Assembly: GCA_963770765.1 (NCBI GenBank)
Contig: CAVYQS010000005.1
Coordinates: 205,242 to 269,241, forward strand
DNA length: 64,000 nucleotides
Direction of reading: 5' to 3'
DNA from: an uncultured Actinomycetes bacterium
GTDB lineage: Bacteria; Actinomycetota; Coriobacteriia; Anaerosomatales; PHET01
The notes under the pieces are model-generated. The model made no database searches and had not been told where the DNA came from. It saw only the letters and a program-made list of their open reading frames with translations. Within the stretch, counting starts at the first letter, position 1, and the number at the start of each line of letters is the position of its first letter. Position numbers and translations under genes: made by a program. Positions 1 through 64,000 of the stretch are shown here, piece by piece.

Positions 1-265
1 CGGTTCCACACGCCATGAGTCTCATAGATCACACAGATGGACTCCGGGAGTTCGTTGCTCTCGATCGTCTCGGTCATCCCGGTCAGCCGGTTGCCCGCCC
101 GTGTGGTGAGTTCGGCTTTGGCACCGGTCTGCGCCTGTTCGCCGCTCACGAGCTCGTAGCACTCGAGTCCGGGCTGCCACTCGGCGAAGTGCGCGGGGTC
201 GGTGAACAGCCTGACGACCTTATCGCGCGGGGCGTTGATGATGACCTCGATCTCGAATAGCGCAT
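1..265 (-). pseudogene. SRPBCC (polyketide cyclase/AHSA1-like) family protein. 3' end runs off the window, and the ATG is 1 nt out of frame with the body.
   Basis: The minus-strand frame reads ..ALFEIEVIINAPRDKVVRLFTDPAHFAEWQPGLECYELVSGEQAQTGAKAELTTRAGNRLTGMTETIESNELPESICVIYETHGVWN, which looks like an SRPBCC fold. GGAGGAGCT-ATG sits at 265..263, but that ATG is +1 relative to the coding frame. ATGCG where ATGGCG is expected suggests a lost G. Confidence 0.45.
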
Positions 266-378
266 AGCTCCTCCTGGCGGCTGGCGTACAAGGAGCTACC
301 TACCCACTACTCCGAGCAGTCGCACGCCGCCTCGCGGGCCTGCTCGAGCCGCATGATGAACGCCAGGCCCTGGGGCGA

Positions 379-1365
379 ATGGGGAATCCTCGTGTGCAGA
401 CCCGCATCGTCTTGAGGAACCCACCCGTGACTCGCTGGACAGCAGCTGACATCCCGGACCTGACCGGCCGCACCGCGATCGTCACGGGCGCGAACAGCGG
501 TCTGGGCCTCGAGACCGCGATGGCGCTCGCGAGCCACGGCGCCACGGTCGTGATGGCCTGCCGCGACGGGGAGCGGTGCGCTACCGCCGCCGAGCAGATC
601 ATGGCGGCATCACCCGCTGGGCGAGTGGTGCCGATGCTGCTCGACCTCTCGGATCTCGAGGGAGTGCGCGCCTTCGCCCAGGAGTTCGGCCCCAAGTTCG
701 GATCGCTCGACATCCTCGTGAACAACGCAGGGGTCATGGCGCCGCCGCACCGGTTCGAGACGGAGCAAGGCTTCGAGCTGCAGCTGGGCGTCAACCATCT
801 GGGCCATTTCGCCCTCACCGGGTTGTTGCTCCCCAGGCTCCTGTCGACGCCGGGCTCCCGCGTCGTGACGGTGAGCAGCTTCGCGCACGAGGCCGGCCGC
901 ATCGACTTCGACGACCTGCAGCGTGAGCACGGTTACACTCCGTACGGCGCGTATAGCCAGTCGAAACTCGCGAACCTGCTGTTCACGCTCGAGCTCGACC
1001 GGCGCCTGCGTGCGATCGCTGCCGAGACGATCAGCGTCGCAGCCCACCCCGGCTTCGCGAGCACGAACCTCCAGGCGGCCGGGCCGTTCCTCGGCTCGAA
1101 ACCGATGCTGTCGTGGCTGGTGTTGGGCGGGGTGCGGGTCTTCGGCAAGAGCCCGGTCCACGGCGCCGCGCCGCAGCTCTACGCGGCGACCGCGCCCGGG
1201 GTGCGGGGCGGCGACTACTACGGGCCCAAGAACAGCCTGGCGGGAGCGACGGCTCAGGTGGGGATGTCCAAGCGAGCGCGCGACGAGGCGACGGCTACTC
1301 GGCTGTGGGACATCTCGAAGCAGCTCACGGGCGTGGACATCGACGCCGCGATCGCCCGGCGATAG
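379..1365 (+). CDS. Short-chain dehydrogenase/reductase (SDR) family oxidoreductase
   Basis: TGRTAIVTGANSGLGLE Rossmann motif, NNAG, and YSQSK catalytic Tyr/Lys. The exact start is uncertain. Confidence 0.85.
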   Translation: MGNPRVQTRIVLRNPPVTRWTAADIPDLTGRTAIVTGANSGLGLETAMALASHGATVVMACRDGERCATAAEQIMAASPAGRVVPMLLDLSDLEGVRAFAQEFGPKFGSLDILVNNAGVMAPPHRFETEQGFELQLGVNHLGHFALTGLLLPRLLSTPGSRVVTVSSFAHEAGRIDFDDLQREHGYTPYGAYSQSKLANLLFTLELDRRLRAIAAETISVAAHPGFASTNLQAAGPFLGSKPMLSWLVLGGVRVFGKSPVHGAAPQLYAATAPGVRGGDYYGPKNSLAGATAQVGMSKRARDEATATRLWDISKQLTGVDIDAAIARR

Positions 1366-1368
1366 GCG

Positions 1369-1704
1369 CTAGAGAAGCCCGACCGCCCACTGCGCGAGCC
1401 ACAACGCCGCCATCCCCACGACCAGCGTCACGAAGATGTTCTTGGTGCGCAAGGCGACCACCAGCGCGACGACCGCCGCCACCATGCGTGCGGGCGCGAA
1501 GCTGTACTGATCGCCTTGGTGCAGGTAGAGCGCGCCGGGCACGACGAGCGCGGTGAGCGCGGCCACGGGAACGTGTTTGAGCAGCCGCTCGAGCCACGGT
1601 GGATGCGCCACGTGCCCGTGCAACATGATGGGCAGTGCTCGCATGAGCCACGTGCCCAGCGCGAGCACGACGGTCATGAGCCAGAACTGCGCGGTGGGGC
1701 TCAT
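1369..1704 (-). CDS. azlD: AzlD-family branched-chain amino acid transport protein
   Basis: 111-aa hydrophobic protein starting MSPTAQFWLMTVVLALGTWLMRALP. It sits just downstream of azlC with an ATGA overlap. It is the C-terminal part of the 274-aa track ORF. Confidence 0.75.
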   Translation of the reverse strand: MSPTAQFWLMTVVLALGTWLMRALPIMLHGHVAHPPWLERLLKHVPVAALTALVVPGALYLHQGDQYSFAPARMVAAVVALVVALRTKNIFVTLVVGMAALWLAQWAVGLL

Positions 1705-2399
1705 GTCGCCTCGCCCGCCTTGGGCCGGTCGAGCCACGCGCCGTATCCCATGCCACACACGATCGCGGCGATGAGCCCGGTCTGCATGGGCAGCAGCGGC
1801 ACGAAGACGGCCGAGGCGACAGCGGTCACGAGCGCCACTTTCACGGCGGTGCTGTCCTTGAGCGAGGGCGCCAGCATCGCGAGGAACACGAGCGGCACCG
1901 CGAACTCGAGTCCCCACGATGCGGGGATGAACGGGCCCAGCACCGCACCGGCGAGCGTCGACAGCTGCCACACGCCTGCGAGACCGAACCACGCGCCCAT
2001 GTAGTAGGGGATGACGTCGATGTCGTCTCGGTGGCGACCTTTGGTCATGGTCGAGACGTAGTTCTGGTCGACGAGCATGTGGCCCAGGATGGGCCGCAGC
2101 CACCCGGGTGCTTCCGAGAGGACCGGCGCGATCGACGTCGAGTAGATGAACATGCGCGCGTTGACCACGAGTGCGGTCGCGAGCGCGAGCCACAGCGGCG
2201 CGCCTTGCCCGAACAGCGTCGTGGCGACGATCTGCGAGGCGCCCGCATTGACGAGCAGCGACTGGCCCACCGCCTCGGCGATACCGAAGCCCGCCTGGAT
2301 CACCGCGGCACCTGCGACGAGTCCGAAGGGCACGATGCCGATGAGGATCGGAGCGATGTCGGCGAAGCCGGCCTTCATGCTGTGAGTGCGTCGGGACAC
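1701..2399 (-). CDS. azlC: AzlC-family branched-chain amino acid permease component
   Basis: 232-aa polytopic membrane protein with an AzlC-like sequence (GIVPFGLVAGAAVIQAGF..), paired with azlD. Confidence 0.8.
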   Translation of the reverse strand: MSRRTHSMKAGFADIAPILIGIVPFGLVAGAAVIQAGFGIAEAVGQSLLVNAGASQIVATTLFGQGAPLWLALATALVVNARMFIYSTSIAPVLSEAPGWLRPILGHMLVDQNYVSTMTKGRHRDDIDVIPYYMGAWFGLAGVWQLSTLAGAVLGPFIPASWGLEFAVPLVFLAMLAPSLKDSTAVKVALVTAVASAVFVPLLPMQTGLIAAIVCGMGYGAWLDRPKAGEAT

Positions 2400-2457
2400 A
2401 AGGCTCCTGTCGTGGCGGAGGGTCGATGTTCGCGCAGGGCGGGACGGTTCGCCGAGA

Positions 2458-3450
2458 CTACCGCAGCAGGCTCGTCAGGTAGCTTGCGGCCTTCTGCCCG
2501 CTGTCTGGCGCGATGGTCACGGCGATGCCTTCTCGGCCAGGCTCGCTCAAGTACTTCAGCGCGCCGGCGGCGATCGCCGCGGCCGACTGGCCCACCATCA
2601 GCGACTCTTCGCAGTAGAGCCGCCGAGCGGCCGAGTCGGTCATCTCGTCGTCGACCCACACGAGCTCGTCGATCACCGACATGTCGAGGTTGGCCGGCAC
2701 TGCGGTCTCCTCCATGTTCTTGAGGCCGGAGATGTGGTGCCCGCGAACCGGCTCGATGCCGATGATCTTGATCTCGGGGTTCTGTTCCTTGAGGTAGCGC
2801 CCTGTGCCCACGATCGTGCCGCAGGTCCCGAGTCCCGCGAAGAAGTGCGTGATGCGGCCCTCGGTCTGGCGCCAGATCTCGGGGCCGGTGGACTCGTAGT
2901 GCGCGCGGGCGTTGTCCGCGTTGTCGTATTGGTTGGGCATCACGTACTCGTCGGGATGCGTGGCCATGAGCTGCTCGGCGAGCTTGAATGCGACGTCCAT
3001 GGGGTGAAGGCCGGAGGTGTCGTCCGGCGAGGTGAGCCGAAGGTCGGCACCGAAGACGCGCAACAGCGCGGTCTTCTCGGGGGAAAGCACGTGAGGGGCG
3101 GTCGCCACCATGTGGATGCCCAGGAGCTGGGAGATCGCCGCCATCGCGATGCCGGTGTTGCCCGAGGTGGCCTCGATGACGGTCTTGCCATCGAGCTCGC
3201 CGCGCTCGATGAGTCCGTTGAGCAGCCACTTGGCGGTGCGGTCCTTGATGGAGCCGAACGGGTTGACCCATTCGCACTTCACGTAGAGCGCGACGTCGGG
3301 ATTGTCGAGGACACGGTTGACCCGCACGATCGGCGTGGGGTGGTCCACGTCGCCGCACATGTCGAGCAGGTTGTCGTAGCGCGCGAGGCGCGAGTCGTCA
3401 CCCAAGCCCTCGCGCGGGAGGCTGGTGGGGGAGTCGGGGGTCTGCGGCAT
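2458..3450 (-). CDS. Cysteine synthase family (PLP-dependent, fold type II) enzyme
   Basis: NPFGSIKDR PLP-lysine motif and ATSGNTGIAMA loop. Start taken at MPQTPDS, preceded by GAGGA, rather than the upstream ATG of the track ORF. Confidence 0.8.
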   Translation of the reverse strand: MPQTPDSPTSLPREGLGDDSRLARYDNLLDMCGDVDHPTPIVRVNRVLDNPDVALYVKCEWVNPFGSIKDRTAKWLLNGLIERGELDGKTVIEATSGNTGIAMAAISQLLGIHMVATAPHVLSPEKTALLRVFGADLRLTSPDDTSGLHPMDVAFKLAEQLMATHPDEYVMPNQYDNADNARAHYESTGPEIWRQTEGRITHFFAGLGTCGTIVGTGRYLKEQNPEIKIIGIEPVRGHHISGLKNMEETAVPANLDMSVIDELVWVDDEMTDSAARRLYCEESLMVGQSAAAIAAGALKYLSEPGREGIAVTIAPDSGQKAASYLTSLLR

Positions 3451-3588
3451 GCTGGGTCCTCGCAGCTCGGTGATGGTCGCGCGCTTGTGCACAGCGTGCT
3501 ACCAGCATACGCGCATGCGCGAGAGCGCAGCCCGGTGGAGTTCGGGTACCAAGTAGATGCAACGTGGCCCCGTGGAAGGAACGCTCCC

Positions 3589-4056
3589 ATGCCGATCTCA
3601 AGTGAAAGGCCGACCTCGCTCGCCGGCTACCTTGCGGCGATGTCGCGCGCGGTGTTCTCATCCGGCATCAACTGGAAGGTGATCGACGCGAAGTGGGACG
3701 GCATCCTCGCCGCCTTCGACTATTTCGACCCGCAGACGATCGCTGCCTACACGCCCGATGATGTCGAACGGCTCATGGGCGATGCGCGCATCGTACGCAA
3801 CCGCAAGAAGGTCGAGGCGATCATCGCCAACGCCGGCGAGCTGCTGGTTGTGGAGCGCGAGTTCGGCGACGTCGAGACGTACCTGGGGTCGTTTGCCGAC
3901 AACGACGCGCTTGCGAAGGACCTGCACAAGCGGTTCAAGTTCCTGGGCGAGTCGGTCGCGCGCATGTTTCTGTATGGGGTCGCGTGGGATGTCGACGCGC
4001 AGGCCGCCTGGGCGAGGGAGCACTTTGGCGAGCGGGCGCACGGACACGAGGGATAG
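3589..4056 (+). CDS. tag: DNA-3-methyladenine glycosylase I
   Basis: Tag-like sequence: FSSGINWKVIDAKWDGILAAFDYFDPQTIA..IVRNRKKVEAIIANA. Only the last 155 codons of the 556-aa track ORF look coding. Confidence 0.8.
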   Translation: MPISSERPTSLAGYLAAMSRAVFSSGINWKVIDAKWDGILAAFDYFDPQTIAAYTPDDVERLMGDARIVRNRKKVEAIIANAGELLVVEREFGDVETYLGSFADNDALAKDLHKRFKFLGESVARMFLYGVAWDVDAQAAWAREHFGERAHGHEG

Positions 4057-4083
4057 GACGACGCCGCTGGTGCCGGTCGCGGG

Positions 4084-4866
4084 CTACTGCGCGGTGTCGG
4101 CGAAGCGCAGCTGCAGGACCGTGCCCACGACGCCCACGACGAACGTGAGCGCGACCACCACATAGCTGCCCGACGGCAACGACTCCACCGGCGCACCCAC
4201 CGAACCCACCAGCAGCGGAACGATCGACCACGGGAACCACACGGCCCAGCCGGTGGCGCCGAACACGTTGCCCAGCAGAAGCATCCCCAGGGCGAAGCCG
4301 ATCGGCGCGATGTTGCCGCGCCCCCAGACGGTGACCCACGCGATCATCGGCACGAGCAGGTACGAGATCCCGGCAGCCAGCAGCACGTTGCCCACCATCT
4401 GGGGAATGACACCCGCCGAGTAGCCCTCGATTCCCAGCGCGAACCCGATCGCTATCGCCTCGGCGAGCATCACCAGAACGATCGCGAACCACCACAATGC
4501 GGCGACTATGAGTTTCGCAACAGCGAACCAGTGGCGCCCCACCGGGAGAGCCAGCATGTTCTTGGCAGTCGCGTCGTCGTATTCGCGACCGAAGACGTAG
4601 GCGACGATGAAGGCGAGCAGCAGCATGCCGCCGGTGCCCACGATCTGCACGATGAACAACGAGTACGACGGCCCACGTCGCCTCGATGCCGGCGATGTCG
4701 GTTTTCGCGCCGAGCAGCCCGAGCTGAGCAGCTCGCCCCGGCTCCATGGCGATCCACATGAACAGCGCCAAGCCCAGCGGTCCCATCATCAGCGCGCCCA
4801 AGGTAACCCACGGCACCTTCGCGTGGCGAAGCTTCAGAAGCTCGGTCAAGAGCACGGTCCCGAACA

Positions 4867-4867
<1 letters not shown>
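4084..4867 (-). pseudogene. ABC-2 type transporter permease, split by a +1 frameshift near 4672-4674
   Basis: The N-terminus (MFGTVLLTELLKLRHAKVPWVTLGALMMGPLG..GIEATW) is in one frame and the C-terminus (PSYSLFIVQIVGTGGMLLLAFIV..) in another. Removing one G from the TGGGCC run restores ..EATWPSYSLFIV.. Confidence 0.7.
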
Positions 4868-5655
<788 letters not shown>

Positions 5656-5876
5656 CGCGTTTCCATTTCGGTCGACGATAGCGTGGCCGCGGACAGATTG
5701 CGGTTCGCACGGTGGGCGAGTGAGCCCGTTGGTCAGAGGTACTCGGGAGAGGGTTCCCCAGCGCACTCCTTGGGGAAGCCGCCGGGCCGCGGCTGGTTGT
5801 TGGTCGTCGGGTGGGTAGCCCGACGGGGGCGGTCAGTGAGGTCAACACCAGACTCCCGCGACGTGAACTGTGCCCC

Positions 5877-5938
5877 AATTTGTCGTTGTTGTCTTATCTA
5901 GCGCCTGCGACGACAATTTGCTAGATTGTCATTGTTGC
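5877..5938. repeat. AT-rich repeat/palindrome cluster upstream of fic
   Basis: Inverted repeat AATTTGTCGT (5877-5886) / ACGACAATTT (5910-5919). Direct repeat TTGTCGTTGTTGTC (5880-5893) / TTGTCATTGTTGC (5926-5938). This is one of the lowest-GC stretches of the window. Confidence 0.4.
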
Positions 5939-5955
5939 TTTTCTGAGGGGATACG

Positions 5956-6996
5956 ATGACAAATTCTTCTGCGGGCCGCGCGCCTAGAGGGCGGCCCTCG
6001 CGCGCCGCGGTATACCAGCGGTTCGCCACCGCCATCGATGAGCTTGGACGATACGGCGGCCTTCCTACCCCGGTCGAGGCCAAGCAGCTCTGGGATGACG
6101 TGTGGCACCTTGAGGCCCACCACTCCACGGCGCTCGAGGGCAACACACTCGTGCTGCGCGAAGTCGAGCAACTCCTCGAACAGGGCAGGGCGGTGGGATC
6201 GAAGGAGCTCAAGGACTACATGGAGGTCCTCGGCTACTCGGAGGCCGCGCGTTGGGTCTACGAGCAGGGAGTGGCGCCAGTTGAGTTCCGGCACGATGGC
6301 CTGATCAGCGTCACGGAGGTCCGCCACATCCATGAGCTGGCGATGGCCAAGGTGTGGGAGGTCGCGCCGCACCCGGACGCCTACCCAGACGAGGCCCCGG
6401 GAAGCTTCCGCCAACACGACATCCACCCGTTCCCGGGCGGGATGACCCCGCCGACCCACCCGCTCGTTTCGGCAGGTGTCGCTTCGTGGGTCGAAGAGGT
6501 GAATCGGTTCGGCGGGGCGCTCGCCGACGGAACGCTCGGTCTGTCCGATGTTCCGGAAGCGCTCGCGCGCATCCACGCCGACTTCGAGCGACTACACCCG
6601 TTCATCGATGGCAACGGGCGCACGGGTCGACTCCTGCTCAACCTCATCTTGACTCGTCTGGGTTGGCCCCCAATCGTCATCTTCAAGGAGCAGCGAGGGC
6701 GCTATCTCAAGGCGCTCGACCGTGCCGACCACGACGATCTCGGCCCACTTGCGGAGATCATTGTCCGCGCGGTCGTCGACAACCTCCACCGCCTCATCCC
6801 CAACATCGCCGGGCCCGCGAAGTACGTGCCGCTCGAGGCGCTTGCCGACGAGGAATTCAGCCTCGCGGCGCTCAAGCAAGCTGCTGGCCGTGGGCGGCTC
6901 GAAGCAATCATCGGCACCGACGGACGGTATCGGTCGAGTCGCGCTGCGGTGGAGGCATACAAGGCATCGAAGTACGCGCGAGGCGACAAGGCCTGA
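5956..6996 (+). CDS. Fic family protein (class II, with N-terminal inhibitory helix)
   Basis: Fic motif HPFIDGNGRTGR. Upstream STALEGN matches the (S/T)xxxE(G/N) auto-inhibitory motif. Confidence 0.9.
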   Translation: MTNSSAGRAPRGRPSRAAVYQRFATAIDELGRYGGLPTPVEAKQLWDDVWHLEAHHSTALEGNTLVLREVEQLLEQGRAVGSKELKDYMEVLGYSEAARWVYEQGVAPVEFRHDGLISVTEVRHIHELAMAKVWEVAPHPDAYPDEAPGSFRQHDIHPFPGGMTPPTHPLVSAGVASWVEEVNRFGGALADGTLGLSDVPEALARIHADFERLHPFIDGNGRTGRLLLNLILTRLGWPPIVIFKEQRGRYLKALDRADHDDLGPLAEIIVRAVVDNLHRLIPNIAGPAKYVPLEALADEEFSLAALKQAAGRGRLEAIIGTDGRYRSSRAAVEAYKASKYARGDKA

Positions 6997-7030
6997 GGGT
7001 GTCGGCGACCGACCGTAAGACGACCACGCC

Positions 7031-7059
7031 TTGACCACCATCGCCGCAGGGCTTACTCT
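7031..7059 (+). promoter_or_regulatory. Candidate sigma70-type promoter of the ArsR operon
   Basis: TTGACC (7031-7036), 17-nt spacer, TACTCT (7054-7059). Confidence 0.35.
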
Positions 7060-7068
7060 TGCTAGATA

Positions 7069-7086
7069 GTTCGAAAAGCATCGAAC
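7069..7086. promoter_or_regulatory. Candidate ArsR/SmtB operator (copy 1)
   Basis: GTTCGA-AAAGCA-TCGAAC, a perfect 6-6-6 inverted repeat just downstream of the -10. The left context GATAGTTCGAAA is repeated at 7459-7470. Confidence 0.4.
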
Positions 7087-7099
7087 AAGGAGTCCCACG

Positions 7100-7417
7100 G
7101 TGACAACTGCCACGCAGGCAACCTCGACGAATCTGGATGCCGTCTTCAAGGCACTGGCTTCCTCACATCGCCGCGAGATCCTCGCGATGCTGAGCGCGGC
7201 CGACAGCGAGGGGAACAAGACGTGCTGTGCCGCCGAGGAGGTCTGCGCCTGCAAGATCTCCGAACGCCTGGGGTTGTCGCCGTCCACCACGTCCCATCAC
7301 ATGTCGGTCCTGCGCGACGCGGGCTTGGTCACGGGTCGCAATGAGGGCACGTGGACGTATTACACGCTACGCCGCGAGGTGCTTGCTGCGGTGGCTGAAG
7401 CGTTGACCAACTTCTAG
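7100..7417 (+). CDS. ArsR/SmtB family metalloregulator
   Basis: wHTH SERLGLSPSTTSHHMSVLRDAGLV. Cys-rich sensing region KTCCAAEEVCACKI resembles the ELCVCDL As(III) site. Confidence 0.9.
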   Translation: MTTATQATSTNLDAVFKALASSHRREILAMLSAADSEGNKTCCAAEEVCACKISERLGLSPSTTSHHMSVLRDAGLVTGRNEGTWTYYTLRREVLAAVAEALTNF

Positions 7418-7425
7418 AACCTCAA

Positions 7426-7448
7426 GGAGGCCGGGATACCCGGCCTCC
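7426..7448 (+). terminator. Stem-loop between arsR and the downstream genes (attenuator or terminator candidate)
   Basis: GGAGGCCGGG-ATA-CCCGGCCTCC, a perfect 10-bp stem. There is no clear U-tract. Confidence 0.4.
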
Positions 7449-7462
7449 CTCTCGGCCTGATA

Positions 7463-7480
7463 GTTCGAAAGACTTCGACG
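7463..7480. promoter_or_regulatory. Candidate ArsR/SmtB operator (copy 2)
   Basis: GTTCGA-AAGACT-TCGACG, 5 of 6 bp inverted repeat. Same GATAGTTCGAAA left arm as copy 1. Lies 17 nt upstream of the Trx_3 gene start. Confidence 0.35.
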
Positions 7481-7496
7481 TAGGAGGAATGACGGC

Positions 7497-7733
7497 ATGG
7501 AGATCAAGGTGCTCGGACCAGGATGCGCGAACTGCAACAAGCTTGAGGAGGCGACCCGCAAGGCGGTCGAGAAGGCCGGCCTCGACGCGACCATCGAGAA
7601 GGTGAGCGACCTGCAGGAGATCATGAGCTACGGCGTCATGTCGACGCCCGCGCTCGTCGTCGACGGCGAGCTCCGCCTTGCCGGTCGTGTGCCTTCCGTC
7701 GACGATCTCGTCGCACTGCTTCAGAGGGGCTAG
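7497..7733 (+). CDS. Thioredoxin_3 / MTH895-type redox-active disulfide protein
   Basis: 78 aa: MEIKVLGPGCANCNKLEE (CxxC), ..YGVMSTPALVVDGEL..GRVPSVDDL. Confidence 0.85.
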   Translation: MEIKVLGPGCANCNKLEEATRKAVEKAGLDATIEKVSDLQEIMSYGVMSTPALVVDGELRLAGRVPSVDDLVALLQRG

Positions 7734-7739
7734 CGAGTC

Positions 7740-8759
7740 GTGTTCGAGGCCATCGGCAATGTCCTTGGGTGGATGAACGAGAACTTCCTCAAGATGACGT
7801 GGCTCAACGAACTCGTTGGCCGCTTCATCGAGGACGTCTTGGGGTTGTCGCTCACCAGCAAGCTCGGCGCGAGCCTGCAGTTCTTCGTCTACGACACGGT
7901 CAAGATCTTCGTGCTGCTCTCGGCGTTGATCTTCGCTATCTCGTACGTGCAGAGCTACTTTCCGCCCGAGCGCACCAAGGCGATCCTCGGCAGGTTCAAC
8001 GGAATCACCGGCATGGTCCTTGGCGCTCTGCTTGGCACGATCACGCCGTTTTGCTCGTGCTCGTCGATCCCGCTGTTCATCGGCTTCACGTCTGCGGGCT
8101 TGCCCCTGGGCGTGACGTTCGCGTTCCTGATCTCGTCGCCGCTCGTCGACCTCGCGTCGGTGATGCTTCTTGCGAGCATCTTCAACTGGACCACGGCGAT
8201 CGCCTACGTGATCGTGGGCCTCGTGCTCGCGGTCATCGGCGGCTTCATCATCAGCCGCCTCAAGCTCGAGCGCTACGTCGAGCCTTTCGTCTATGGGAGT
8301 CACCTCGCCGATGCGGACCTGCCGGCACTGACGCGAGCCGACCGCTTGGCCTACGCTCGCGAGCAGGTCGTCGATGTCGTCAAGAAGGTGTGGCTCTACG
8401 TCCTCATCGGCGTGGGTATCGGGGCGATCATCCACGGATGGATACCGGGCACGTTCATCTCGGCGGTGCTTGGCTACGAGAACCCGTTCGCCGTCATCAT
8501 CGCCACGGCGATCGGCGTCCCCATGTATGCGGACATCTTCGGCACCCTTCCGATAGCTGAGGCGCTCGTGGGCAAGGGCGTCGGCTTGGGAACGGTGCTC
8601 TCATTCATGATGGCGGTCACGGCGCTGTCCCTGCCGTCGATGATCATGCTCAAGAAGGTGGTCAAGACCCCGCTGCTCGCCACCTTCTTCGGCATCGTCG
8701 TGACCGGGATCATCATCATCGGCTACACCTTCAACGCCTTCGGGCGGCTGTTCGTCTAG
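7740..8759 (+). CDS. ArsP_1/DUF318 family permease
   Basis: Polytopic membrane protein with the family-typical TPFCSCSSIPLF cysteine motif, in the usual ArsR-Trx_3-permease arrangement. Confidence 0.85.
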   Translation: MFEAIGNVLGWMNENFLKMTWLNELVGRFIEDVLGLSLTSKLGASLQFFVYDTVKIFVLLSALIFAISYVQSYFPPERTKAILGRFNGITGMVLGALLGTITPFCSCSSIPLFIGFTSAGLPLGVTFAFLISSPLVDLASVMLLASIFNWTTAIAYVIVGLVLAVIGGFIISRLKLERYVEPFVYGSHLADADLPALTRADRLAYAREQVVDVVKKVWLYVLIGVGIGAIIHGWIPGTFISAVLGYENPFAVIIATAIGVPMYADIFGTLPIAEALVGKGVGLGTVLSFMMAVTALSLPSMIMLKKVVKTPLLATFFGIVVTGIIIIGYTFNAFGRLFV

Positions 8760-8791
8760 ACGAGTGATCGGCTTCGGATCAGAAGAGGTGC

Positions 8792-9232
8792 GTGCTCATG
8801 GCAGTGAAACGGATCGTGCTTCCGGTGGATGGCTCGGCGACCGCAGAGGCCGCCGCTCGCTTCGCCGAGGACATCGCTCGCTCCGAGGGTGAGATGGTGA
8901 TCGTGTTGGGCGTGGTCGTGCCGCTTGCACCAGCGACCGATGAGGCCGTGTCGGTGACAGCCGCGATCCACCGGTTCATGACCGAGCAGGTTGCCGCCGA
9001 GGCGGCGCGAATCCGGGCAGTCGGCATACCCGCCGAGGAGCTCGTGGTGGAGGCGGGCTCTCCCCACGAAGGCATCCTGAAGGTGGCGGTGGAGCGCGAC
9101 GCCGACGTGATCGTCATGGGCACCCACGGCCGGACCGGACTCGTGCGTGCTGTCATCGGCTCGGTCGCCGACAAGGTCGTACGGCATTCGCAGGTGCCGG
9201 TGGTGCTCGTCCCCCTGAAGAGTGAGGACTGA
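8792..9232 (+). CDS. Universal stress protein (UspA family)
   Basis: VKRIVLPVDGS..., VMGTHGRTGLVRAVIGSVADKVVRHSQVPVVLVP. Confidence 0.85.
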   Translation: MLMAVKRIVLPVDGSATAEAAARFAEDIARSEGEMVIVLGVVVPLAPATDEAVSVTAAIHRFMTEQVAAEAARIRAVGIPAEELVVEAGSPHEGILKVAVERDADVIVMGTHGRTGLVRAVIGSVADKVVRHSQVPVVLVPLKSED

Positions 9233-9233
9233 C

Positions 9234-9749
9234 ATGCGCGAGCAAGAAGGCCCGCACGAACCTGTGCAGCCGGAGCCCACAGCGGAATCGGGCGTATCGA
9301 CCCGCATGGTCATCGTGTTTGTCGTGATCGCACTCTTCGCCGGGATCCTCGCTGCGAAGTACCTGTCGCCGTCCCAGCCGGGCGGAAGCGACGGTCTGGC
9401 CGCCCGGGAGTCGCTGACATCGGTGCGCAACGATGCGGCTGCCGACTACGAGGCGGCTGTGAAGTCGGGCAAACCCATCTACGTCCTGTTCCACTCGCTG
9501 AGTTGACAGTCGTGCCTTGAGATCTCGGCGGTCGCCGACACAGTCATCCCCGACTACCAGGACAAAGTCGCATTCGTGAACGCCATCACCGACGACCCCT
9601 CGGCGCAGCAGCTGTCGTCGAAGTTCTCGTTCCAGTACATCCCCTCGTCGTTCTTCGTCATGCCCGACGGGACGGTCTCGGACTCGTATACCGGACCGCT
9701 GTCTGAGAGCGAGATGCGCGCCCGGCTCGACGCGTTGGTCGCCCAGTGA
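9234..9749 (+). CDS. Membrane-anchored thioredoxin-like protein with an in-frame TGA (9504-9506) at the first CxxC position. Candidate selenoprotein (U-Q-S-C).
   Basis: TM anchor MVIVFVVIALFAGILAAKYL. Trx fold reads KPIYVLFHSLS-[TGA]-QSCLEISAVADTVIPDYQDKVAFVNAITDD..FQYIPSSFFVMPDGTV. The frame and coding character continue for 80 codons after the TGA. The final stop overlaps the ccdA GTG (GTGA). Confidence 0.6.
9507..9555 (+). promoter_or_regulatory. Candidate bacterial SECIS element
   Basis: Upper hairpin UCGGC-GGUC-GCCGA (9525-9538). The GGUC loop starts 23 nt after the UGA. A possible lower stem pairs AGUCG (9508-9512) with CGACU (9551-9555). Confidence 0.45.
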
Positions 9750-10450
9750 ACGTTGAGTCGCTCGCGCAGAATCTCACCGCCGGTGCGGCATGGGGTCCGG
9801 TCGCATTCGGGATAGCGTTCCTCGGCGGACTCGTCGCCGGGCTCGGGCCGTGTGTCTTGCCCATGATCCCGGCGGTGTTCGGCTACGTGACCGGCCAGGT
9901 GGGCGAGTCGAAGGGGACGTCACCTCTGCTTCGGGGGCTGGCGCTCTCGGCCGTGTTCGTCTTGGGGATGAGCCTCGTCTTCGCGGCGATCGGTGCGGTG
10001 GCAGGCCTGCTCGGACGCGCACTGATCGTCGACACGTGGGCGTACTACGCCGTGGCGGCCATCTGCGTGGTGATCGGCCTGCAGATGCTCGGGGTCATCA
10101 ACCTGCCCGTGGACCGGCTGAACCGGTGGCTTCCGGTGAAACGGCCCGAGCGTCGTGGTGTCGTGGGGGCGTTGCTGTTCGGCATGCTCTTCGGCCTGGT
10201 GGCGACGCCGTGCTCGACGCCCATCCTCGCTGCGATCGCTGCCATCGCTGCGACGACCGGCAACGCCGCGAAGGGCGCTGCACTGCTGTTCGTCTACGGC
10301 ATCGGCAAAGGTACGCCGCTGCTGCTTCTGGGCATCGCATCCGGCTCGCTCGTCTTCATGCGCTCGGTTTCGAGGATCACGCCGGCGCTCACGAAGATCG
10401 GCGGCGTTGGGATCATCGCTGCGGGTGCGTATCTCGTGTGGATCGCCTGA
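9746..10450 (+). CDS. ccdA: Cytochrome c biogenesis protein CcdA (DsbD-family thiol-disulfide transporter)
   Basis: Conserved GLGPCVLPMIP and VATPCSTPILAA cysteine motifs. Six-TM pattern. Confidence 0.9.
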   Translation: MNVESLAQNLTAGAAWGPVAFGIAFLGGLVAGLGPCVLPMIPAVFGYVTGQVGESKGTSPLLRGLALSAVFVLGMSLVFAAIGAVAGLLGRALIVDTWAYYAVAAICVVIGLQMLGVINLPVDRLNRWLPVKRPERRGVVGALLFGMLFGLVATPCSTPILAAIAAIAATTGNAAKGAALLFVYGIGKGTPLLLLGIASGSLVFMRSVSRITPALTKIGGVGIIAAGAYLVWIA

Positions 10451-10466
10451 CAGAAAGGTGGCACAG

Positions 10467-10847
10467 GTGGACGAAGTCATCATCAAGGTCATCGACCAAA
10501 GCTGCGCTTGAGGCGGCGGAACCGACTGCTGCGACAGCCTCGAGTCCGACCTCGCCGGATATCCGGCGGGTGCGACTTGAACGCTTCCGCTGCAATGGCG
10601 CCTGCAGGTCGTGCAGGCACGGGTTCAAGAATCGACCGGCGTGTCGGTCACAGTGGAGGAGGCAGACCTGTTCGCGCTGACGGGAGCAGACAGGGAAGCA
10701 GCCCTCTCGGGCCTGACCTCCGGTCTCGAGCTCCCGTTCGTGATCGTTGAGGGCGTCCTCGCGTGCTCCGGCGACTTCGATCTGGAGCGCATCGAGCAGG
10801 CCGTGGGGGCGCGTGGTGCCGGCTCAGACACGGCGCCGCTTGGGTAG
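10467..10847 (+). CDS. ArsD/Trx_3-like thioredoxin-fold protein with two in-frame TGA codons (10509-10511 and 10578-10580). Either a candidate selenoprotein or a decayed gene.
   Basis: GTG start with AAAGGTGG as RBS. Reads MDEVIIKVIDQSCA-[TGA]-GGGTDCCDSLESDLAGYPAGAT-[TGA]-TLPLQWRLQ..GVSVTVEE..LELPFVIVEGVLACSGDFDLERIEQAVG. The layout resembles ArsD: beta1, a Cys cluster, then ..LPxxxxDG..G. There is no alternative start codon between the two TGAs. Confidence 0.4.
10598..10620 (+). promoter_or_regulatory. Candidate SECIS hairpin after the second TGA
   Basis: GCGCCUGCA-GGUCG-UGCAGGCAC, a 7-bp stem. The loop starts 26 nt after the UGA. Its apex closely resembles the fdhF SECIS apex UUGCA-GGUC-UGCAC. 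Confidence 0.4.
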
Positions 10848-10874
10848 AAGCTCCACGAGACCAAGGGAGGCGTC

Positions 10875-11060
10875 ATGAGCAAGGGCGACACCGGTGCTGC
10901 GGCAGGGGCGGGAGCCGTGTACGGACTCGGCATCTTCGGAGCGATCATCTACTACATCCAGACGGCTTCGAGCTTCTGGGACGGGCTGATCGGCTTCATC
11001 AAGGCGTTCTTCTGGCCGGGATTCATGGTCTACGAGCTGATGCAGTTCCTCAGGATGTAG
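10875..11060 (+). CDS. Small (61 aa) two-TM membrane protein
   Basis: AGGGAGG RBS. Sequence GAVYGLGIFGAIIYYIQTASSFWDGLIGFIKAFFWPGFMVYELMQF. Confidence 0.55.
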   Translation: MSKGDTGAAAGAGAVYGLGIFGAIIYYIQTASSFWDGLIGFIKAFFWPGFMVYELMQFLRM

Positions 11061-11142
11061 GGGAGGAGCACCGGCGCTGCTATCCTTCTGGCCGACCATC
11101 TCGAGTCGATCCCCGCTCTGAGGGATTCCAGAGGGAGGACGC

Positions 11143-12059
11143 ATGACCGCACGCATCGCGCTCGTCACCACCGACGACCCCGTGCTCCTCGAGCACGAGT
11201 TCGACCTCGAGCCGCTGCTCGCCGAGTTCGCCCGCAGAGGCATCCCCGCCGAGGCGCCCGTCTGGCACGACCCGAGCGTCGACTGGAGCGCCTACGACCT
11301 CGTCGTGATGCGCAGCCCGTGGGACTACTCGGCGCGGACCGTCGAGTTCCTCGCGTGGCTCGACTCGCTTCCCGCGGGCGGCGTGCTCAACCCGCCCGCG
11401 CTCATCCGCTGGAACTTCGACAAGCGCTACCTGCTCGACCTCGCAGGCGCACGGCGTCACCATCGTCCCCACGATCGTCGCCTCCACGCTCGCGGAGGTG
11501 CGTGCCGCCGCCGAGAAGATCGGCGGGCGCATCGTCATCAAACCGAACATCGGCGCTGGTTCGTGGGGTGCGCACATAACGTCAGCAGGCGACCCCAAGC
11601 TCGACCGAGTACGCGGCCGAGGTGCTCGACTCGGCAAGCTCGTGCTCGTCGAGCCGGAGATCCCGGAGATCACGGCCGGAGGCGAGCACGGCCTGCTGTT
11701 CTTCGACGGCGAGTACTCCCACGCGATCACGAAGGGTCCCATCCTCGCCGATGACGGCGGATACCTGGGCGGCGAGTACAGCGAGGACATCACGCCCGTG
11801 ATCGCCGAGTGAAGCCGAGATCGAGCTTGCGTGGCGCTGCAGCCGGGCTATCGCCCAGATCGCCGAGGAGCGCGGGTTCGCCAGCGACGCCGCGACCACG
11901 CCGCTCTACGCGCGCTACGACATCGTGACCGGTGCGAACGGCCCGATGGTGATCGAGGCCGAGCTGTTCGAGCCGAGCTACTTCGTCGAGACCGCGCCAG
12001 GGAGTGTGCGGCGGGTGGTGGATGCGATGGTGGGGCGACTGGAGCTAGAACAGGTCTGA
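11143..12059 (+). pseudogene. ATP-grasp domain protein with at least 4 frameshifts
   Basis: The coding sense jumps frame near 11447-11451 (..LDLAG|HGVTIVPTIVASTLAEV..), ~11604, ~11633 (..KLD|EYAAEVLDS|GKLVLVEPEIPEI..) and 11810 (..PVIAE|EAEIELAWRCSRAIAQIAEERGF..ELEQV*). Confidence 0.65.
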
Positions 12060-12148
12060 GACGGTTCGCCGCCGGCGATTGCCGCGCCCGAGGCCGACCA
12101 GATCAGGGAGTCGGACGGCACCTGGAGGCGGGTAGCGTCGTGCCGTCG

Positions 12149-12177
12149 TTGACCATGTCAGACCACGGTACTACTAT
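12149..12177 (+). promoter_or_regulatory. Candidate promoter with overlapping operator for RHH/PIN module 1
   Basis: TTGACC (12149-12154), N17, TACTAT (12172-12177). GTACT..AGTAC inverted repeat (12168-12183) overlaps the -10. Confidence 0.4.
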
Positions 12178-12212
12178 GAGTACGACCAAGAATCCTACCA
12201 CTTGGAGCACCG

Positions 12213-12502
12213 ATGTCAGTGGAGAAACTGAGCGTATCGCTCCCGGACGTCCTCGCGGGCCGCATTGACGAGCTGGCTGAACTCGACGGCGTCTCGAGAA
12301 GCGCCGTGATCCAGGAGGCCGCAGCGCAGTATGTCGCGTCGCGCGACGCGGTCGTGCGCGAGGTCCGGCGACGTGCCGGGGTGGACGATGCGCTCGCTGG
12401 TTTCGACGAGATCGCGGCGTGCTGGGGAGCCGACGACCGCTCGGGGATTGAGTACCTGGCCGACGTGCGTGGCGAGTCGACGGCAGAGTGGCCCGCGGGT
12501 GA
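12213..12502 (+). pseudogene. vapB: CopG/RHH antitoxin (VapB-like). The 3' end appears frameshifted, so it reads through into the toxin ORF.
   Basis: KLSVSLPDVLAGRIDELAELDGVSRSAVIQEAAAQYV ribbon-helix-helix. The expected stop (GGGTGA at 12500-12502, then GTG at 12504) lies in another frame. Confidence 0.55.
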
Positions 12503-12503
12503 G

Positions 12504-12914
12504 GTGGGCGCGTGCGTCGCTGAGCCGGCGACCCTCGTGCTCGACTCCTCGTGGCGTGAAATGGATCATGCCCGAATCAGGTCATGCCGAGGCGCTCGAT
12601 CTGCTCCGTTCCCACCGCGACGGTTCGGCTCGGATCGTGGTCGCTGCGCACTTCATGCACGAGGTCGTTGCGGTCTCGGTTCGGCACGGCGGCCCCGGGC
12701 TCGGCCGGTCAACTGGCACGCTCTCTCATCGGCGGGGCTGACGGTGATTCAGCTTGACGACCGACTCGCGCGAGCGGCGTTCGATCAGTGCGAGTTACTC
12801 AGTTGCACGTTCTATGATGCGCTGGCTCCGGCGATCGCGACGGAACTCGGCGGGACGTTGTGTTCGTCGGACTCACGGGCGCATTCGCGAGTGGAGGGCG
12901 TGCGGCTCGTGTGA
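12504..12914 (+). pseudogene. vapC: PIN-domain toxin (VapC-like) with two internal frameshifts
   Basis: ATLVLDSS | (G)VKWIMPESGHAEALDLLRS..AAHFMHEVVAVSVRH | LTVIQLDDRLARAAFD..CTFYDALAPAIATELGGTLCSSDSRAH. The pieces lie in two frames. It is a paralog of the gene at 49518. Confidence 0.6.
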
Positions 12915-12999
12915 GGCGGGCAGGGCCAGCGGGATTGCGTCATGATGGATTGGCACCACAGCGGACGACCGATGTGATGAAACTGAAAGGAGCGCCACC

Positions 13000-14362
13000 A
13001 TGATCCCTCGCTACTCCCGTCCCGAGATGGCCCGCATCTGGGACCTCGAGAACAAGTTCGCGATCTGGCAGGAGATCGAGGTGCTCGCGTGCGAAGCGCA
13101 GGCCGAGCTGGGGCAGGCCGGCATCACCTCCGAGGAGGCTGCCCACATCCGCGCGCACGCCGCGTTCGAAGTCGAGCGCATCGACGAGCTCGAAGCCGTC
13201 ACCAACCACGACGTCATCGCGTTCCTCACCAACATGGCCGAGCACATCGACGCCAATCTCGGCGAGGACGACCCCAAGCCCAGCCGCTGGGTCCACTACG
13301 GCATGACCAGCTCGGACCTAGGCGACACGGCGCTGTGCTACCAGATGATGCAAGCGACCGACATCCTCATCGCCGACGTCCGCCGGCTCGGCGAGATCTG
13401 CAAGCGCCGAGCGCTCGAGGAGCGCGACACCCTGTGCGTGGGCCGCACGCACGGCATCCACGCCGAGCCCATGACCATGGGCATGAAGTTCGGCCGCTGG
13501 GCGTTCGCGTGGAAGCGCGCGCTCGACCGGCTCGAGCGCACCCGCGAGAACGTCGCGGTGGGCGCGATCTCCGGCGCCGTGGGCAGCTACTCCAACATCG
13601 ACCCGTTCGTCGAGCAGTACGTGTGCGAGAAGCTCGGTCTGCCAGCCGGAGCCGATGTCGACCCAGGTCATCCCGCGCGACCGTCACGCGCAGTTCCTCG
13701 CCGTGCTCGCGACCGTCGCCGCCACCGCCGAGGAGATCGCGACCGAGGTCCGCGCGCTCCAGAAGTCCGACACCCTCGAAGCCGAGGAGCCGTTCGCCAA
13801 GGGCCAGAAGGGCTCATCGGCGATGCCGCACAAGCGCAACCCCATCACGGCCGAGCGCGTCTGCGGCCTCGCGCGCGTGATCAAGGCCAACGCTCAGGTG
13901 GGCTTCGACAACGTGGCGCTGTGGCACGAGCGCGACATCAGCCACTCGTCGGCCGAGCGCGTCGTGCTCGCCGACTCGACGATCGGGCTCGACTACATCC
14001 TGGGCAAGCTCGAGTGGATCCTCGACGGGATGGTGCTCTATCCCCAGCGCATGATGGCGAACCTCGAATCCACGCGCGGACTCATCTACTCGAGCCGCGT
14101 GCTGCTCGCGCTCGTCGACTCGGGCATGACGCGCGAGGACGCGTACGCCGTGGTGCAGGGTGCGGCGATGAAGGTCTGGGCCGACATCCAGGATGCGGTG
14201 CCGGGTCCGGGATTCCGAGACTACCTCGAGTCGAGCGCAGCGGTGCACGGGGAGTTCCCGCTCGACTTCGGGCAGCTCGAAGAGTGCTTCGACCCGCGCA
14301 GCTTCCTCACGCGTACCGGCGTGCTGTTCGATCGGGTCGCAGGCGCTGGAGTTCTAGGTTGA
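13000..14362 (+). pseudogene. purB: Adenylosuccinate lyase, interrupted by a 1-nt frameshift near 13640-13646
   Basis: N-terminal part MIPRYSRPEMARIWDLENKF..GRTHGIHAEPMTMG..EKLGLPA in frame 1. C-terminal part (E)PMSTQVIPRDRHAQF..GSSAMPHKRNPI.. in frame 2. An extra G in GCCGGAG explains the shift. Confidence 0.8.
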
Positions 14363-14742
14363 GCCCCGTCCTCACCGGCGCCGTCGTCGGCATCCTGCTC
14401 GCGGCATCGCTCTACTCACTCGCCGTCTTCGCCGAGCGGCGCGCGGGCGTGCTGAGGCCGTGGCACCTTGTCGTGTTCTGGGTGGGCTTCGCGGTCGACA
14501 CCACCGCGACCACACTCATGAGCATGATCACCGGCGGTATCGCGATGGACATCCACGGGATTCTCGGAGTAAGCGCGATTCTCATCATGTTCGTGCACTC
14601 GGTGTGGGCGACGGTCGTGCTGGTGCGCAAGGACGATGCGGCAGCTCGGAAGTTCCACACGTTCAGCCTGGCGGTGTGGGCGCTGTGGATGGTCACGCTC
14701 GTCACCGGTTTCGCGCTGTCGCTGCCCAAGGTGATGGGGTAG
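14359..14742 (+). CDS. Small integral membrane protein (about 4 TM)
   Basis: Tail of the 580-aa track ORF: LSPVLTGAVVGILLAASLY..MDIHGILGVSAILIMFVHSVWATVV.. Proposed TTG start overlaps the purB stop. Confidence 0.55.
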   Translation: MSPVLTGAVVGILLAASLYSLAVFAERRAGVLRPWHLVVFWVGFAVDTTATTLMSMITGGIAMDIHGILGVSAILIMFVHSVWATVVLVRKDDAAARKFHTFSLAVWALWMVTLVTGFALSLPKVMG

Positions 14743-14752
14743 GGCTAGTCGG

Positions 14753-15733
14753 TCAGCTTGCCTCCTCCGCCAGCCGACCCTCGCTCCACTTCCAGAAGAC
14801 GGATGCGACGAGCGCCAGCGCCGCTGCGCCAAGCAAGCCGACCGGTAGCGAGACGAGCGGATTTCGCCCCACGAGCAGCAGAAGGTAGAAGCCCCCAAAG
14901 GCGTTGAACGCGCCGTGCAGCATCGCCGGGATCAGCAGAGAGTCCGTGAACTGCCGCGCACGCCACAGCAGGAACGAGAACGGCGTGCACAGCACGACCA
15001 TCGCCAAGATGCCCAAGAACCGGTACGGCGCGAAGTTGAAGCCCAGCAAGATGATCGGTGCGTGGAACAGGCCCCACATCACACCGGTCAGAAGGTTCGC
15101 ACGCACGGCGCCCAGCGGTCTGAGCTCGTCCATCAGGAACCCGCGCCAGCCATACTCCTCGCCAAAGGCGAACAGCCCGTTGACGGTGACGCCGGCCACG
15201 AGCCCGCTCACGAGTGCGATGACGTACAGCAGGCCGAGCGGCGGCATGTTGAGCTCGGAGGCGGTGGGCGGCGTGAGACCTTGGCCCTTCGCGATGTCTG
15301 AGAAGAGCGTTGTGATGCTGTTGACGAGTCCGTCTTGGGTCGTTACCAGCTCGCCCGCGCCGGACAGATGCACGACGTTACCAAAGAAGAGCGCGAACAA
15401 CAGGTAGGCGAAGTAGAGCGCCACAGTCAGGGCCAGGTAGGTCAGCAGCAGTCGGGGCAGCTTGCGCCCGAAGCCGGCGAACGTCGTGAGTATCAGCGGA
15501 CGACGTTCGCCCACACGCTCGGCGACGAGCGCCGAGATGAGCGGCGCCGGCATGTAGATGAACGCGACCGCGAGCTGGAAGATGAGTTGCGCGCTCGTCG
15601 GACCCATGTTCGCGCCGGCCAGGTGCAGGGCAAGTGCCACGAGCGACACCAGCGAGAAGCAGATGCCGTAGAAGATGCCGATGAGCCGCCAGTCGGGCCT
15701 CCGGGGCGCGACCTCGGACACCACACTGTCCAT
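14753..15733 (-). CDS. CPBP family intramembrane glutamic endopeptidase (CAAX protease-like)
   Basis: EEYGWRGFL, FHAPIILL and HGAFNAF motifs. Confidence 0.85.
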   Translation of the reverse strand: MDSVVSEVAPRRPDWRLIGIFYGICFSLVSLVALALHLAGANMGPTSAQLIFQLAVAFIYMPAPLISALVAERVGERRPLILTTFAGFGRKLPRLLLTYLALTVALYFAYLLFALFFGNVVHLSGAGELVTTQDGLVNSITTLFSDIAKGQGLTPPTASELNMPPLGLLYVIALVSGLVAGVTVNGLFAFGEEYGWRGFLMDELRPLGAVRANLLTGVMWGLFHAPIILLGFNFAPYRFLGILAMVVLCTPFSFLLWRARQFTDSLLIPAMLHGAFNAFGGFYLLLLVGRNPLVSLPVGLLGAAALALVASVFWKWSEGRLAEEAS

Positions 15734-15801
15734 GGGAACCTCCTCAGGTCCGCGTTGGCTGCGAGACTACGGGGCGAACCCGTCGCACGCACCAGGCTCC
15801 G

Positions 15802-16752
15802 CTAGTGCCCAGCATGCCCCTCATCCCACGGGCTCCCGTGCCCCGCATGCCCGAAGGCCAACCGTGCGATGGGCGCCCAGCCGTAGAAGTCGCTGACCAT
15901 CGTTGGCTCCATCGGCGCCGCAGCCTGCGGCTCACCGGACTTGAGCGTGCCGTCGAAGAACCCCACCATCTGCGCCCACGCGGCTCCTTGGACGGGATCC
16001 GAGGCGATTCCCTCGGCGTTCTTCACGAAGGCGTGGGGCTGCTCGGGGTAGATCGTCACGGTCGACTCGATGCCGGCCTGCTCCAGCCCGCGCTCGAAGG
16101 CGCGCACGTTCTCGAGCGGGATCGATGTGTCGGCGCCGCCGAAGATGCCCAGGACGGGGCCGTTCAGCGTCCCGAGCCGCTCCGGGTCGGTGACGGGGTC
16201 GCCGTAGAAGACCGAGGTCGCCTGGAGCGACGGGTTGTGCAGGCTGTAGAGCAGCGATGTGCGCCCGCCGAAGCAGAATCCGGTGATGCCGATGCGGGTC
16301 GCGTCCGAGCCGGGCTGCTTCCGGACCCACGCCACCACCGCGTCGAGGTCCTCGTTGACCTCCTCGGCGGGTGTGGTGATCGTCTGGTAGATGGCCCGGG
16401 GGAGGTAGCCGGTGGTGCCGGTGCGGAATACGCTGGGCGCCACGACGACGTAGCCCTCCTGCGCGAGCAGCTCCGCCTTGCTCACGATGTCGGGGTTCAG
16501 GCCCCAGAACTCGTGCACCATGATGACGACCGGGCGAGGCCCGGCGCCGCTGGGAGTTGCCACGAACGCGGGCACATCGGGGCCGCCGGCGCCGGGGATC
16601 GTGACGTTCGTGACCTCGGCCAACCGCTCGGCCGACCCGCGCCCGTCGAGCGCGATGCTGATGGCGAGGAATGCGGCGAGCACGAGCACGAGCGCGACCA
16701 ACCCGCCGAGCACCCACAGGGCGATACGCAGCGCCTTGCGCCACCCGCTCAT
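15802..16752 (-). CDS. Dienelactone hydrolase family protein, N-terminally membrane anchored
   Basis: Start at MSGWRKALRIALWVLGG.. DLH-like VIMVHEFWGLN, GITGFCFGG and HAF motifs. C-terminal HAGHGSPWDEGHAGH tail. The track ORF is over-extended 5'. Confidence 0.8.
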   Translation of the reverse strand: MSGWRKALRIALWVLGGLVALVLVLAAFLAISIALDGRGSAERLAEVTNVTIPGAGGPDVPAFVATPSGAGPRPVVIMVHEFWGLNPDIVSKAELLAQEGYVVVAPSVFRTGTTGYLPRAIYQTITTPAEEVNEDLDAVVAWVRKQPGSDATRIGITGFCFGGRTSLLYSLHNPSLQATSVFYGDPVTDPERLGTLNGPVLGIFGGADTSIPLENVRAFERGLEQAGIESTVTIYPEQPHAFVKNAEGIASDPVQGAAWAQMVGFFDGTLKSGEPQAAAPMEPTMVSDFYGWAPIARLAFGHAGHGSPWDEGHAGH

Positions 16753-17165
16753 GATGCGACCGCCCCCTTCGCCCGTCCGCGCGCCTTCCCGACACCACCG
16801 GACTGAGCGGAGAGCACCACCGTCCCCACGGCGAGCCCGACGATCAGCGCCACCCTCAGCCACGGCGCGAGCGAGGTCTGCGACAGCCACAGCCCGATCA
16901 GGTACGGCAGCAACAGCAGCCACATCGCGACTTGCGCGATGGTGGACTGCGCGCGCACCCACTCCCACGCGGCGTCGAGCCCGCCGGGACCGGCGACGGC
17001 CGTGTACGCGAACGCGAGCCACCCTGCGACCACGACCGCGAGCCAGACCGCCACGACGACCCGCCGCGCGGGGTTCGGGCCGCCGTTCTCGGCGGGTTTG
17101 CCGGTCACTGCGAGCGCGACGAAGCACGCGACCACAACCACCATGCCCACAACCAGCCAGCGCAA
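16749..17165 (-). CDS. Hypothetical membrane protein
   Basis: 138-aa hydrophobic ORF with an ATGA overlap onto the downstream hydrolase gene. Confidence 0.55.
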   Translation of the reverse strand: MRWLVVGMVVVVACFVALAVTGKPAENGGPNPARRVVVAVWLAVVVAGWLAFAYTAVAGPGGLDAAWEWVRAQSTIAQVAMWLLLLPYLIGLWLSQTSLAPWLRVALIVGLAVGTVVLSAQSGGVGKARGRAKGAVAS

Positions 17166-17224
17166 GAGGACCTCCTCGGCGGATCAAGCGCGGCGGAGGC
17201 CCCTCGAGCCTGCCGCGAACGGCC

Positions 17225-17629
17225 CTACAGGTCGCCGAGCAGCCCGACCACGTCGATCTCGCACGCGGCGGTGAGCACGACCGACACGGTGTCCGCGCCC
17301 TCGACCGAGGTGGCGAAGACCTGTCCCACATTGATGCCATGATCGGCGAGCTTGCGGGCGATCGCCGCGAGTTCGCCCGGCGTGTCGGGGACCTCGGCCA
17401 CGACGACCGACTGCATGTCGAGCTCGCCACCCAGCGGGGTCAGCGCCTCGAACGCCAGCTTGTTGTTGCTGGTGATCATGAGGAACTCGCCGTTGTCGCC
17501 CTTGTCGTAGGCGCCGATCGCGATCAGATTCACGCCCGCGTCGTGGAGCGCTTCGGTGACATCTGCGAGCAGGCCCACGCGTGTGGGCGCCTTGAAGATG
17601 ATCTCGTTGCGGATCTGGACCTTGGCCAT
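17225..17629 (-). CDS. ACT domain-containing protein (tandem ACT)
   Basis: MAKVQIRNEIIFKAPTRVGLLADVTEALHDAGVNLIAI.. and VVAEVPDTPGELAAIARKLADHGINV. Confidence 0.8.
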   Translation of the reverse strand: MAKVQIRNEIIFKAPTRVGLLADVTEALHDAGVNLIAIGAYDKGDNGEFLMITSNNKLAFEALTPLGGELDMQSVVVAEVPDTPGELAAIARKLADHGINVGQVFATSVEGADTVSVVLTAACEIDVVGLLGDL

Positions 17630-17876
17630 GGTGCGCCTCCCGGTGCGTCGATGTGTCACAAGTTCATACCGCCAGGCGCGCAGCGCGAATCGCCGCAGAG
17701 GAAAGGTCAGGTGAGCACCCGGTCGGCTTCGTCGGGCCGGTCGCATACTGCGGCTCCGCCGACGTATACTCTGCAGCTGAGGGCGTTGCGGGGGCGGCGT
17801 GGGGTGCGGGTGGATCGTGCGCAGCCGGGCCCGTACCACCGCGAACCGTAGACCCGCGGTCAGCCGGGGAGGGCGA

Positions 17877-19133
17877 TTGAGCACACGTTCGACCGAGCGC
17901 CGCGACCTGCTCCCGTTCCTCGCGCTTGAAGCCGCCACGTTGATCTCCGGAACCGGCAATGGTGTCGCGTCGATCGCGCTGCCGTGGCTCACGTTGCAGC
18001 TCACCGGCGATCCGGCCGCCGCGGGACTGGTGGCCGCGGCCGGTGCGATTCCGACGTTGATCGCGTCACTGGTGAGCGGCGTCCTGATCGACCGGCTGGG
18101 GCGACAGCGGACGAGCGTCGGATCCGACGTCTTCTCGGCGATCTCCGCGGCGATGATCCCGATCATGGGTCTGCTGGGCATCCTCACCTACCCGCTGCTG
18201 CTGGTCGCTGCCGTCGTTGGCGCCGTGTTCGACCCGGTGGGGGTCACCGCGCGAGAGGCGATGCTGCCAGATGTCGCGAAACGAGCACGGCTCGAGCTCG
18301 AGCGCGTCAACGGCGTGCACGAGGCGGTCTGGGGACTCGCGTGGCTCATCGGTCCGGGTATGGCCGGCCTGCTGATCGCATCGGTGGGCGCCACGTCGTC
18401 GTTCTGGGCGATGTTCGCCGGTTTCGTGGTCTCGGCGGTTCTCGTGGGCAGCGCGTGCATGCCTACGCCGCCGGTCCACGACAGCGACCAGCACTGGTTC
18501 ACCGACGCCCTCGACGGTGCCCGGCTGGTGATACGCGAGCCCGCCATCCGCTCGACCACGGTGCTCTCCACGATCTCGTTCGCGCTCTCGTACTCGGTCA
18601 TCGCCGTGGTGCTCCCCGTCGTCTACCAGGGCCTCGACAAGCCCAAAGAGCTGGGGCTGCTGTTCATGATCTTCTCGGCGGGCGGGGTGCTGGGGGCGCT
18701 CGTCTACAGCGCGGTGGGCACGCGGCTTCCCCGTCGACCGGTGTTCGTTGCCGGTCTGTTCGCTGCGGCCGCGGTCGCCGGTGTCTTCGCCTACGAACCC
18801 GACTACTGGATCCAGCTTCTCGCAATGGCGGCGGGAGGTTTCATGACCGGGCCGGTGAACCCGATCGTCAACGTCGTGCTCCAGGAACGCACCGCCGAGG
18901 AGATACGGGGGCGTGCGCTGTCGATGGTCTTCGCCTTCGCGTACGCGCTCTTCCCGCTGGGCTACGTAGCCGCCGGCTTCATGGTCAAAGGGCTGGGAGC
19001 GAATCAGACGTTCTCCATCATGGCGGCGGGCTCGGTCGTGGTGGCCGTCTGGGCGATGCTCACTCCGGCTCTGCGGGGGATGAACGCGCCGCCCATGCAG
19101 CCACCAACCGACATCACTCCTCAGGAAGGCTGA
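17877..19133 (+). CDS. MFS transporter
   Basis: 12-TM pattern with DRLGRQR loop motif. TTG start after GGGGAGGG. Confidence 0.85.
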   Translation: MSTRSTERRDLLPFLALEAATLISGTGNGVASIALPWLTLQLTGDPAAAGLVAAAGAIPTLIASLVSGVLIDRLGRQRTSVGSDVFSAISAAMIPIMGLLGILTYPLLLVAAVVGAVFDPVGVTAREAMLPDVAKRARLELERVNGVHEAVWGLAWLIGPGMAGLLIASVGATSSFWAMFAGFVVSAVLVGSACMPTPPVHDSDQHWFTDALDGARLVIREPAIRSTTVLSTISFALSYSVIAVVLPVVYQGLDKPKELGLLFMIFSAGGVLGALVYSAVGTRLPRRPVFVAGLFAAAAVAGVFAYEPDYWIQLLAMAAGGFMTGPVNPIVNVVLQERTAEEIRGRALSMVFAFAYALFPLGYVAAGFMVKGLGANQTFSIMAAGSVVVAVWAMLTPALRGMNAPPMQPPTDITPQEG

Positions 19134-19710
19134 GATCAGCCTGTCCTGACTCCTCTCCTGTGAGCGCTTCGACGACCTCGTCGACCCGGTGCCCCTCGAC
19201 GCTCTCATCGATCGCTGTGAAGCGCACGCCGAGCGGCTCGAGCAACTCTTGGAGTATCTCGATGTGTACGCCGGGTTGGGGCGACGTGCGTACGTCGCTC
19301 ACAGCGGCGGCCCACTCCTCGGGCGAGTACTCACCGCCCCACTCTCCCACGGCGGAGGTGGTGACACCGCAGGTGGGCGAGCCGTCGACGCCCACGACCC
19401 CGAGGATGTCGTAGCCGCAGCGCTGGTACTCCCTGACCTGCTCGGCGGTCTGCTCGGAGAGCTCGCGGCAGTGCTCGGTGAAGGCGACAGACTCGTACTG
19501 CTCGCGTGTCTGGCCCCAGCGGCGCATGCCCAGAGCGGTCATCTCGGCGCACGGCATCTGTATCACGCCGATGCCCAGTCCGGCCAAGCGGCCCACCAGC
19601 GGGTGAATGCCGGCGTACTGAGAGAGCCCTTCGACCTTGGAGTTCGCGTTCACGATGCAGTGGCACACCACCACGACCTTGCGACCACGCGCGTCGACGG
19701 GGAGCATCAT
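19114..19710 (-). CDS. DUF523/TudS-related putative desulfidase
   Basis: VVVVCHCIVNANSKV.., QMPCAEM.., GSPTCGV cysteine pattern. Confidence 0.55.
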   Translation of the reverse strand: MMLPVDARGRKVVVVCHCIVNANSKVEGLSQYAGIHPLVGRLAGLGIGVIQMPCAEMTALGMRRWGQTREQYESVAFTEHCRELSEQTAEQVREYQRCGYDILGVVGVDGSPTCGVTTSAVGEWGGEYSPEEWAAAVSDVRTSPQPGVHIEILQELLEPLGVRFTAIDESVEGHRVDEVVEALTGEESGQADLSLPEE

Positions 19711-20117
19711 CAGGCCACCGCCGCGTCCACTATCGCGGTCACGCCCGACTCCGAGCCTGCCGGGGCATCGCCGAAGTCGGTGTCGGGGAACAGCCCGGCG
19801 ACGTAGCTGGCGCGCAGCACAGCCACCTCGACGCCGTCGCCGTCCTCGCGCACGACGACCGGGCAGGGGAGATGAAGCGCGAGATGCGGATTTGCGGCGA
19901 CCATAGAGGTTGCGAACTTCGAGTGGCAGATCTCGACGATCGTGAGCCCGCGGTCCCAGTCGAAGCCCTTGCTCACGAAGCGTGCCTTCATGTCGTGGAC
20001 CGCGAGCACGACCCAGCCTGCCTCGGCCGCACCATTCCGAAGTGCCTCGACGGTCTCGGCGAGCGACGCGCTCGACCGTCTGACGTACGCCATCTCAGAC
20101 ATAGTGACTCCTCCCAA
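19710..20117 (-). CDS. DUF302 domain protein
   Basis: 135 aa with a DUF302-like core (VLAVHDMKARFVSKGFDWDRGLTIVEICHSKFA). Confidence 0.65.
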   Translation of the reverse strand: MGGVTMSEMAYVRRSSASLAETVEALRNGAAEAGWVVLAVHDMKARFVSKGFDWDRGLTIVEICHSKFATSMVAANPHLALHLPCPVVVREDGDGVEVAVLRASYVAGLFPDTDFGDAPAGSESGVTAIVDAAVA

Positions 20118-20243
20118 GGGGTGCAGTTTCGTAATGACGGGGATTCGTAGAAGACCTTATACAAACGATGCGTCTATGTTATACCCTACTCGCATACTGA
20201 TGGGCGGCGGCACCGTGCCGGGCCTCCTAGGGAAGGGCACTAC

Positions 20244-20825
20244 ATGAACAAGCGCATCGCTCTCGTCTTCGTACCGGTGGGCATCGGGATCAACATCGTG
20301 GGCGGTCTGCTCGCCAGCTCGCTGAAGTTGCCGGTCTTCCTCGACACGATCGGCACCATCCTCGCGGCCGCGATACTGGGTCCGTGGTGGGGCGCGCTCA
20401 CCGGCGGGCTCACAAACGTCATCATGTCGCTGCAGAACCCCATGGACATGTGGTTCGCGATCGTCAACATCGCGGTGGGTCTCATCGTCGGCTTCATCTC
20501 GATGAAGTTCGGCTTCCAGAAGTGGCTGGTCGTGCTCGTCACTGGTCTCATCATCGCTGTGGTCGCGCCGATCATCGGCACGACGATCGCGACGTACGTC
20601 TACGGTGGACTCACCGGTGGTGGCATCGACATCTTCACCGCGGGTCTGCTCAAGGCCGGCACCGACGTCTTCACCGCCGCGTTCATCCCTCGCGTCGGAT
20701 CGAACCTGGTGGACAAGGTACTTTCGGTGTTCGTCGTCTGGGGCATCATCATGGCTCTGCCCTCGAACCTGAAGGGCTACGCAGCCGGCCCGCAGGCCGA
20801 GCTCGCTGCACCGCCCGCCGAGTAG
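20244..20825 (+). CDS. ECF transporter S component
   Basis: LPVFLDTIGTILAAAILGPWWGALTGGLTNV. Followed by T and A-A' components. Confidence 0.8.
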   Translation: MNKRIALVFVPVGIGINIVGGLLASSLKLPVFLDTIGTILAAAILGPWWGALTGGLTNVIMSLQNPMDMWFAIVNIAVGLIVGFISMKFGFQKWLVVLVTGLIIAVVAPIIGTTIATYVYGGLTGGGIDIFTAGLLKAGTDVFTAAFIPRVGSNLVDKVLSVFVVWGIIMALPSNLKGYAAGPQAELAAPPAE

Positions 20826-20832
20826 CACTCGC

Positions 20833-21603
20833 GTGACCGACCATGTCGCAGATGGGCTCCCGGCCTTCGAGTCGGGAGCCCTGCCTGCTCCGGTGGGCCT
20901 ATCGACTGTGCCCGTGGGGCCACGGATGTTCCTCGCCCTGTGCGGACTCGTTGCGGTCGCGCTCACCGGCAGCATTCCGGGCCTCGCGATCCAGATCGGG
21001 GCGTTGCTCCTGGTCGCTGCCGTCGTCGGTCGGCTCGCGCCGATTCTCGCGAGCTGGAAGAGCGTGCTGTGGGTCTCGGTGTCGCTCGTCGTCGTCTACG
21101 CGTGGGCGTTTCCCGGATCCACCGACTACGTATGGATCTTCGGCGTTCAGAGCTTCTTCGCCGGGCTTCTCATCGCCGTCAGGCTCCTTGGCTTCGTCAC
21201 CGTGATGTACGGGCTGGTCATCCTCACAGGCCCCCTCGCCATCGTCGAGTGGGCGGGCGACGTGAACGAGGACCTGGGCATCATGGTGTCGCTCACGCTC
21301 AGCGTCGTACCGGTCATGAAGTTGCAGATGGACGCCACGCTCGCCGCGCAGACAGCTCGCGGTCTCAACACCAGCGGCAGCGTCGTGGCGAAGCTGCGAG
21401 CCTACATCGCCGTCATCATCCCGGTCGTCGTGAAGTCCCTGGTGCGGGCGTACGGCATGGCCGCGCTGCTGCATGTGCGTGGTTACGGTTCGGGCCGGCG
21501 GATCAAGCGACTTCGGGCGGTCACCGCGCCCATCGTGGCGACGTACGTCGTCGGTGTCGTGTGGGTAGTGGGGACGGCCGCGCTCAAGCTGGTGACGTCG
21601 TGA
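20833..21603 (+). CDS. Energy-coupling factor transporter transmembrane (EcfT/CbiQ) protein
   Basis: Polytopic, with the ARG..(TARGLN) coupling-helix motif. Position is between the S and A components. Confidence 0.8.
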   Translation: MTDHVADGLPAFESGALPAPVGLSTVPVGPRMFLALCGLVAVALTGSIPGLAIQIGALLLVAAVVGRLAPILASWKSVLWVSVSLVVVYAWAFPGSTDYVWIFGVQSFFAGLLIAVRLLGFVTVMYGLVILTGPLAIVEWAGDVNEDLGIMVSLTLSVVPVMKLQMDATLAAQTARGLNTSGSVVAKLRAYIAVIIPVVVKSLVRAYGMAALLHVRGYGSGRRIKRLRAVTAPIVATYVVGVVWVVGTAALKLVTS

Positions 21604-23021
21604 GCGGTTCGGGCGCGCGCATCGTTCTCGAGGGGCTGGGGCTCGCCTACAGCGGCTCCGGGGTGTGGGCGCTCGCGAACGTCTCGGGGACCGTCGAGCC
21701 CGGCGAGGAGTTGTGGGTCACGGGGGCCAACGCCGCAGGCAAGAGTTCGCTGATGCTCATGCTCGCGGGGGTCATCCCCGAAGTCATCGAGGCGACGATA
21801 GCCGGCCACGTCGAGGTGTCTGCAACCAACGGACGTTCGCCGGTCGTCTCGGCGGTACTCCAGGATTCCGGCGTCTATCTCTTCCGCACCGTCTACGACG
21901 AGATCGCATTCGTACTGCAGAATGCGGGCATCGAACCCCGACTCGTGCCCGAGGAGGTCGCCCAGGCGCTCCGTGTTGTGGGCATCGAGCAGCTCGAAGG
22001 CCGGCTCATGCACACGCTGTCCGGAGGCGAGCGGCAGAAGGTGGCGGTCTCGGCGGCGCTCGCCGTGGCCCCGGATGTCCTGCTGCTCGACGAACCGTTC
22101 GAGCAGCTCGACCCAGCATCGGCCGCCGAGGTGTTCGCGATCGCGCGCGGCCGCGCCGGAGATGGGCTCACCCTGGTGGTGGCCACCCGGCAAGGTGGCC
22201 GCGTGCCCGAGGAAGCGCGCGAGCTGCATCTCGTCGAAGGACGACTCGCCGCACGCGATGTCGGACCCGTTCGCGCCTCCGCTCGTGTGCCGGTCGCGGA
22301 GCCCGGTGGACCTCTTCTCGAGCTCGAAGGCGTCACGCACCGCTACTCGGCGACGTGTGGCATCGAGGGCATCAGCATCGCGGTTCGAGCCGGCGAGTCC
22401 GTCGCGCTACTCGGTCCCAACGGGGCGGGGAAGACCACGCTGATGAAGCACGCCGACGGCCTGCTCCGGCCGCAGTCCGGGGTCGTGAGCGTGGCCGGAT
22501 CGGATATCGCCGAGCGTCCCGTGTGGGACGTGGCGCGCGACGTGGGGATGCTGTTCCAGAGTCCGGAAGACCAGATATTCAACCGAACCGTAGGCCGGGA
22601 GGTCGCGTGGGGTCTTCGAGCCCGAGGGGTCGACGAGCAGTCGGCCGACGCGGCGACCCTCGAGGTGCTTGAAGAGCTGGGGATCGCGAGCCTGGCGGGA
22701 GAGAATCCCCACGAGCTCACGGCGTCCCAGCGTCAGCTCGTCGCGTTCGCGTCGATACTCGTGGCCGCCCCCCGGCTCTACGTGCTCGACGAGCCCACGA
22801 AGGCGCTCGATGCCCGCGCGGCCGAGATCGTGGCGGGCGCGGTCGACCGGAGGCTGGCGGCCGGAGCGGGAGTGCTGCTGGTGACTCACGACCTCGACTT
22901 CGCACGGCGTCTCGCCGATCGTGTCGTGGTCCTGGTCGACGGCGAGGTCGTCTGGCAGGGCGCCACCGAGCAGCTGCTGGCCGACCGCGATCTGCTCGAG
23001 ACGGCACGGTTGCTCGACTAG
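21600..23021 (+). CDS. ECF transporter ATPase, fused duplicated ABC domains
   Basis: Two Walker A motifs (GANAAGKSS, GPNGAGKTT), two signatures (LSGGERQK, LTASQRQL), two Walker B motifs. The GTG start overlaps the ecfT stop. Confidence 0.9.
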   Translation: MSGSGARIVLEGLGLAYSGSGVWALANVSGTVEPGEELWVTGANAAGKSSLMLMLAGVIPEVIEATIAGHVEVSATNGRSPVVSAVLQDSGVYLFRTVYDEIAFVLQNAGIEPRLVPEEVAQALRVVGIEQLEGRLMHTLSGGERQKVAVSAALAVAPDVLLLDEPFEQLDPASAAEVFAIARGRAGDGLTLVVATRQGGRVPEEARELHLVEGRLAARDVGPVRASARVPVAEPGGPLLELEGVTHRYSATCGIEGISIAVRAGESVALLGPNGAGKTTLMKHADGLLRPQSGVVSVAGSDIAERPVWDVARDVGMLFQSPEDQIFNRTVGREVAWGLRARGVDEQSADAATLEVLEELGIASLAGENPHELTASQRQLVAFASILVAAPRLYVLDEPTKALDARAAEIVAGAVDRRLAAGAGVLLVTHDLDFARRLADRVVVLVDGEVVWQGATEQLLADRDLLETARLLD

Positions 23022-23117
23022 CACGGCCGCTGAGGTCGTCGGGCGGGCACTCGAAGCCCCGGTTTCGCTTCGCTCTCAGGTACCATCGGAGCCGAGGTCG
23101 CTTCCGAGGGGAACCCG

Positions 23118-25088
23118 ATGCCATCCGTCCTGCTCGACATCACGGTCATCTTCGCGCTCGCCGTTCTGGCATCCGTGATCTGCCACCGGCTGGGTCTGCC
23201 CTCGTCGATCGGCCTGCTGCTCGCGGGCGTGCTCGCGGGCCCCGATGCACTGGGACTGGTGCGAAACGCCCACCAGATCGAGCTGCTCTCCGAGATCGGT
23301 GTCGTGCTGCTCTTGTTCGTCATCGGGCTCGAGTTCTCGCTCGCCGACCTCTCGCATCTCAAGCGGCAGTTCCTCGTGGGCGGATCGATCCAGTTCTTCG
23401 GCACCGCGCTCGTGGTGGGTGTCGGCACCGTGATGATGGGTTCGACGGTCCAGCAGGGTCTCTACATCGGCTTCATCGTCGCGCTTTCGAGCACCGCGAT
23501 CGTGCTGAAGATGCTCCAGGAGCGTGCCGAACTCGACGCGCCGCACGGGCGGATGGTACTCGCCACCCTGATCTACCAGGACATCGCTGTGGTTCCGGTC
23601 ATGCTCATGGCCCCGCTGCTCGCCGGATCGAACGGGGGCGAGTCCGGTACCGGTGCCGTTCTCGGCCTGGTGGTCCGCGTCGTCGCGGTGGCTCTGTTCG
23701 CCTTCGTCGCCTATCGCTGGGCGGTGCCGTGGCTGCTCGAGCGCATCACGCGCACCCGCAGCTCGGAGGCGTTCCTGCTGGGCGTCATCGCGCTCTGCGC
23801 GGGCATCGCCCTTCTCACGCAGTCGATGGGCCTCTCGCTCGCGCTGGGAGCCTTCCTCGCCGGCCTGATCATCTCGGAGTCCGACTACTCGCATCAGGCC
23901 GTGACGGTGGTCATGCCGTTCCGCGACGTCTTCATCAGCCTGTTCTTCGTTTCGATCGGCATGCTGCTCGACATCGACTACTTCCTCGCGAACCCCGCTC
24001 GGATCGCGTTGCTCACCGCCGGCATCCTGATCATCAAGCCGGTCGTGGCGACCGCCGGCGGCCTCGCGCTGGGGCTGCCTTTGCGCGCGGCAGTGCTCGC
24101 GGGTCTGGCGCTCGCGCAGGTAGGGGAGTTCTCGCTGGTTGCGGCGCAGGCCGGAGTCACCGCGGGGCTGTTTGGCAGTGAGGTCTTCCAGACGGTCCTC
24201 GACACCGCCGTGCTGAGCATGTTGCTCACCCCGGCGATGGTGGCGATCGGTCCCTCCTGCGCCGACGCCCTGTGCAAGACCCCGCTTGTCCGGCTCGAGC
24301 GCGGCGGGTTCTCCTCGGCCAGAGTGGGAGCTGCCCACGAGTACGCCGGGCACGTGCTGATCGTGGGCTTCGGGGTCACCGGCCGAAATGTAGCGCGCAC
24401 CGCCCGGCTCGCCGGCGTCTCCTACGCGATCCTCGAACTCAACGCCGGCACGGTGAAGGAGGCCTTGCTCGCGGGGGAGCCCATCCACTACGGCGATGCG
24501 ACGCACGAGGAGATCCTGCACCACGTCGATGCCGAGAAGGCCCGCGCGATCGTGGTCGTCATCGATGATCCTCCCGCGGCGAGGCGCGTCGTCGAACTGG
24601 CCCGGCGGATCGCTCCCGACGCCTTCGTCCTCGTGCGCAGCCGCTACCTGCGCGAGGTCGAACCCCTACTTGCGCTGGGAGCCGATGAGGTCATCGCCGA
24701 TGAGCTCGAGGTCTCGATCGAGGTGTTCTCGCGGGTGCTCGCCCGCATGCTCGTGCCGCGCGAGGACATCAAGCGGCTCATCGGAGACGTGCGCGGCGAC
24801 TGGCGGCGCATGGCCCGCTCCTTTGCGACCGATGCGACATCGGTGCCCGACCTGCGCGTCAACCTGCCTGACCTCACGACTCACACGCTGAGGCTATCCG
24901 GCTCGTCGAAGCTCGTGGGCCGTTCAGTCGCGGAAAGCGGGCTGCGGACCGATCACGGCGTCACGGTGCTCGCGGTCACGCGCGGCGACGAGACGATCGG
25001 CAACCCGCGTGGCGCGCTGGTCTTCGAGCCCGGAGACGTGCTGTTCGTTGTGGGTCCGATGGAGTGGGAGCCCGGGTCGGTCGCCTGA
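23118..25088 (+). CDS. CPA2 family monovalent cation:proton antiporter with RCK (TrkA-N/TrkA-C) domains
   Basis: Kef-like membrane domain, followed by HVLIVGFGVTGRNVA Rossmann motif and a TrkA-C-like C-terminus. Confidence 0.9.
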   Translation: MPSVLLDITVIFALAVLASVICHRLGLPSSIGLLLAGVLAGPDALGLVRNAHQIELLSEIGVVLLLFVIGLEFSLADLSHLKRQFLVGGSIQFFGTALVVGVGTVMMGSTVQQGLYIGFIVALSSTAIVLKMLQERAELDAPHGRMVLATLIYQDIAVVPVMLMAPLLAGSNGGESGTGAVLGLVVRVVAVALFAFVAYRWAVPWLLERITRTRSSEAFLLGVIALCAGIALLTQSMGLSLALGAFLAGLIISESDYSHQAVTVVMPFRDVFISLFFVSIGMLLDIDYFLANPARIALLTAGILIIKPVVATAGGLALGLPLRAAVLAGLALAQVGEFSLVAAQAGVTAGLFGSEVFQTVLDTAVLSMLLTPAMVAIGPSCADALCKTPLVRLERGGFSSARVGAAHEYAGHVLIVGFGVTGRNVARTARLAGVSYAILELNAGTVKEALLAGEPIHYGDATHEEILHHVDAEKARAIVVVIDDPPAARRVVELARRIAPDAFVLVRSRYLREVEPLLALGADEVIADELEVSIEVFSRVLARMLVPREDIKRLIGDVRGDWRRMARSFATDATSVPDLRVNLPDLTTHTLRLSGSSKLVGRSVAESGLRTDHGVTVLAVTRGDETIGNPRGALVFEPGDVLFVVGPMEWEPGSVA

Positions 25089-25160
25089 GGATGCGGTCGT
25101 GCGCGCTTCTCGGCTCGCGGCTATCATTCAGAAACACAGCAAGCGGATAAGGAGCTGATC

Positions 25161-25439
25161 ATGGTCAAAGCACAGGCGCGGCACATCCTCGTCTCCACCG
25201 AGGACGAAGCGGTCGACCTCAAGAACCAGATCGCCGAGGGCGCCGACTTCGGGCAGATGGCGCGCGAGCACTCGCAGTGCCCCTCGGGCAAGAGCGGCGG
25301 CGATCTGGGCGTCTTCTCGCCGGGGCAGATGGTCAAGGAGTTCAACGACGTGTGCTTCACCGATGAGGTCGGCGTGGTGCACGGTCCGGTGAAGACGCAG
25401 TTCGGCTACCACTTGATCGAGGTCACCAAGCGCGGCTAG
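25161..25439 (+). CDS. Parvulin-type peptidyl-prolyl isomerase (PpiC)
   Basis: ARHILV..CPSGKSGGDLGVFSPGQMVKEF..FGYHLIEV. Confidence 0.9.
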   Translation: MVKAQARHILVSTEDEAVDLKNQIAEGADFGQMAREHSQCPSGKSGGDLGVFSPGQMVKEFNDVCFTDEVGVVHGPVKTQFGYHLIEVTKRG

Positions 25440-25471
25440 CACGGGTGACCACAGCATTCTCGCGTAGAACA

Positions 25472-25497
25472 GAAGACCCCGCCGAGGCGGGGTCTTC
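25472..25497. terminator. Bidirectional intrinsic terminator between convergent genes
   Basis: GAAGACCCCGC-CGAG-GCGGGGTCTTC, an 11-bp perfect stem. Confidence 0.7.
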
Positions 25498-25527
25498 GCG
25501 CGTTCGTTGCAGGTGAGGCAGAGGTGC

Positions 25528-25914
25528 CTACGAGGCTTTGCCCTGATACTGAGCACTGCCGAAGGCGAGCATCGGGTAGAAGATGAAGCCGAGGAACAGC
25601 AGGCCCAGGAAGTACCCCATGCCCTTGCCGAACACCTTCGCGAGGTCATAGGTCACGATCAGCGCGATCACGAAGTTCACGAGGGGGATGAACAACAAGA
25701 TGAGCCACCAACCCGGACGGCCCACCACCTTGAGCAGCACGTAGTAGTTGTAGAGGGGGACGATCGCCGCCCAGCCGGGTTGGCCCGCCTTGCTGAAGAT
25801 CATCCACATGGCTGCGATGACGATGACGATATAGATCATCGCCACGAGCCCGTAGGTACCGGCGAACAGGCCGATCAAACCCTGGTTCGCTTGGTCGAGT
25901 GCGTCCGTCGACAT
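25528..25914 (-). CDS. DUF5684-like small membrane protein
   Basis: Start MSTDALDQ after GAAGGGGG. Sequence MWMIFSKAGQPGWAAIVPLYNYYVLLKVVGRPGWW. Confidence 0.65.
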   Translation of the reverse strand: MSTDALDQANQGLIGLFAGTYGLVAMIYIVIVIAAMWMIFSKAGQPGWAAIVPLYNYYVLLKVVGRPGWWLILLFIPLVNFVIALIVTYDLAKVFGKGMGYFLGLLFLGFIFYPMLAFGSAQYQGKAS

Positions 25915-26268
25915 CTGATTGCCCCCTTCAAGTCCCGGCTGAGGATACGATCCCGAGCCTACCGCCCCTGCGGAACCAGTGGACTCCCTTTTCCCGGGGC
26001 TGGCAACCCCTTCCTCCGGCGCCCGGAGTACGCCTGTCGGGGGCTGAATGTCTACGACTTCCATTACAAGCCTATAATAAAGAGACAACCTGTCTCCGGG
26101 TGAGAGGCCTCGGGACGGTTGAGATCCTCACTCGGAGGGGGTCCTGGAGCGGGCATCGCGTGAGGCAAAGCCTAATGCGCGCAGGCAAATCGTCCGAACT
26201 ATAGAGGGAGCCGCACGACGCGGCTCATCCAAAGACGCAAACGTGACGGACGGTTCGGCGCAAAGGGG

Positions 26269-27480
26269 GTGCGGGGGATGTCGGCAGTGACCAGGAGGGA
26301 CCGAGAGACCGATCTGGCCATGGGATTCGGCTCTCCCGAGTGCCCGGTCGACGTCACCGTCATCTTGCCGGCGCTCAACGAGAACGGCACCATCGAGGGC
26401 ATCTACAACCAGATGGTCAACGTGCTCGAGCCCATGGAACTGTCGTACGAGATCCTCTTCGTCGACGATGGGTCCACCGACGACACCTGGGAGCATATCG
26501 CCGCGGTTGTCGCGAAGGATAGCCGGGTGAGGGCGCTTCGCCATCGCCGCAACTACGGCAAGGCCAGTGCTCTGGCCAATGGATTCAGCTACGCACGTGG
26601 CGACATCATGGTCACATCCGACGCCGACATGCAGTACGACCCCGTCGACGTCGTCCGGCTGATCAACAAGGTGCGCGAGGGCTGGGACGTCGTGTCGGCC
26701 TACAAGGTGATCAGGCGCGACCCCCTGAACAAGCGGCTGCCCTCGAAGTTCTTCAACTTCTGGGTTCGCAGCACCACGGGTGTGGAGCTACACGACTTCA
26801 ACGCCGGCCTCAAAGCGTACCGTCAGGATGCGGCACGGGATCTGGTGCAGTACGGCTACGGTGAGCTCCACCGCTTCTTCATCCTGCTCGCGGCGCAGAT
26901 GGGCTACTCGGTGACCGAGGTTCCCGTTGAAAGCCTGCCGCGAACCGACGGAACGTCCAAGTACGGCGCGGAGCGCTATCTGCGCGGCGCGTTCGACTAC
27001 ATGACCGTCTACTTCCTGTCGGGTTACAAAGAGCGGCCGATGCACTTCTTGGGGACGGCAGGTCTCGTGCTGGGCGGAATAGGCACGGCCGTTCTGATCT
27101 ACCTGGGCTATCTGGCGCTCTTCGCCCAGCAGAGCCTCACGGGGCGGCCCTCACTCACCGTTGCGGTGCTGTTCATCCTGGCGGGCATCCAGTTCTTCGT
27201 CTTCGGACTGATGGCCGAGATGATCAACAACCTCGAGCGCGGCAGTGCGAGCCGCGCGAAGATATCGCAGGTGTTGGGCGTCGACCGCCGTACGAGCCCG
27301 CTGATCGCACCGCAGGTCCAGGTGGACCGCCGCCGGGCAGACCGCACGCTCGAGCCCGAGATGCAGCCGGAGCACATCCGCGACACGGTGGTGGCCGCTG
27401 CCCCGGTCGAGCCCGTGGTGCCGTTGGTCGCCCAACCCGTCGATCGCATCGAGGCGGACACGGAGCACAGCGGTATCTAG
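26269..27480 (+). CDS. GT2 polyprenol-phosphate glycosyltransferase (GtrB/DPM1-like) with C-terminal TM segments
   Basis: VTVILPALNE, LFVDDGSTDDT, SDADMQYDP. TM helices after residue ~270. Confidence 0.85.
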   Translation: MRGMSAVTRRDRETDLAMGFGSPECPVDVTVILPALNENGTIEGIYNQMVNVLEPMELSYEILFVDDGSTDDTWEHIAAVVAKDSRVRALRHRRNYGKASALANGFSYARGDIMVTSDADMQYDPVDVVRLINKVREGWDVVSAYKVIRRDPLNKRLPSKFFNFWVRSTTGVELHDFNAGLKAYRQDAARDLVQYGYGELHRFFILLAAQMGYSVTEVPVESLPRTDGTSKYGAERYLRGAFDYMTVYFLSGYKERPMHFLGTAGLVLGGIGTAVLIYLGYLALFAQQSLTGRPSLTVAVLFILAGIQFFVFGLMAEMINNLERGSASRAKISQVLGVDRRTSPLIAPQVQVDRRRADRTLEPEMQPEHIRDTVVAAAPVEPVVPLVAQPVDRIEADTEHSGI

Positions 27481-28586
27481 CGCGCCCGCAGCCTCGTGAA
27501 CGTCAGTCGGGGGTCTGCTGAGGGCGAACCCGCGGTCTCGCGCCTTCGACGAGGCCCACTGCGAAGCGGCCAGAACGCGAGGCCCGCAGGCCCCTTACCC
27601 ACAAAGGTCGTGAGCGGCCATTCGGTTGGGCGCCAGTGGTGTTTGTAGGAGTCCCCACCCCATCCGAGGTCGAAGGTCCGAGGCACTCCGGAGCACAACC
27701 AGTCGCGCATGACATGCGTGTCGAGCACCAATCCGGGGGAGTAGGCTGCGTAGTCCGGATCGTACGCGAGGAGGATCCCGTAGCGCGCGGCCCCGCGGAT
27801 GACGTCGTACGTCCCCGCAATCACCTTCTCATCGAACACCAGAGTCGACAGGACACCCTCGGTACCGAGCTCAGTCTGCCTGCGTATGAAGGCGACGTAC
27901 TCCCCGCCGATGAGATCGACGCTCAGCCCAGCGAGTTCGCGCTGCCTCACCTTGAGGTCGCAGAGGTGTCGCAGCAGATCGAAGCTCCGCTCGTCACCCA
28001 GCGTCTCTTCCTCAAACCGGAACCCGCCATCGCGTGTGAGGCGGTGGGTCTGCCTGTGCACGGCCTTCTGGCGACCCTTGCTCAGCGTCTGCTCATAGAA
28101 TTCGGGGTCCCCGCCCCCCGTGACCACGGGGACGACGCCGTGGCGATAAGAGTTCAGCGTCGCCGAGAGGGCCGGATACGCGACCGCGTCTGCCCGGATG
28201 TTGGATAAGAGCAGCGGCCGCGCCCGATTGGCTCGCTGCAGCCGTGAGACGGCTTCGCACACGAACTCGTCGGCCGAGACGTGCGTTTGCTGCGTGTCGA
28301 AGAGCACGTCTGCCGAGTCGAGGACATCGGGCAGGCCCATCCACGTGAGCACCCGGACCCCGTGTACGCGGGTCACGCACCCGGGAAAGAGCCCGACCGG
28401 GGCGTCGCCGTCGTGAAGAACCACGATCTGCGGATGCGCACCGACTCGACCGCCGAGCGTCTCGTACCAGGCGCGTGCCAGCGCGTAGGTCTGGAAGTAG
28501 GAGACGCCGTCTCGGCGCTCCAGCTCTGTCCAGCTCTCACGCGCCTGCTCGAGGCCGTCCGGGCCGCTCAGAATCGTGTAGGACAA
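27477..28586 (-). CDS. CelD/BioF2-like GNAT (FemAB-like) acyltransferase
   Basis: 369 aa. The organisation and sequence resemble Acetyltransf_6 proteins found in EPS loci. Its stop shares the CTAG with the convergent GT2 gene. Confidence 0.65.
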   Translation of the reverse strand: MSYTILSGPDGLEQARESWTELERRDGVSYFQTYALARAWYETLGGRVGAHPQIVVLHDGDAPVGLFPGCVTRVHGVRVLTWMGLPDVLDSADVLFDTQQTHVSADEFVCEAVSRLQRANRARPLLLSNIRADAVAYPALSATLNSYRHGVVPVVTGGGDPEFYEQTLSKGRQKAVHRQTHRLTRDGGFRFEEETLGDERSFDLLRHLCDLKVRQRELAGLSVDLIGGEYVAFIRRQTELGTEGVLSTLVFDEKVIAGTYDVIRGAARYGILLAYDPDYAAYSPGLVLDTHVMRDWLCSGVPRTFDLGWGGDSYKHHWRPTEWPLTTFVGKGPAGLAFWPLRSGPRRRRETAGSPSADPRLTFTRLRAR

Positions 28587-28604
28587 CGCTCCTCCTCGCG
28601 GATG

Positions 28605-29507
28605 CTACCGGGACCGGTCGCGAACCGCGGTGGTCGCGGGCGCCACCGTCTCGGCTGCGAAGCCTGCCAGCTGCAAGACCAGGTTCAAGCCGAGCAGCGG
28701 GGCGACCAAGACGATCTTCGGGCTCGTCGCGTTCATCTTGAGTATCCGGCCGTAGCTCGCGAACCGGTTGCCCACGTAGCCGCCCACCGGGACCTTGCGT
28801 GAGAACTGCCTCTTTGCGCGCCCGCGCCGATACGACCAGCTGCAGAACTCGACGACGCTCGTTCGGGCAGGGTGAACGACCGTGGCGTCGGGGCAGTACA
28901 GCACGCGGTGCCCCGCCTGTCGGAGCCGGTACGAGAACTCGGTGTCCTCGCCGCCCAGCGTCATCGACTCGTCGAAGCCGCCCAGTTCGCGAACGACGTC
29001 CGCGCGGATCGCACAGTTGCCGCTGGGGAGGTTGTCGGTGGTTCCGTCTTCGTGCACCGGGAACATCGTCGCGTAGCCGGCGCTGCCCCCGGCCGGAAAG
29101 CCCAGAGCCGAGATCGAGTCGCCCACGTACCCGGCGGGCGGGATGAGGATCGTCCCGGCGGCGGCGGAGATCGAAGGCGTGTCGAGCGCCGAGAGCAGCG
29201 AATCGAGCCACCCCGGTTGCGGCATGCAGTCGTCGTCGGTCCAGACGAGCACGTCGCCGCGTGCCGCCTCGATCACACGGTTGCGGTTGTACGCGAGGCC
29301 CCGTCGGGCGGGCACTTCGATCCAGCGCACCCCGGCGTCGTCGGTCGACTCGCGCGGCGTGTCGGTGTCCGCTGACTCGACGGCGACGATCAGCTCGGCA
29401 ACGCGGTCCTTGGGAAGCGCGAGAACGTGCGCTATCAGCCGGTCGAGCTCGGGGATGCGCTGCTTGGCGATCACACAGAAACTCACGCCGGGGTGCTCGG
29501 CACTCAC
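28605..29507 (-). CDS. Glycosyltransferase family 2
   Basis: VSFCVIAK.., WTDDDCMPQPGWL. The GTG start overlaps the upstream stop (GTGA). Confidence 0.8.
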   Translation of the reverse strand: MSAEHPGVSFCVIAKQRIPELDRLIAHVLALPKDRVAELIVAVESADTDTPRESTDDAGVRWIEVPARRGLAYNRNRVIEAARGDVLVWTDDDCMPQPGWLDSLLSALDTPSISAAAGTILIPPAGYVGDSISALGFPAGGSAGYATMFPVHEDGTTDNLPSGNCAIRADVVRELGGFDESMTLGGEDTEFSYRLRQAGHRVLYCPDATVVHPARTSVVEFCSWSYRRGRAKRQFSRKVPVGGYVGNRFASYGRILKMNATSPKIVLVAPLLGLNLVLQLAGFAAETVAPATTAVRDRSR

Positions 29508-30287
29508 CGCGCGCCGCCCTTCCCGGCAGCACGCCGCGCGGCGTCGTAGGCGGCGAAGAAGCGCCCTGATGTCTTGAGTCGGTCGAACGGAAGCCAATCG
29601 GTCCCATACACCGGGACGCGCCTGATCTCGAAGGCGTCGCCGCCGCCATGGGTCACGCTGAACCCGGCTTCGAACCCGGCGTCACGTACGGCCGCTTTAC
29701 TGTCAGGGTCGAGCCAACCGAAGGGGAAGGCGAAGTAGCGACCTTCCAATCCGTGTTCGAGGAGCGCGCTGCGCGAGCGCTGCGCTTCGGCTTTGGCGTC
29801 GGCGTAGCCGAGCGACTGCATCGCCAGGTGCCCGTCGCCGTGCGACCCGATGGTGACCCCCGCCGCGCTCGCGGCCCGCAGGTCGTCCCAGCTCATGAGC
29901 GATTCGCTGAGGTCCGTCCGGCGCCGCAGGCGGTCCAGGGGTGTCGGCTCGGAGCGCCACTCGTTGGTGCCGCCCACGTAGCGCGTGGGGACGAACAGCG
30001 CTGTTGCCGCGGTGAGGCCCAGCCGTTCGAGTACGGGCAGCGCGCGGGCCTGGAAGCTCGCAAGTCCGTCGTCGAAGGTGAGGCTGAAGCAGGGCTTCTC
30101 GGCGGGGTTCGGGGCTCAGGGGGCCGCATGCGATGGCTGCCTCGAGGGAGAGCGGCGTGTAGCCGGCGTCGAGCAGCCGCGTGAGCTGCCGCTCGAAGGC
30201 TCGCACGGTCATGACGTAGCGGCTGGTCCGCCTGTCTGACAGGTGGTGGTAGGCCAAGATCACCGGCCACTCGAGTCGCTGCGCCAT
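29504..30287 (-). pseudogene. Polysaccharide deacetylase (NodB family) with a +1 frameshift near 30097-30100
   Basis: N-terminal part MAQRLEWPVILAYHHL..GPLSPEP. C-terminal part AEKPCFSLTFDDGLASF..GSHGDGH... An extra C in a CCCC run (minus strand) separates them. Confidence 0.7.
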
Positions 30288-30289
30288 CG

Positions 30290-31180
30290 TCACCACCAGG
30301 TTCGGCCCGACAGCGCGGACAGCCGCCGCGTGTCGGCCAGGGACAGCCGCCTGCTCGCGTCGGCGCGGTTCGCACCCCAGTCGCCCACGCTGCGCACGAC
30401 CGTCTGCCACGTCTCACGCAGGTGCCCCTTGCGCGCGGCCGCGAGCAGCCCGTAGCCGATCCAGATCGCCGCGTGTACCTGCGCGTAGGGTGCCGGCAGG
30501 TAGCGCGCCGCAAGCCGCATTCGGATCTCGACATAGCCGGACTCGCGGTCGCCCGTGTTCTGCGGGCTGGGAATCGCCAGGTGCACGAACCGGATATCGG
30601 GTGCGAACAGGATACGTTTGTGCGCCTTGATGAAGCGCACCGAGACATCCTGCTCCCACGCGTAGTACTCGACGTCCGGATAGCCGCCCACATCGCGAAG
30701 GCTCTGCGCCCGAAAGGCGACCGCGCCTCCCAAGAACAGCCCGATGTCGGTGGGCTCGGTGGGCATCCGTTTGCTGCGCAACGGGATCTCCCGATGCCTG
30801 ATGGAGCCGTCGGGCGCCTCGACGCGAAAGCAGATCGCGGCCAGGTCGGGCTGAGCATCGAAGTACGCGACGATCCGGTCGGCCGCATCGGACTGCGCCA
30901 GATAGCCGTCGTCGTCGAGGTTGACCCAGATGTCGCCGCTCGAAGCGGCTGCGCCCTGCTCGAGTGCCGGACCGATGCCCACGCGCCCGGGGTTCTTGAT
31001 GTAGATGGTCTCGGGGAACTCGGCGAGCACCGCCTCGCGGCTGCCGTCGGTCGAGTTGTCATCGACCACGATCATCTCTTTGTGCGGGTAGGTCTGGGTG
31101 TCGATGCGCCGCAAGCACTCCAGCAATGAGTCCTTACGGTCGATGGTCGGGACGATGAAGGAGACCTTTGGGCTGCTCAT
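30290..31180 (-). CDS. Glycosyltransferase family 2
   Basis: MSSPKVSFIVPTIDR.., VVDDNSTDGS, LDDDGY. The track ORF is over-extended 5'. Confidence 0.85.
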   Translation of the reverse strand: MSSPKVSFIVPTIDRKDSLLECLRRIDTQTYPHKEMIVVDDNSTDGSREAVLAEFPETIYIKNPGRVGIGPALEQGAAASSGDIWVNLDDDGYLAQSDAADRIVAYFDAQPDLAAICFRVEAPDGSIRHREIPLRSKRMPTEPTDIGLFLGGAVAFRAQSLRDVGGYPDVEYYAWEQDVSVRFIKAHKRILFAPDIRFVHLAIPSPQNTGDRESGYVEIRMRLAARYLPAPYAQVHAAIWIGYGLLAAARKGHLRETWQTVVRSVGDWGANRADASRRLSLADTRRLSALSGRTWW

Positions 31181-31220
31181 GTCGACTATCATAGGGCAAC
31201 AGTCGGCAGGGGAGGTGGCA

Positions 31221-32651
31221 GTGCGAACAAGCGTGGCGCGGGGAGCGCTTCTCGGCTTTGCCGGGCAAGCGTGGCATCTTGCGGCCACGTTCTTCCTGTA
31301 CGCATTCCTCGCGCGCCAGCTGGGCCCCGAGCTGTTCGGGCAGTGGCGCGTCGTCCTCTCGGTGCTCGGGTGGTTCGAGATCGTGCTGTACTCGGGCATC
31401 ACCAGCGTCGCGACCAAGGCGATAGCCGAGAAGCCCGAGGACACGCCCTCGCTCGCACGCGCGACCTACTGGGGACAGGGCATCGTCGTCGCGGCGGTCG
31501 TCGTGCTGATGGTCGTGCTCGCCGGTCCGGTCGCCGGTTCGCTGTCCGACCCGGCTCTCGCCACCTACATCCGCATCTCGGCGCTGGACGTGCCCTTCTA
31601 CGCGCTGTTCATGTCCGCGATCGCGCTCCTGCTCGGCAAGCAGCGGTTCGAGCGCCAGGTCGTCGCGATGGCAGCCTACTCGACGGCCAAGGTCGTCTCC
31701 ATTGGCGTGCTGGTCGCGCTGGGGTTCTCGGTGACCGGCGCGCTCGTGGGAAACGCGCTCGCGTCCGTGGTCGGCTTCGCCGTCGCGTTCGTCCCGCTTC
31801 CCGGAAGACGTGTATCGCTGAAGTCACTCACACCGGTGGTGCGCTGGCTGTACGTGGCATCGGTGCCGTTCATCACGTTGAGCCTCGTGAGCGGCTTGGG
31901 TCGCAGCGCGGACCTGTGGCTCGTCTCGGCAACGGTCGCGAGTGCCGTCGCAGTGGGATGGTACGCATCGGCGACCGTTCTGGCCGAGGTGCCCTTGTTC
32001 ATCTTCGACGGCCTGTCCAGGGTGCTGTTCCCGTCGATCGCGCGCTCCCTGTCCGAGGACGACAAGGCTCTGTCGTCGCGCTATGCCGTTCAGGCGGTAA
32101 GGCTCGGGCTCATGGTCACGGTGCTCGTCGTTGGCCTGGTGGTGGGGAGTGGCCGGCAGATACTGGAGTTCCTCTACTCGGCGGAGTTCCTGGGCGCCTA
32201 CATCCCGTTCGCGATACTCACGGTCGCCTCAGTGGGTCGCGTGACCCAGTCGAGCTGTACCCACATCCTGATGGCGCAGGACCGCCGCATACTTGCGAAT
32301 ACCATCCTCGTGGTCACACTCGGGATCCAGCTTGCGCTGTTGGTGATCGCTGCGTCGCGCTACGGCGCGGTCGGTGCCGCTGCCGCGGCGAGCACGGCGG
32401 CGGTTTTCGCGGGCGTGTGGTCGGCCGTGGCGGTCCGGGACCTTCTGGGCTTCAGGCCGCTGGCCACCTTGGCGCGGTGCAGTGCCGCCGCCGCAGTCGT
32501 GGCGCTGGCGCTGTACAGCGTGTCGTTCCCGCCCGCGTACGTCCTGCTCGTGCTTCCCGCCGGGTCGGTCGTCTACCTTGTGCTGCTGTCCCTGTTCGGG
32601 GAGATCGGTCGCGACGACTACGCTGCGGTTCGCGCCGCGATTGGTCGATAA
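31221..32651 (+). CDS. Wzx-like oligosaccharide flippase (MOP superfamily)
   Basis: About 14 TM segments and a polysaccharide-biosynthesis-protein-like sequence. GTG start after GGGGAGGTGG. Confidence 0.8.
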   Translation: MRTSVARGALLGFAGQAWHLAATFFLYAFLARQLGPELFGQWRVVLSVLGWFEIVLYSGITSVATKAIAEKPEDTPSLARATYWGQGIVVAAVVVLMVVLAGPVAGSLSDPALATYIRISALDVPFYALFMSAIALLLGKQRFERQVVAMAAYSTAKVVSIGVLVALGFSVTGALVGNALASVVGFAVAFVPLPGRRVSLKSLTPVVRWLYVASVPFITLSLVSGLGRSADLWLVSATVASAVAVGWYASATVLAEVPLFIFDGLSRVLFPSIARSLSEDDKALSSRYAVQAVRLGLMVTVLVVGLVVGSGRQILEFLYSAEFLGAYIPFAILTVASVGRVTQSSCTHILMAQDRRILANTILVVTLGIQLALLVIAASRYGAVGAAAAASTAAVFAGVWSAVAVRDLLGFRPLATLARCSAAAAVVALALYSVSFPPAYVLLVLPAGSVVYLVLLSLFGEIGRDDYAAVRAAIGR

Positions 32652-32658
32652 GACATTC

Positions 32659-34320
32659 GTGAGGATTACCGCTGCGACATCCACCGGTGCTCCCGGCATA
32701 AGGCGGCTGCTCGACGATCCCGTCGAACGGCTGACGCTGCTGTCCTTGATCGGGCTCACGATACTCGGCGCGGCGCTGAGGTGGATCTCGATCGACAGCA
32801 GGGGGCTGTGGCTCGACGAGGCCGTCACCGTGGTGCAGGCCCGGCGAACCATCCCGCTCATCATCGAGACCGTCGCCCAGGGCGTCCATCCGCCGCTGTT
32901 CCACATCCTGATGCACTTCTGGGTCACGGTCTTCGGCGTATCCGAGGCTGCGGTTCGGAGCTACGCATCGGTGTGGGGCACCCTGTCGATCCCCGCGGCG
33001 TACTGGGCTGCGCGCTCCTTCTACGACCGCCGCAGCGGCCTCATCGCGGCCCTCATCGTCTCGGTCTCCCCGTACCTGATCTGGTTCTCGCAAGAGGCGC
33101 GCATGTACTCGATGCAGCTGTTCTTCGCGTTCCTGAGCTTGGGCTTCCTCAAGCTCGCCTGCCGCCACAACCGGCCCCGGTACTGGGTCGGCTACGCCCT
33201 CGCGACCGCACTCGGCATGTTCACGCACTACTTCTTCGCGTTCCTCGTGTTGGGGCAGGGACTCTACTTCGTGATCGTGGAGGTCCTCGTCGTCCACACG
33301 CGCCTGAGGCGCGAGGGGCGGGCGATCTCCTCGTGGCGGCGCCCCTGGAGGCTGTTCGAAGAGATCCCCAAGCTCGGGCCGTGGCTGATGTGCGTCGCGT
33401 TCATCGGCGTGCTCTACGGAGTGTGGCTGAGCCGCTCGGTGTTCTTGGGCGACGGTAATCCGCTGCTCGTCTCGGCGGGCGGCGGTGGCCTGGGGTACGG
33501 CCAAGTCGCGCCCGAGTGGAGGCTGCGTTTCGCTGAGGTCGGCACCATCGTGATCGAGATGATGTTCGGCTTCCACCCGCTGTGGCTCACGACCGCGGTG
33601 GTCGCGATGTGGCCCGTCGTCATCTACGCGGTGCTCGCGCTCCTCGACTACATGGAGTTCCTCGCACGACGGTCCACGATCGCGCTGTGGGCCACGATCG
33701 GCCTCGTGGTCCTGGCTGTCCTGGGCCAGTGGCAGGGTCAGGCCCTCGCGTCCCGCTACTACATATCGCTCGCTGCGCCCATGGTGATCCTCGTCGGCGG
33801 GGTCCTGGGGGCCATGGCGACGGGCCGGCGCCGCGGGTTCCTCATCGTGGGGGTGCTGATCAGTATCGCCGCATGGGGAAGCCAGTCCTACAACCCGCAG
33901 ACCACCGTGCGGTTCGAGTACCGAGAAGCGCTCAACACGATCGTCGACCAGTCCCAGCCCGGCGACGTCGTCATCTACGAACCGCTCTACCTCGACCCCG
34001 TGATGCTGTACTACGTGCCCCCCGAGATCCCGGCGTATCCCTTCCCGCAATACACCGCGGAGGGCGACGAGCGTCGGGCTCCCGCCGAGATCCGTGCCGA
34101 CTTGGAGCGTACGGTGGGACCCGCGCAGCGTGTGTGGGTGGCTCTGGGCTTCCGCGAGATCCCGGTGGTCAACGAGGATGCCATCAATACGCTCGCGTGG
34201 TTCGAGGACGAGGGCTTCGCGCTGAGCGCGACCTACGAGTTCAATCGGATGCAGGTCTATCTGTTCGAGCGCATGTACGATACGAGAGCGCCCGTCGACT
34301 TGCTGGAGGTGACGCCATGA
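32659..34320 (+). CDS. GT-C fold glycosyltransferase (GT39/ArnT/PMT_2-like)
   Basis: GLWLDEAVTVVQA.., HPPLFHILMHFW, polytopic N-terminal half and a soluble C-terminal domain. Confidence 0.8.
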   Translation: MRITAATSTGAPGIRRLLDDPVERLTLLSLIGLTILGAALRWISIDSRGLWLDEAVTVVQARRTIPLIIETVAQGVHPPLFHILMHFWVTVFGVSEAAVRSYASVWGTLSIPAAYWAARSFYDRRSGLIAALIVSVSPYLIWFSQEARMYSMQLFFAFLSLGFLKLACRHNRPRYWVGYALATALGMFTHYFFAFLVLGQGLYFVIVEVLVVHTRLRREGRAISSWRRPWRLFEEIPKLGPWLMCVAFIGVLYGVWLSRSVFLGDGNPLLVSAGGGGLGYGQVAPEWRLRFAEVGTIVIEMMFGFHPLWLTTAVVAMWPVVIYAVLALLDYMEFLARRSTIALWATIGLVVLAVLGQWQGQALASRYYISLAAPMVILVGGVLGAMATGRRRGFLIVGVLISIAAWGSQSYNPQTTVRFEYREALNTIVDQSQPGDVVIYEPLYLDPVMLYYVPPEIPAYPFPQYTAEGDERRAPAEIRADLERTVGPAQRVWVALGFREIPVVNEDAINTLAWFEDEGFALSATYEFNRMQVYLFERMYDTRAPVDLLEVTP

Positions 34321-35864
34321 TCGAGATCGCGCGATCGCGGCGCCCCTCGTATCTCGTGATCTGTCGGGCCCTTTCGGTCCTGTCGGGAATCGCGGCCATC
34401 GTCTACCTCAAGTGGTTGCTGTTCGACGCCCGGCCCGACAACTACATCCTCTACGGCATGCTGGTCGCCGCCGAGCTGTTCAACGTCGCACAGGCGTCAG
34501 GCTACTGGCACACGATCATCACGCAACAGTGGGTCGAACCCCCGACGCCGAACTTCTCGAAGACCATGGAGAGCGTCGACATCTACGTGACCGTCTTCGG
34601 CGAGCCGGCCGATATCGTGGAGCGCACCGTCGCGGCCGCGGCCGCGATACGCCACCCACGCAAGACCGTGTACGTGCTCGACGATGGCAGCTCGCCGGCG
34701 ATCCTCAAGATCGCGCGGCGTCACCGGGCGAAGTACCTGACCCGCCCCACGAACCGCGGGGCGAAAGCGGGCAACATCAACGACGCCATGAAGCGCACCG
34801 ACGGGGACTACATCCTGGTCTTCGACGCCGACCACGTCGCGGCACCGGAGTTCCTCGAAAGGACTCTGGGAGTCTTCTCGGACATCACGGTGGCGTTCGT
34901 TCAGACGCCACAGGTCTACTGGAACAAGCCGATCAACCGTGTCGCTGCGGGCTCCAACGATCAGCAGGGCGTCTTCTACGGCGCGATCATGCGCGGGAAG
35001 AACACCACCGGCTCGGCCTTCGCCTGCGGCACGAACGTGGTCTATCAGCGTGCCGCCCTTGAGGAGATCGGCGGAATGCCCGAGGACTCCATCACCGAGG
35101 ATCAAAGGGCGTCCCTGCTCTTCCTCGAAAGAGGCTACCGGTCTGTCTACGTGCCCACGGTCCTTGCCCGCGGCATGGGCCCGGTCGACGTCGGCAGCTA
35201 CTTCAACCAGCAGTTCCGATGGGCCCGCGGGTCGTTCGACATCATGTACCACCACAAGCCGTTCTTCCGCGGGATGCCGTTCGTCACGCGCTTCCAGTAC
35301 TTCCTGTGCTTCCTGTACTGGTTCAGCGGCTGGGCGTACGTCGCGTACATGGTCCTGCCCGTGGCGTACCTGTTCTTCGGGTTGCGGCCGATCCAGGTGC
35401 CTAACGACTACCCGGTGTACTTCCTGCCCTACATCGTCATCTCGCTGGTCACCATCGGCTACTCCACCGACTTCAAGATGAGCTTCGCCGGTCTGTGGTT
35501 CACGCTGGCGTCGTTCCCCGTGTTCATCAAGGCATCCATCGTGGCGCTCAGCCGACGACCGGCCAAGTTCGTCGTCACGTCGAAGGAGGCCGGCACGCGG
35601 ACCTTCAGGCCGGTGCGGATCCAGATCGCGGTGGTCGCCTTGCTGCTCGCCGCGATCGTGCACGGCATCTACCGGTTCGGGTTCGTTCCTGCGACGATGA
35701 ACAACGTCGCGATCGCCCTCGGGCACATATTCATAATCCAGGGGTTCATTCGCTACTCGTACCGCCCGGAGGCATCCCGAATGAACACGGTCGACATCTT
35801 CGACGTGGAACCCCGGCGCAACCCGCCCGGTATCGCAGAACTGATCGAAGGTGAGAGCGCATGA
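34317..35864 (+). CDS. Processive GT2 synthase, cellulose-synthase (BcsA/CesA)-like, with no PilZ domain
   Basis: VLDDGS, FDADH, AFACGTNVVY, ITEDQRASL (TED), QQFRWARG (QxxRW). ATGA overlap with the GT-C gene. Confidence 0.85.
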   Translation: MIEIARSRRPSYLVICRALSVLSGIAAIVYLKWLLFDARPDNYILYGMLVAAELFNVAQASGYWHTIITQQWVEPPTPNFSKTMESVDIYVTVFGEPADIVERTVAAAAAIRHPRKTVYVLDDGSSPAILKIARRHRAKYLTRPTNRGAKAGNINDAMKRTDGDYILVFDADHVAAPEFLERTLGVFSDITVAFVQTPQVYWNKPINRVAAGSNDQQGVFYGAIMRGKNTTGSAFACGTNVVYQRAALEEIGGMPEDSITEDQRASLLFLERGYRSVYVPTVLARGMGPVDVGSYFNQQFRWARGSFDIMYHHKPFFRGMPFVTRFQYFLCFLYWFSGWAYVAYMVLPVAYLFFGLRPIQVPNDYPVYFLPYIVISLVTIGYSTDFKMSFAGLWFTLASFPVFIKASIVALSRRPAKFVVTSKEAGTRTFRPVRIQIAVVALLLAAIVHGIYRFGFVPATMNNVAIALGHIFIIQGFIRYSYRPEASRMNTVDIFDVEPRRNPPGIAELIEGESA

Positions 35865-35915
35865 TGCTCGGCACTCACGAGAACACGTCGCGAACGGACT
35901 CTCGGCCGCCGGCGG

Positions 35916-37100
35916 GTGTCCCCGGCCATCGGCCTGTGCGTGGTCATCGCAACCGCAGCGGCCCTGCTCTCGGGCTGTGCTGAGCAACCGAGGGGGGCCC
36001 TGTCCGACCCGGACTTCGTGCCCGACGAGTACGCTGTCGTGACCACGCCCACGGTGCCGCTCGCGGGGGTGGTCGCACCGCCGGAGACCGGCGCGTTCGC
36101 GGGCGTCTTCAGGCCGCCGGCACCGCTCGATATGGCGCGCTTCGACGCCTACGTCGACATGACCGACAGGGACCCGGCGATCTTGATGTGGTTCCAGCCG
36201 TGGGCGCAGACGGAGACCGCTCCCTACCGGTTCGATGCGGCTGCAGTCGTCGCCACGATGCGCCGGGGGGCCATCCCCATGATCTCGTGGGAGCCGTGGG
36301 ACCCGGGTACGGATCCCGGGTTGCTCGACCGGCCCGACGATCAGTCGGACTTCCGGCTGCAACGCATCGTCGACGGCGAATTCGACGCCTACATCCGCGA
36401 ATGGGCCAAGGGCTGCGCGACGGTGGGCGGACCGATCATGCTGCGACCCATGCACGAGATGAACGGCAACTGGTACCCGTGGAACGGGTTCGTGAACGGC
36501 AACTCGCCGAAGCTCTACATCGCCGCATGGCGCCACGTCCACGACATCTTCGTCGAGGAGGGGGCGACCAACGTCACGTGGGTCTGGAGCGTCAACCACA
36601 CGAGTGGCCCCGACGTCGCGAAGAACTACCCCGAGGTCTACTACCCCGGCGACGCGTACGTGGACTGGATCGGCATAAGCGGCTTCAACTGGGGGAACTC
36701 GAGACCCGGCCTGAGCTGGAGCAGCTTCAGGAAGACCTACGATGCGTCGATCGAGTATCTCAGGCGCTACGGCAAGCCGATGGCGATCTGCGAGTTCGCC
36801 AGCGTCGAGGCACCGGGCGACAAGGCCGAGTGGATCGCCGACGCCTATGAGCGGATCCGAACGGAGTATCCCGAGATCAAGGCGGTCATCTACTACGACA
36901 ACCTCGAGCAGGGCGTGAAGGGCAAGCAGGACTGGAACGTGGACAGTTCGCCCGAGAGCCTGGCCGCCTACAAGGAGGCGATCGGCGATCCGTACTTCGT
37001 GGGGGCGGTCGCACCGACTCTTGAAGAATGGTCCGCTCAGCTGGACCCGAAACACTGGGCCTACCTGCTGAGCATCCGAAGGATCTACTACGCCGATTAG
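35916..37100 (+). CDS. GH26-like glycoside hydrolase, lipoprotein
   Basis: Lipobox AALLSGC, MHEMNGNWYPWNG, CEFASVE. The true start may be ATG 35861 in another frame (see finding). Confidence 0.75.
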   Translation: MSPAIGLCVVIATAAALLSGCAEQPRGALSDPDFVPDEYAVVTTPTVPLAGVVAPPETGAFAGVFRPPAPLDMARFDAYVDMTDRDPAILMWFQPWAQTETAPYRFDAAAVVATMRRGAIPMISWEPWDPGTDPGLLDRPDDQSDFRLQRIVDGEFDAYIREWAKGCATVGGPIMLRPMHEMNGNWYPWNGFVNGNSPKLYIAAWRHVHDIFVEEGATNVTWVWSVNHTSGPDVAKNYPEVYYPGDAYVDWIGISGFNWGNSRPGLSWSSFRKTYDASIEYLRRYGKPMAICEFASVEAPGDKAEWIADAYERIRTEYPEIKAVIYYDNLEQGVKGKQDWNVDSSPESLAAYKEAIGDPYFVGAVAPTLEEWSAQLDPKHWAYLLSIRRIYYAD

Positions 37101-37261
37101 GGCCGCCGGAGGTACGGAGGGCGCACGACCGTCTGCCGTGCGCACCTTCGCGAGTGACGAAAGTCACAGTCGCAGGTCAAGCCGGCTACGCGAGCGGCCG
37201 ATAACAAGGAGCGTGGAGAACGAAGGCCCGAGGGCCTTCCCGACCACTCACTGACAACCCG

Positions 37262-37340
37262 ACAAAGGCAAACCCGTCGCGAGGCGGGGGCGCAAAACCA
37301 AGGGTCTCTCGCGAGAGACAGCCTAGTTGCCGAAGGTGAT
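37262..37340 (+). promoter_or_regulatory. Candidate c-di-GMP-I (GEMM-I) riboswitch
   Basis: ACAAAGGCAAACC-CGUC-GCGA-GGCG-GGGGCGCAAAACC-AAGG-GUCUCUC-GCGA-GAGAGAC-AGCCUAGUUGCCGAAGG. Compare the Vc2 core GGCAAACC..GAAA..GGGACGCAAAGCC...AGC.GGGUUACCGA. The GAAGGUGA SD follows immediately. Confidence 0.6.
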
Positions 37341-37344
37341 CGTC

Positions 37345-38694
37345 TTGAAGAAGCTCCCCGCTGTCTTGTGCGCGGCCGTGCTCGTCTCGGCCGTCCTCGC
37401 CTCTCCGGCCCCCGCGTTCGCCGCCTCCAAGCTGCGGGTCAGCACCACGGTCAAGCCCGTGGTGAAGTCGGGCGCCACCGGAAGAGTAGTGGTCAAGTCG
37501 AAGTCGACGCGTCCGGCGAAGTTCAAGGTCACCGTCTACAAGAACGGCAAGCGCATTCGGACGATCAAGCCCAAGGGCACGTGGTATCGCAAGAGCACTA
37601 CGTGGAACCTTCGCGACTCGAATGGCAGGAAGGCTGCGGCGGGTGTCTACACGGTCAAGGTCACCGCGACGCGGAACGGCCGGTCCGTGAGCAAGGTCAG
37701 GCGGATCCGCGTGGTGAAGCCCGCCCCGAAGCCGGTTCCCGCGACCCCGCCCACGGTCTCTCCCGAGCCGGAGCCTACCTACCCCAGCCCTGACCCCTCC
37801 GCACCCGGAGCCCCGGTGACACCGGTGGTCAATCCGGCCGCAAGCTCCCCGCGCTGGGTCGGATTCTACGTCCCCGGCGTTCCCGGCAGCATGAGCCCCC
37901 TCGATGCCGTGGAGAACGCGACCGGAGCCGATTCGGCCGTCGTCAACTTCTTCATCAGCGACAGCGAGAGGTTCCCGGCATCCCGTTGCGAGAACGTGGC
38001 CGAAGCGGGTGCGGTGCCGCTCGTCACCCTTGAGTTCTGGTCGATCCAGAACTCAGGCGGCCTCGCCGCGATCAACAACGGCAGCAAGGACGCCTACCTG
38101 CGCACGTTCGCGGATGCAGCGAAGGCGTATGGGGGCGAGGTCTGGCTTCGCCCGTTCCATGAGATGAACGGCAACTGGTACCCGTGGTGCGGGACCGTGG
38201 GCAACAATACCCCCGCACAGCTCGTCACGGCATGGCGTCACGTGTACGACGTCTTCCAGTCCCGCGGTGCCACCAACGTCAAGTTCGTCTGGTGTGCGAA
38301 CGTCGACAGCGTCCCCAACACGACCGCGAACCAGATCGCGAAGTTCTGGCCGGGCGACGCCTACGTGGACTCGGTCGCCCTCGACGGCTACAACTGGGGC
38401 GTCACGTCGGCGTCGTGGTCCTCGTGGCGCAGCTTCGGCAGTATCTACGGACCCGCGTACAACACGGTCACGGCCCTGACCTCGAAGCCGCTGTTCATCG
38501 CCGAGATAGGGTGCTCGGAAGTGGGCGGCAGCAAGGCGGCATGGATCACCGACATGTTCAAGTCGATCACGAGCACCTACACGCGCGTGCGAGGCGTGGT
38601 CTGGTTCGAAGTCGACAAGGAGCAGGACTGGCGTGTGACCGCCTCGAGTGCGAGTACCGCCGCATACCGAAACGCAGTGACGGCCGGCTACTGA
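37345..38694 (+). CDS. Secreted GH26-like glycoside hydrolase with N-terminal Ig-like (FlgD-Ig-like) domain and Pro-rich linker
   Basis: Preferred TTG start gives MKKLPAVLCAAVLVSAVLASPAPAFA. Also VYTVKVTATRNG and FHEMNGNWYPWCG. The track start at 37327 lies inside the riboswitch. Confidence 0.75.
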   Translation: MKKLPAVLCAAVLVSAVLASPAPAFAASKLRVSTTVKPVVKSGATGRVVVKSKSTRPAKFKVTVYKNGKRIRTIKPKGTWYRKSTTWNLRDSNGRKAAAGVYTVKVTATRNGRSVSKVRRIRVVKPAPKPVPATPPTVSPEPEPTYPSPDPSAPGAPVTPVVNPAASSPRWVGFYVPGVPGSMSPLDAVENATGADSAVVNFFISDSERFPASRCENVAEAGAVPLVTLEFWSIQNSGGLAAINNGSKDAYLRTFADAAKAYGGEVWLRPFHEMNGNWYPWCGTVGNNTPAQLVTAWRHVYDVFQSRGATNVKFVWCANVDSVPNTTANQIAKFWPGDAYVDSVALDGYNWGVTSASWSSWRSFGSIYGPAYNTVTALTSKPLFIAEIGCSEVGGSKAAWITDMFKSITSTYTRVRGVVWFEVDKEQDWRVTASSASTAAYRNAVTAGY

Positions 38695-38715
38695 TAGAGC
38701 GCAGACGGCCCGAGC

Positions 38716-38752
38716 CCGACCGCCTTCCCCCTGCCGGGGGGGAGGGCGGTCG
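38716..38752 (+). terminator. Intrinsic terminator candidate
   Basis: About 16-bp stem CGACCGCCTTCCCCC..GGGGGGAGGGCGGTCG, followed by a T-enriched tract. Confidence 0.6.
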
Positions 38753-38808
38753 CTTCGTGTGTTCGGTTTGGGGCATCTACTCGGCATGGTCCACGAGAGG
38801 AGAGCCCG

Positions 38809-39321
38809 ATGGTGCAAGACGACAACGAAACCACCACCGCCGATTCGACCGCTTCCGAGGAGCCGAAGGTCGCTGCAGACGGCCCGTCGGCCGGTGCGGG
38901 TGACGCATGGCACGAGGTCGTCGTGCAGATCGATGCACTCGGCTCGGCCGTGAGCGCGTGGACCCGCTCGGCGATCGACGACCCGGAGAACCGCCGGCAC
39001 GCTGCGGAGATTCGGTCCCGGCTCGAGTCGATGACGCGCCGCGTGGCAACCACCATCGATGAGGCGTCGAAGAGCGAAGTCGGCAGTGCCGTGGTCGACG
39101 GCGCCGAGAAGACCGGGCAGGCTGTCGTCGAAGCGGGCGGCAAGGTCGCCGAGGCCGCTGCGCCGCATGTCGCGTCGGCACTCACCGGGCTTGCAGGGTT
39201 CCTTGGCAGCGCCGCCGAGCGGGTGGGACGGGCCACCGAGAAGCCCACGCAGCCGCCTGCCGACGAAGCCGCCGATGGGGAGGTCGCCGACGAGTCGACC
39301 CCCGACCCGGGCCAGCACTGA
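38809..39321 (+). CDS. Hypothetical Ala/Glu-rich protein
   Basis: 170-aa ORF with plausible composition. No recognisable motif. Confidence 0.4.
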   Translation: MVQDDNETTTADSTASEEPKVAADGPSAGAGDAWHEVVVQIDALGSAVSAWTRSAIDDPENRRHAAEIRSRLESMTRRVATTIDEASKSEVGSAVVDGAEKTGQAVVEAGGKVAEAAAPHVASALTGLAGFLGSAAERVGRATEKPTQPPADEAADGEVADESTPDPGQH

Positions 39322-39360
39322 TCCGGCACCCCCGCGCGTCGACATCGCCGCCGATCACCC

Positions 39361-39945
39361 TCAGCGGTCGAGCCAGTGCACCTCGCCGCTCGCAAGCTTG
39401 TACGCTGCGCCCACGACCTGCGTCTCGGCGCCGGTGGGGCCGATCTCGCCGAGGAAGCTCCTGAGTTCGGCGACGGTGTCGACCACGTGCGCATCGACTG
39501 CGGCCGCCAGCAGTGCGTCGTCGGCATCGGCGGGCGCCGCGCTCGGGTCGACTCCGTCGATTCGGATGTGCCGCGTGATGGGTGCGAGCCACTCCGGTGC
39601 GTCGCCGGCCAGCGCTGCTGCGACCGCGCCACAGTCCTCGTGGCCGAGCACGACCACCGTGCGTGCGCCGAGCCGCGCGACCGCGAACCGTATCGACGCC
39701 AGGCTCGCCTGGGCCAAGACGTGTCCCGCGGTTCGCACCACGAACAGCTCGCCCGGGCCCGCGTCGAACACCGCCTCGACAGGGACGCGGGAGTCCGAGC
39801 ACCCCACCACGACCGCCCACGGCCGCTGTCCCGCAAGAGAGAGCGCACGTTGCTCGGCCGAGAAGTGCCCCGAAGTGCGCCCCTCGACGAACCGCCGGTT
39901 ACCCTCTTTGAGCATTCTCAGTGCAGCGACGGTGTCGTGCGTCAT
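39361..39945 (-). CDS. Beta-class carbonic anhydrase
   Basis: VVGCSDSRVP and LGHEDCGAV zinc ligands. Start MTHDT after AGGGGG. Confidence 0.85.
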   Translation of the reverse strand: MTHDTVAALRMLKEGNRRFVEGRTSGHFSAEQRALSLAGQRPWAVVVGCSDSRVPVEAVFDAGPGELFVVRTAGHVLAQASLASIRFAVARLGARTVVVLGHEDCGAVAAALAGDAPEWLAPITRHIRIDGVDPSAAPADADDALLAAAVDAHVVDTVAELRSFLGEIGPTGAETQVVGAAYKLASGEVHWLDR

Positions 39946-40016
39946 GCCTGCCCCCTGGTGGTGATCGAGTCGCCAGAGTATACCGCGGCGTGGCGCCCCG
40001 GGCGCGGTGATGCGCG

Positions 40017-41093
40017 CTATCGGCGAGGCGGGCGAATGCCCACCAGCCACGCGGTGGGACGTGTCCGCGCGAGCAGATCGCTCACCCCGAAGCTCGCAGC
40101 GCTCACCGCGAGCCACACGCCCACCGTGAACCACCAGTGCGTCCACGGCCACCCGCCGTTCGCGTCCACGGCCGCGTCGACCAGCAAGAGCAGCACAGGA
40201 TGTACGAAGTACACCCCGAACGCGAGCGATCCCATCCGCGTGAGCAGCGCGGCCCGGTTGGCATAGCGTGGCTCGAGGGCGATGGCCCCCAGTGCCATTC
40301 CCACGACGGTCGCGGCCATCGCACCGGGGAAGACGAGGCGCTGCAGTTCGAGCGGCCAGTCGGGGAGCCCGCGGGCGCTCACTGCCGCGAGGCTGATCAC
40401 CCCGCCCGCGAGCATCAGAGGCCACGCCGACGTGAACCGTCGAGGCAGTATGGGCAGGCGGAGTGCGAACCAGGCGCCCAGCGCCATGTGGGGGAGGTGC
40501 GAAAGCACGTGTGTCGCGTACTGCCCGAACAGGGGATGCAGGCCGCTTGCCGCGTGGGTGAGCACCGGTCCTGCGACGATGCGCAGCACATAGGCCGCGG
40601 CGAGCAGGGTCTCCGGGCTCCACCGGGCAGCTCGGGACGCGACCGGCGTGAGCAGGTAGAACGTGAGAAGCATCGGGATGAAGTACAGGTGGTACCAGAT
40701 GTGCCCGGAGGCCACGAGGCCGGGTACCCGTAACAGGGCCGCGGCGCCATCAGCCGATCTCTCGACGTACAGAACCGCGTAGAGCGCGGCCCATGCGAGG
40801 TACGGCAGCCCGATCACTCCGAGGCGCTTGGCGACGAACTCGCGGTAGGCGCCCTTTCCGCCTCTCCACGGACGAGCCCACACGAGCGCGCCCGAGATGA
40901 AGACGAACAGCGGCACCGCATAGTGCAGCACGTCGTCGAGAATCCGGATCGGTGCGGTGTCGGGCAGCACCGACCGGTACGGCATCAGCGTATGGATCGC
41001 CACGACGGTGAGGATCGCCAAGACACGCAACGCATCGTAGGCGACGATACGACCGGCGGGCGGTGCGGGGTTCTCGGATGGCTTTCGCGTCAT
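40017..41093 (-). CDS. Acyltransferase family 3 (OafA/YrhL-like O-acyltransferase)
   Basis: YDALRVLAILTVVAIH.. and a 10-TM pattern. Confidence 0.8.
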   Translation of the reverse strand: MTRKPSENPAPPAGRIVAYDALRVLAILTVVAIHTLMPYRSVLPDTAPIRILDDVLHYAVPLFVFISGALVWARPWRGGKGAYREFVAKRLGVIGLPYLAWAALYAVLYVERSADGAAALLRVPGLVASGHIWYHLYFIPMLLTFYLLTPVASRAARWSPETLLAAAYVLRIVAGPVLTHAASGLHPLFGQYATHVLSHLPHMALGAWFALRLPILPRRFTSAWPLMLAGGVISLAAVSARGLPDWPLELQRLVFPGAMAATVVGMALGAIALEPRYANRAALLTRMGSLAFGVYFVHPVLLLLVDAAVDANGGWPWTHWWFTVGVWLAVSAASFGVSDLLARTRPTAWLVGIRPPRR

Positions 41094-41136
41094 CGTCGGA
41101 GTGTAGCCGCGAGAGGGCGAGCCGCGACAGCCCGTG

Positions 41137-41679
41137 TCAGGCGGCGGCGCCGCGCGCGGGGTCGAGCCGAGGCTCATGGCGAACCAGCGCCTCGCAGACC
41201 CGCTGTGCCTCGGTCTCGTTGAGTCCGGTTCCCATCCTCACGGTCTTGCCCGCGTAGTCGAAGGCGAGCAGGTCCTTCGCCGAGCCGCTGTCTCCGGCCA
41301 AGGGGCGCAGGTTCGTCGCGTGTGCGAGGTCGTAGCGGCGGGTCATCCCCCAGCCGAACGCCTCGGCGCGCTGCGACAGCTTCTCGCCGTCGAGCGACAC
41401 GATCTCGCGGCCGTCGAGCATGAACGCGACCGCGATGCCCGCGAACACCTCTCCCGCGACCCAGCCCGCGAGCCACACGAGCAAGAACAGACTCAGCGGA
41501 TTGAGCAGGCTCCCCACCGAGAGAAGCGACTTGAACGCGCCCAGGCCGCCGAAGGTCCAGCCCACCAACCAGACGCCGAGAAAGGCGACGAGGCACCCCG
41601 AGCGGGGCGCCCGCATCGTCACGCTCAGCGCGTGCGCTTCCTCCTCGATCTCAGGTATGTGGCGTGCGCGGCTGTTCAT
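41137..41679 (-). CDS. Hypothetical membrane protein
   Basis: 180 aa with two or three TM segments followed by a soluble C-terminal domain. Confidence 0.5.
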   Translation of the reverse strand: MNSRARHIPEIEEEAHALSVTMRAPRSGCLVAFLGVWLVGWTFGGLGAFKSLLSVGSLLNPLSLFLLVWLAGWVAGEVFAGIAVAFMLDGREIVSLDGEKLSQRAEAFGWGMTRRYDLAHATNLRPLAGDSGSAKDLLAFDYAGKTVRMGTGLNETEAQRVCEALVRHEPRLDPARGAAA

Positions 41680-41752
41680 GTCAGGAGTATCGGCTCGGAG
41701 GCTCGACCGCTACACTTTCTGCGATCGCACTCACCACGCGGAAGGCAGTGCC

Positions 41753-42196
41753 GTGGCCCGATGTTCCTATCACCCCGATGTCGAGACCGAGCTGAGCTGC
41801 ACCGAGTGTGGCAAGCCCATCTGTCCCAAAGAGATGGTGCTCACACCGGTGGGCTACAAGTGCCCCGAACATGCCCGCGCCGCCAGAGGCCAGTATCAGT
41901 TCGTGAAGCCGAAGCAGCTGGCCCTCGCGATCGCCACCGGCGCCGTCGTCGGCGTGGGCGGCGCCTTCCTGGTGGGCTCCATCGGTTTCGGCGGCTTCTT
42001 CATCGGAATCATCTGGGGGTCGCTCGTGTCGGAGGCCATCCGTCGCGCATCGGGCGGTCACCGTGGCGGCACCGTGGGGGTCGTCGCCGTGGCGAGCATC
42101 GCCCTGGGGTCGCTGCTTGCGGGCGTGAGCATCATCACGGCGATCATCGCCATCGTGGTGGCGCTCATACAGCTCGCCGTGATCGAGATGCGCTGA
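41753..42196 (+). CDS. B-box/zinc-ribbon membrane protein
   Basis: CSYHP..CTECGKPICPKEM..YKCPEH, followed by Gly-rich TM helices. GTG start after GGAAGG. Confidence 0.55.
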   Translation: MARCSYHPDVETELSCTECGKPICPKEMVLTPVGYKCPEHARAARGQYQFVKPKQLALAIATGAVVGVGGAFLVGSIGFGGFFIGIIWGSLVSEAIRRASGGHRGGTVGVVAVASIALGSLLAGVSIITAIIAIVVALIQLAVIEMR

Positions 42197-42328
42197 CCGA
42201 TTCCTGTCTCGAGCCCTCCGTCCGAGACGCGGGGCGGCGATTCGGCACGACTGCGGATTTCGGGCATGTACACCTCGGCAGCAGACCCACCGATCGAACC
42301 ATCCGGACCCCACGGGGAGGAGTTCGCC

Positions 42329-42715
42329 ATGTTCAAGGAGTTCAAGGAGTTCGCGCTCAAGGGCAACGCCATCACGCTGGCTGTAGGCGTGGTCATGGGC
42401 GCGGCGTTCAATTCGATCATCGCCGCGATGGTCGACGGGATCTTCACTCCGTTGATCGGTGTGTTGCTGGGCGGCGTCGACTTGAGCGCCGCCGTCGTGA
42501 CCATCGCCGGCGTACCGTTCGCCTGGGGACTCGTGATCGACGCCATGATCCAGTTCGTCGTCATAGCGATCGCCCTGTTCATGGTGGTCAAGGCGGTCTC
42601 GAGTCTCTCCAAGGAACCCGATCCGAGCACGCATCCGTGCCCCTTCTGTTTCACGGACATCGAGAACGCCGCGACGCGCTGCCCTGCGTGCACGTCGGAG
42701 GTCACCCCGGCGTAG
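42329..42715 (+). CDS. mscL: Large-conductance mechanosensitive channel with C-terminal zinc-ribbon
   Basis: MFKEFKEFALKGNAITLAVGVVMGAAF.. C-terminus reads CPFC-x12-CPAC. Confidence 0.85.
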   Translation: MFKEFKEFALKGNAITLAVGVVMGAAFNSIIAAMVDGIFTPLIGVLLGGVDLSAAVVTIAGVPFAWGLVIDAMIQFVVIAIALFMVVKAVSSLSKEPDPSTHPCPFCFTDIENAATRCPACTSEVTPA

Positions 42716-42847
42716 CCGTGCTCCTCAGCGGTCGCCCCGAGCTGCCTCAGGGTGGAGATTCGGTGGAGAGAGGCGGCCACAGAGGAGCGGGGCGTACACT
42801 TCGCTTCGGTATCAACGCCTGTTGAGTGCTGTTCATGAGGAGGGTCC

Positions 42848-43555
42848 ATGGCAAGCGATACCCGGCGCATCCTGCTGGTTGAAGACGAGAAGACCATCCG
42901 CGACACCGTCGCCGCCTATCTGGAGCGCGAGGGCTACTGGGTCACGCCCGCTGAAGACGGCCAAGAGGCGCTCGAGAACTTCTCCAAGCACCGCTTCGAC
43001 CTGGTCGTACTCGACCTCATGCTCCCCAAGATCTCGGGTGAGCAGGTGTGCCGAACGATCCGTGACGCCTCCGATGTCCCCATCATCATGCTCACCGCCA
43101 AGGGTGAGCTTGAAGACCGCGTCGCCGGTCTTGAGCTGGGTGCCGACGACTACCTGGTCAAGCCGTTCTCCCCGCGCGAGCTCGTCGCGCGCGTGAGAGC
43201 TCTTCTGCGCCGTGCCCGGGTGGGCGCAGAGCCTCAGCGCGACCGGCTCGTCTACGGGTCGCTCGAGATCGACGTCGCGGGGCACAAGGCGTTCCTCGAC
43301 GGCGAAGAGCTCGATCTGACGGCAAGCGAGTTCAAGCTCCTGACAACGCTGTCCCGCTACCCCGGTCGCGTCTACTCGCGCATGGAGCTCGTCGAGAAGG
43401 TCCTGGGATACGACTTCGAGGGCTACGAGCGGACGATCGACAGCCACGTCAAGAACCTGCGCGCCAAGCTCGACGACGACCCGCGCGAGCCCACCTTCAT
43501 CTACACCGTTCACGGCGTGGGGTACCGCTTCGAGTCACCCAAGACGGATGCCTGA
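42848..43555 (+). CDS. OmpR-family response regulator
   Basis: ILLVEDE..DLVVLDLMLP receiver domain and a winged-helix C-terminus (YTVHGVGYRF). Confidence 0.9.
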   Translation: MASDTRRILLVEDEKTIRDTVAAYLEREGYWVTPAEDGQEALENFSKHRFDLVVLDLMLPKISGEQVCRTIRDASDVPIIMLTAKGELEDRVAGLELGADDYLVKPFSPRELVARVRALLRRARVGAEPQRDRLVYGSLEIDVAGHKAFLDGEELDLTASEFKLLTTLSRYPGRVYSRMELVEKVLGYDFEGYERTIDSHVKNLRAKLDDDPREPTFIYTVHGVGYRFESPKTDA

Positions 43556-44978
43556 GGCGGTCGTCCCGCATTCTCTTCCGGAAGTCGAGGAGCATGCGCG
43601 TCCTCGGGCTACGTTCGGCCGCCGGCTCGCCATAGCGTTCGCCACCGTCGCCGCCCTCACGGTCGTGCTCGTCGCCGTGCTCATCTCGGCGGTGTGGAAC
43701 TACCAGTTCGACCAGTACCTCAAGGGCAATCTCCAGCGCACCGCCGACGGCATCGCCCAGATCGCGTCTGAGGTGTACCCCCTCTACGGCGGGTGGAACC
43801 TGCAGTCGCTCTCTGCGATACCGCGATTCGGCCCGATGCGGGGAATAGCGGTGCAGATCGTCGACAGCACCGGCGAGCTCATCTACGACGACGCCACGAA
43901 CTTCCGGTCAGACCAAGGGGCGAGCGGGGACACCGGCGGAGAGCAGGTCCTGCTCATGCCGGAGGGTCCCGTGGTGGTGTCACCGGTGGTCGTCAACAAC
44001 ACGCAGGTGGGCACCGTGCATGTCTGGGCCTATGGTGCCGGCGCCGTGCTCACCGACCGCGACGCGCAGTTCCGGTCGGGGTCGCTCACGGCGCTCACGA
44101 TCGCGGCCCTCGTGGCCATCGCGATCGCATCGATCAGCGGGCTGTGGTACTCGACCAGGCTCGTGCGCCCGATCGCCGAGATCACCGAGACAGCCCAAGC
44201 GCTCAGGGGGGGCGACCGGACCGCGCGCACCGGGTTCGAGGGTGAAGACGAGATATCGGTACTCGGCAGGACCTTCGACGAGATGGCCGACGCGATCGAG
44301 GCCGACCGACAGCTCGAGCGACGGTTGACCGCCGATGTCGCCCACGAGCTGCGCACGCCGCTGCAGGCCATCCAGGCGACGGTCGAAGCCATGCAAGACG
44401 GCGTGTTGCCCGCAGACGAGGAGCGGCTCGGCATCGTACGCGACGAGACCGTCCGCCTCGCGCGGCTCGCCGACGCCATCTTGGAGCTCACGCGTCTCGA
44501 ACGCGGATCGCTGCCCTTCGACATGCAACGGATCGATCTCGGTGGCCCGGTGCGCACGGCCGTCGATTCTCTCCAAGCCCTCATCGAATCCAAGGAACTC
44601 TCGCTCCAGACCGACATCGCGCAGGGCGTCGCTGTCATCGGAGACCCCGACCGGCTCCAGCAAGCGGTGGGCAATCTCCTTGGCAACGCCGCACGCTACA
44701 CGCCCTCGGGAGGGTGCGTGGTCGTCTCGGTCCGCTCCGAGAACGGCTGCGCGATGATCGAGGTGGCCGACACGGGCGTGGGGATCGCCGAGGAGGATCT
44801 GCCGCACGTGTTCAACAGGTTCTGGCGCGCGGACGACGCCCGTGCGACCGCCACCGGAGGTCTGGGAATCGGTCTGGCCGTGACGAAGGAGATCGTCGAG
44901 CGGCACCGCGGTGCCATCGACGTCGAACGTCGCGATGCCGGCGGCACGTTGTTCCGGATCCGGCTGCCGCTCGCTTAG
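43548..44978 (+). CDS. Sensor histidine kinase (HAMP-HisKA-HATPase_c)
   Basis: H-box VAHELRTPL, N box LGNAARYT, G boxes DTGVGI and GGLGIGLA. Confidence 0.9.
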   Translation: MPEAVVPHSLPEVEEHARPRATFGRRLAIAFATVAALTVVLVAVLISAVWNYQFDQYLKGNLQRTADGIAQIASEVYPLYGGWNLQSLSAIPRFGPMRGIAVQIVDSTGELIYDDATNFRSDQGASGDTGGEQVLLMPEGPVVVSPVVVNNTQVGTVHVWAYGAGAVLTDRDAQFRSGSLTALTIAALVAIAIASISGLWYSTRLVRPIAEITETAQALRGGDRTARTGFEGEDEISVLGRTFDEMADAIEADRQLERRLTADVAHELRTPLQAIQATVEAMQDGVLPADEERLGIVRDETVRLARLADAILELTRLERGSLPFDMQRIDLGGPVRTAVDSLQALIESKELSLQTDIAQGVAVIGDPDRLQQAVGNLLGNAARYTPSGGCVVVSVRSENGCAMIEVADTGVGIAEEDLPHVFNRFWRADDARATATGGLGIGLAVTKEIVERHRGAIDVERRDAGGTLFRIRLPLA

Positions 44979-45090
44979 GCACCGCGCAGGTCAGACGTGC
45001 CCGGCTGCGCCCCGCCGGTCGGGTATCCTAGGAGCCTGCGGGACCGCCACCATCTGCGGCGGCCACATCCTACGAAGGGCCCTCGCCTCC

Positions 45091-46038
45091 ATGATGTACG
45101 TCATGACCATCGCCGGATTCCTGCTGCTCTTCGGCGGCGGCGAGTTCCTCGTTCGCGGTGCGGTGGCCATCTCGCGCCGCATGGGCATATCGCCGCTTCT
45201 GGTGGGGATGACCGTGGTCGCGTTCTGCACATCCGCGCCCGAGCTGCTCGTCTCCGTGCGTTCGGCACTCGCGGGAAATCCCGATATCGCCGTAGGCAAC
45301 GTCGTGGGCTCGAACATCTGCAACATCGTGCTCATCCTCGGCGTCGCGGCGCTCATCAAGCCTGTCGCGGTCCACAAGGGTGACGTCCGGCCCGACACGA
45401 TCATGATGCTCGTGGGCGCATTCATCGTGCTTGCCCTCGGCTTCTCGGGCGCGGTCGCGCGCTGGCAGGGCCTGCTGCTGGTGGGCGCGCTGGTGGTATA
45501 CATCGCGATACAGTACCGACGCGAGATGACCAAGGGTCTGCCGACCCATGACTGGCATGCCGAGGAGACCGCGGAGTTCGAGTCCTCGATGAAGCTGCCT
45601 GCGGCGATCGGTGCTGTGGCGGCGGGTCTGGCGGCACTCGTGGTGGGGGCGGAGCTGCTGATCAACGGCGCGACGCAGATCGCGGCGCTGTTCGGCGTGC
45701 CCGACGCCGTGGTGGGGCTCACGATCGTCGCTTTGGGCACCTCACTCCCCGAACTGGCCACGAGCGTCATCGCGGCGGCCAAGGGGCATTCGGACGTCGC
45801 GGTGGGCAACGTCGTCGGGTCGAACACGTTCAACGTCTTCGCGATCCTGGGGACGACGGCCGCCGTCTCGCCCGTCACGATCTCGGAGACGTTCGCGCGC
45901 GTCGACATACCGATCATGGTGGGCATCAGCGTGTTCGCCGCAGCGGTCCTGCTCACACGCGGTCGGTTCGGCCGCGTGCTGGGCGCCTTCATGACGAGCG
46001 GCTACGTCGCCTACATCGCGTTCCTGTACGCTGGCTGA
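45091..46038 (+). CDS. CaCA family (YrbG-like) sodium/calcium antiporter
   Basis: Two alpha-repeats: GTSAPELLVS..GNVVGSNI and GTSLPELATS..GNVVGSNTFN. Confidence 0.85.
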   Translation: MMYVMTIAGFLLLFGGGEFLVRGAVAISRRMGISPLLVGMTVVAFCTSAPELLVSVRSALAGNPDIAVGNVVGSNICNIVLILGVAALIKPVAVHKGDVRPDTIMMLVGAFIVLALGFSGAVARWQGLLLVGALVVYIAIQYRREMTKGLPTHDWHAEETAEFESSMKLPAAIGAVAAGLAALVVGAELLINGATQIAALFGVPDAVVGLTIVALGTSLPELATSVIAAAKGHSDVAVGNVVGSNTFNVFAILGTTAAVSPVTISETFARVDIPIMVGISVFAAAVLLTRGRFGRVLGAFMTSGYVAYIAFLYAG

Positions 46039-46076
46039 GGGTGGCTCCATAGGTCGCGCGATCCCGGAGGGGACAC

Positions 46077-46286
46077 ATGACACTCAACCTGCTCTCGCCT
46101 GTGGTGATCGCGTCGATCGGCGTGGTCGGCTTCGCGCTGATCGTCTTTCAGATACTCCTGGGCTACCGCAAGATCAAGATCCCGGGTCGAAGGCACATGA
46201 AGGTCCACAAGGGCGTCGCGTGGGCGATCGTGGGCATCACACTCGATCGCACGGCGGGCTGGGCCTGTACTGGGTGCTCAGGGTGA
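46077..46286 (+). CDS. Small membrane protein. The 3' end may be frameshifted.
   Basis: MTLNLLSPVVIASIGVVGFALIVFQILLGYRKIK.. The last ~15 codons look non-native. Confidence 0.3.
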   Translation: MTLNLLSPVVIASIGVVGFALIVFQILLGYRKIKIPGRRHMKVHKGVAWAIVGITLDRTAGWACTGCSG

Positions 46287-46349
46287 CGTTGGGCTGACGC
46301 GAAGGCGTTCGCCCTTACCCGCTGCGCGCGCTTAACCTACAATGTCGGC

Positions 46350-47318
46350 GTGCGCCGCGCCCCTCTGCGGTCGATCGCGAGGGTGGGTATGGCGCCGATG
46401 ACCAGCAAGCGACCCCGGGAGGTGTCCGTGTCCGAGCCTTCGGCTCTTCGTCCAGATGCGCAAGGCAAGGTCCGCGACCTCTACGATCTCGGCGACCGCC
46501 TGTTGCTGGTCGCATCGGACAGGATCAGCGCCTTCGATCTCGTGCTCCCGGATCCGATCCCGTTCAAAGGCGAGGTGCTCACCAAGCTCTCGATGTTCTG
46601 GTTCGAGCTTCTCGGTGACGTGTCCCCCAATCATCTCATCTCCGCCGATGTCGCTGATCTCCCGGCTGAGTTCGCGCCGCACGCCGAGTGGCTCCGCGGC
46701 CGTTTCATGCTCGTGAAGAAGGCCACCGTGTTCCCGGTCGAGTGCATCGTGCGCGGTTACCTCGCGGGGAGCGGCCTGAAGGAGTACCAGCGCTCGGGCA
46801 CGGTATGCGGGATCGAGCTGCCCGGTGGCCTGGTGGAGTCGAGCCGGCTCGAGGACCCCCTCTTCACTCCCAGCACGAAGGCCGAGATCGGCGACCACGA
46901 CGAGAACATCAGCTACGAGCGCATGGTCGAGATCGTGGGGGCCGATACCGCCGCACAGCTGCGTGACACGTCCATCGCCGTCTATGCGGCGGCCAGGGAA
47001 CACGCCGCCGGTCGCGGCATCATCATCGCCGACACCAAGTTCGAGTTCGGCCTGATCGGGGGGCGGATCACGCTCGTCGACGAGGTGCTCACGCCCGACT
47101 CCAGCCGCTTCTGGCCGGCCGCGACGTACGAGCCCGGCGCCTCGCAGCCCAGCTTCGACAAGCAGTTCGTCCGCGACTGGCTCGAGAACAGCGGCTGGGA
47201 CAAGGCCCCGCCCGCCCCGTCGCTGCCGCGCGATGTGATCGAGGCGACATCGGCCAAGTACATCCAGGCGTACGAGCTGATCACCGGCCGCACGTTCGAA
47301 CCGGAAGGGCGTGCCTAG
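46350..47318 (+). CDS. purC: Phosphoribosylaminoimidazole-succinocarboxamide (SAICAR) synthase
   Basis: GKVRDLYD..LLLVASDRISAFD..ADTKFEFG..DEVLTPDSSRFW. The start is uncertain (46350, 46389 or 46398). Confidence 0.9.
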   Translation: MRRAPLRSIARVGMAPMTSKRPREVSVSEPSALRPDAQGKVRDLYDLGDRLLLVASDRISAFDLVLPDPIPFKGEVLTKLSMFWFELLGDVSPNHLISADVADLPAEFAPHAEWLRGRFMLVKKATVFPVECIVRGYLAGSGLKEYQRSGTVCGIELPGGLVESSRLEDPLFTPSTKAEIGDHDENISYERMVEIVGADTAAQLRDTSIAVYAAAREHAAGRGIIIADTKFEFGLIGGRITLVDEVLTPDSSRFWPAATYEPGASQPSFDKQFVRDWLENSGWDKAPPAPSLPRDVIEATSAKYIQAYELITGRTFEPEGRA

Positions 47319-47840
47319 TTGGCTCGACGCAGTGCCACCAACGAACGGTACGGACGGCACACCGCGCCTTCCGGCAAGACACGCAAGTCGGCCGCGGCCG
47401 CCAAGCCCAAGCGCGCCAACGCAGGAGCCGGTTCTTCCTCGAAGTCGAGCACGTCGTCCAAGACAGCCGCCAAGAAGCGCGAGCCGCTCGTCTACCATCC
47501 CGATACGCCCGAATACAAGAAGTGGCGGCGCATCTGGTGGGGATGCCTGGGTGCCGCGATCGTCCTGACCACCGTGTCGTGGTTCATCATGCGAGGCGGT
47601 CCGCAGTACCAGACGATCGGGAGCGTCTTGCTCGGGCTGGGCTACGCATCGATCGCCGCCGCCCTCTACCTGGACTGGACCAAACTGCGCAAACTGAGGA
47701 CCCAGTGGATCGCGTCGGGACAAGCAGCTGAAGCAGGCAAGGCCGCCGAGAAGGCGCGCGAGGAGAAGGCCGCCCGGAAAGCGGCGGGGTCCGCTGCGGA
47801 TGCCGATTCCGGCGAGTCGCCGCCCGCCGACAAGTCCTGA
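47319..47840 (+). CDS. Hypothetical Lys/Ala-rich two-TM membrane protein
   Basis: TTG start directly after the purC stop. TM pair flanked by charged tails. Confidence 0.5.
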   Translation: MARRSATNERYGRHTAPSGKTRKSAAAAKPKRANAGAGSSSKSSTSSKTAAKKREPLVYHPDTPEYKKWRRIWWGCLGAAIVLTTVSWFIMRGGPQYQTIGSVLLGLGYASIAAALYLDWTKLRKLRTQWIASGQAAEAGKAAEKAREEKAARKAAGSAADADSGESPPADKS

Positions 47841-47866
47841 CCGCGCACGAGAAGGGGAAGCGACCC

Positions 47867-48100
47867 ATGGCGCGCTACGAGATCTTCGTCACCTACAAGA
47901 CCGGCATCTTCGACCCTCCGGGCGCGACCGCGGAGCGTGCGCTCGCGAACCTCGGCTACGACGGTGTCGAGAGCGTTCAGATCGGCAAGTTCATCCGGCT
48001 GGCGGGCGACGTCGACCTCGCGACCGTCACCGAGATGTGCGAGAAGCTGCTCGCCAACCCCGTGATCGAGGACTTCCGCATCGAGACGGTGGAGGAGTAG
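47867..48100 (+). CDS. purS: FGAM synthase subunit PurS
   Basis: 77 aa: MARYEIFVTYKTGIFDPPGATAERAL. Confidence 0.9.
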   Translation: MARYEIFVTYKTGIFDPPGATAERALANLGYDGVESVQIGKFIRLAGDVDLATVTEMCEKLLANPVIEDFRIETVEE

Positions 48101-48104
48101 CCAC

Positions 48105-48800
48105 ATGCGCTTTGGCGTCGTCATCTTCCCCGGCTCCAACTGCGAGCAAGACATCATCGGCGCATGCCGCTACCTGGGCCTCGAGTCCGAATTCATCTGG
48201 CATGGCGATACCGATCTGTCCCGCTACGACGCGGTGGTGCTGCCGGGCGGATTCAGCTACGGCGACTACATCCGCACCGGAGCGGTCGCGCGCTTCAGCC
48301 CGGTCATGAGCGAGGTCGTGCGTTTCGCCGAGAAGGGCGGACCCGTCCTCGGAGTCTGCAACGGTTTCCAGATCCTGACCGAGGCACACCTGCTGCCCGG
48401 CGCGCTGCTGCGCAACCGCGGCCTCAAGTTCATCTGCAAGACCGTCAACCTGCGTGTCGATGGCGCGTGTGACTGGCTCGACCTGCCGAGCGGGACCGTC
48501 CTCGAGGTGCCGATCAACCACAACGAGGGCAACTTCACCTGCGATGCCGAGACACTCGAGCGGCTCAACGCCGGCGGCCAGGTCGTGGTGCGCTACTGCG
48601 AGCCGGACGGTTCGAACGCGCCCGGTGGCTCCGCTCCCAACGGGGCACTCGACGACATCGCCGGCATCTGCAACGAGCGCGGCAACGTCTTCGGGCTCAT
48701 GCCCCACCCCGAGCGCGTCGTCGATCCGGTGGGCGGCGGGACCGACGGCCAGCCGTTCTTCACCACAATCGTGCGCAGGCTCGCCGAAGTGGCCGGCTAG
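48105..48800 (+). CDS. purQ: FGAM synthase glutaminase subunit PurQ
   Basis: GVCNGFQIL nucleophile elbow and MPHPER. Confidence 0.9.
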   Translation: MRFGVVIFPGSNCEQDIIGACRYLGLESEFIWHGDTDLSRYDAVVLPGGFSYGDYIRTGAVARFSPVMSEVVRFAEKGGPVLGVCNGFQILTEAHLLPGALLRNRGLKFICKTVNLRVDGACDWLDLPSGTVLEVPINHNEGNFTCDAETLERLNAGGQVVVRYCEPDGSNAPGGSAPNGALDDIAGICNERGNVFGLMPHPERVVDPVGGGTDGQPFFTTIVRRLAEVAG

Positions 48801-49123
48801 TGAACGAGAACATCCTGCTCAACGGCCCGGTGTGGCTGTTCGCGCAGTTCGTGATCCTCGGTGCGATCGTCCTGAGCGTCTACGTGTTGGCGGATTCGCT
48901 GCGGCCCGCTCGGCGCGCCAAGGTCGCGGGCCGGCTCCGCGAGCCGCTGTGGGTGTACTCGGCGCTCACCGGCACCTACCTCGGCCTGCTCGTTGTGGTG
49001 CAGATCATCCCCGGGCTGCAACTCGCGTCGGCGGTCGTGTCGATGGCGACCCCGTTCGCGCTGGTGTTGGGCGTGACCTACCTGCTGCGGGCGGTGTTCC
49101 CTCGGGTCGAGAAGACCGATTGA
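48800..49123 (+). CDS. Hypothetical membrane protein
   Basis: 107 aa with 3 TM segments. The GTG start overlaps the purQ stop. Confidence 0.5.
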   Translation: MNENILLNGPVWLFAQFVILGAIVLSVYVLADSLRPARRAKVAGRLREPLWVYSALTGTYLGLLVVVQIIPGLQLASAVVSMATPFALVLGVTYLLRAVFPRVEKTD

Positions 49124-49140
49124 CGCACCATGGCGTGGGG

Positions 49141-49171
49141 TTCATACTGATAGTATGATTGACAGTATGAA
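49141..49171. promoter_or_regulatory. Nested palindromic operator candidate for RHH/PIN module 2
   Basis: TTCATACTG (49141-49149) / CAGTATGAA (49163-49171), a perfect 9-bp inverted repeat. Inner repeat CATACT-GAT-AGTATG. Confidence 0.45.
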
Positions 49172-49182
49172 TGGAGTGCATC

Positions 49183-49521
49183 ATGACCGCTCGGGTGACC
49201 ATCTCACTGCCTGACGACCTCCTGGCCAAACTGGATGCAGACGCCGAAGCCCTCGGAGTGGCGCGAAGCGAGCTCGTGCAAGAATCCATCGCGTCGTACC
49301 TGGGCAAGAGCGCCGATGAGCGCGCGCAAGAGGCCCGCAGACAGCGCATGCTTGAGGCGCTCGAGGGCATGCGGACGTTCCATGAGCGCTACCCTGTGCG
49401 CGACGACAGGCCATCACTCGAGATCCTACGTGAGGTGCGCGAGACCGACGACTCCGCCCCCATGCGCGACATCCGGAAAGGTCCAGACGGCGCGCCGCGT
49501 CGTGGGGGGAATCTCGGATGA
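49183..49521 (+). CDS. vapB: CopG/RHH antitoxin (VapB-like)
   Basis: MTARVTISLPDDLLAKLDADAEALGVARSELVQESIASYL. ATGA overlap with the PIN gene. Confidence 0.75.
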   Translation: MTARVTISLPDDLLAKLDADAEALGVARSELVQESIASYLGKSADERAQEARRQRMLEALEGMRTFHERYPVRDDRPSLEILREVRETDDSAPMRDIRKGPDGAPRRGGNLG

Positions 49522-49923
49522 GCCATGGGGAGGCGGTCGTCTTGGATGCCTCAGTGGGTGTGAAGTGGTTCAAACGTGAGGCTGGGCATGAAGCCGCCCG
49601 CGGTCTCTATCTTCGCGCGGCATCAGGCGAGATCGACTTGACTGCTCCGACTCACTTCGCGCATGAGGTGCTCTCAGTCGTTCAGCGCGAGATGACCGCG
49701 CGTGCCGTTCCCGAAGCGTGGAGCCGTCTCAATCAATCGGGCATCACGCTCGTGCCGCTGAGCAACGAGGTCGTCACCGAGGCGGCCGCTCAGGCCGATG
49801 CGCTTCGCTGCTCGTTCTACGATGCACTCGCTCCCGCGTGTGCTGCGCTGCTGGGCGCGACTCTGTACAGCGCGGACGCGCGCGCCCACGGCGACTATCC
49901 CGGACGTCGTCATCATCGGCTGA
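49518..49923 (+). pseudogene. vapC: PIN-domain toxin (VapC-like). A 1-nt insertion near 49898-49903 removes its stop and fuses it in silico to the ATPase ORF.
   Basis: AVVLDASVGVKWF..FYDALAPACAALLGATLYSADARAHGDYP. Dropping one G from CCCGGAC gives ..PDVVIIG* ending at 49923, parallel to the module 1 tail ..VEGVRLV*. Confidence 0.65.
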
Positions 49924-50003
49924 TTCGGGGGAATACCTGTTGGGGGGCGCCCGCACATCCGCGGATGGCGCTGCCAGGCACCGGATTCGGGGCGCGGCCA
50001 CTC

Positions 50004-52865
50004 ATGGCGGACCGCAGTGAGTCACCCAGCATCGAGCAGTACTCGGCACTCTCCACGGCCGAGGTGCTGTCGGCTCTGGGCGCCTCGGCGAGCGGCCTGA
50101 CGAGCGCCGCAGCGGCAGAGCGGCTTGGGGAGCACGGTCCCAACGAGATCCGCGAGGTGGTGGGACGCCCGCTGATCCTGAAGTTCCTGGGCAACTTCTA
50201 CCACCTGTTCGCGATCATGCTGTGGGTGGCGGGGGCGCTCGCCTTTGTCGGCGGTCTGCCGGAGCTCGGGTGGGCGATCTTCGCCGTCATCGTGATCAAC
50301 GCGGTCTTCTCGTTCTGGCAGGAGTACCGCGCCGAGAAGGCCACGGAGGCGCTCAAGCGGCTGATCCCCCGGCAAAGCAAGGTGATCCGCGACGGGGCGA
50401 CCGTGCTGGTCGACGCTTCCACCCTGGTACCCGGCGACCTCATGGTGCTCGCTGAAGGCGACGCGATCTCGGCCGATGCGCGTCTCGTCGAGGAGTTCGA
50501 GCTGCGTACCGACAACTCCACCCTCACCGGCGAGTCTGCGCCTGTGCGAAAGACCGCCGGTCCCAACGCCGACTCGTCACTCACCGCCGTCGAGATGCCC
50601 AACATCGTGTTCGCGGGTACGTCGGTGGCGTACGGGAGCGGCAAGGCGGCGGTCATCGCCACCGGCATGAACACGCAGTTCGGCAAGATCGCTGAGTTGA
50701 CGCAGGGAGTCGCCGACGAGCTGAGCCCGCTACAGAAGGAGATGACCAAGGTCACCGAGCTCGTGGCCATCCTCGCGACCGCGCTCGGCGTGGTCTTCTT
50801 CCTGCTTGGCTACTACGTCGCCGGGCTCACGCTCGTGGAGGGTTTCATCTTCGCCGTGGGTATCATCGTCGCCAACGTCCCCGAGGGGCTGCTGCCCACG
50901 GTCAGCCTGTCGCTCGCGATGGCGGTCCAGCGGATGGCCGGCCGCAACGCCTTGATCAAGAAGCTGTCTTCGGTCGAGACGCTGGGATGCACGACGGTCA
51001 TCTGCACCGACAAGACCGGCACGCTCACGAGGAACGAGATGACCGTGCGCGAACTGTTCGCCGGGGGACGTTCCGTCGAGGTGACCGGGGCGGGCTACGC
51101 GCCGGCGGGGGAGCTCCTCGGCGAAGGCCGGGTACCGCTCGGTGCAGCGTCGGAGGAGCTCGGCCCCCTGCTGCGAGCAGCGTCGCTGTGCAACAACTCC
51201 CGACTCATCCCGCCGAGTGAGGAGACGCCGTCGTGGACCGTCCTGGGTGATCCCACCGAGGCGGCGCTGCTCGTCGCCGCACGCAAGGCCGGCTTCGACT
51301 ACGAACGCGAACTCCAGCACCGCCGCAGGGTCATGGAGCTGCCGTTCGACTCGGTCCGCAAACGCATGGCCACCGTGCATGTCGAGGGGTCGACCCGCAC
51401 CGCGTACGTCAAGGGCGCTCCCACCGAGGTCCTCGCGCTCAGCACGGCGTTCGACACCGGCGCGCAGGTGGTGCCGATGACCGATGAGCTCCGTCGCCGG
51501 ATCCTCGAGCGCAACGACGCGTTCGCCCGCGACGGCCTGCGGGTGTTGGCGATGGCGTATCGGCAACTCGACCCGGCCGAGGACGAGATCACCGCCGAGA
51601 CGGTCGAGCGCGACCTCGTGTTCGCCGGCCTGATGGCCATGATGGATCCGCCGCGCGAGGAGGTCGCGAGAGCGGTGGAGCAGTGTGCGACCGCCGGTAT
51701 CCGCGTCATCATGATCACCGGAGACTACGGGCTGACCGCCGAGTCGATCGCGCGCCGTATCGGGATCGTGAAGGGCGACTCGGCACGCATCGTCTCGGGC
51801 CCCGAGCTCGCCGAGATGACCGATGGCGAGCTCTCCGACGCGTTGGCGGGTCCGGAGGTCCTGTTCGCGCGGGTTTCGCCCGAGCACAAGATGCGGATCG
51901 CTCAGGCGCTCAAGGCGCAGGACCACATCGTTGCGATGACCGGCGACGGCGTGAACGACGCGCCGGCGCTCAAGGCGGCCGACATCGGCGTCGCGATGGG
52001 CATCACCGGCACCGACGTGGCCAAGGAAGCCGCCGACATGATCCTGACCGACGACAACTTCGCGAGCATCGTCAGCGCGATCGAGGAGGGTCGCGCGGTC
52101 TACGACAACATCCGTCGGTTCGTGACGTACATCTTCACGAGCAACATTCCCGAGGTCGTCCCGTTCCTGCTGCTGGTGATCTTCCGTATCCCGCTCGCGC
52201 TCACGGTGATGCAGATACTCTTGATCGACCTGGGCACCGACATGCTGCCGGCGCTCGCCTTGGGCACCGAGAAGCCCGAGCCGGGCATCATGAGTCGGTC
52301 GCCGCGGCCGCGCTCGGAACGCCTGCTCAACCGCACGGTGCTGACGCGCGCCTACCTGTTCCTGGGGCCGCTTCAAGCTGCGGCGTGCATGTCCGCGTAC
52401 TTCTTCCTGTACTACACACGCGGGTGGCGGCCGGGGATGGCGCTCGCTGCCTCCGGCACCATCTATCTGCTCGCGACGACGATGACGAACGCCGCCGTGG
52501 TGACCACGCAGATCGGCAACGGACTCGCGCAGCGCACCACGCGGCAGTCGATCCTCCGTGTCGGCTTGTTCAGCAACCGCTTCCTGATGTGGGGCATCGC
52601 CGCCGAGATGGCGCTGATCACGTTCCTGATCTACGTGCGACCGTTCGACAACGTGTTCCACCACGCACCCCTCAACGCGACCGACTGGCTCTACGTGCTG
52701 GCGCTGGCGCCCACGCTGCTGGTCGCCGATGAGATCCGCAAGTACTTCGTGCGGCGCAGGCATCCGCTCGGCGATGCGGTGCGGGGCGCGGCAGCAGGCT
52801 CGGCGACGGACATCCTCGGTGGGGCGGGCTCCGCCCCGGCCGCGACAGAGAGGACGGGACGATGA
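50004..52865 (+). CDS. P-type (E1-E2, P2-like) cation-transporting ATPase
   Basis: DKTGTLT, TGES, MITGD, VAMTGDGVNDAPALKAADIGVAMG, VPEGLLPT. Start taken at MADRSESPS. Confidence 0.9.
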   Translation: MADRSESPSIEQYSALSTAEVLSALGASASGLTSAAAAERLGEHGPNEIREVVGRPLILKFLGNFYHLFAIMLWVAGALAFVGGLPELGWAIFAVIVINAVFSFWQEYRAEKATEALKRLIPRQSKVIRDGATVLVDASTLVPGDLMVLAEGDAISADARLVEEFELRTDNSTLTGESAPVRKTAGPNADSSLTAVEMPNIVFAGTSVAYGSGKAAVIATGMNTQFGKIAELTQGVADELSPLQKEMTKVTELVAILATALGVVFFLLGYYVAGLTLVEGFIFAVGIIVANVPEGLLPTVSLSLAMAVQRMAGRNALIKKLSSVETLGCTTVICTDKTGTLTRNEMTVRELFAGGRSVEVTGAGYAPAGELLGEGRVPLGAASEELGPLLRAASLCNNSRLIPPSEETPSWTVLGDPTEAALLVAARKAGFDYERELQHRRRVMELPFDSVRKRMATVHVEGSTRTAYVKGAPTEVLALSTAFDTGAQVVPMTDELRRRILERNDAFARDGLRVLAMAYRQLDPAEDEITAETVERDLVFAGLMAMMDPPREEVARAVEQCATAGIRVIMITGDYGLTAESIARRIGIVKGDSARIVSGPELAEMTDGELSDALAGPEVLFARVSPEHKMRIAQALKAQDHIVAMTGDGVNDAPALKAADIGVAMGITGTDVAKEAADMILTDDNFASIVSAIEEGRAVYDNIRRFVTYIFTSNIPEVVPFLLLVIFRIPLALTVMQILLIDLGTDMLPALALGTEKPEPGIMSRSPRPRSERLLNRTVLTRAYLFLGPLQAAACMSAYFFLYYTRGWRPGMALAASGTIYLLATTMTNAAVVTTQIGNGLAQRTTRQSILRVGLFSNRFLMWGIAAEMALITFLIYVRPFDNVFHHAPLNATDWLYVLALAPTLLVADEIRKYFVRRRHPLGDAVRGAAAGSATDILGGAGSAPAATERTGR

Positions 52866-53509
52866 AGGTCATCATCGGTGGGTGCGGGCGTGTGGGCGCC
52901 CATCTCGCTCGGCGGTTCGTGCTCGAGCGGCATGAGGTCGTGGTCATCGACAAGGAGCCCACGGCGTTCGCCCGTCTGGGAGCGACGTTCACGGGAGAGA
53001 CGATCCGTGGCCTCGTGTTCGACAAGACGATCCTCGAGAAGTCCGGCGCGGACAAAGCGGACGCCTTCATCGCGGTCACCAGCGGCGACAACTCGAACGT
53101 GGTGGCCGCGACGGTGGCGCGGGACATCTACCGGATCCCCAAGGTCGTGGCTCGCATCTTCGACCCCCGCCGAGCGGAGATCTACCGCAGGCTGGGTATC
53201 CAGACGGTCTCGTCGGTGGCCTGGGCGACCAATGAGATCACCGCCCTGGTGCTCTTTCCGCACGTGGTGCGTGACCTTGCGCTCGGCGACGGTGAGGTCC
53301 AGCTGGTGAAGGTCGCCGTGCCCCATCGGATCGTAGGGCGGCCGATCGCTGAGCTCGCGATGCCGGGCGAGGTGATGCCGTTCGCGATCGTGCGCGCAGG
53401 CAAGTCGTTCATTCCGGCGACTCACGAACCGCTGCAACAGGGCGACATCGTCGAGGTGGCCGTGCTGGCCACGGCGATGGACAAGTTCCAGCGGCTCACC
53501 ACCCCATAG
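52862..53509 (+). CDS. TrkA-like RCK protein (TrkA-N plus TrkA-C)
   Basis: MKVIIGGCGRVGAHLA Rossmann motif. ATGA overlap with the ATPase stop. Confidence 0.85.
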   Translation: MKVIIGGCGRVGAHLARRFVLERHEVVVIDKEPTAFARLGATFTGETIRGLVFDKTILEKSGADKADAFIAVTSGDNSNVVAATVARDIYRIPKVVARIFDPRRAEIYRRLGIQTVSSVAWATNEITALVLFPHVVRDLALGDGEVQLVKVAVPHRIVGRPIAELAMPGEVMPFAIVRAGKSFIPATHEPLQQGDIVEVAVLATAMDKFQRLTTP

Positions 53510-53518
53510 GAGGCAGCC

Positions 53519-54184
53519 ATGCATGTCGCAATAGTCGGTGGCGGGAACGTAGGCGCTTACCTGGCACAGGAGGTCGTGGCGGACGGACACAGCTGCACGG
53601 TCGTCGAGATGGACCCGGCCCGCTGCGAGCGCCTCGCTGAGAGACTCCGGGGGGTTCGGATCGTGTGCGGCGACGGTTGCGAGCCGAGCGTGCTCGACGA
53701 AGCCGCCGTGCGAACCGCAGAGGCGCTGGTGGCGGCGACCGGCGACGACGAGGACAACCTGGTGGTGTGTCTTCTCGGCAAGATGGAGTACGAGGCGCCG
53801 TTCACCGTGGGGCGGATCAACAACCCGGAGAACACGTGGCTGTTCACGAGCCGCTTCGGGGTCGACGTGCCCGTTTCGAGCACAGCTGTCATGGCCGAGG
53901 TCCTCAAGAAGGTCAGCCTGGGCGATATCGTCACCCTGCTGCGCCTGCGGGCCGAGAACACCGCGATCGACGAACTCGTGCTGCCGCACGACGCCCACTC
54001 GGTGGGCAAGCGGCTCTCCGAACTCGAGTTGCCGGACTGCGGCCGGGTCATGGCGATCGTCAGTGAGGGGCGCGTCGTCATCCCCGGTGGGGACACGGTG
54101 CTCAAGGCGGGCGATGAGATCCTCATCCTCGCGCAGTGCGAAGATGAGTCGCTGCTCAGGCGGGCGTTCGGGATAGACGAGTGA
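53519..54184 (+). CDS. TrkA-like RCK protein (second copy)
   Basis: MHVAIVGGGNVGAYLA Rossmann motif and a TrkA-C-like C-terminus. Confidence 0.85.
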   Translation: MHVAIVGGGNVGAYLAQEVVADGHSCTVVEMDPARCERLAERLRGVRIVCGDGCEPSVLDEAAVRTAEALVAATGDDEDNLVVCLLGKMEYEAPFTVGRINNPENTWLFTSRFGVDVPVSSTAVMAEVLKKVSLGDIVTLLRLRAENTAIDELVLPHDAHSVGKRLSELELPDCGRVMAIVSEGRVVIPGGDTVLKAGDEILILAQCEDESLLRRAFGIDE

Positions 54185-54260
54185 GCCTCGTCGGCCACGG
54201 CCCGTCCTGCTCGGCTACAATGACCCCGACGCCGTCGCACCCATCATCAGGAGCCGCCTC

Positions 54261-56546
54261 GTGACCGTGAACGACCTCGCCCCGGAACTCGCCCCGCAGC
54301 TTGCCGAGGAGCTCGGACTCAAGCGCGCCGAGTACCACAAGATCGTCGAGATCCTGGAGCGTGTCCCCACCGTCACCGAGCTCTACATGTACTCGCTGAT
54401 GTGGAGCGAGCACTGCAGCTACAAGCACTCGCGCAAGCAGCTGCGCAACTTCCCCACCGAGGGTCCGGCAGTCCTCCAGGGGCCCGGCGAGAACGCCGGC
54501 GTGATCAGCGTGGGCGACGGCTGGGCGGTCGCCTTCAAGATGGAGTCCCACAACCACCCGAGCGCGATCGAGCCCTACCAGGGGGCGGCGACCGGCGTGG
54601 GTGGCATCATCCGTGACATCTTCACGATGGGCGCACGTCCCATCGGTTCGCTCGACTCGCTGCGCTTCGGGACGCTCGACAAAGCGCGCCAGCGCTACCT
54701 GTTCGAGGGCGCGGTCGCCGGAATCGGCGGCTACGGCAACTGCCTGGGCGTGCCCACGGTGGGTGGCGAGGTGTACTTCGAGGAGGCCTACGAGGGCAAC
54801 TGCCTCATCAACGCCATGTCGATCGGCCTCATGCGCGAGGAGAACCTGACGCGCGCGACGGCCACCGGCCCCGGCAACGTGGTGCTGCTCATCGGCTCGA
54901 CCACCGGCCGCGACGGCATCGGCGGAGCGAGCGTGCTCGCCAGCCAGGAGTTCGACGAGCGCGCCGAGGACAAGCGCCCCGCCGTGCAGGTGGGCGACCC
55001 GTTCGAAGAGAAGCTGCTGATCGAGGCGTGCCTCGAGCTGCTCGACAAGAAGCTGCTCGTCGGTCTCGGCGACCTGGGTGCCGCCGGCCTCACCTCGAGC
55101 GCGAGCGAGATGGCGTCGCGCGGCGGTGTGGGGCTCGATATCGACGTCACGCTCATTCCCGCCCGCGAACTCGAGATGCAGCCCTTCGAGTTCATGGTCT
55201 CCGAGTCGCAAGAGCGCATGCTCGCCGTCGTGACTCCCGAGAAGCTCGACGAGGCCCAGGCCATCTGCGAGAAGTGGGGCCTGCGCTCCACCCAGATCGG
55301 CCAGGTCACCGACACGGGCCGGTTCGTGGTCCGCGCCGGAGAGGCCATCCACGCCGACATCCCGGCCTCCACGCTTGCACACGACGCGCCCATCTACGAC
55401 CCCGCCGCCGAGCGTCCCGCGTATCTCGACGAGCTCCAGGCATTCGACGCCTTCGCCGAGCTCGACCTGCCCGAGGCCCCCGAGCGACTTGGCGAAGTCC
55501 TTCTCGGCCTGCTGGCCAGCCCCAACATCTGCTCGCGCCACTGGATCTGGGAGCAGTACGACCACCAGGTCATGCTCAACACCGTGGTGCTCCCGGGCTC
55601 GGACGCCGCGGTCATCCGCATCGGCGACACCGGCCGGGGCGAGATCACGAACCGCGCGATCGCCGCGTCGAGCGACTGCAACGGCCGCTACTGCTACCTC
55701 GACCCGTACGTGGGCGCGCAGATCGCGTTCGCCGAGGCCGCACGCAACGTGGCGTGCTCGGGGGGCGTGCCGGCCGCGATCACCGACTGCCTCAACTTCG
55801 GATCTCCCGAGAAGCCCGAGGTGTTCTGGACGTTCAAGGAGGCGGTTCGCGGTCTCGCCGACGCCTGCCGGGCCTTTGGTGTGCCGGTCATCTCCGGCAA
55901 CGTGAGCTTCTACAACGAGAGCTTCGGCTCTCCGATCTATCCCACGCCCACGGTCGGCCTGGTCGGTCTGCTCGACGATGTCAGCCAGCACTGCACCTCG
56001 TCGTTCAAGGACGCCGGTGACGTGGTCGTGCTCGTGGGCGAGTCGGCCAACGAGCTAGGTGGCTCCGAGTACCTCAAGGTCGAGCATGAGACCGTCGCCG
56101 GGCGCCCGCCCGCGATCGACCTCGAGCTCGAGCGCGACGTGCAGCAGGCCGTCATCGCGGGCATCCGCAGCGGGCTGATCAAGAGCGCGCACGACTGCTC
56201 CGAGGGCGGCATCGCGGTCGCGCTGGCGGAGAGCTGCATCGCAGGCAACATCGGCGCCGACGTCCACCTGCACGACGACCTGCACCCGGTCGCGTCGCTC
56301 TTCGGTGAGACGCAGAGCCGGATCGTGGTCACGGTCGCCGAGAACGACGCCGACGCCTTCGTGGAGCAGCTCGTGGCAGCGCAGGTGCCGTACAGCGTTC
56401 TGGGCACGGTGGGTGGCGAGCGCCTCACGATCTGCGAGCGGCTCGATGTCTCGCTTGACGAGCTGCGCGACGCCTACATCCCCGCGCTCGAGGCCGCAGT
56501 GCACGCCGCCGAGACGATCTCGACCGAGGAGCTCTTCGAGGGGTAG
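54261..56546 (+). CDS. purL: Phosphoribosylformylglycinamidine synthase subunit PurL
   Basis: WSEHCSYKHS, ESHNHPSAIEPYQGAATGVGG, duplicated AIRS domains. Confidence 0.95.
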   Translation: MTVNDLAPELAPQLAEELGLKRAEYHKIVEILERVPTVTELYMYSLMWSEHCSYKHSRKQLRNFPTEGPAVLQGPGENAGVISVGDGWAVAFKMESHNHPSAIEPYQGAATGVGGIIRDIFTMGARPIGSLDSLRFGTLDKARQRYLFEGAVAGIGGYGNCLGVPTVGGEVYFEEAYEGNCLINAMSIGLMREENLTRATATGPGNVVLLIGSTTGRDGIGGASVLASQEFDERAEDKRPAVQVGDPFEEKLLIEACLELLDKKLLVGLGDLGAAGLTSSASEMASRGGVGLDIDVTLIPARELEMQPFEFMVSESQERMLAVVTPEKLDEAQAICEKWGLRSTQIGQVTDTGRFVVRAGEAIHADIPASTLAHDAPIYDPAAERPAYLDELQAFDAFAELDLPEAPERLGEVLLGLLASPNICSRHWIWEQYDHQVMLNTVVLPGSDAAVIRIGDTGRGEITNRAIAASSDCNGRYCYLDPYVGAQIAFAEAARNVACSGGVPAAITDCLNFGSPEKPEVFWTFKEAVRGLADACRAFGVPVISGNVSFYNESFGSPIYPTPTVGLVGLLDDVSQHCTSSFKDAGDVVVLVGESANELGGSEYLKVEHETVAGRPPAIDLELERDVQQAVIAGIRSGLIKSAHDCSEGGIAVALAESCIAGNIGADVHLHDDLHPVASLFGETQSRIVVTVAENDADAFVEQLVAAQVPYSVLGTVGGERLTICERLDVSLDELRDAYIPALEAAVHAAETISTEELFEG

Positions 56547-56600
56547 GTACTCCCTAGAAGGACTCGGGGGAGGTCCTTCCCAGGCGACGCAGGGTCATCC

Positions 56601-58031
56601 GTGTGTGCTTGGGCACAGATGGTGCGTGCGATCGTCGCGCTCGCGTTGGTGTTCGGGGCCGGTCCATGGTGGGCGGGCGCCGGGGCGCATCTCGCGTGGG
56701 CGACCGACGAGGCTGAAACTCAGCCTGCGTCGGCGACAGTCCCCGCAGCGCGCGCGGTAGAACAGACGGAGTCCTCGCACGCGTCTCAGTACGCCACACC
56801 TGTTGCCACTGTGCTGTCACTGAGCGGTCCCTCGACCATCGAACCCAAGAAGTCCGCGCGAGTCGTTGCGAGCCTCGCCACGACCAGCGGCGTGCCGATT
56901 CCGGGCAAGACGGTGGTCATAGAGCGTATGTCCGGTACCACGGCGGTGCCGATCGCGTCCGGCGCGACCGACGCGGCGGGGCGGTTCTCAGTAGGCGTCG
57001 CGCCCACGTCGAGAATCTGGGTGCGGGCGCGGTTCGCGGCAGATCCGCCGTACCTTGCCGTCACCAGCGCGGTGCTCACCATCGCCCCGAAGGTGCTGCT
57101 GAGCACCCCGTGGACTCACGACAAGATCGCCTACCCCGGCCAGCGGTTGCCCGCTCGCGGCACCCTGTGGCCCAAGCACGCGACTTCGGGCACGGGAACC
57201 CGCATCGTGTGCGAGCGCTACGAGAACGGCAAATGGGTCTACCGCGCGAGCTTCTCGGCGAAGATCGTCAACACGAAGTCGGGGAGTCGATTCAGCGGTG
57301 TCGTCAAGCTGCCGTCGGCCGGGACGTGGCGGCTGCGCGCCAAGCACGCGGACACGGGTCATGCCACGACGTACGGTCCGGCCACCAAGATCAAGGTCAC
57401 GAACTGGCGCAAGCGCTACACCGGCAAGGTCATGCGCGGATTCAAGACCAAGCAGAAGATGGTCGCCATCACCATCGACGACGGACCCAACAGGCGCACC
57501 TTGGAGGTCTGTACGATCCTCGAGCGCTACGGAGGTAGGGGGACCTTCTTCTTCACGCGCCAGCTGCTCAACCGGGGGTACGGTCCTCAGGCCAAGAAGG
57601 CCTACGACCGCGGTCATGAGATCGCGAACCACACCGCGAATCACAAGATGCTCACCGGCTCGTACCTGATGTCGTACCGTCAGGCCTCTCTGCCCATGAC
57701 CACCATCCGGAAGGCCACCGGGTTCTCGCCCACGTGGATCCGAGCCATGGGCGGGGGGATCGACCGCACCGGGATGAGAGCCGTCGTCAAGACCGGTCAG
57801 CTGTACATCAACTGGTCGATCGACTCGTACGACTCACATCGCCGCTACACGCCGCCGAGCACTCTGTATCGCAACGTGATGCGCGGCGTACGCCCGGGCG
57901 CCGTGATCCTCATCCACCAGACGCATCCCGAGACGATCAAGGCGCTCCCTCACATCTGCAAGGAGCTCAAGCGACGCGGCTACAAGATGGTCACGCTCTC
58001 GGAGTTGGCCGCCACGGGCAAGGCGCCGTGA
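56601..58031 (+). CDS. Secreted polysaccharide/peptidoglycan deacetylase (NodB domain) with N-terminal Ig-like region
   Basis: Signal peptide, VAITIDDGPN, HEIANHTANH, LIHQTHP. Confidence 0.8.
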   Translation: MCAWAQMVRAIVALALVFGAGPWWAGAGAHLAWATDEAETQPASATVPAARAVEQTESSHASQYATPVATVLSLSGPSTIEPKKSARVVASLATTSGVPIPGKTVVIERMSGTTAVPIASGATDAAGRFSVGVAPTSRIWVRARFAADPPYLAVTSAVLTIAPKVLLSTPWTHDKIAYPGQRLPARGTLWPKHATSGTGTRIVCERYENGKWVYRASFSAKIVNTKSGSRFSGVVKLPSAGTWRLRAKHADTGHATTYGPATKIKVTNWRKRYTGKVMRGFKTKQKMVAITIDDGPNRRTLEVCTILERYGGRGTFFFTRQLLNRGYGPQAKKAYDRGHEIANHTANHKMLTGSYLMSYRQASLPMTTIRKATGFSPTWIRAMGGGIDRTGMRAVVKTGQLYINWSIDSYDSHRRYTPPSTLYRNVMRGVRPGAVILIHQTHPETIKALPHICKELKRRGYKMVTLSELAATGKAP

Positions 58032-58033
58032 GC

Positions 58034-58870
58034 TCAGATCTGCGGCAGCACCTCGGCCCGTATCTGGCGGTCGAGATCCAGGATCGCGTCACAGATCTCG
58101 ATGATGTTCGCGTTGTGTGACCGCTTCTTGCCCAGCAAGGCGAGCTTGTCGGCAAGGTCGCAGATGTCCGCGATCTCCGCGGAGTTGTCGCACAAGACGA
58201 GTTCGCACGCGACCGTCGAATCACGCTGCCACATCGTGAGAGTGCGGCGCTGAACCCCGCGGATGGCGTCGTAGATGGAGTCGATGCGGCTGTCGTCGAC
58301 CTTGCCGAACAGCGCGTCGTTGCTCGACTCGTAGTGCATCAGGTCCCAGACATCAGACACGAGCTGGCGATAGAGCGAGAAGAACGTCGCCCCCGGTGAG
58401 TCGCGGCGGAACGTGGTGGTCAGCTCCGGGTCGATCTCGCGGTTGATGAGCAGCTGGGACGTGATGCGGTAGAGGTTGCGGTGCTCCTCGAGTTCGCGCA
58501 CGTACGTCGCCAGTTTCGCGTCGACCGACTCGGTGTAGATGCGGCGCAGGATGTAGTCTTGCTTGACCGAGGAGATCTTCGCGACCAGCAGGCCCAGGAA
58601 GGCCAGGCCCACCGTCACCTCGAGACCCACGAGTGCGCGGGCCCAGCCGATGGGCCGGATGTCGCCGTATCCCAGCGAGCTGATCGTCACGATCGAGAAA
58701 TAGAGCGCATCGCCGAAGCCGGGGCTTGCGGTGGTGTCATACGTGAAGACGAGCGAGCCGTGCTCGGCGAGCTGCCAGTATCCCACCGCGAAGGCCAGGA
58801 CCGCAGCGGTGAGCGCGAGCAGCATCTTGCCCAGCCCGATCTCGTTGATGACGTGGAGTAGTCGGTTCAC
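58034..58870 (-). CDS. Two-TM potassium channel family protein with an uncharacterised C-terminal domain
   Basis: Selectivity filter TISSLGYGD. The ~170-aa C-terminal region has no RCK Rossmann motif. Confidence 0.75.
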   Translation of the reverse strand: MNRLLHVINEIGLGKMLLALTAAVLAFAVGYWQLAEHGSLVFTYDTTASPGFGDALYFSIVTISSLGYGDIRPIGWARALVGLEVTVGLAFLGLLVAKISSVKQDYILRRIYTESVDAKLATYVRELEEHRNLYRITSQLLINREIDPELTTTFRRDSPGATFFSLYRQLVSDVWDLMHYESSNDALFGKVDDSRIDSIYDAIRGVQRRTLTMWQRDSTVACELVLCDNSAEIADICDLADKLALLGKKRSHNANIIEICDAILDLDRQIRAEVLPQI

Positions 58871-59041
58871 CCGGGTTGCGCTCCTTCACGCGGTGTCACC
58901 AGCAGTATGCACCGTCCGAGGTCCACCGTGACAGGTGCGGGCACGCGCCGAGCCGCCCCTCGCGACGCGCTCAGTTGGCCCCATCCGTGCTATCCTACGC
59001 GCGTTCCCGCTCCATCGTGGCCACTTGCGAGGACTTCACGC

Positions 59042-60502
59042 ATGAGCTTCGACCCCACCGAGGAACCACTCCTCGCCGATCGACCCGAACACCCGGAAGA
59101 GGCATGTGGCGTCTTTGGCGTCTTCGCCCCCGGGGAGGACGTCGCGCGCCTCACCTACTTCGGCCTTCACGCGCTTCAGCACCGCGGTCAGGAGAGCGCG
59201 GGCATCGCCGTGGGCGACTACGAGACGGTGACCGTCACCAAGAACCTCGGCCTGGTCTCGCGCGTGTTCAAGGAGAGCGACCTGGACTCGCTGACCGGCG
59301 ACGTCGCCATCGGTCATACGCGTTACTCCACGACCGGCTCCTCCACGAGCTGGGAGAACGCTCAGCCCCACCTGTCCACGATCGGCCACCAGGTCATCGC
59401 TCTCGCCCATAACGGCAACCTCGTGAACACGCACGAGCTCCGAGAAGAGCTCAAAGGCCGCGGCCTGCGGTTCCGCTCCACGACCGACTCCGAGGTCATC
59501 GCGACCCTTATCGGCGCGTTCACCCAGGAAAGCAATCACATCCGAACCGGTATCGCCGAGGCCATGAGGCTCATCAGCGGCGCTTACGGTGTCGTGCTCA
59601 TCACCGAGGAAGCCCTGTACGCGTTTCGCGACCCGCACGGGGTGCGCCCCCTCGTCATCGGCGCGCTGGCTGACGACCGGGGTTGGGTCGTGTCGAGCGA
59701 GACATGCGGCCTCGACATCGTGGGCGCCACCTTCATCCGTGACATCGCACCCGGCGAGTCGGTCAAGATCTCTGCCGACGGCGTGGAGTTCCAGCAGGCG
59801 GTGCCGGCCCAGAAGCCTTCCTTGTGCATCTTCGAGTTCGTCTACTTCGCGCGTCCCGACTCCGAGATGTACGACTGCACGCTCTACGAGGCGCGCCGGC
59901 GCATGGGCGAGGCACTTGCTCGGGAAGCCCCTGCCGACGCCGACTTCGTCATGGGAGTCCCCGACTCGGGCATCCCGGCGGCCACGGGCTTCGCGCACCA
60001 GAGCGGACTGCCCTACGGCGAGGGCCTCGCGAAGAACCGCTACGTGGGCCGGACGTTCATCTCGCCCTCGCAGACGCTGCGCCAGCAAGGCATCCGCCTG
60101 AAACTGAACCCGCTGAAGCACGCCATCAAGGGCAAGCGCCTGGTGGTCGTGGACGATTCAATCGTGCGGGGCAACACCACCAAGAAGCTCATCGCGCTGC
60201 TCCGTGAGTCTGGCGCGTCGGAGGTCCATATGCGGATCACGTCGCCCCCGGTCGTGTGGCCGTGCTTCTACGGCATCGACACCGACACCCAGGAGCAGCT
60301 CATCGGTTCGCAGAAGTCGGTCGAGGAGATCCGTGAGTTCGTCGACGCCGACTCGCTTGCCTACCTGTCGCTCGACGCCATGGTCGAGGCGACCGGAGCC
60401 GATAAGGACTCATTCTGTCTGGCCTGTTTCGACGGCAGCTATCCCATCGATATTCCCGAGAGTGTTCGTGACGGGAAGATGGCTCTCGAAAGCTGCAGCT
60501 GA
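59042..60502 (+). CDS. purF: Amidophosphoribosyltransferase
   Basis: EEACGVFGV (Ntn Cys), LQHRGQESAGI, VVVDDSIVRGNT, C-terminal Fe-S cysteines. Confidence 0.95.
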   Translation: MSFDPTEEPLLADRPEHPEEACGVFGVFAPGEDVARLTYFGLHALQHRGQESAGIAVGDYETVTVTKNLGLVSRVFKESDLDSLTGDVAIGHTRYSTTGSSTSWENAQPHLSTIGHQVIALAHNGNLVNTHELREELKGRGLRFRSTTDSEVIATLIGAFTQESNHIRTGIAEAMRLISGAYGVVLITEEALYAFRDPHGVRPLVIGALADDRGWVVSSETCGLDIVGATFIRDIAPGESVKISADGVEFQQAVPAQKPSLCIFEFVYFARPDSEMYDCTLYEARRRMGEALAREAPADADFVMGVPDSGIPAATGFAHQSGLPYGEGLAKNRYVGRTFISPSQTLRQQGIRLKLNPLKHAIKGKRLVVVDDSIVRGNTTKKLIALLRESGASEVHMRITSPPVVWPCFYGIDTDTQEQLIGSQKSVEEIREFVDADSLAYLSLDAMVEATGADKDSFCLACFDGSYPIDIPESVRDGKMALESCS

Positions 60503-62451
60503 TGAGACTCAAGCACAGCGACTACTTCGTTCTCACCGTGATGGTACTCGCCGTCGCGAAAGCGGTCTTGACCCGCTATCTCGCGCTGGGCTCGACGAAC
60601 ATCCCCGTCGGCGTGGTGCTCGAGATGTCGGCGATCGTGCTGTTCATCTGCGTGGTCGATGTTCTGCCGAGTCGCCGGAGACCGCTGATCACCGTCGCCG
60701 CGTACACAGGGCTCGTGCTTCTGATGTGGGCGAACCTGATCTACATCCGCGCATTCGACCAGATCGTCGACCCCGGTATGCTGCAGGCCGCAGGTCAGGT
60801 GGGAACGGTGGCCGACATCGTCCTCGATCTCATGATGCCCGTGCACCTGTTCTACATCCTCGACATCCCGCTGCTCGTGCTCTGGGCGAGCGATCTGGTC
60901 ACGTTCGAGTCGCCGCGGCCCCGGCGAAGCAAGCTGTTCGCCGCGATGGGCGCGGTGGCTCTGGTGCTCACGGTGATCCAGGTGGGCATCGTCACACGCA
61001 TCCCCTCGGCGATGGACAGCATCGCGGTCGCTCGACGCCGCGGCCTGAGCGCCTACCAGATAGCCTCGTTCGCGCGGGGCGAGGATCCGGCCTACGCGTC
61101 GGTGGCGCCACCACCACCTGCGGGGAGCGTGCAACTGTCGCCGGGTGCGGCCATGCAGCAGCGCATCGACGCCTTCCGCTCTGTCGAGCCCACCGGAAGG
61201 GTCGGCGGCGTGGCCTCCGGTGCCTACGCCGACGCCAACGTGATCATGATCCAGGTCGAAGCGCTCCAGGAGATGGCGTACGGCTCCTACTACCGGGGCC
61301 AGGAGATCACACCCAACCTGAACAAGATGGCCGACGATTCCTGGGTGTGCACCAACGCCTTCTCGCAGAGCGGGGTGGGCAACACGTCAGACTCCGAGTT
61401 CACCGCCAACACCTCTTTGCTTCAGCCGGTGGGCAAGGCCGCGGTGCTCGAGTACGTGGATCGCGAGATCCCGTCGATTCCGCGGCTGCTCAACGACAAG
61501 GGCTACCGCACTGTGACGATGCACGGCAACGATGTCGCCTTCTGGAACCGCAAGGAGCTCTACGCATCGCTCGGGTTCCAGCAGTACTACGACCGTGCGG
61601 ACATCGGCACCGTCGACCAGATGTACCGAGGCGCCTCCGATGAGGCCTTCTTCGCCGCTGCGGAGCGCATCATCCTCAACGACCTCGGACGACAGAAGCC
61701 GCTCTACGCGAACCTCATCACGATGTCATCCCACGCACCCTACACTCATGTGCCGTACGACCGCCGCCCGGTCCAGGTTCCCGAATCGCTGCGCGAGAGC
61801 AAGGCCGCCAACTGGGTGGGGGCGATCAGCTACGCCGACATGGCGCTGGGGGACTTCCTCGGGTGGCTCAAGGAGACCGGGCTCTACGACACGTCGATCG
61901 TGATCGTCTACGGCGACCACCAGGCCATCAAGGAACTCGACATCACGGGTGCAGACAAGCAGATCGTCGAGAAGCTTCTGGGGCACCGCTACACCCAGGT
62001 GGATCGGCAGAAGGTACCGCTTCTCATCCACCTGCCGGGACAGACCGACGGCGGCGTGATCAACTCGACCGTGGGCATCACCGACATCGCACCCACGGTG
62101 GCCGACCTGCTCGGAGTCGACATGAGCGAGACTCCGCATCTGGGCCGGAGCATCTTCGCCACCCCGGCCGATCCCCTCGTCATCACCCGCGGGCACTTCC
62201 CGGCGGGGTCGTTCCTCAACGATCGCGTGGCGTTCATGCCCGAGCTCACCTTCGAGGACGGGACCGCCCTGCGGCTCGCCGACGGTGGCAAGGTCACGCC
62301 CTCGGCTACCGAGAAGGCCGACTTCGAGCGAGCGCTCGAGCTCTCCCAGCTGTCCGAGCAGTGGGTGCGCAGCTTGCCCATACGCCCGGACGCCGGGGAC
62401 ATCAAGGACGCGGTCATCCCCAAGGGCGTCAAGAGAGTCCCTGGCGAGTGA
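60502..62451 (+). CDS. LTA synthase (LtaS) family sulfatase-domain membrane protein
   Basis: Five N-terminal TM segments followed by an extracytoplasmic sulfatase-like domain (IMIQVEALQ.., NTSDSEFT, TMHGN). The start overlaps the purF stop. Confidence 0.8.
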   Translation: MRLKHSDYFVLTVMVLAVAKAVLTRYLALGSTNIPVGVVLEMSAIVLFICVVDVLPSRRRPLITVAAYTGLVLLMWANLIYIRAFDQIVDPGMLQAAGQVGTVADIVLDLMMPVHLFYILDIPLLVLWASDLVTFESPRPRRSKLFAAMGAVALVLTVIQVGIVTRIPSAMDSIAVARRRGLSAYQIASFARGEDPAYASVAPPPPAGSVQLSPGAAMQQRIDAFRSVEPTGRVGGVASGAYADANVIMIQVEALQEMAYGSYYRGQEITPNLNKMADDSWVCTNAFSQSGVGNTSDSEFTANTSLLQPVGKAAVLEYVDREIPSIPRLLNDKGYRTVTMHGNDVAFWNRKELYASLGFQQYYDRADIGTVDQMYRGASDEAFFAAAERIILNDLGRQKPLYANLITMSSHAPYTHVPYDRRPVQVPESLRESKAANWVGAISYADMALGDFLGWLKETGLYDTSIVIVYGDHQAIKELDITGADKQIVEKLLGHRYTQVDRQKVPLLIHLPGQTDGGVINSTVGITDIAPTVADLLGVDMSETPHLGRSIFATPADPLVITRGHFPAGSFLNDRVAFMPELTFEDGTALRLADGGKVTPSATEKADFERALELSQLSEQWVRSLPIRPDAGDIKDAVIPKGVKRVPGE

Positions 62452-62456
62452 GCGAG

Positions 62457-62879
62457 ATGCTCGGCGCGCTTGAGGCCGGCGCTGTGCTCGCGGCCGCCTA
62501 CAACCCTGTCTTCGCCGGCGTCTTCTCGGCGGTGTGCGCGGTGTTGTGCGCACGGCGCGGCAGGCCGGGACGCACCGCCTTGGGAGTCGGGATCCTGGTG
62601 GCGGGCTGGCTGCTGGGAGACGGCATGCGGACGATCGCCTCGGCGCGTGATCTGGCAGACGGTGCGGGCGCGCTTCTGCCCTCGGCGGCGGTCGGTCTGA
62701 ACGGAGCCGCCATCGGGCTGTGGGCGGTGCTGGGTTTCTGCGTGGGCTACGTCTTCCCCGCGTGGGCGGGCGCGTTCGTGGGGCGGCGCGTCACCTTCGG
62801 TACCGGCTGGCTCGCGGCCGGCGTGGTGAGCGTGACATGCTCGGGTCTGGTGGCGATGCTGGTGTCCCGGTGGGGGTGA
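62457..62879 (+). CDS. Hypothetical membrane protein
   Basis: 140-aa hydrophobic ORF inside a longer out-of-context track ORF. Confidence 0.45.
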   Translation: MLGALEAGAVLAAAYNPVFAGVFSAVCAVLCARRGRPGRTALGVGILVAGWLLGDGMRTIASARDLADGAGALLPSAAVGLNGAAIGLWAVLGFCVGYVFPAWAGAFVGRRVTFGTGWLAAGVVSVTCSGLVAMLVSRWG

Positions 62880-63012
62880 TGCGCGATCGACTCCCGAGCC
62901 TGCGGGCCATTCGGGCCGCACCGCGACACCGCCCTGCGCTAGAATCCAACTCGCGGGCGCCCGTGTGCGAGCGTACCGCTGTCGACCCGTCACCACAGCA
63001 TCCGGAGCGATC

Positions 63013-64000
63013 ATGACCGAGGACCCGCGCAAACCCGTCACGTACCGCGATGCCGGCGTGGACACCGCCGAGGGAGCGCGCGCGGTCGAGGCGATCCGCG
63101 ACGCGGTCCGCTCCACGTACCGCCCCGAGGTCATCGGCGATATCGGCGGCTTCGGTGGGCTCTTCTCGGCGGCGGCGTTCAAGGAGATGGCCGACCCGGT
63201 CATGGTGAGCGGCACCGACGGGGTGGGCACCAAGCTCAAGCTCGCGCAGTTGCTCGACAGACACGACACGGTGGGCATCGACCTGGTGGCCATGTGCGCG
63301 AACGACATCCTGGTCTCAGGCGCCGAACCGCTGTTCTTCCTCGACTACGTCGCCGTGGGCAGACTCGACTCCGAGCGCATGGCCGCGATCGTGAGCGGCA
63401 TCGCCGAGGGCTGCAAGCAGGCGGGCTGCGCGCTGGTCGGCGGCGAGATGGCCGAGCACCCCGGCACGATGGAACCGGACGACTACGACCTCTCCGGCTT
63501 CTGCGTGGGCGTGGTCGACCGTCCCGCGATGATCACCGGTGAGGCGGTCAAGCCCGGCGACGTGGTGCTGGGACTCGCGTCGAGCGGCCTGCACTCCAAC
63601 GGCTTCTCGCTCGTGCGACGCGCAGTGGTCGAGGATCGCGAGGCCGAACTCGCGCTGCCCCGGGTCGACCTGGGTGGCAAGACGCTGGGAGAGGCGCTGC
63701 TGACGCCCACACGGCTCTATGTGAAGCCGGTGCTGGGGCTGCTGAGAAGCGGTGTACCGGTCAGTGCGATGGCGCACATCACCGGGGGCGGCATCACCGA
63801 GAACCTCGACCGCGTTCTCCCTCACGATTGCGATGCGGTCGTCTACCGCGCGTCGTGGCCGGTACCGCGCGTCATTCAGACCGTTGTCGATTCGGCGTCG
63901 CTTCCCCAAGATGAGGCGTACAAGACGTTCAACATGGGTGTCGGCTTCGCCATCGTGCTGGACAAGAAGAGCGCACCCGAGGCAGCGGCGAAGCTGCGGG
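63013..64000 (+). CDS. purM: Phosphoribosylformylglycinamidine cyclo-ligase (AIR synthetase), 3'-truncated by the window edge
   Basis: YRDAGVDT.., GGFGGLF, SGTDGVGTKLKLA, GGEMAEHPG. Absent from the ORF track because it runs off the end. Confidence 0.9.
   Translation, partial: MTEDPRKPVTYRDAGVDTAEGARAVEAIRDAVRSTYRPEVIGDIGGFGGLFSAAAFKEMADPVMVSGTDGVGTKLKLAQLLDRHDTVGIDLVAMCANDILVSGAEPLFFLDYVAVGRLDSERMAAIVSGIAEGCKQAGCALVGGEMAEHPGTMEPDDYDLSGFCVGVVDRPAMITGEAVKPGDVVLGLASSGLHSNGFSLVRRAVVEDREAELALPRVDLGGKTLGEALLTPTRLYVKPVLGLLRSGVPVSAMAHITGGGITENLDRVLPHDCDAVVYRASWPVPRVIQTVVDSASLPQDEAYKTFNMGVGFAIVLDKKSAPEAAAKLR

Follow-up and report, generated by a model that had tools for sequence, protein, structure and literature searches.

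The core of the locus is a gene for a GT-C glycosyltransferase that is translationally coupled to a gene for a PilZ-less BcsA-type synthase. The conserved set also includes a GtrB/ArnC-like polyprenyl-phosphate sugar synthase and, for the Coriobacteriia loci, a flippase of the Wzx type. Downstream of the core lies a gene for a membrane-anchored β-glucanase, a Lic26A-type GH26 in this locus and GH8 in other classes; these hydrolases can stand in for one another, and all belong to β-glucanase families. Another Lic26A-type GH26, which is secreted, is encoded downstream of a conserved c-di-GMP-I-type aptamer. From these sequence comparisons, we consider it somewhat likelier than an even chance that the synthase makes a β-glucan, which the GT-C decorates outside the cell with lipid-linked sugars and a riboswitch-controlled hydrolase trims.

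The locus lies in a window of 64,000 nucleotides (the whole stretch of DNA analysed) from an uncultured Coriobacteriia-like bacterium. It contains ten open reading frames (ORFs) and one riboswitch, not the twelve genes counted in the initial annotation:

26278–27480, plus strand: GtrB/ArnC-like polyprenyl-phosphate glycosyltransferase, GT2 (PF00535, E = 2.9e-27); alternative GTG start at 26269
27477–28586, minus strand: GNAT, Acetyltransf_6 (CelD/BcsL-type), last gene of its operon (PF13480, E = 3.3e-17)
28605–29507, minus strand: GT2 glycosyltransferase (PF00535, 1.1e-15; PF13641, 3.5e-14)
29504–30287, minus strand: NodB-type (CE4) polysaccharide deacetylase, frameshifted (PF01522, 2e-8, C-terminal piece only)
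30290–31192, minus strand: GT2 glycosyltransferase, first gene of the operon (PF00535, 1.3e-23)
31179–32651, plus strand: Wzx/MOP-family flippase, multi-pass (PF01943, 3.8e-20; PF13440, 1.6e-16; MurJ, 7e-8)
32659–34320, plus strand: GT-C fold glycosyltransferase, PMT_2/ArnT-like (PF13231, 3e-16)
34317–35864, plus strand: PilZ-less BcsA-like processive GT2 synthase, 515 aa (PF13641, PF13632, PF03552)
35916–37100, plus strand: GH26a, membrane-anchored lipoprotein of the Lic26A lichenase type (PF02156, 1.2e-13)
37153–37168, plus strand: CRP/FNR-like palindrome AGTGACGAAAGTCACA ahead of the riboswitch, from upstream-region alignments
37198–37205, plus strand: conserved -10-like CCGATAAC, downstream of the palindrome
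37222–37239, plus strand: hairpin between the -10-like element and the riboswitch
37258–37335, plus strand: c-di-GMP-I-type aptamer (best match RF03167, cmscan score 74.3 bits, gathering score 59)
37345–38694, plus strand: GH26b, secreted, Lic26A type (PF02156, 8.5e-12)

The family assigned to each ORF in the initial annotation agreed with these Pfam matches, including those of the minus-strand GT2, NodB, GT2 and CelD-like GNAT genes. Further agreement came from full-length ArnC and GtrB matches of the polyprenol-phosphate GT2, an ArnT fold match of the GT39/ArnT-like GT-C, and the similarity of both GH26 proteins to CtLic26A. The NodB call held as to family, yet the gene is frameshifted, and the Ig-like domain called in the second GH26 corresponds to an FlgD_ig match that stays below threshold (24.7 bits; the cut-off is 27). 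The scan of ORFs from 20.9 to 46 kb of the window likewise turned up no Wzy, Wzz or priming phosphoglycosyltransferase, the three components reported as missing. NCBIfam equivalog cut-offs were reached by no gene of the locus. There are probably four transcription units, not the three proposed, since a separate promoter is likely for the GH26 gene behind the riboswitch. The suggested synteny search in relatives revealed the GT-C/synthase adjacency, synthase::hydrolase fusions and a riboswitch and second GH26 that are conserved together, which that annotation had missed and which are the strongest evidence.

Pairing of the GT-C and synthase genes

The synthase matched BcsA structures with an E-value of 2.8e-52, and more than 1000 homologues were found. 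Its motifs D, DxD, TED and QxxRW, already noticed in the initial annotation, are invariant (D122/D123, D170xD172, T260-E261-D262, Q298xxR301-W302), as is the FxVTxK loop, and the PilZ domain reported as absent gave no Pfam match. Its NCBIfam score for CelA (TIGR03030) was 278 bits, under the cut-off of 699, compared with 73 for PgaC and 61 for NodC.

The AF2 model of the GT-C (pLDDT 91.3) contains a C-terminal extracytoplasmic α/β domain. In Foldseek, the top match was ArnT (5f15; E = 7e-8, TM 0.55), followed by OST/PglB/AglB, ALG12 and Pmt4, and the residues W51-x-D53-E54, E146, R148 and Y150 were invariant (33 to 77 orthologues). The GT-C gene was located directly upstream of the PilZ-less BcsA-like synthase gene in all 78 related loci whose sequence includes the upstream DNA, spanning Coriobacteriia, Thermoleophilia/Solirubrobacterales, Acidimicrobiia, Mycobacteriales, Frankiaceae, Propionibacteriales, and others; beyond this pair, the classes have no neighbouring genes in common. 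In the window, the GT-C stop codon overlaps the synthase start codon (ATGA).

The GtrB-like enzyme, which carries two C-terminal hydrophobic (TM) segments (255–317), matched ArnC (1.3e-41) and GtrB sll0501 (1e-28) in the PDB over their full length, and DPMS at 4e-18; its best NCBIfam matches, ArnC and PgfS, were both below cut-off. Its gene lies within 10 kb of the synthase gene in 14 of the 20 Coriobacteriia-type loci. The short GT2 heading the non-Coriobacteriia operon likewise matched ArnC and DPMS best, so that a polyprenyl-phosphate sugar synthase gene accompanies the GT-C/synthase pair in both operon types. The Wzx flippase has numerous hydrophobic segments and an uncertain start (31179–31233), and its gene adjoins the GT-C gene in most Coriobacteriia loci.

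It is possible, but unlikely, that two independent systems lie side by side, with the synthase and the GH26 proteins making and trimming a plain unbranched β-glucan, and the GtrB-like enzyme, Wzx and GT-C serving a different acceptor. Candidate acceptors would be a lipoglycan, a polymer resembling teichoic acid, or secreted proteins, the GH26 lipoprotein among them. PMT_2/ArnT-like GT-Cs do act on lipids, lipoglycans, proteins and wall polymers, and PgfS belongs to a protein-glycosylation system. Moreover, one related locus (L005) contains a second GT-C, and no GT-C::synthase fusion occurred among the 120 best long relatives (an apparent one in L070 has the look of a frame error). Against these points stand the overlapping codons and the invariable adjacency across classes with no other common neighbours; so constant a pairing among such distant lineages is difficult to account for if the two genes have no function in common.

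We regard it as somewhat less probable again that the main role of the GT-C is structural, as a companion of the synthase that substitutes for the missing BcsB, or that it attaches or primes the glucan at a lipid-linked anchor without adding side chains. A BcsB-like gene was absent from every locus examined, and the extracytoplasmic domain of the GT-C could bind glycan; BcsA requires BcsB, though certain BcsA-like enzymes function alone (PMC10374906). The catalytic-type WxDE motif and the other GT-C signature residues, invariant in all orthologues, argue against a mainly structural part, as does the polyprenyl-phosphate sugar synthase gene that accompanies GT-C and synthase in each operon type. 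In BcsA-type enzymes, the reducing end of the chain emerges first and is hence not activated for transfer, which counts against attachment or priming by the GT-C.

Hydrolase partners and the riboswitch-led GH26 gene

GH26a has the lipobox LLSGC, and its start codon is doubtful because a basic n-region lies in frame upstream where no start codon is found. Its orthologues likewise start as lipoproteins, and in some cases they form one protein with the synthase. In GH26b, which shares 35% identity with GH26a, an N-terminal Lys/Arg-rich Ig-like domain is accompanied by a Pro-rich linker; its TTG start at 37345 was inferred from orthologues (MKK...). The Clostridium thermocellum lichenase CtLic26A was matched by GH26a at 8e-49, with the HE-acid/base and nucleophile Glu aligned, and by GH26b at 4.1e-60. 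Mannanase matches were at about 1e-11 or weaker, and neither protein is mannanase-like.

Immediately behind the synthase gene, 49 of the 60 loci from other classes have a GH8 gene, as do none of the 20 Coriobacteriia loci. GH26 shows the reverse distribution, replacing GH8 in Coriobacteriia. Natural fusions at the synthase C-terminus included synthase::GH26, synthase::GH8 (more than 100 clusters) and a single synthase::GH6. The initial annotation had taken GH26 in place of GH8, together with the mixture of routes, as a pointer to a decorated β-glycan of unknown structure; since GH26 occupies the exact position of GH8 in sister lineages, the swap is one glucanase for another and indicates no exotic backbone. 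The exchangeable GH8/GH26 partners and fusions point to a β-glucan backbone, and the general idea of a decorated β-glycan was supported.

A backbone other than glucan, either a GlcNAc polymer of the chitin or PNAG kind that NodB would process or a β-mannan that GH26 would cut, seems very improbable: the NodB and GNAT genes lie within the locus, GH26 is mostly a mannanase family and the substrate of GT2 synthases is not readable from sequence (PMC10374906), yet the synthase scored far higher for CelA than for PgaC or NodC, both GH26 proteins matched lichenase, GH8 and GH6 take the same place in other loci, and NodB and GNAT are missing from sister operons and variable among Coriobacteriia.

The aptamer was present ahead of a secreted gene in 17 of the 20 Coriobacteriia-type loci, and in every case checked this gene was a GH26b orthologue. 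The two stay together after relocation, even with the gene divergent from that of the GT-C, and the geometry of Shine-Dalgarno sequence and start codon is constant across the leaders. The 3′ end of the aptamer (CCGAAG) merges with the Shine-Dalgarno sequence of GH26b, GAAGGTGA. Folding gave no significant alternative structure, so the ON/OFF direction is read from geometry alone. All 19 aptamers carry A at a G of the RF03167 consensus (CGC-G-AA), which leaves the ligand uncertain; judging by this position, they may be ordinary c-di-GMP sensors rather than the RF03167 variant. The CRP/FNR-like box (two mismatches at most) was found in 13 of the 19 riboswitch leaders, compared with about 1.5 expected by chance on a rough estimate.

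The variable, putative tailoring operon

The first gene of the minus-strand operon, a GT2 gene with three candidate starts (31180, 31192 or 31288), diverges from the Wzx gene with nearly no spacer. The NodB gene breaks near 30100–30104, immediately ahead of the TFDDG motif in three-frame translation, at a site that public reads do not span; the orthologue in L007 is intact (247 aa). Its stop codon overlaps the GTG start of the second GT2 (GTGA), which has a C-terminal hydrophobic segment (260–289). The GNAT gene has a TTG start with GAGGAGGAG just upstream, and its stop codon overlaps that of the convergent GtrB-like gene (CTAG). This cassette of GT2s, NodB and GNAT differs from genome to genome and, with NodB frameshifted here, any role for it is guesswork.

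Proposed mechanism and relation to known systems

In the mechanism we favour, the synthase would convert UDP-glucose to a β-1,4 or mixed β-1,3/1,4 glucan and extrude it; mixed-linkage glucan is made by bacterial BcsA-like enzymes (PMC10374906, PMC5567048). The GtrB-like enzyme would load a sugar on polyprenyl phosphate, and the two small GT2s, NodB and the CelD-type GNAT might lengthen it and modify it further, with N-deacetylation and re-acylation as examples. Wzx would flip the lipid-linked sugar to the outer face, where the GT-C, docked beside the synthase, would transfer it onto the emerging glucan. GH26a is predicted to trim or release chains as BcsZ does. GH26b would be translated only from the unliganded aptamer, since the P1 stem, when stabilised by ligand, extends into the Shine-Dalgarno sequence; the matrix would thus be protected at high c-di-GMP and open to breakdown at low c-di-GMP.

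The initial annotation had described a mixture of three usually separate routes. [quoted passage not shown] In such systems (GtrA/B/V, CsbB-GtcA-YfhO, GacI-GacJ-GacK-GacL of Streptococcus pyogenes, lactococcal Wps/Csd), as proposed for the locus, a membrane-bound GT-A makes the polyprenyl-phosphate sugar and a flippase (of the Wzx type in the case of GacK) brings it to the outside, where the sugar is passed to an extracellular polymer by a GT-C whose first outer loop bears an acidic motif. Their known acceptors are teichoic acids, rhamnans, O-antigens and lipid A, from ABC- or Wzy-type routes, and no described case with a BcsA-type synthase product as acceptor was found in the literature searched. 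In the locus, by contrast, the GT-C gene is fixed beside a synthase gene.

The Bcs cellulose synthase systems (BcsA-BcsB-BcsZ), as in Cereibacter sphaeroides (4HG6/4P00) and Escherichia coli (7LBY), share with the locus a processive GT2 with the D, DxD, TED and QxxRW motifs, the FxVTxK gating loop and the membrane channel topology, an adjoining dedicated endoglucanase gene, and control involving c-di-GMP. The locus differs in lacking a PilZ domain, BcsB and BcsC, in having a GT-C in the partner-gene position and a Lic26A-type GH26 instead of GH8, and in placing the c-di-GMP-type signal on RNA ahead of a hydrolase gene, not on the synthase. BgsA of Sinorhizobium meliloti and RiGT2 of Romboutsia ilealis are, like the locus synthase, BcsA-like GT2s without a canonical BcsB; they make mixed-linkage β-glucan, a lichenase substrate, and lichenase activity is also that of the solved protein most closely related to both GH26 proteins. 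BgsA, part of a c-di-GMP-controlled EPS, also lacks PilZ but binds c-di-GMP via its own C-terminus, whereas RiGT2 retains a PilZ-like domain. Both are without GT-C, GtrB-like and GH26 partners, and the linkage type in the locus is putative. Streptomyces cslA-glxA-cslZ, the only actinobacterial system given in a cellulose review (PMC8892547), likewise pairs a cellulose-synthase-like GT2 with an adjacent glucanase, but its partners are the copper oxidase GlxA and the GH6 CslZ, with no GT-C, GtrB-like enzyme or riboswitch. The aptamer has the two-hairpin architecture of c-di-GMP-I (GEMM-I) riboswitches and the RF03167 'GGC' variant and, like them, precedes an extracellular-matrix gene; it departs from the RF03167 consensus at the G-to-A position, and its ligand is putative.

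No description of the GT-C/synthase pairing was found in the papers and reviews searched, nor of the system as a whole. The locus probably represents the Coriobacteriia version of a β-glucan system widespread in Actinomycetota. The GT-A/flippase/GT-C route was already known, and what is new is the coupling of a GT-C gene with that of a cellulose-type synthase.

Gene content and layout of the locus

The G+C content of the window was about 67%, so that many of its long ORFs are shadows of real genes. Real genes were told from shadow ORFs by third-position GC and Pfam matches, and the locus was found to consist of ten protein genes and one RNA rather than the twelve genes counted in the initial annotation:

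26278-27480 (+), polyprenyl-phosphate GT2 with ArnC/GtrB homology, first plus-strand unit
27477-28586 (-), Acetyltransf_6/CelD-type GNAT, minus-strand operon
28605-29507 (-), GT2, minus-strand operon, GTG start overlapping the NodB stop
29504-30287 (-), NodB, minus-strand operon, frameshifted
30290-31192 (-), GT2, minus-strand operon
31179-32651 (+), Wzx/Polysacc_synt flippase (PF01943, 3.8e-20)
32659-34320 (+), PMT_2 GT-C
34317-35864 (+), BcsA-like synthase, 515 aa, ATG overlapping the GT-C stop
35916-37100 (+), GH26 lipoprotein (GH26a)
37258-37335 (+), aptamer (RF03167, 74.3 bits against a gathering score of 59)
37345-38694 (+), second GH26 (GH26b)

Long ORFs at 28537-29649(-), 29703-30410(-), 29893-31062(-), 34497-37145(-), 38688-39848(-), and 41134-42825(+) had no Pfam match and were rejected as shadow ORFs. 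An Acyl_transf_3 gene for a membrane acyltransferase (40017-41177(-)) was regarded as a neighbour and not as a member; it was kept only in the closest relative (L020), where the adjacent, unrelated genes for carbonic anhydrase and the two-component system were kept with it. Since the locus is flanked by genes for transport, a PPIase, carbonic anhydrase, and a two-component system, its boundaries had been placed correctly.

The minus-strand operon is tightly packed and convergent with the first unit, the stop codons overlapping in CTAG, and the plus-strand genes from Wzx to GH26b are divergent from it. Candidate starts of the divergent GT2 and Wzx genes overlap or abut at 31179-31192, leaving almost no promoter space, and the same tight layout was seen in three related loci (L001, L006, and L020). 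Against the three transcription units proposed initially, the last gene, GH26b, probably has a promoter of its own.

Two frame anomalies were found. The NodB frame breaks about 10 codons ahead of the TFDDG motif, which is itself present; the change lies at 30090-30110 (minus strand) between ...SLEAAIACGPLSPEP and AEKPCFSLTFDDG..., within a C-rich repeat run. NodB orthologues were intact (a 247-aa ORF in the related locus L007). Public reads from two freshwater-sediment runs gave three short contigs, none of which extended over 30036-31174, and the break is either a real pseudogene or an assembly error. Translation of GH26a from its first usable start (GTG, 35916) yields a signal peptide that lacks the basic n-region. 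Such a stretch, RTRRERTLGRRR, is encoded immediately before it in the same frame, but with no start codon of its own; the ATGATG at 35861 is out of frame, and GH26a orthologues had normal basic n-regions. A further indel error between 35861 and 35920 is likely.

The synthase and its GT-C partner

The synthase showed the motifs of a BcsA-type processive beta-glycan GT2. D122/D123, D170-A-D172, T260-E261-D262, Q298-Q299-x-R301-W302, and the F418-V-x-T421-x-K423 gating loop were invariant among 19 homologues, so that the D, DxD, TED, and QxxRW motifs first read from the sequence were all present. The match to BcsA structures was strong (E 2.8e-52). The score against the NCBIfam equivalog for CelA (TIGR03030) was 278 bits, below the cut-off of 699; the protein is nearest to BcsA and falls under every curated cut-off. 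The lack of a PilZ domain was also upheld, as no PF07238 match was obtained and the protein stops about 40 residues past its last TM segment. No BcsB was matched among the ORFs of the locus or the conserved neighbour clusters, the GT-C being the conserved partner instead. Compared with the canonical Bcs cellulose system, the locus therefore differs in having no PilZ, no BcsB, no GH8 BcsZ, and a CelA equivalog score below the cut-off. More than 1000 synthase homologues shared 50-65% identity with it, and almost all of them came from uncultured Coriobacteriia.

For the synteny comparison proposed earlier, one genome per species was scanned, yielding 80 loci. Twenty of these were of the Coriobacteriia type (L001-L020; synthase identity 47-62%), and the others (L021-L080; 38-44%) came from Solirubrobacterales/Thermoleophilia, Acidimicrobiia, Mycobacteriales, Frankiaceae, Propionibacteriales, Actinoplanes, and Aeromicrobium. 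In tblastn searches with the window proteins, the GT-C gene lay immediately 5' of the synthase gene in all 78 informative loci; the other two were too near a contig end. GH26, Wzx, the two small GT2s, NodB, and GNAT were found only in Coriobacteriia-type loci, among which their order and content varied. Clustering of neighbouring ORFs, together with Pfam, gave a sister operon in the other classes in the order (ECF sigma) - short GT2 - GT4 - pyruvyl transferase - GT-C - synthase - GH8. Within this operon, ArnC and DPMS were the best matches of the short GT2. GH8 was directly 3' of the synthase in 49 of the 60 non-Coriobacteriia loci (median gap about 200 nt); not one of the 20 Coriobacteriia-type loci had it there. 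In the window, too, the synthase is followed not by GH8 but by GH26, as had been remarked in the initial annotation.

The GT-C sequence gave no match in a search against PDB, and only fold comparison was successful. A confident AlphaFold model (AF2; pLDDT 91.3, pTM 0.90), computed from 33 orthologues, was closest in Foldseek to ArnT (5f15, E 7e-8), followed by oligosaccharyltransferases (OST, PglB), ALG12, and Pmt4, all with probability 1.0. The first outer loop contains W51-x-D53-E54, which was invariant or nearly so among 77 orthologues, as were E146, R148, Y150, and several prolines and tryptophans. The PMT_2 assignment, the ArnT-like fold, and the acidic motif in the first extracytoplasmic loop agree with the original GT-C call. 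Conservation of this kind is not expected of a degenerate scaffold, and the protein looks catalytically competent from its sequence and model.

A 1984-aa ORF joining GT-C to the synthase in one related locus (L070, 5468-11422(+)) is probably an assembly frameshift, as its linker is low-complexity, Ala/Pro/Arg-rich out-of-frame text. No fusion of PMT_2 to the synthase was present among the best 120 long relatives, in contrast to more than 100 synthase::GH8 fusions. Separately, a second PMT_2-type GT-C gene was observed in L005 (12743-14320(+)), 3' of the first GH26 gene.

Proposed lipid-linked decoration and glycoside hydrolases

The GT2 at 26278-27480 matched ArnC (E 1.3e-41) and GtrB sll0501 (1e-28) over its full length and carries two C-terminal hydrophobic (TM) segments; by homology, it is assigned as a polyprenyl-phosphate sugar synthase. 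The Wzx-type flippase is a multi-pass membrane protein whose gene adjoins that of the GT-C. Extracytoplasmic glycosylation of wall polymers has been described as a three-component system, in which a membrane GT-A forming C55-P-sugar works with a flippase and a GT-C (Rismondo et al., PMC8035078); the flippase is of the GtrA type or, in the GacI/GacK/GacL system, of the Wzx type (PMC8035078). [quoted passage not shown] It differs from a Wzx/Wzy-dependent pathway in that, consistent with the first reading, no Wzy polymerase, Wzz co-polymerase, or priming phosphoglycosyltransferase was found among the ORFs scanned at 20.9-46 kb of the window or in the conserved neighbour clusters. The initial annotation had seen three usually separate routes mixed at this locus. 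Since the GtrB-like enzyme, Wzx, and GT-C form a single known system (PMC8035078), and no Wzy, Wzz, or priming transferase was found among the ORFs scanned, two routes appear to be joined, not three: a synthase-dependent system and a lipid-linked decoration system. The initial annotation was essentially right in what it observed and partly right in how this was interpreted.

It is unusual that the fixed pairing implies, as acceptor, a polymer made by a BcsA-type synthase; it is gene adjacency that points to the glucan as the GT-C acceptor. One speculative role for the small GT2s, NodB, and GNAT is to lengthen and modify the lipid-linked donor; the GT4 and the pyruvyl transferase occupy the corresponding position in the sister operon.

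Both GH26 proteins fell by sequence into the Lic26A (beta-1,3-1,4-glucanase) subgroup of this clan GH-A family, with the catalytic Glu pair and CtLic26A as nearest relative, in agreement with their first family assignment. GH26a and GH26b matched the GH26 module of CelH/lichenase CtLic26A of C. thermocellum with E values of 8e-49 and 4.1e-60, respectively, against 1e-11 or weaker for mannanases, and their acid/base HEMNG and nucleophile Glu, (C/A)E(F/I), aligned with those of CtLic26A. The two proteins are paralogues with 35% identity. In several Coriobacteriia (P0052, P0062, P0075, and locus L011), the first GH26 was fused to the C-terminus of the synthase, with the lipoprotein-like hydrophobic segment as the linking helix. 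In the sister lineage, GH8 took that position in more than 100 fusion-protein clusters and GH6 did so once. GH8 was very often the domain fused to the synthase in other classes of Actinomycetota (proteins P0234, P0242-P0359, P0355, and P0262), GH6 (PF01341) was so once, and one synthase had a pyruvyl-transferase domain (PF04230).

Families GH8 and GH6 are known to contain beta-glucanases. Together with Lic26A-type GH26, they are, on these fusions and positions, evidently interchangeable partners of one synthase family. This interchangeability and the lichenase-type GH26 are the best argument at hand for the backbone, and point to a beta-1,4 or mixed beta-1,3/1,4 glucan. BcsA-like enzymes are able to make mixed-linkage glucan, and sequence does not distinguish the two products (PMC10374906, PMC5567048).

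The riboswitch leader and the proposed system

The RF03167 (c-di-GMP-I-GGC) aptamer scored above its gathering threshold in the window, and seven related loci gave scores of 69-78 bits. The same aptamer was present in 17 of the 20 Coriobacteriia-type loci. It led a secreted protein wherever the downstream frame was translated, with a GH26b orthologue placed beside it by tblastn, and this link also held in six loci where the gene lies across the core (the GT-C and synthase genes) and is divergent from GT-C. Two aptamer copies per locus were observed in L006 (including 17549-17623(-)) and in L015 (6575-6654(-) and 8032-8109(-)); each aptamer of these genomes precedes another secreted Ig-like/GH26-type protein.

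The 3' end of the aptamer, CCGAAG, runs directly into GAAGGTGA, and the start codon follows 8-14 nt further on. As there is no space for a terminator between the aptamer and the GH26b start, control would be translational, and since the Shine-Dalgarno sequence includes the final bases of the P1 stem, GH26b translation is predicted to fall on ligand binding. Leader folding energies gave no significant anti-SD or terminator structure (z -0.8 to +1.1), and consensus promoter and terminator scans yielded nothing useful in this high-GC DNA. Three further features were located upstream of the aptamer:

37153-37168 (+), CRP/FNR-type palindrome AGTGACGAAAGTCACA
37198-37205 (+), conserved -10-like motif CCGATAAC
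37222-37239 (+), hairpin of variable sequence

The -10-like CCGATA motif was kept in the leaders, and the TGTGA-N6-TCACA palindrome recurred, similarly spaced, in 13 of the 19 related leaders, which suggests a separate, CRP-family-dependent promoter for GH26b. All 19 aptamers carried A where the RF03167 consensus CGC-G-AA has a conserved G, which we take to be the nucleotide that names the variant and the equivalent of A47 of the Vc2 aptamer. If so, these aptamers bear the canonical c-di-GMP-I nucleotide and may lack the 'GGC' substitution. No GGDEF motif was found in the window.

The best-supported reading of these comparisons is a decorated beta-glucan system, in which a BcsA-type synthase and a GT-C would act together, a Lic26A-type GH26 would stand in for BcsZ, and the riboswitch would control the second hydrolase. 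More tentatively, and with rather less than even confidence, we propose a BcsB-less mode in Actinomycetota in which the synthase and GT-C, as an obligate pair, make branched or capped beta-glucans, with riboswitch-set turnover in Coriobacteriia. The GT-C would graft sugars linked to lipid phosphate, or tailored short oligosaccharides, onto the chain at its exit from the membrane, and a single machine would thus unite the synthase-dependent and lipid-linked routes. Turnover of the polymer in Coriobacteriia would be governed by a secreted lichenase-type hydrolase under a cyclic-dinucleotide riboswitch and not by PilZ on the synthase. What appears new is the combination of GT-C and synthase, which is conserved across Actinomycetota and built from known kinds of machinery. 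A review of cellulose (PMC8892547) and an operon survey have Streptomyces cslA-glxA-cslZ as the sole actinobacterial entry and do not mention a GT-C partner.

The locus also links an Rfam riboswitch variant with a single well-defined class of genes, those for secreted beta-glucanases, and this link opens the ligand and the physiological logic of RF03167-type RNA to direct tests. Among cultured bacteria, the GH8-type sister operon is carried by Nocardioides bruguierae, Nocardioides sp. GY 10127, Aeromicrobium sp. IC_218, and Actinoplanes sp. URMC 104, so that the model is genetically testable. Synthase-dependent and lipid-linked glycan assembly are usually regarded as separate routes. If the proposal is true, a GT-C/synthase pair fixed over many classes of Actinomycetota would combine both in a natural hybrid and be a source of decorated beta-glucans. 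The pair also represents a candidate for the cellulose-type machinery of high-GC Gram-positive bacteria.

Follow-up and report, generated by a model that had tools for sequence, protein, structure and literature searches.

Comparative evidence for a conserved c-di-GMP class I riboswitch ahead of a GH26 glucanase-like gene in a polysaccharide-synthesis cluster

Which described systems come closest to the element analysed here? In C. difficile, a class I c-di-GMP OFF riboswitch controls ppep-1/zmpI, which encodes PPEP-1, a secreted, adhesin-releasing enzyme (PMC11477304). For the Vc2 aptamer of Vibrio cholerae, the type example of the class, the roles of the ligand contacts G20, A47 and C92 have been described (PMC4744006, PMC5888326), and an interhelical C44-G83 pair has been termed universal (PMC4744006). 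A class of c-AMP-GMP riboswitches (GEMM-Ib) is on record as well (PMC7266159). At the level of transcription, the published consensus of sigma-28-type promoters reads T(A/C)AA-N16-GCCGATAA (bioRxiv 10.64898/2026.01.14.699351; PMC8325347).

How does the present locus compare? The window, a stretch of 64,000 nucleotides (64 kb), contains an aptamer of a known RNA class in a regulatory setting that has some notable features. Our overall reading, to which we assign a probability of roughly 85%, is that of a leader with a canonical c-di-GMP-I aptamer, which would act as a translational switch downstream of a sigma-28-type promoter and, with less certainty, reserve a GH26 glucanase for the low-c-di-GMP state.

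The aptamer and the gene it precedes

The genes concerned are the following:

34302-35864 (start provisional), plus strand: BcsA/CelA-like GT2 synthase without PilZ
35916-37100, plus strand: GH26a, a CtLic26A-like paralogue in the synthase operon, without a riboswitch
37345-38694, plus strand: GH26b, the regulated gene, whose GH26 domain follows a Sec signal peptide, an Ig-like (FlgD_ig-like) domain and a Pro-rich linker (Pfam)

GH26b closes a polysaccharide-synthesis cluster. Automatic annotation places its start at 37327, within the aptamer; the likely start is the TTG at 37345, and the start codons of related copies lie at the equivalent place. Residues 173-448 match PDB 2v3g, 'endoglucanase H' (E 4e-60), and both E273 (in the HEMN motif) and E387 are invariant among 30 homologues. 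The product thus resembles a secreted beta-glucanase of the CtLic26A (lichenase) type, and its substrate would be a beta-glucan. As for the synthase, it matches TIGR03030 CelA (E 1e-82) over profile positions 59-548 of 714, and its alignment to the BcsA structure ends at RsBcsA residue ~550 of 802, leaving ~45 query residues. Pfam returned no PilZ domain in this protein at E<=0.01, in agreement with the earlier note, made from the letters of this DNA, which had described the synthase as PilZ-less. The riboswitch gates the second GH26 gene only, and the synthase lies outside its control.

Among all Rfam models, RF03167 (the "GGC" variant) fits the element best, scoring 74.3 bits at 37258-37335 on the plus strand against a gathering score of 59 in the 64-kb window (E 9e-16 when the whole window is searched, 4.9e-18 with the local region alone) and aligning at full length (model positions 1-80 of 80). 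This is the only place within the 64 kb that Rfam matches. The model belongs to clan CL00126, of which one further family, presumably RF01051, also exceeds its own threshold; at E<=10, two families besides RF03167 match locally. Our own covariance model, R1, gives the aptamer 100.5 bits; we regard its matches at window positions 58127 and 25460 (E 0.14 and 0.47, respectively) as noise, like a match to RF02879 (E 5.1). The c-di-GMP-II model RF01786, which the earlier note had proposed as a control next to a search with RF01051, finds nothing in 37100-37450 even at E<=10. The note's call of a c-di-GMP-I riboswitch is thereby borne out, above the gathering threshold and with the contacts G20, A47 and C92 and the C44-G83 pair all present, though the best score comes by way of RF03167 instead of RF01051. 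Its boundaries need correction: the span 37262-37347 lacks some of the 5' strand of P1 and takes in the Shine-Dalgarno (SD) sequence and the start codon. The parts of the aptamer are:

37258-37335, plus strand: c-di-GMP-I aptamer (Rfam alignment, R1, covariation on 15 sequences)
37260-37261 with 37331-37332, plus C37258-G37335, plus strand: P1
37268-37269 with 37292-37293, and 37273-37278 with 37283-37288, plus strand: P2, with loop GCGA at 37279-37282
37296-37328, plus strand: P3, with its apical hairpin at 37304-37319
37267, 37291, 37294, 37321 and 37330, plus strand: G20, C44, A47, G83 and C92, respectively
37264-37274, plus strand: AAAGGCAAACC
37287-37299, plus strand: GGGGCGCAAAACC
37320-37336, plus strand: AGCCUAGUUGCCGAAGG

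The Vc2 numbering of these contacts is our assumption, cross-checked by the position of C44. The modelled P1 is a short helix whose core comprises 2-3 pairs. The CCCGUC/GGCGGG stem capped by a GCGA loop, already seen in the earlier note, forms the larger part of P2. A second hairpin had been given there as GUCUCUC-GCGA-GAGAGAC; the correct reading is GUCUCU-CGCG-AGAGAC, a palindromic 6-bp stem with the loop CGCG at the tip of P3.

The same element lies directly 5' of a GH26b orthologue in 14 other distinct loci from genomes and metagenomes (L001, L002, L004-L007, L013, L038, L075, L081, L083, L102, L114 and L125; L082 was left out as a duplicate of L004). The order GT2, GH26a, riboswitch, GH26b is common to the window and six loci. 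Across the 15 sequences, paired cells make up 92.7%, compared with 33-44.5% in slid controls, and 10 pairs show double-sided (compensatory) changes, against 3.8±1.4 in shuffles, none of 500 of which reached 10; it is such changes that preserve the three-way architecture of P1, P2 and P3. In ENA contig_24930, which is 95.8% identical overall with 72 gaps, aptamer and promoter are free of differences. G37267, A37294 and C37330 (G20, A47 and C92) do not vary among the 15 copies, nor does C44 (C37291, in the P2 internal loop). G83 (G37321, in the 'AG' bulge of P3) is found in 13 of 15 as aligned, the covariance-model alignment reading AC/CC there in L038 and L075. The single-sequence minimum-free-energy fold of 37240-37380 (z = +1.1) misses the aptamer; in it, P2 is paired with the first part of the coding sequence, a pairing that we rejected because it is not conserved. 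Identity, conservation and covariation of the aptamer and its association with the gene are established here. Together, these sequence comparisons confirm a genuine, conserved c-di-GMP class I (GEMM-I) riboswitch, and we infer c-di-GMP to be its ligand.

The P2 loop follows GYGA (GCGA or GUGA) in 15/15 copies. P3 is devoid of an 11-nt tetraloop receptor and carries an invariant UCUC/GAGA helix in that place, whose pairs could serve as a helical receptor for the P2 loop. CU:AG was reportedly found, by Costa and Michel in 1997, to be the preferred receptor of GUGA-type loops, and the UCUC/GAGA helix may be a receptor of this kind.

Promoter, expression platform and direction of the switch

Upstream and downstream of the aptamer, we distinguish these features:

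37153-37168, plus strand: CRP/FNR-type palindrome AGTGA-N6-TCACA, a candidate transcription-factor site upstream of the promoter
37177-37204, plus strand: sigma-28 (FliA/WhiG)-type promoter, with -35 TCAA at 37177-37180, a 16-nt spacer and -10 GCCGATAA at 37197-37204
37222-37239, plus strand: leader hairpin GAAGGCC-CGAG-GGCCUUC in the 5' leader
37333-37339, plus strand: SD AAGGUGA, directly adjoining and overlapping the 3' side of P1
37345-37347, plus strand: TTG start, 5 nt after the SD

The promoter agrees with the published consensus at every position (0 mismatches), and TCAA-N15-18-CCGATA occurs once in the window, where 0.09 matches are expected. Zero-mismatch promoter matches number three in 1.75 Mb, all three upstream of a copy of the riboswitch; with up to one mismatch allowed, 7 fall into the riboswitch upstream slots and 33 elsewhere. 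Upstream of the riboswitch copies, the promoter is enriched ~390-fold. At the same distance, L007 and L083 have 0 mismatches, L001, L002, L006 and L114 have one, and L004, L013 and L081 have two. The promoter motif and its conservation are established here as well, and the sigma factor that reads it would be of the sigma-28 family; no sigma-28 gene (whiG, fliA) and no rsiG was found in the scanned ORFs of the window or in the fetched loci. Further upstream, L001, L002, L081, L083 and L114 carry a perfect TGTGA-N6-TCACA at the equivalent place; the window and L005 deviate from it at one position each. Matches to the palindrome number 8 in the 15 upstream slots and 17 in ~870 kb elsewhere; the match in the window, taken alone, is not significant. 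A sigma-28/WhiG-type promoter and a CRP-like palindrome before the riboswitch, both conserved in related loci, are new. The leader hairpin is a weakly supported feature: every related leader can form some hairpin, with shuffle z-scores mostly above -1 and hence mostly not significant.

On which step does the switch act? The 3' strand of P1 runs on into the SD, with 0 nt between them, and to the TTG, which argues for translational control, as the earlier note had proposed. CCGAAGGTGA is kept in 11/15 copies, and the start codon follows the SD by 5-8 nt in 13/15. G37335-U37337 can pair with A37257-C37259 or, alternatively, with UCAC at 37248-37251, and a constrained fold pairs 37335-37337. Support for P1 extended into the SD is moderate, 68% of cells being paired against 19-49% in slid controls; L125 shows a compensatory GAAC/GUUC change in this extension.

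From this, we propose the following course of events. Transcription would most likely start ~45 nt 5' of the aptamer, from the sigma-28 (FliA/WhiG)-type promoter, and yield a monocistronic message for 37345-38694, whose leader would gate the GH26 beta-glucanase through the canonical c-di-GMP-I aptamer. Binding of c-di-GMP would lock P1 together with its short extension, and the locked P1 would occlude the GG(U) core of the SD, lowering translation. We thus lean toward a switch that is OFF at high c-di-GMP. An OFF switch behind a sigma-28-type promoter suggests that the glucanase is made at low c-di-GMP, in a motile or dispersing state, where it might trim or break down the beta-glucan of the neighbouring PilZ-less BcsA-like synthase. 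Motif scans and Pfam revealed no GGDEF, EAL, PilZ or sigma-factor genes among ~45 window ORFs and in the related loci, and the GG(D/E)EF motif is absent from every frame of the 64-kb window and of 20 related loci.

The opposite polarity is possible, if clearly less probable. Here, the SD would be trapped without ligand and freed by c-di-GMP, and the glucanase would be co-produced with the polysaccharide in the manner of BcsZ-type enzymes. Hydrolases within EPS clusters are often required for production, and the SD is more accessible in the bound fold in five loci (L001, L006, L007, L083 and L038). Across the 14 loci for which bound and unbound nearest-neighbour folds were compared, however, SD accessibility showed no systematic change, so the folding models do not fix the direction. 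Nor did these loci share a conserved anti-SD, the unbound partners differing in every one; the one pairing of the SD that is conserved is with the leader segment immediately preceding P1. The direct junction of P1 and SD also speaks against an ON switch, as do the sigma-28-type promoter, which points to the motile, low-c-di-GMP state, and the synthase operon, which already has a GH26 gene without a riboswitch.

Returning to the OFF reading, a more ambitious version of it, which we regard as speculative and rather doubtful, posits a double c-di-GMP lock: at high c-di-GMP, a WhiG2-type sigma-28 factor would be held by RsiG-(c-di-GMP) and the message by the OFF riboswitch that it carries, with a CRP-family regulator as a possible third input at TGTGA-N6-TCACA. 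If true, a 'dispersal' enzyme that degrades the matrix would appear only in the low-c-di-GMP state, and the lock would make up, at the RNA level, for the PilZ receptor lost from the synthase.

Could the main output instead be transcription or mRNA stability, by Rho-dependent termination or by decay after ribosome exclusion? Such secondary effects commonly follow translational repression and would be compatible with our preferred explanation, and the platforms of L125 and L075 are longer and different. As the main output, they are unlikely: a terminator scan found no intrinsic terminator on the plus strand, and only ~10 nt separate aptamer and start codon in 13/15 copies. With no room for a terminator, the switch should work on translation initiation. 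A minus-strand 'terminator' returned by the scan is an artefact of the palindromic P3 hairpin.

Ligand class and comparison with known systems

The top rank of RF03167, for the window as well as for 14/14 relatives (61-75 bits, where the gathering score is 59), might be taken to mean a true GGC variant with a ligand other than c-di-GMP. We take the meaning of 'GGC' from the RF03167 consensus, and we know of no ligand assigned to this variant family. The element does share the compact P3 with the GGGUC...GACAGCC motif, yet the name-giving G47 is A in the window and every relative: the consensus G at model position 37 (= A47) is replaced by A (CGCAAA) in 15/15 copies and is a mismatch in every Rfam alignment. 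With A at position 47 throughout, the binding triad is the canonical G/A/C. By the binding-site criterion, the element therefore falls outside the GGC variant, which we consider a very improbable identity for it; the absence of G47 and the retained canonical contacts define it as a canonical c-di-GMP-I aptamer whose scaffold is compact. It is just as improbable that the element is a 3'3'-cGAMP sensor of the GEMM-Ib type, since, although the fold is the same and some G20 members of GEMM-I bind both c-di-GMP and cGAMP, position 20 is G in 15/15 copies, whereas cGAMP-selective members typically have A20, and the gene context is polysaccharide metabolism, with no exoelectrogenesis. The case also exposes an annotation pitfall: clan competition in Rfam tags a canonical A47 aptamer and 14/14 relatives as the 'GGC' variant, and counts of that variant in metagenomes may be inflated as a consequence.

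Like Vc2 (RF01051), the window aptamer has a three-helix junction, the GGCAAACC and ACGCAAAGCC boxes, G20, A47 and C92, the C44-G83 pair and a GNRA loop on P2; it likewise sits in a 5' UTR, and translation is the output in Vc2 too. It differs in its compact scaffold of ~78 nt, in a GYGA instead of a GAAA loop on P2, in a G instead of an A at position 43, in the invariant UCUC/GAGA helix that P3 has in lieu of the 11-nt tetraloop receptor, and in an SD that directly adjoins P1.

The catalytic domain of the regulated product matches that of CtLic26A (the GH26 domain of C. thermocellum CelH; PDB 2v3g, 2bvd, 2cip), including the acid/base motif HEMN and the nucleophilic Glu; GH26b has, in addition, a signal peptide and an N-terminal Ig-like domain, and its setting is an EPS-synthesis cluster and not a cellulosome. 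The locus widens the range of c-di-GMP riboswitch control to include a lichenase-type GH26 enzyme in a beta-glucan/EPS cluster with a PilZ-less synthase, and an uncultured environmental Coriobacteriia-like lineage.

With the RsiG-(c-di-GMP)-WhiG system, the locus shares a promoter that fits T(A/C)AA-N16-GCCGATAA and the phylum Actinomycetota; neither of the two reports mentions a riboswitch downstream of a sigma-28-type promoter (PMC8325347; bioRxiv 10.64898/2026.01.14.699351). Here, a promoter of the sigma-28/WhiG type and a c-di-GMP riboswitch would act in series on a single transcript, a concrete case that lends itself to testing. The parallel to ppep-1 is functional: in both, a class I switch would stand over a secreted enzyme that strips the cell's own adhesive surface material at low c-di-GMP. 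In C. difficile, a Firmicute, the switch acts by transcription termination on a protease; here, the platform appears translational, the enzyme is a putative glucanase and the OFF direction is our inference.

A c-di-GMP-I aptamer and its relatives

At Rfam 15 gathering thresholds, the whole 64-kb window holds a single match, at 37258-37335 (+) and over the full model length, where another family of clan CL00126 also exceeds its own threshold. With a bit score of 74.3 where the gathering score is 59 (E 9e-16), the covariance model upholds the riboswitch call of the earlier note; the element is genuine, and the match far exceeds what chance would produce. Searching 37100-37450 locally at E<=10 brought in only noise and no match to c-di-GMP-II, proposed earlier as a control. 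Read directly on the + strand (37000-37600), the region comprises AAAGGCAAACC at 37264-37274, the hairpin CCCGUC-GCGA-GGCGGG at 37273-37288, GGGGCGCAAAACC, AGCCUAGUUGCCGAAGG, then GUGA and TTG at 37345. The boxes and first hairpin previously described between the two GH26 genes are thus present, but the second hairpin differs: rather than a GCGA-capped 7-bp stem, it is the palindrome GUCUCU-CGCG-AGAGAC (37304-37319), with 6 bp and a CGCG loop.

Homologues of the downstream protein occur in uncultured Coriobacteriia and Actinobacteria MAGs. Among 160 loci with GH26 relatives (80 genomic, 80 metagenomic), chosen independently of the RNA, Rfam and R1—a covariance model built here—recovered the element from another 14 distinct loci (L082 being a duplicate of L004). 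Every copy is on the coding strand immediately before an orthologue of GH26b, the gene for a predicted secreted glucanase; this conserved association is added by our analysis. In the 15-sequence alignment, which was fitted to the model and is somewhat favourable to the structure, 92.7% of cells are paired versus 33-44.5% with 3′ partners slid, and 10 pairs carry compensatory double changes versus 3.8±1.4 in shuffles (0/500 reach 10). An independent MAFFT alignment of 8 sequences gave the same picture of pairing support. Aligned with window 27361-48688, the public contig L161 (ENA ERZ25039459 contig_24930) shows 95.8% overall identity and 72 gaps; the two agree completely in promoter, aptamer and Shine-Dalgarno (SD) sequence, differences in this region being confined to the leader. 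No other public contig has an identical GH26b protein. The gene calls of L161 are fragmented (e.g. SAICAR synthase in two), and it represents either a related strain or the same population in an error-prone assembly.

To which family does the aptamer belong? The highest score comes from RF03167 (the c-di-GMP-I-GGC variant) rather than RF01051, and RF03167 is likewise best for all 14 related copies (61-75 bits). Position 37 of its consensus is a conserved G, where the window has A (37294), a mismatch in every alignment. Model positions were converted to the numbering of Vc2, the V. cholerae type example, via the printed consensus and structure line of RF03167; presumably, 10 is G20, 34 is C44, 37 is position 47, 66 is G83 and 75 is C92, a mapping that is internally consistent in placing C44 in the unpaired GAC bulge. 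Because the window has G20 (37267), C44 (37291), A47 (37294), G83 (37321) and C92 (37330), its nucleotides are, as judged from sequence, the canonical c-di-GMP set. G20, A47 and C92 are the ligand contacts, and an interhelical Watson-Crick pair is universal among GEMM RNAs (PMC4744006); all three contacts are present in all 14 related copies. Despite its top score, the GGC variant is rejected, as its defining G47 is replaced by A47; the top rank of RF03167 within the clan most likely reflects a shared compact scaffold (GGGUC...GACAGCC P3, no 11-nt receptor). The defining feature of the cGAMP class, A20, is likewise absent, G20 standing in its place. With the Rfam match and canonical contacts, the earlier identification as c-di-GMP-I is correct, and the family label is here corrected from GGC variant to canonical. 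The element is of a known class; as far as we can tell, its lineage and gene context are undescribed. Clan competition places the A47 aptamers of the window and 14 related loci together in RF03167 (61-75 bits versus 59), and the 'GGC variant' label on this compact A47 scaffold is likely a systematic mislabelling.

Gene context

In order, the annotated features around and including the riboswitch are:

31098-32651, flippase
32374-34320, PMT_2 membrane protein
about 34302-35864, BcsA/CelA-like GT2 synthase
35916-37100, GH26a
between GH26a and GH26b, promoter and riboswitch
37345-38694, GH26b
after GH26b, convergent genes on the opposite strand

Since the riboswitch is followed by GH26b and then by convergent genes, GH26b is the sole gene under its control. 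GH26b and its upstream paralogue GH26a are both close to the CelH GH26 of C. thermocellum (E 4e-60 and 8e-49; mannanases about 1e-8), which we take to be the lichenase CtLic26A. The catalytic HEMN motif and nucleophile Glu are invariant among GH26 homologues, and GH26b additionally has a Sec signal peptide (MKKLPAVLCAAVLVSAVLASPAPAFA) and an Ig-like domain. As stated previously, the synthase lacks a PilZ domain: its BcsA structure match ends before the PilZ region, too few residues are left, and Pfam found none. Six loci have the order GT2, GH26a, riboswitch, GH26b in common with the window; the synthase genes of two other loci are divergent, and the riboswitch unit must therefore have a promoter to itself.

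These genes belong to a large polysaccharide cluster (26269-38694), which holds, beside the BcsA-like synthase and the two GH26 genes, four further GT2 genes, an Acetyltransf_6 (FemAB-like) gene, the flippase and the PMT_2 protein, and, from the L161 gene calls, a polysaccharide deacetylase. The longest ORF, 49518-52865 (+), begins with a PIN domain (residues 7-122) that continues in frame into a full P-type cation ATPase; the fusion may be real, or the ORF definition may have run an upstream vapC-like gene into the ATPase gene. A Fic/DOC-family protein gene at 5956-6996 (+) is apparently unrelated to the riboswitch.

Expression platform

Immediately after the P1 3′ strand (CCG) comes AAGGUGA, which is complementary to the 16S rRNA 3′ end and precedes a start codon (TTG, ATG or GTG) by 5-8 nt in 13/15 copies, a spacing that supports the proposed start at TTG 37345. 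The public gene call (P0001 in L161; 455 aa) begins at TTG 37327, inside the aptamer; the SD and start codons conserved in related copies indicate TTG 37345 as the probable true start, giving 449 aa. A scan found no + strand terminator, for which there is also no room. We conclude, in agreement with the earlier note, that control is translational.

The (A)CC just 5′ of P1 can pair with the SD GG(U) across an AA bulge. Pairs form in 68% of the cells of this P1 extension versus 19-49% when slid, with a compensatory GAAC/GUUC change in L125, a fetched locus. No other conserved SD partner was found, constrained-fold partners varying by locus, and SD accessibility in constrained folds showed no consistent bound-versus-unbound trend. 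On structural parsimony, we favour an OFF switch at a probability of roughly 0.6, because a ligand-stabilised P1 would occlude the SD and thereby lower translation.

L125 (2310-2380) has a different platform, in which downstream GAACUUCG is the exact complement of the P1 3′ extension CGAAGUUC and abuts a 10-bp hairpin (CGCGCGCUCC/GGAGCGCGCG) burying the SD GGAG just before ATG. Two GC-rich hairpins lie upstream of the window aptamer: one at 37121-37145 (GCGCACG...CGUGCGC), immediately past the GH26a stop codon, is a possible terminator lacking a U-tract; the other (37222-37239, GAAGGCC-CGAG-GGCCUUC) is within the predicted 5′ leader. Related leaders contain hairpins that fold, but not significantly above shuffled sequence.

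Promoter and likely physiological state

Our analysis also adds a sigma-28-type promoter and a CRP-like site upstream of the riboswitch. Window 37177-37204 reads TCAA-N16-GCCGATAA, which agrees at every position with the sigma-28/WhiG2 consensus T(A/C)AA-N16-GCCGATAA (bioRxiv 10.64898/2026.01.14.699351; flagellar consensus in PMC8325347); no second such match occurs in the window (0.09 expected). Across 1.75 Mb (window and loci, both strands), the motif occurs without a mismatch three times, each time 50-110 nt upstream of a riboswitch copy; at <=1 mismatch, 7 fall in the regions upstream of the 15 copies versus 33 elsewhere, making the motif about 390-fold enriched in those regions. Farther upstream, a CRP/FNR-type palindrome, TGTGA-N6-TCACA, is conserved (window 37153-37168; L001 2717; L002 2800; L005 2794; L081 1830; L083 2034 and 2075; L114 3592). 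Relative to the estimated transcription start, its centre falls near -50.5, -61.5 or -70, positions spaced by approximately one helical turn, and it occurs 8 times in the 15 upstream regions versus 17 times in about 870 kb elsewhere, which suggests that a CRP-family co-regulator may act on the glucanase gene.

No sigma-28, rsiG or GGDEF/EAL genes were found in the window and fetched loci searched. By either sigma type, the promoter points to expression at low c-di-GMP or in the motile state, because Actinomycetota WhiG2-type factors are sequestered by RsiG-(c-di-GMP) and FliA/WhiG1 types drive motility genes (PMC8325347; bioRxiv 10.64898/2026.01.14.699351). The glucanase would then be made under these conditions and serve dispersal or trimming. 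Such expression fits an OFF riboswitch and an enzyme of this kind, for which C. difficile PPEP-1, an adhesin-releasing secreted enzyme governed by a class I OFF riboswitch (PMC11477304), offers a precedent.
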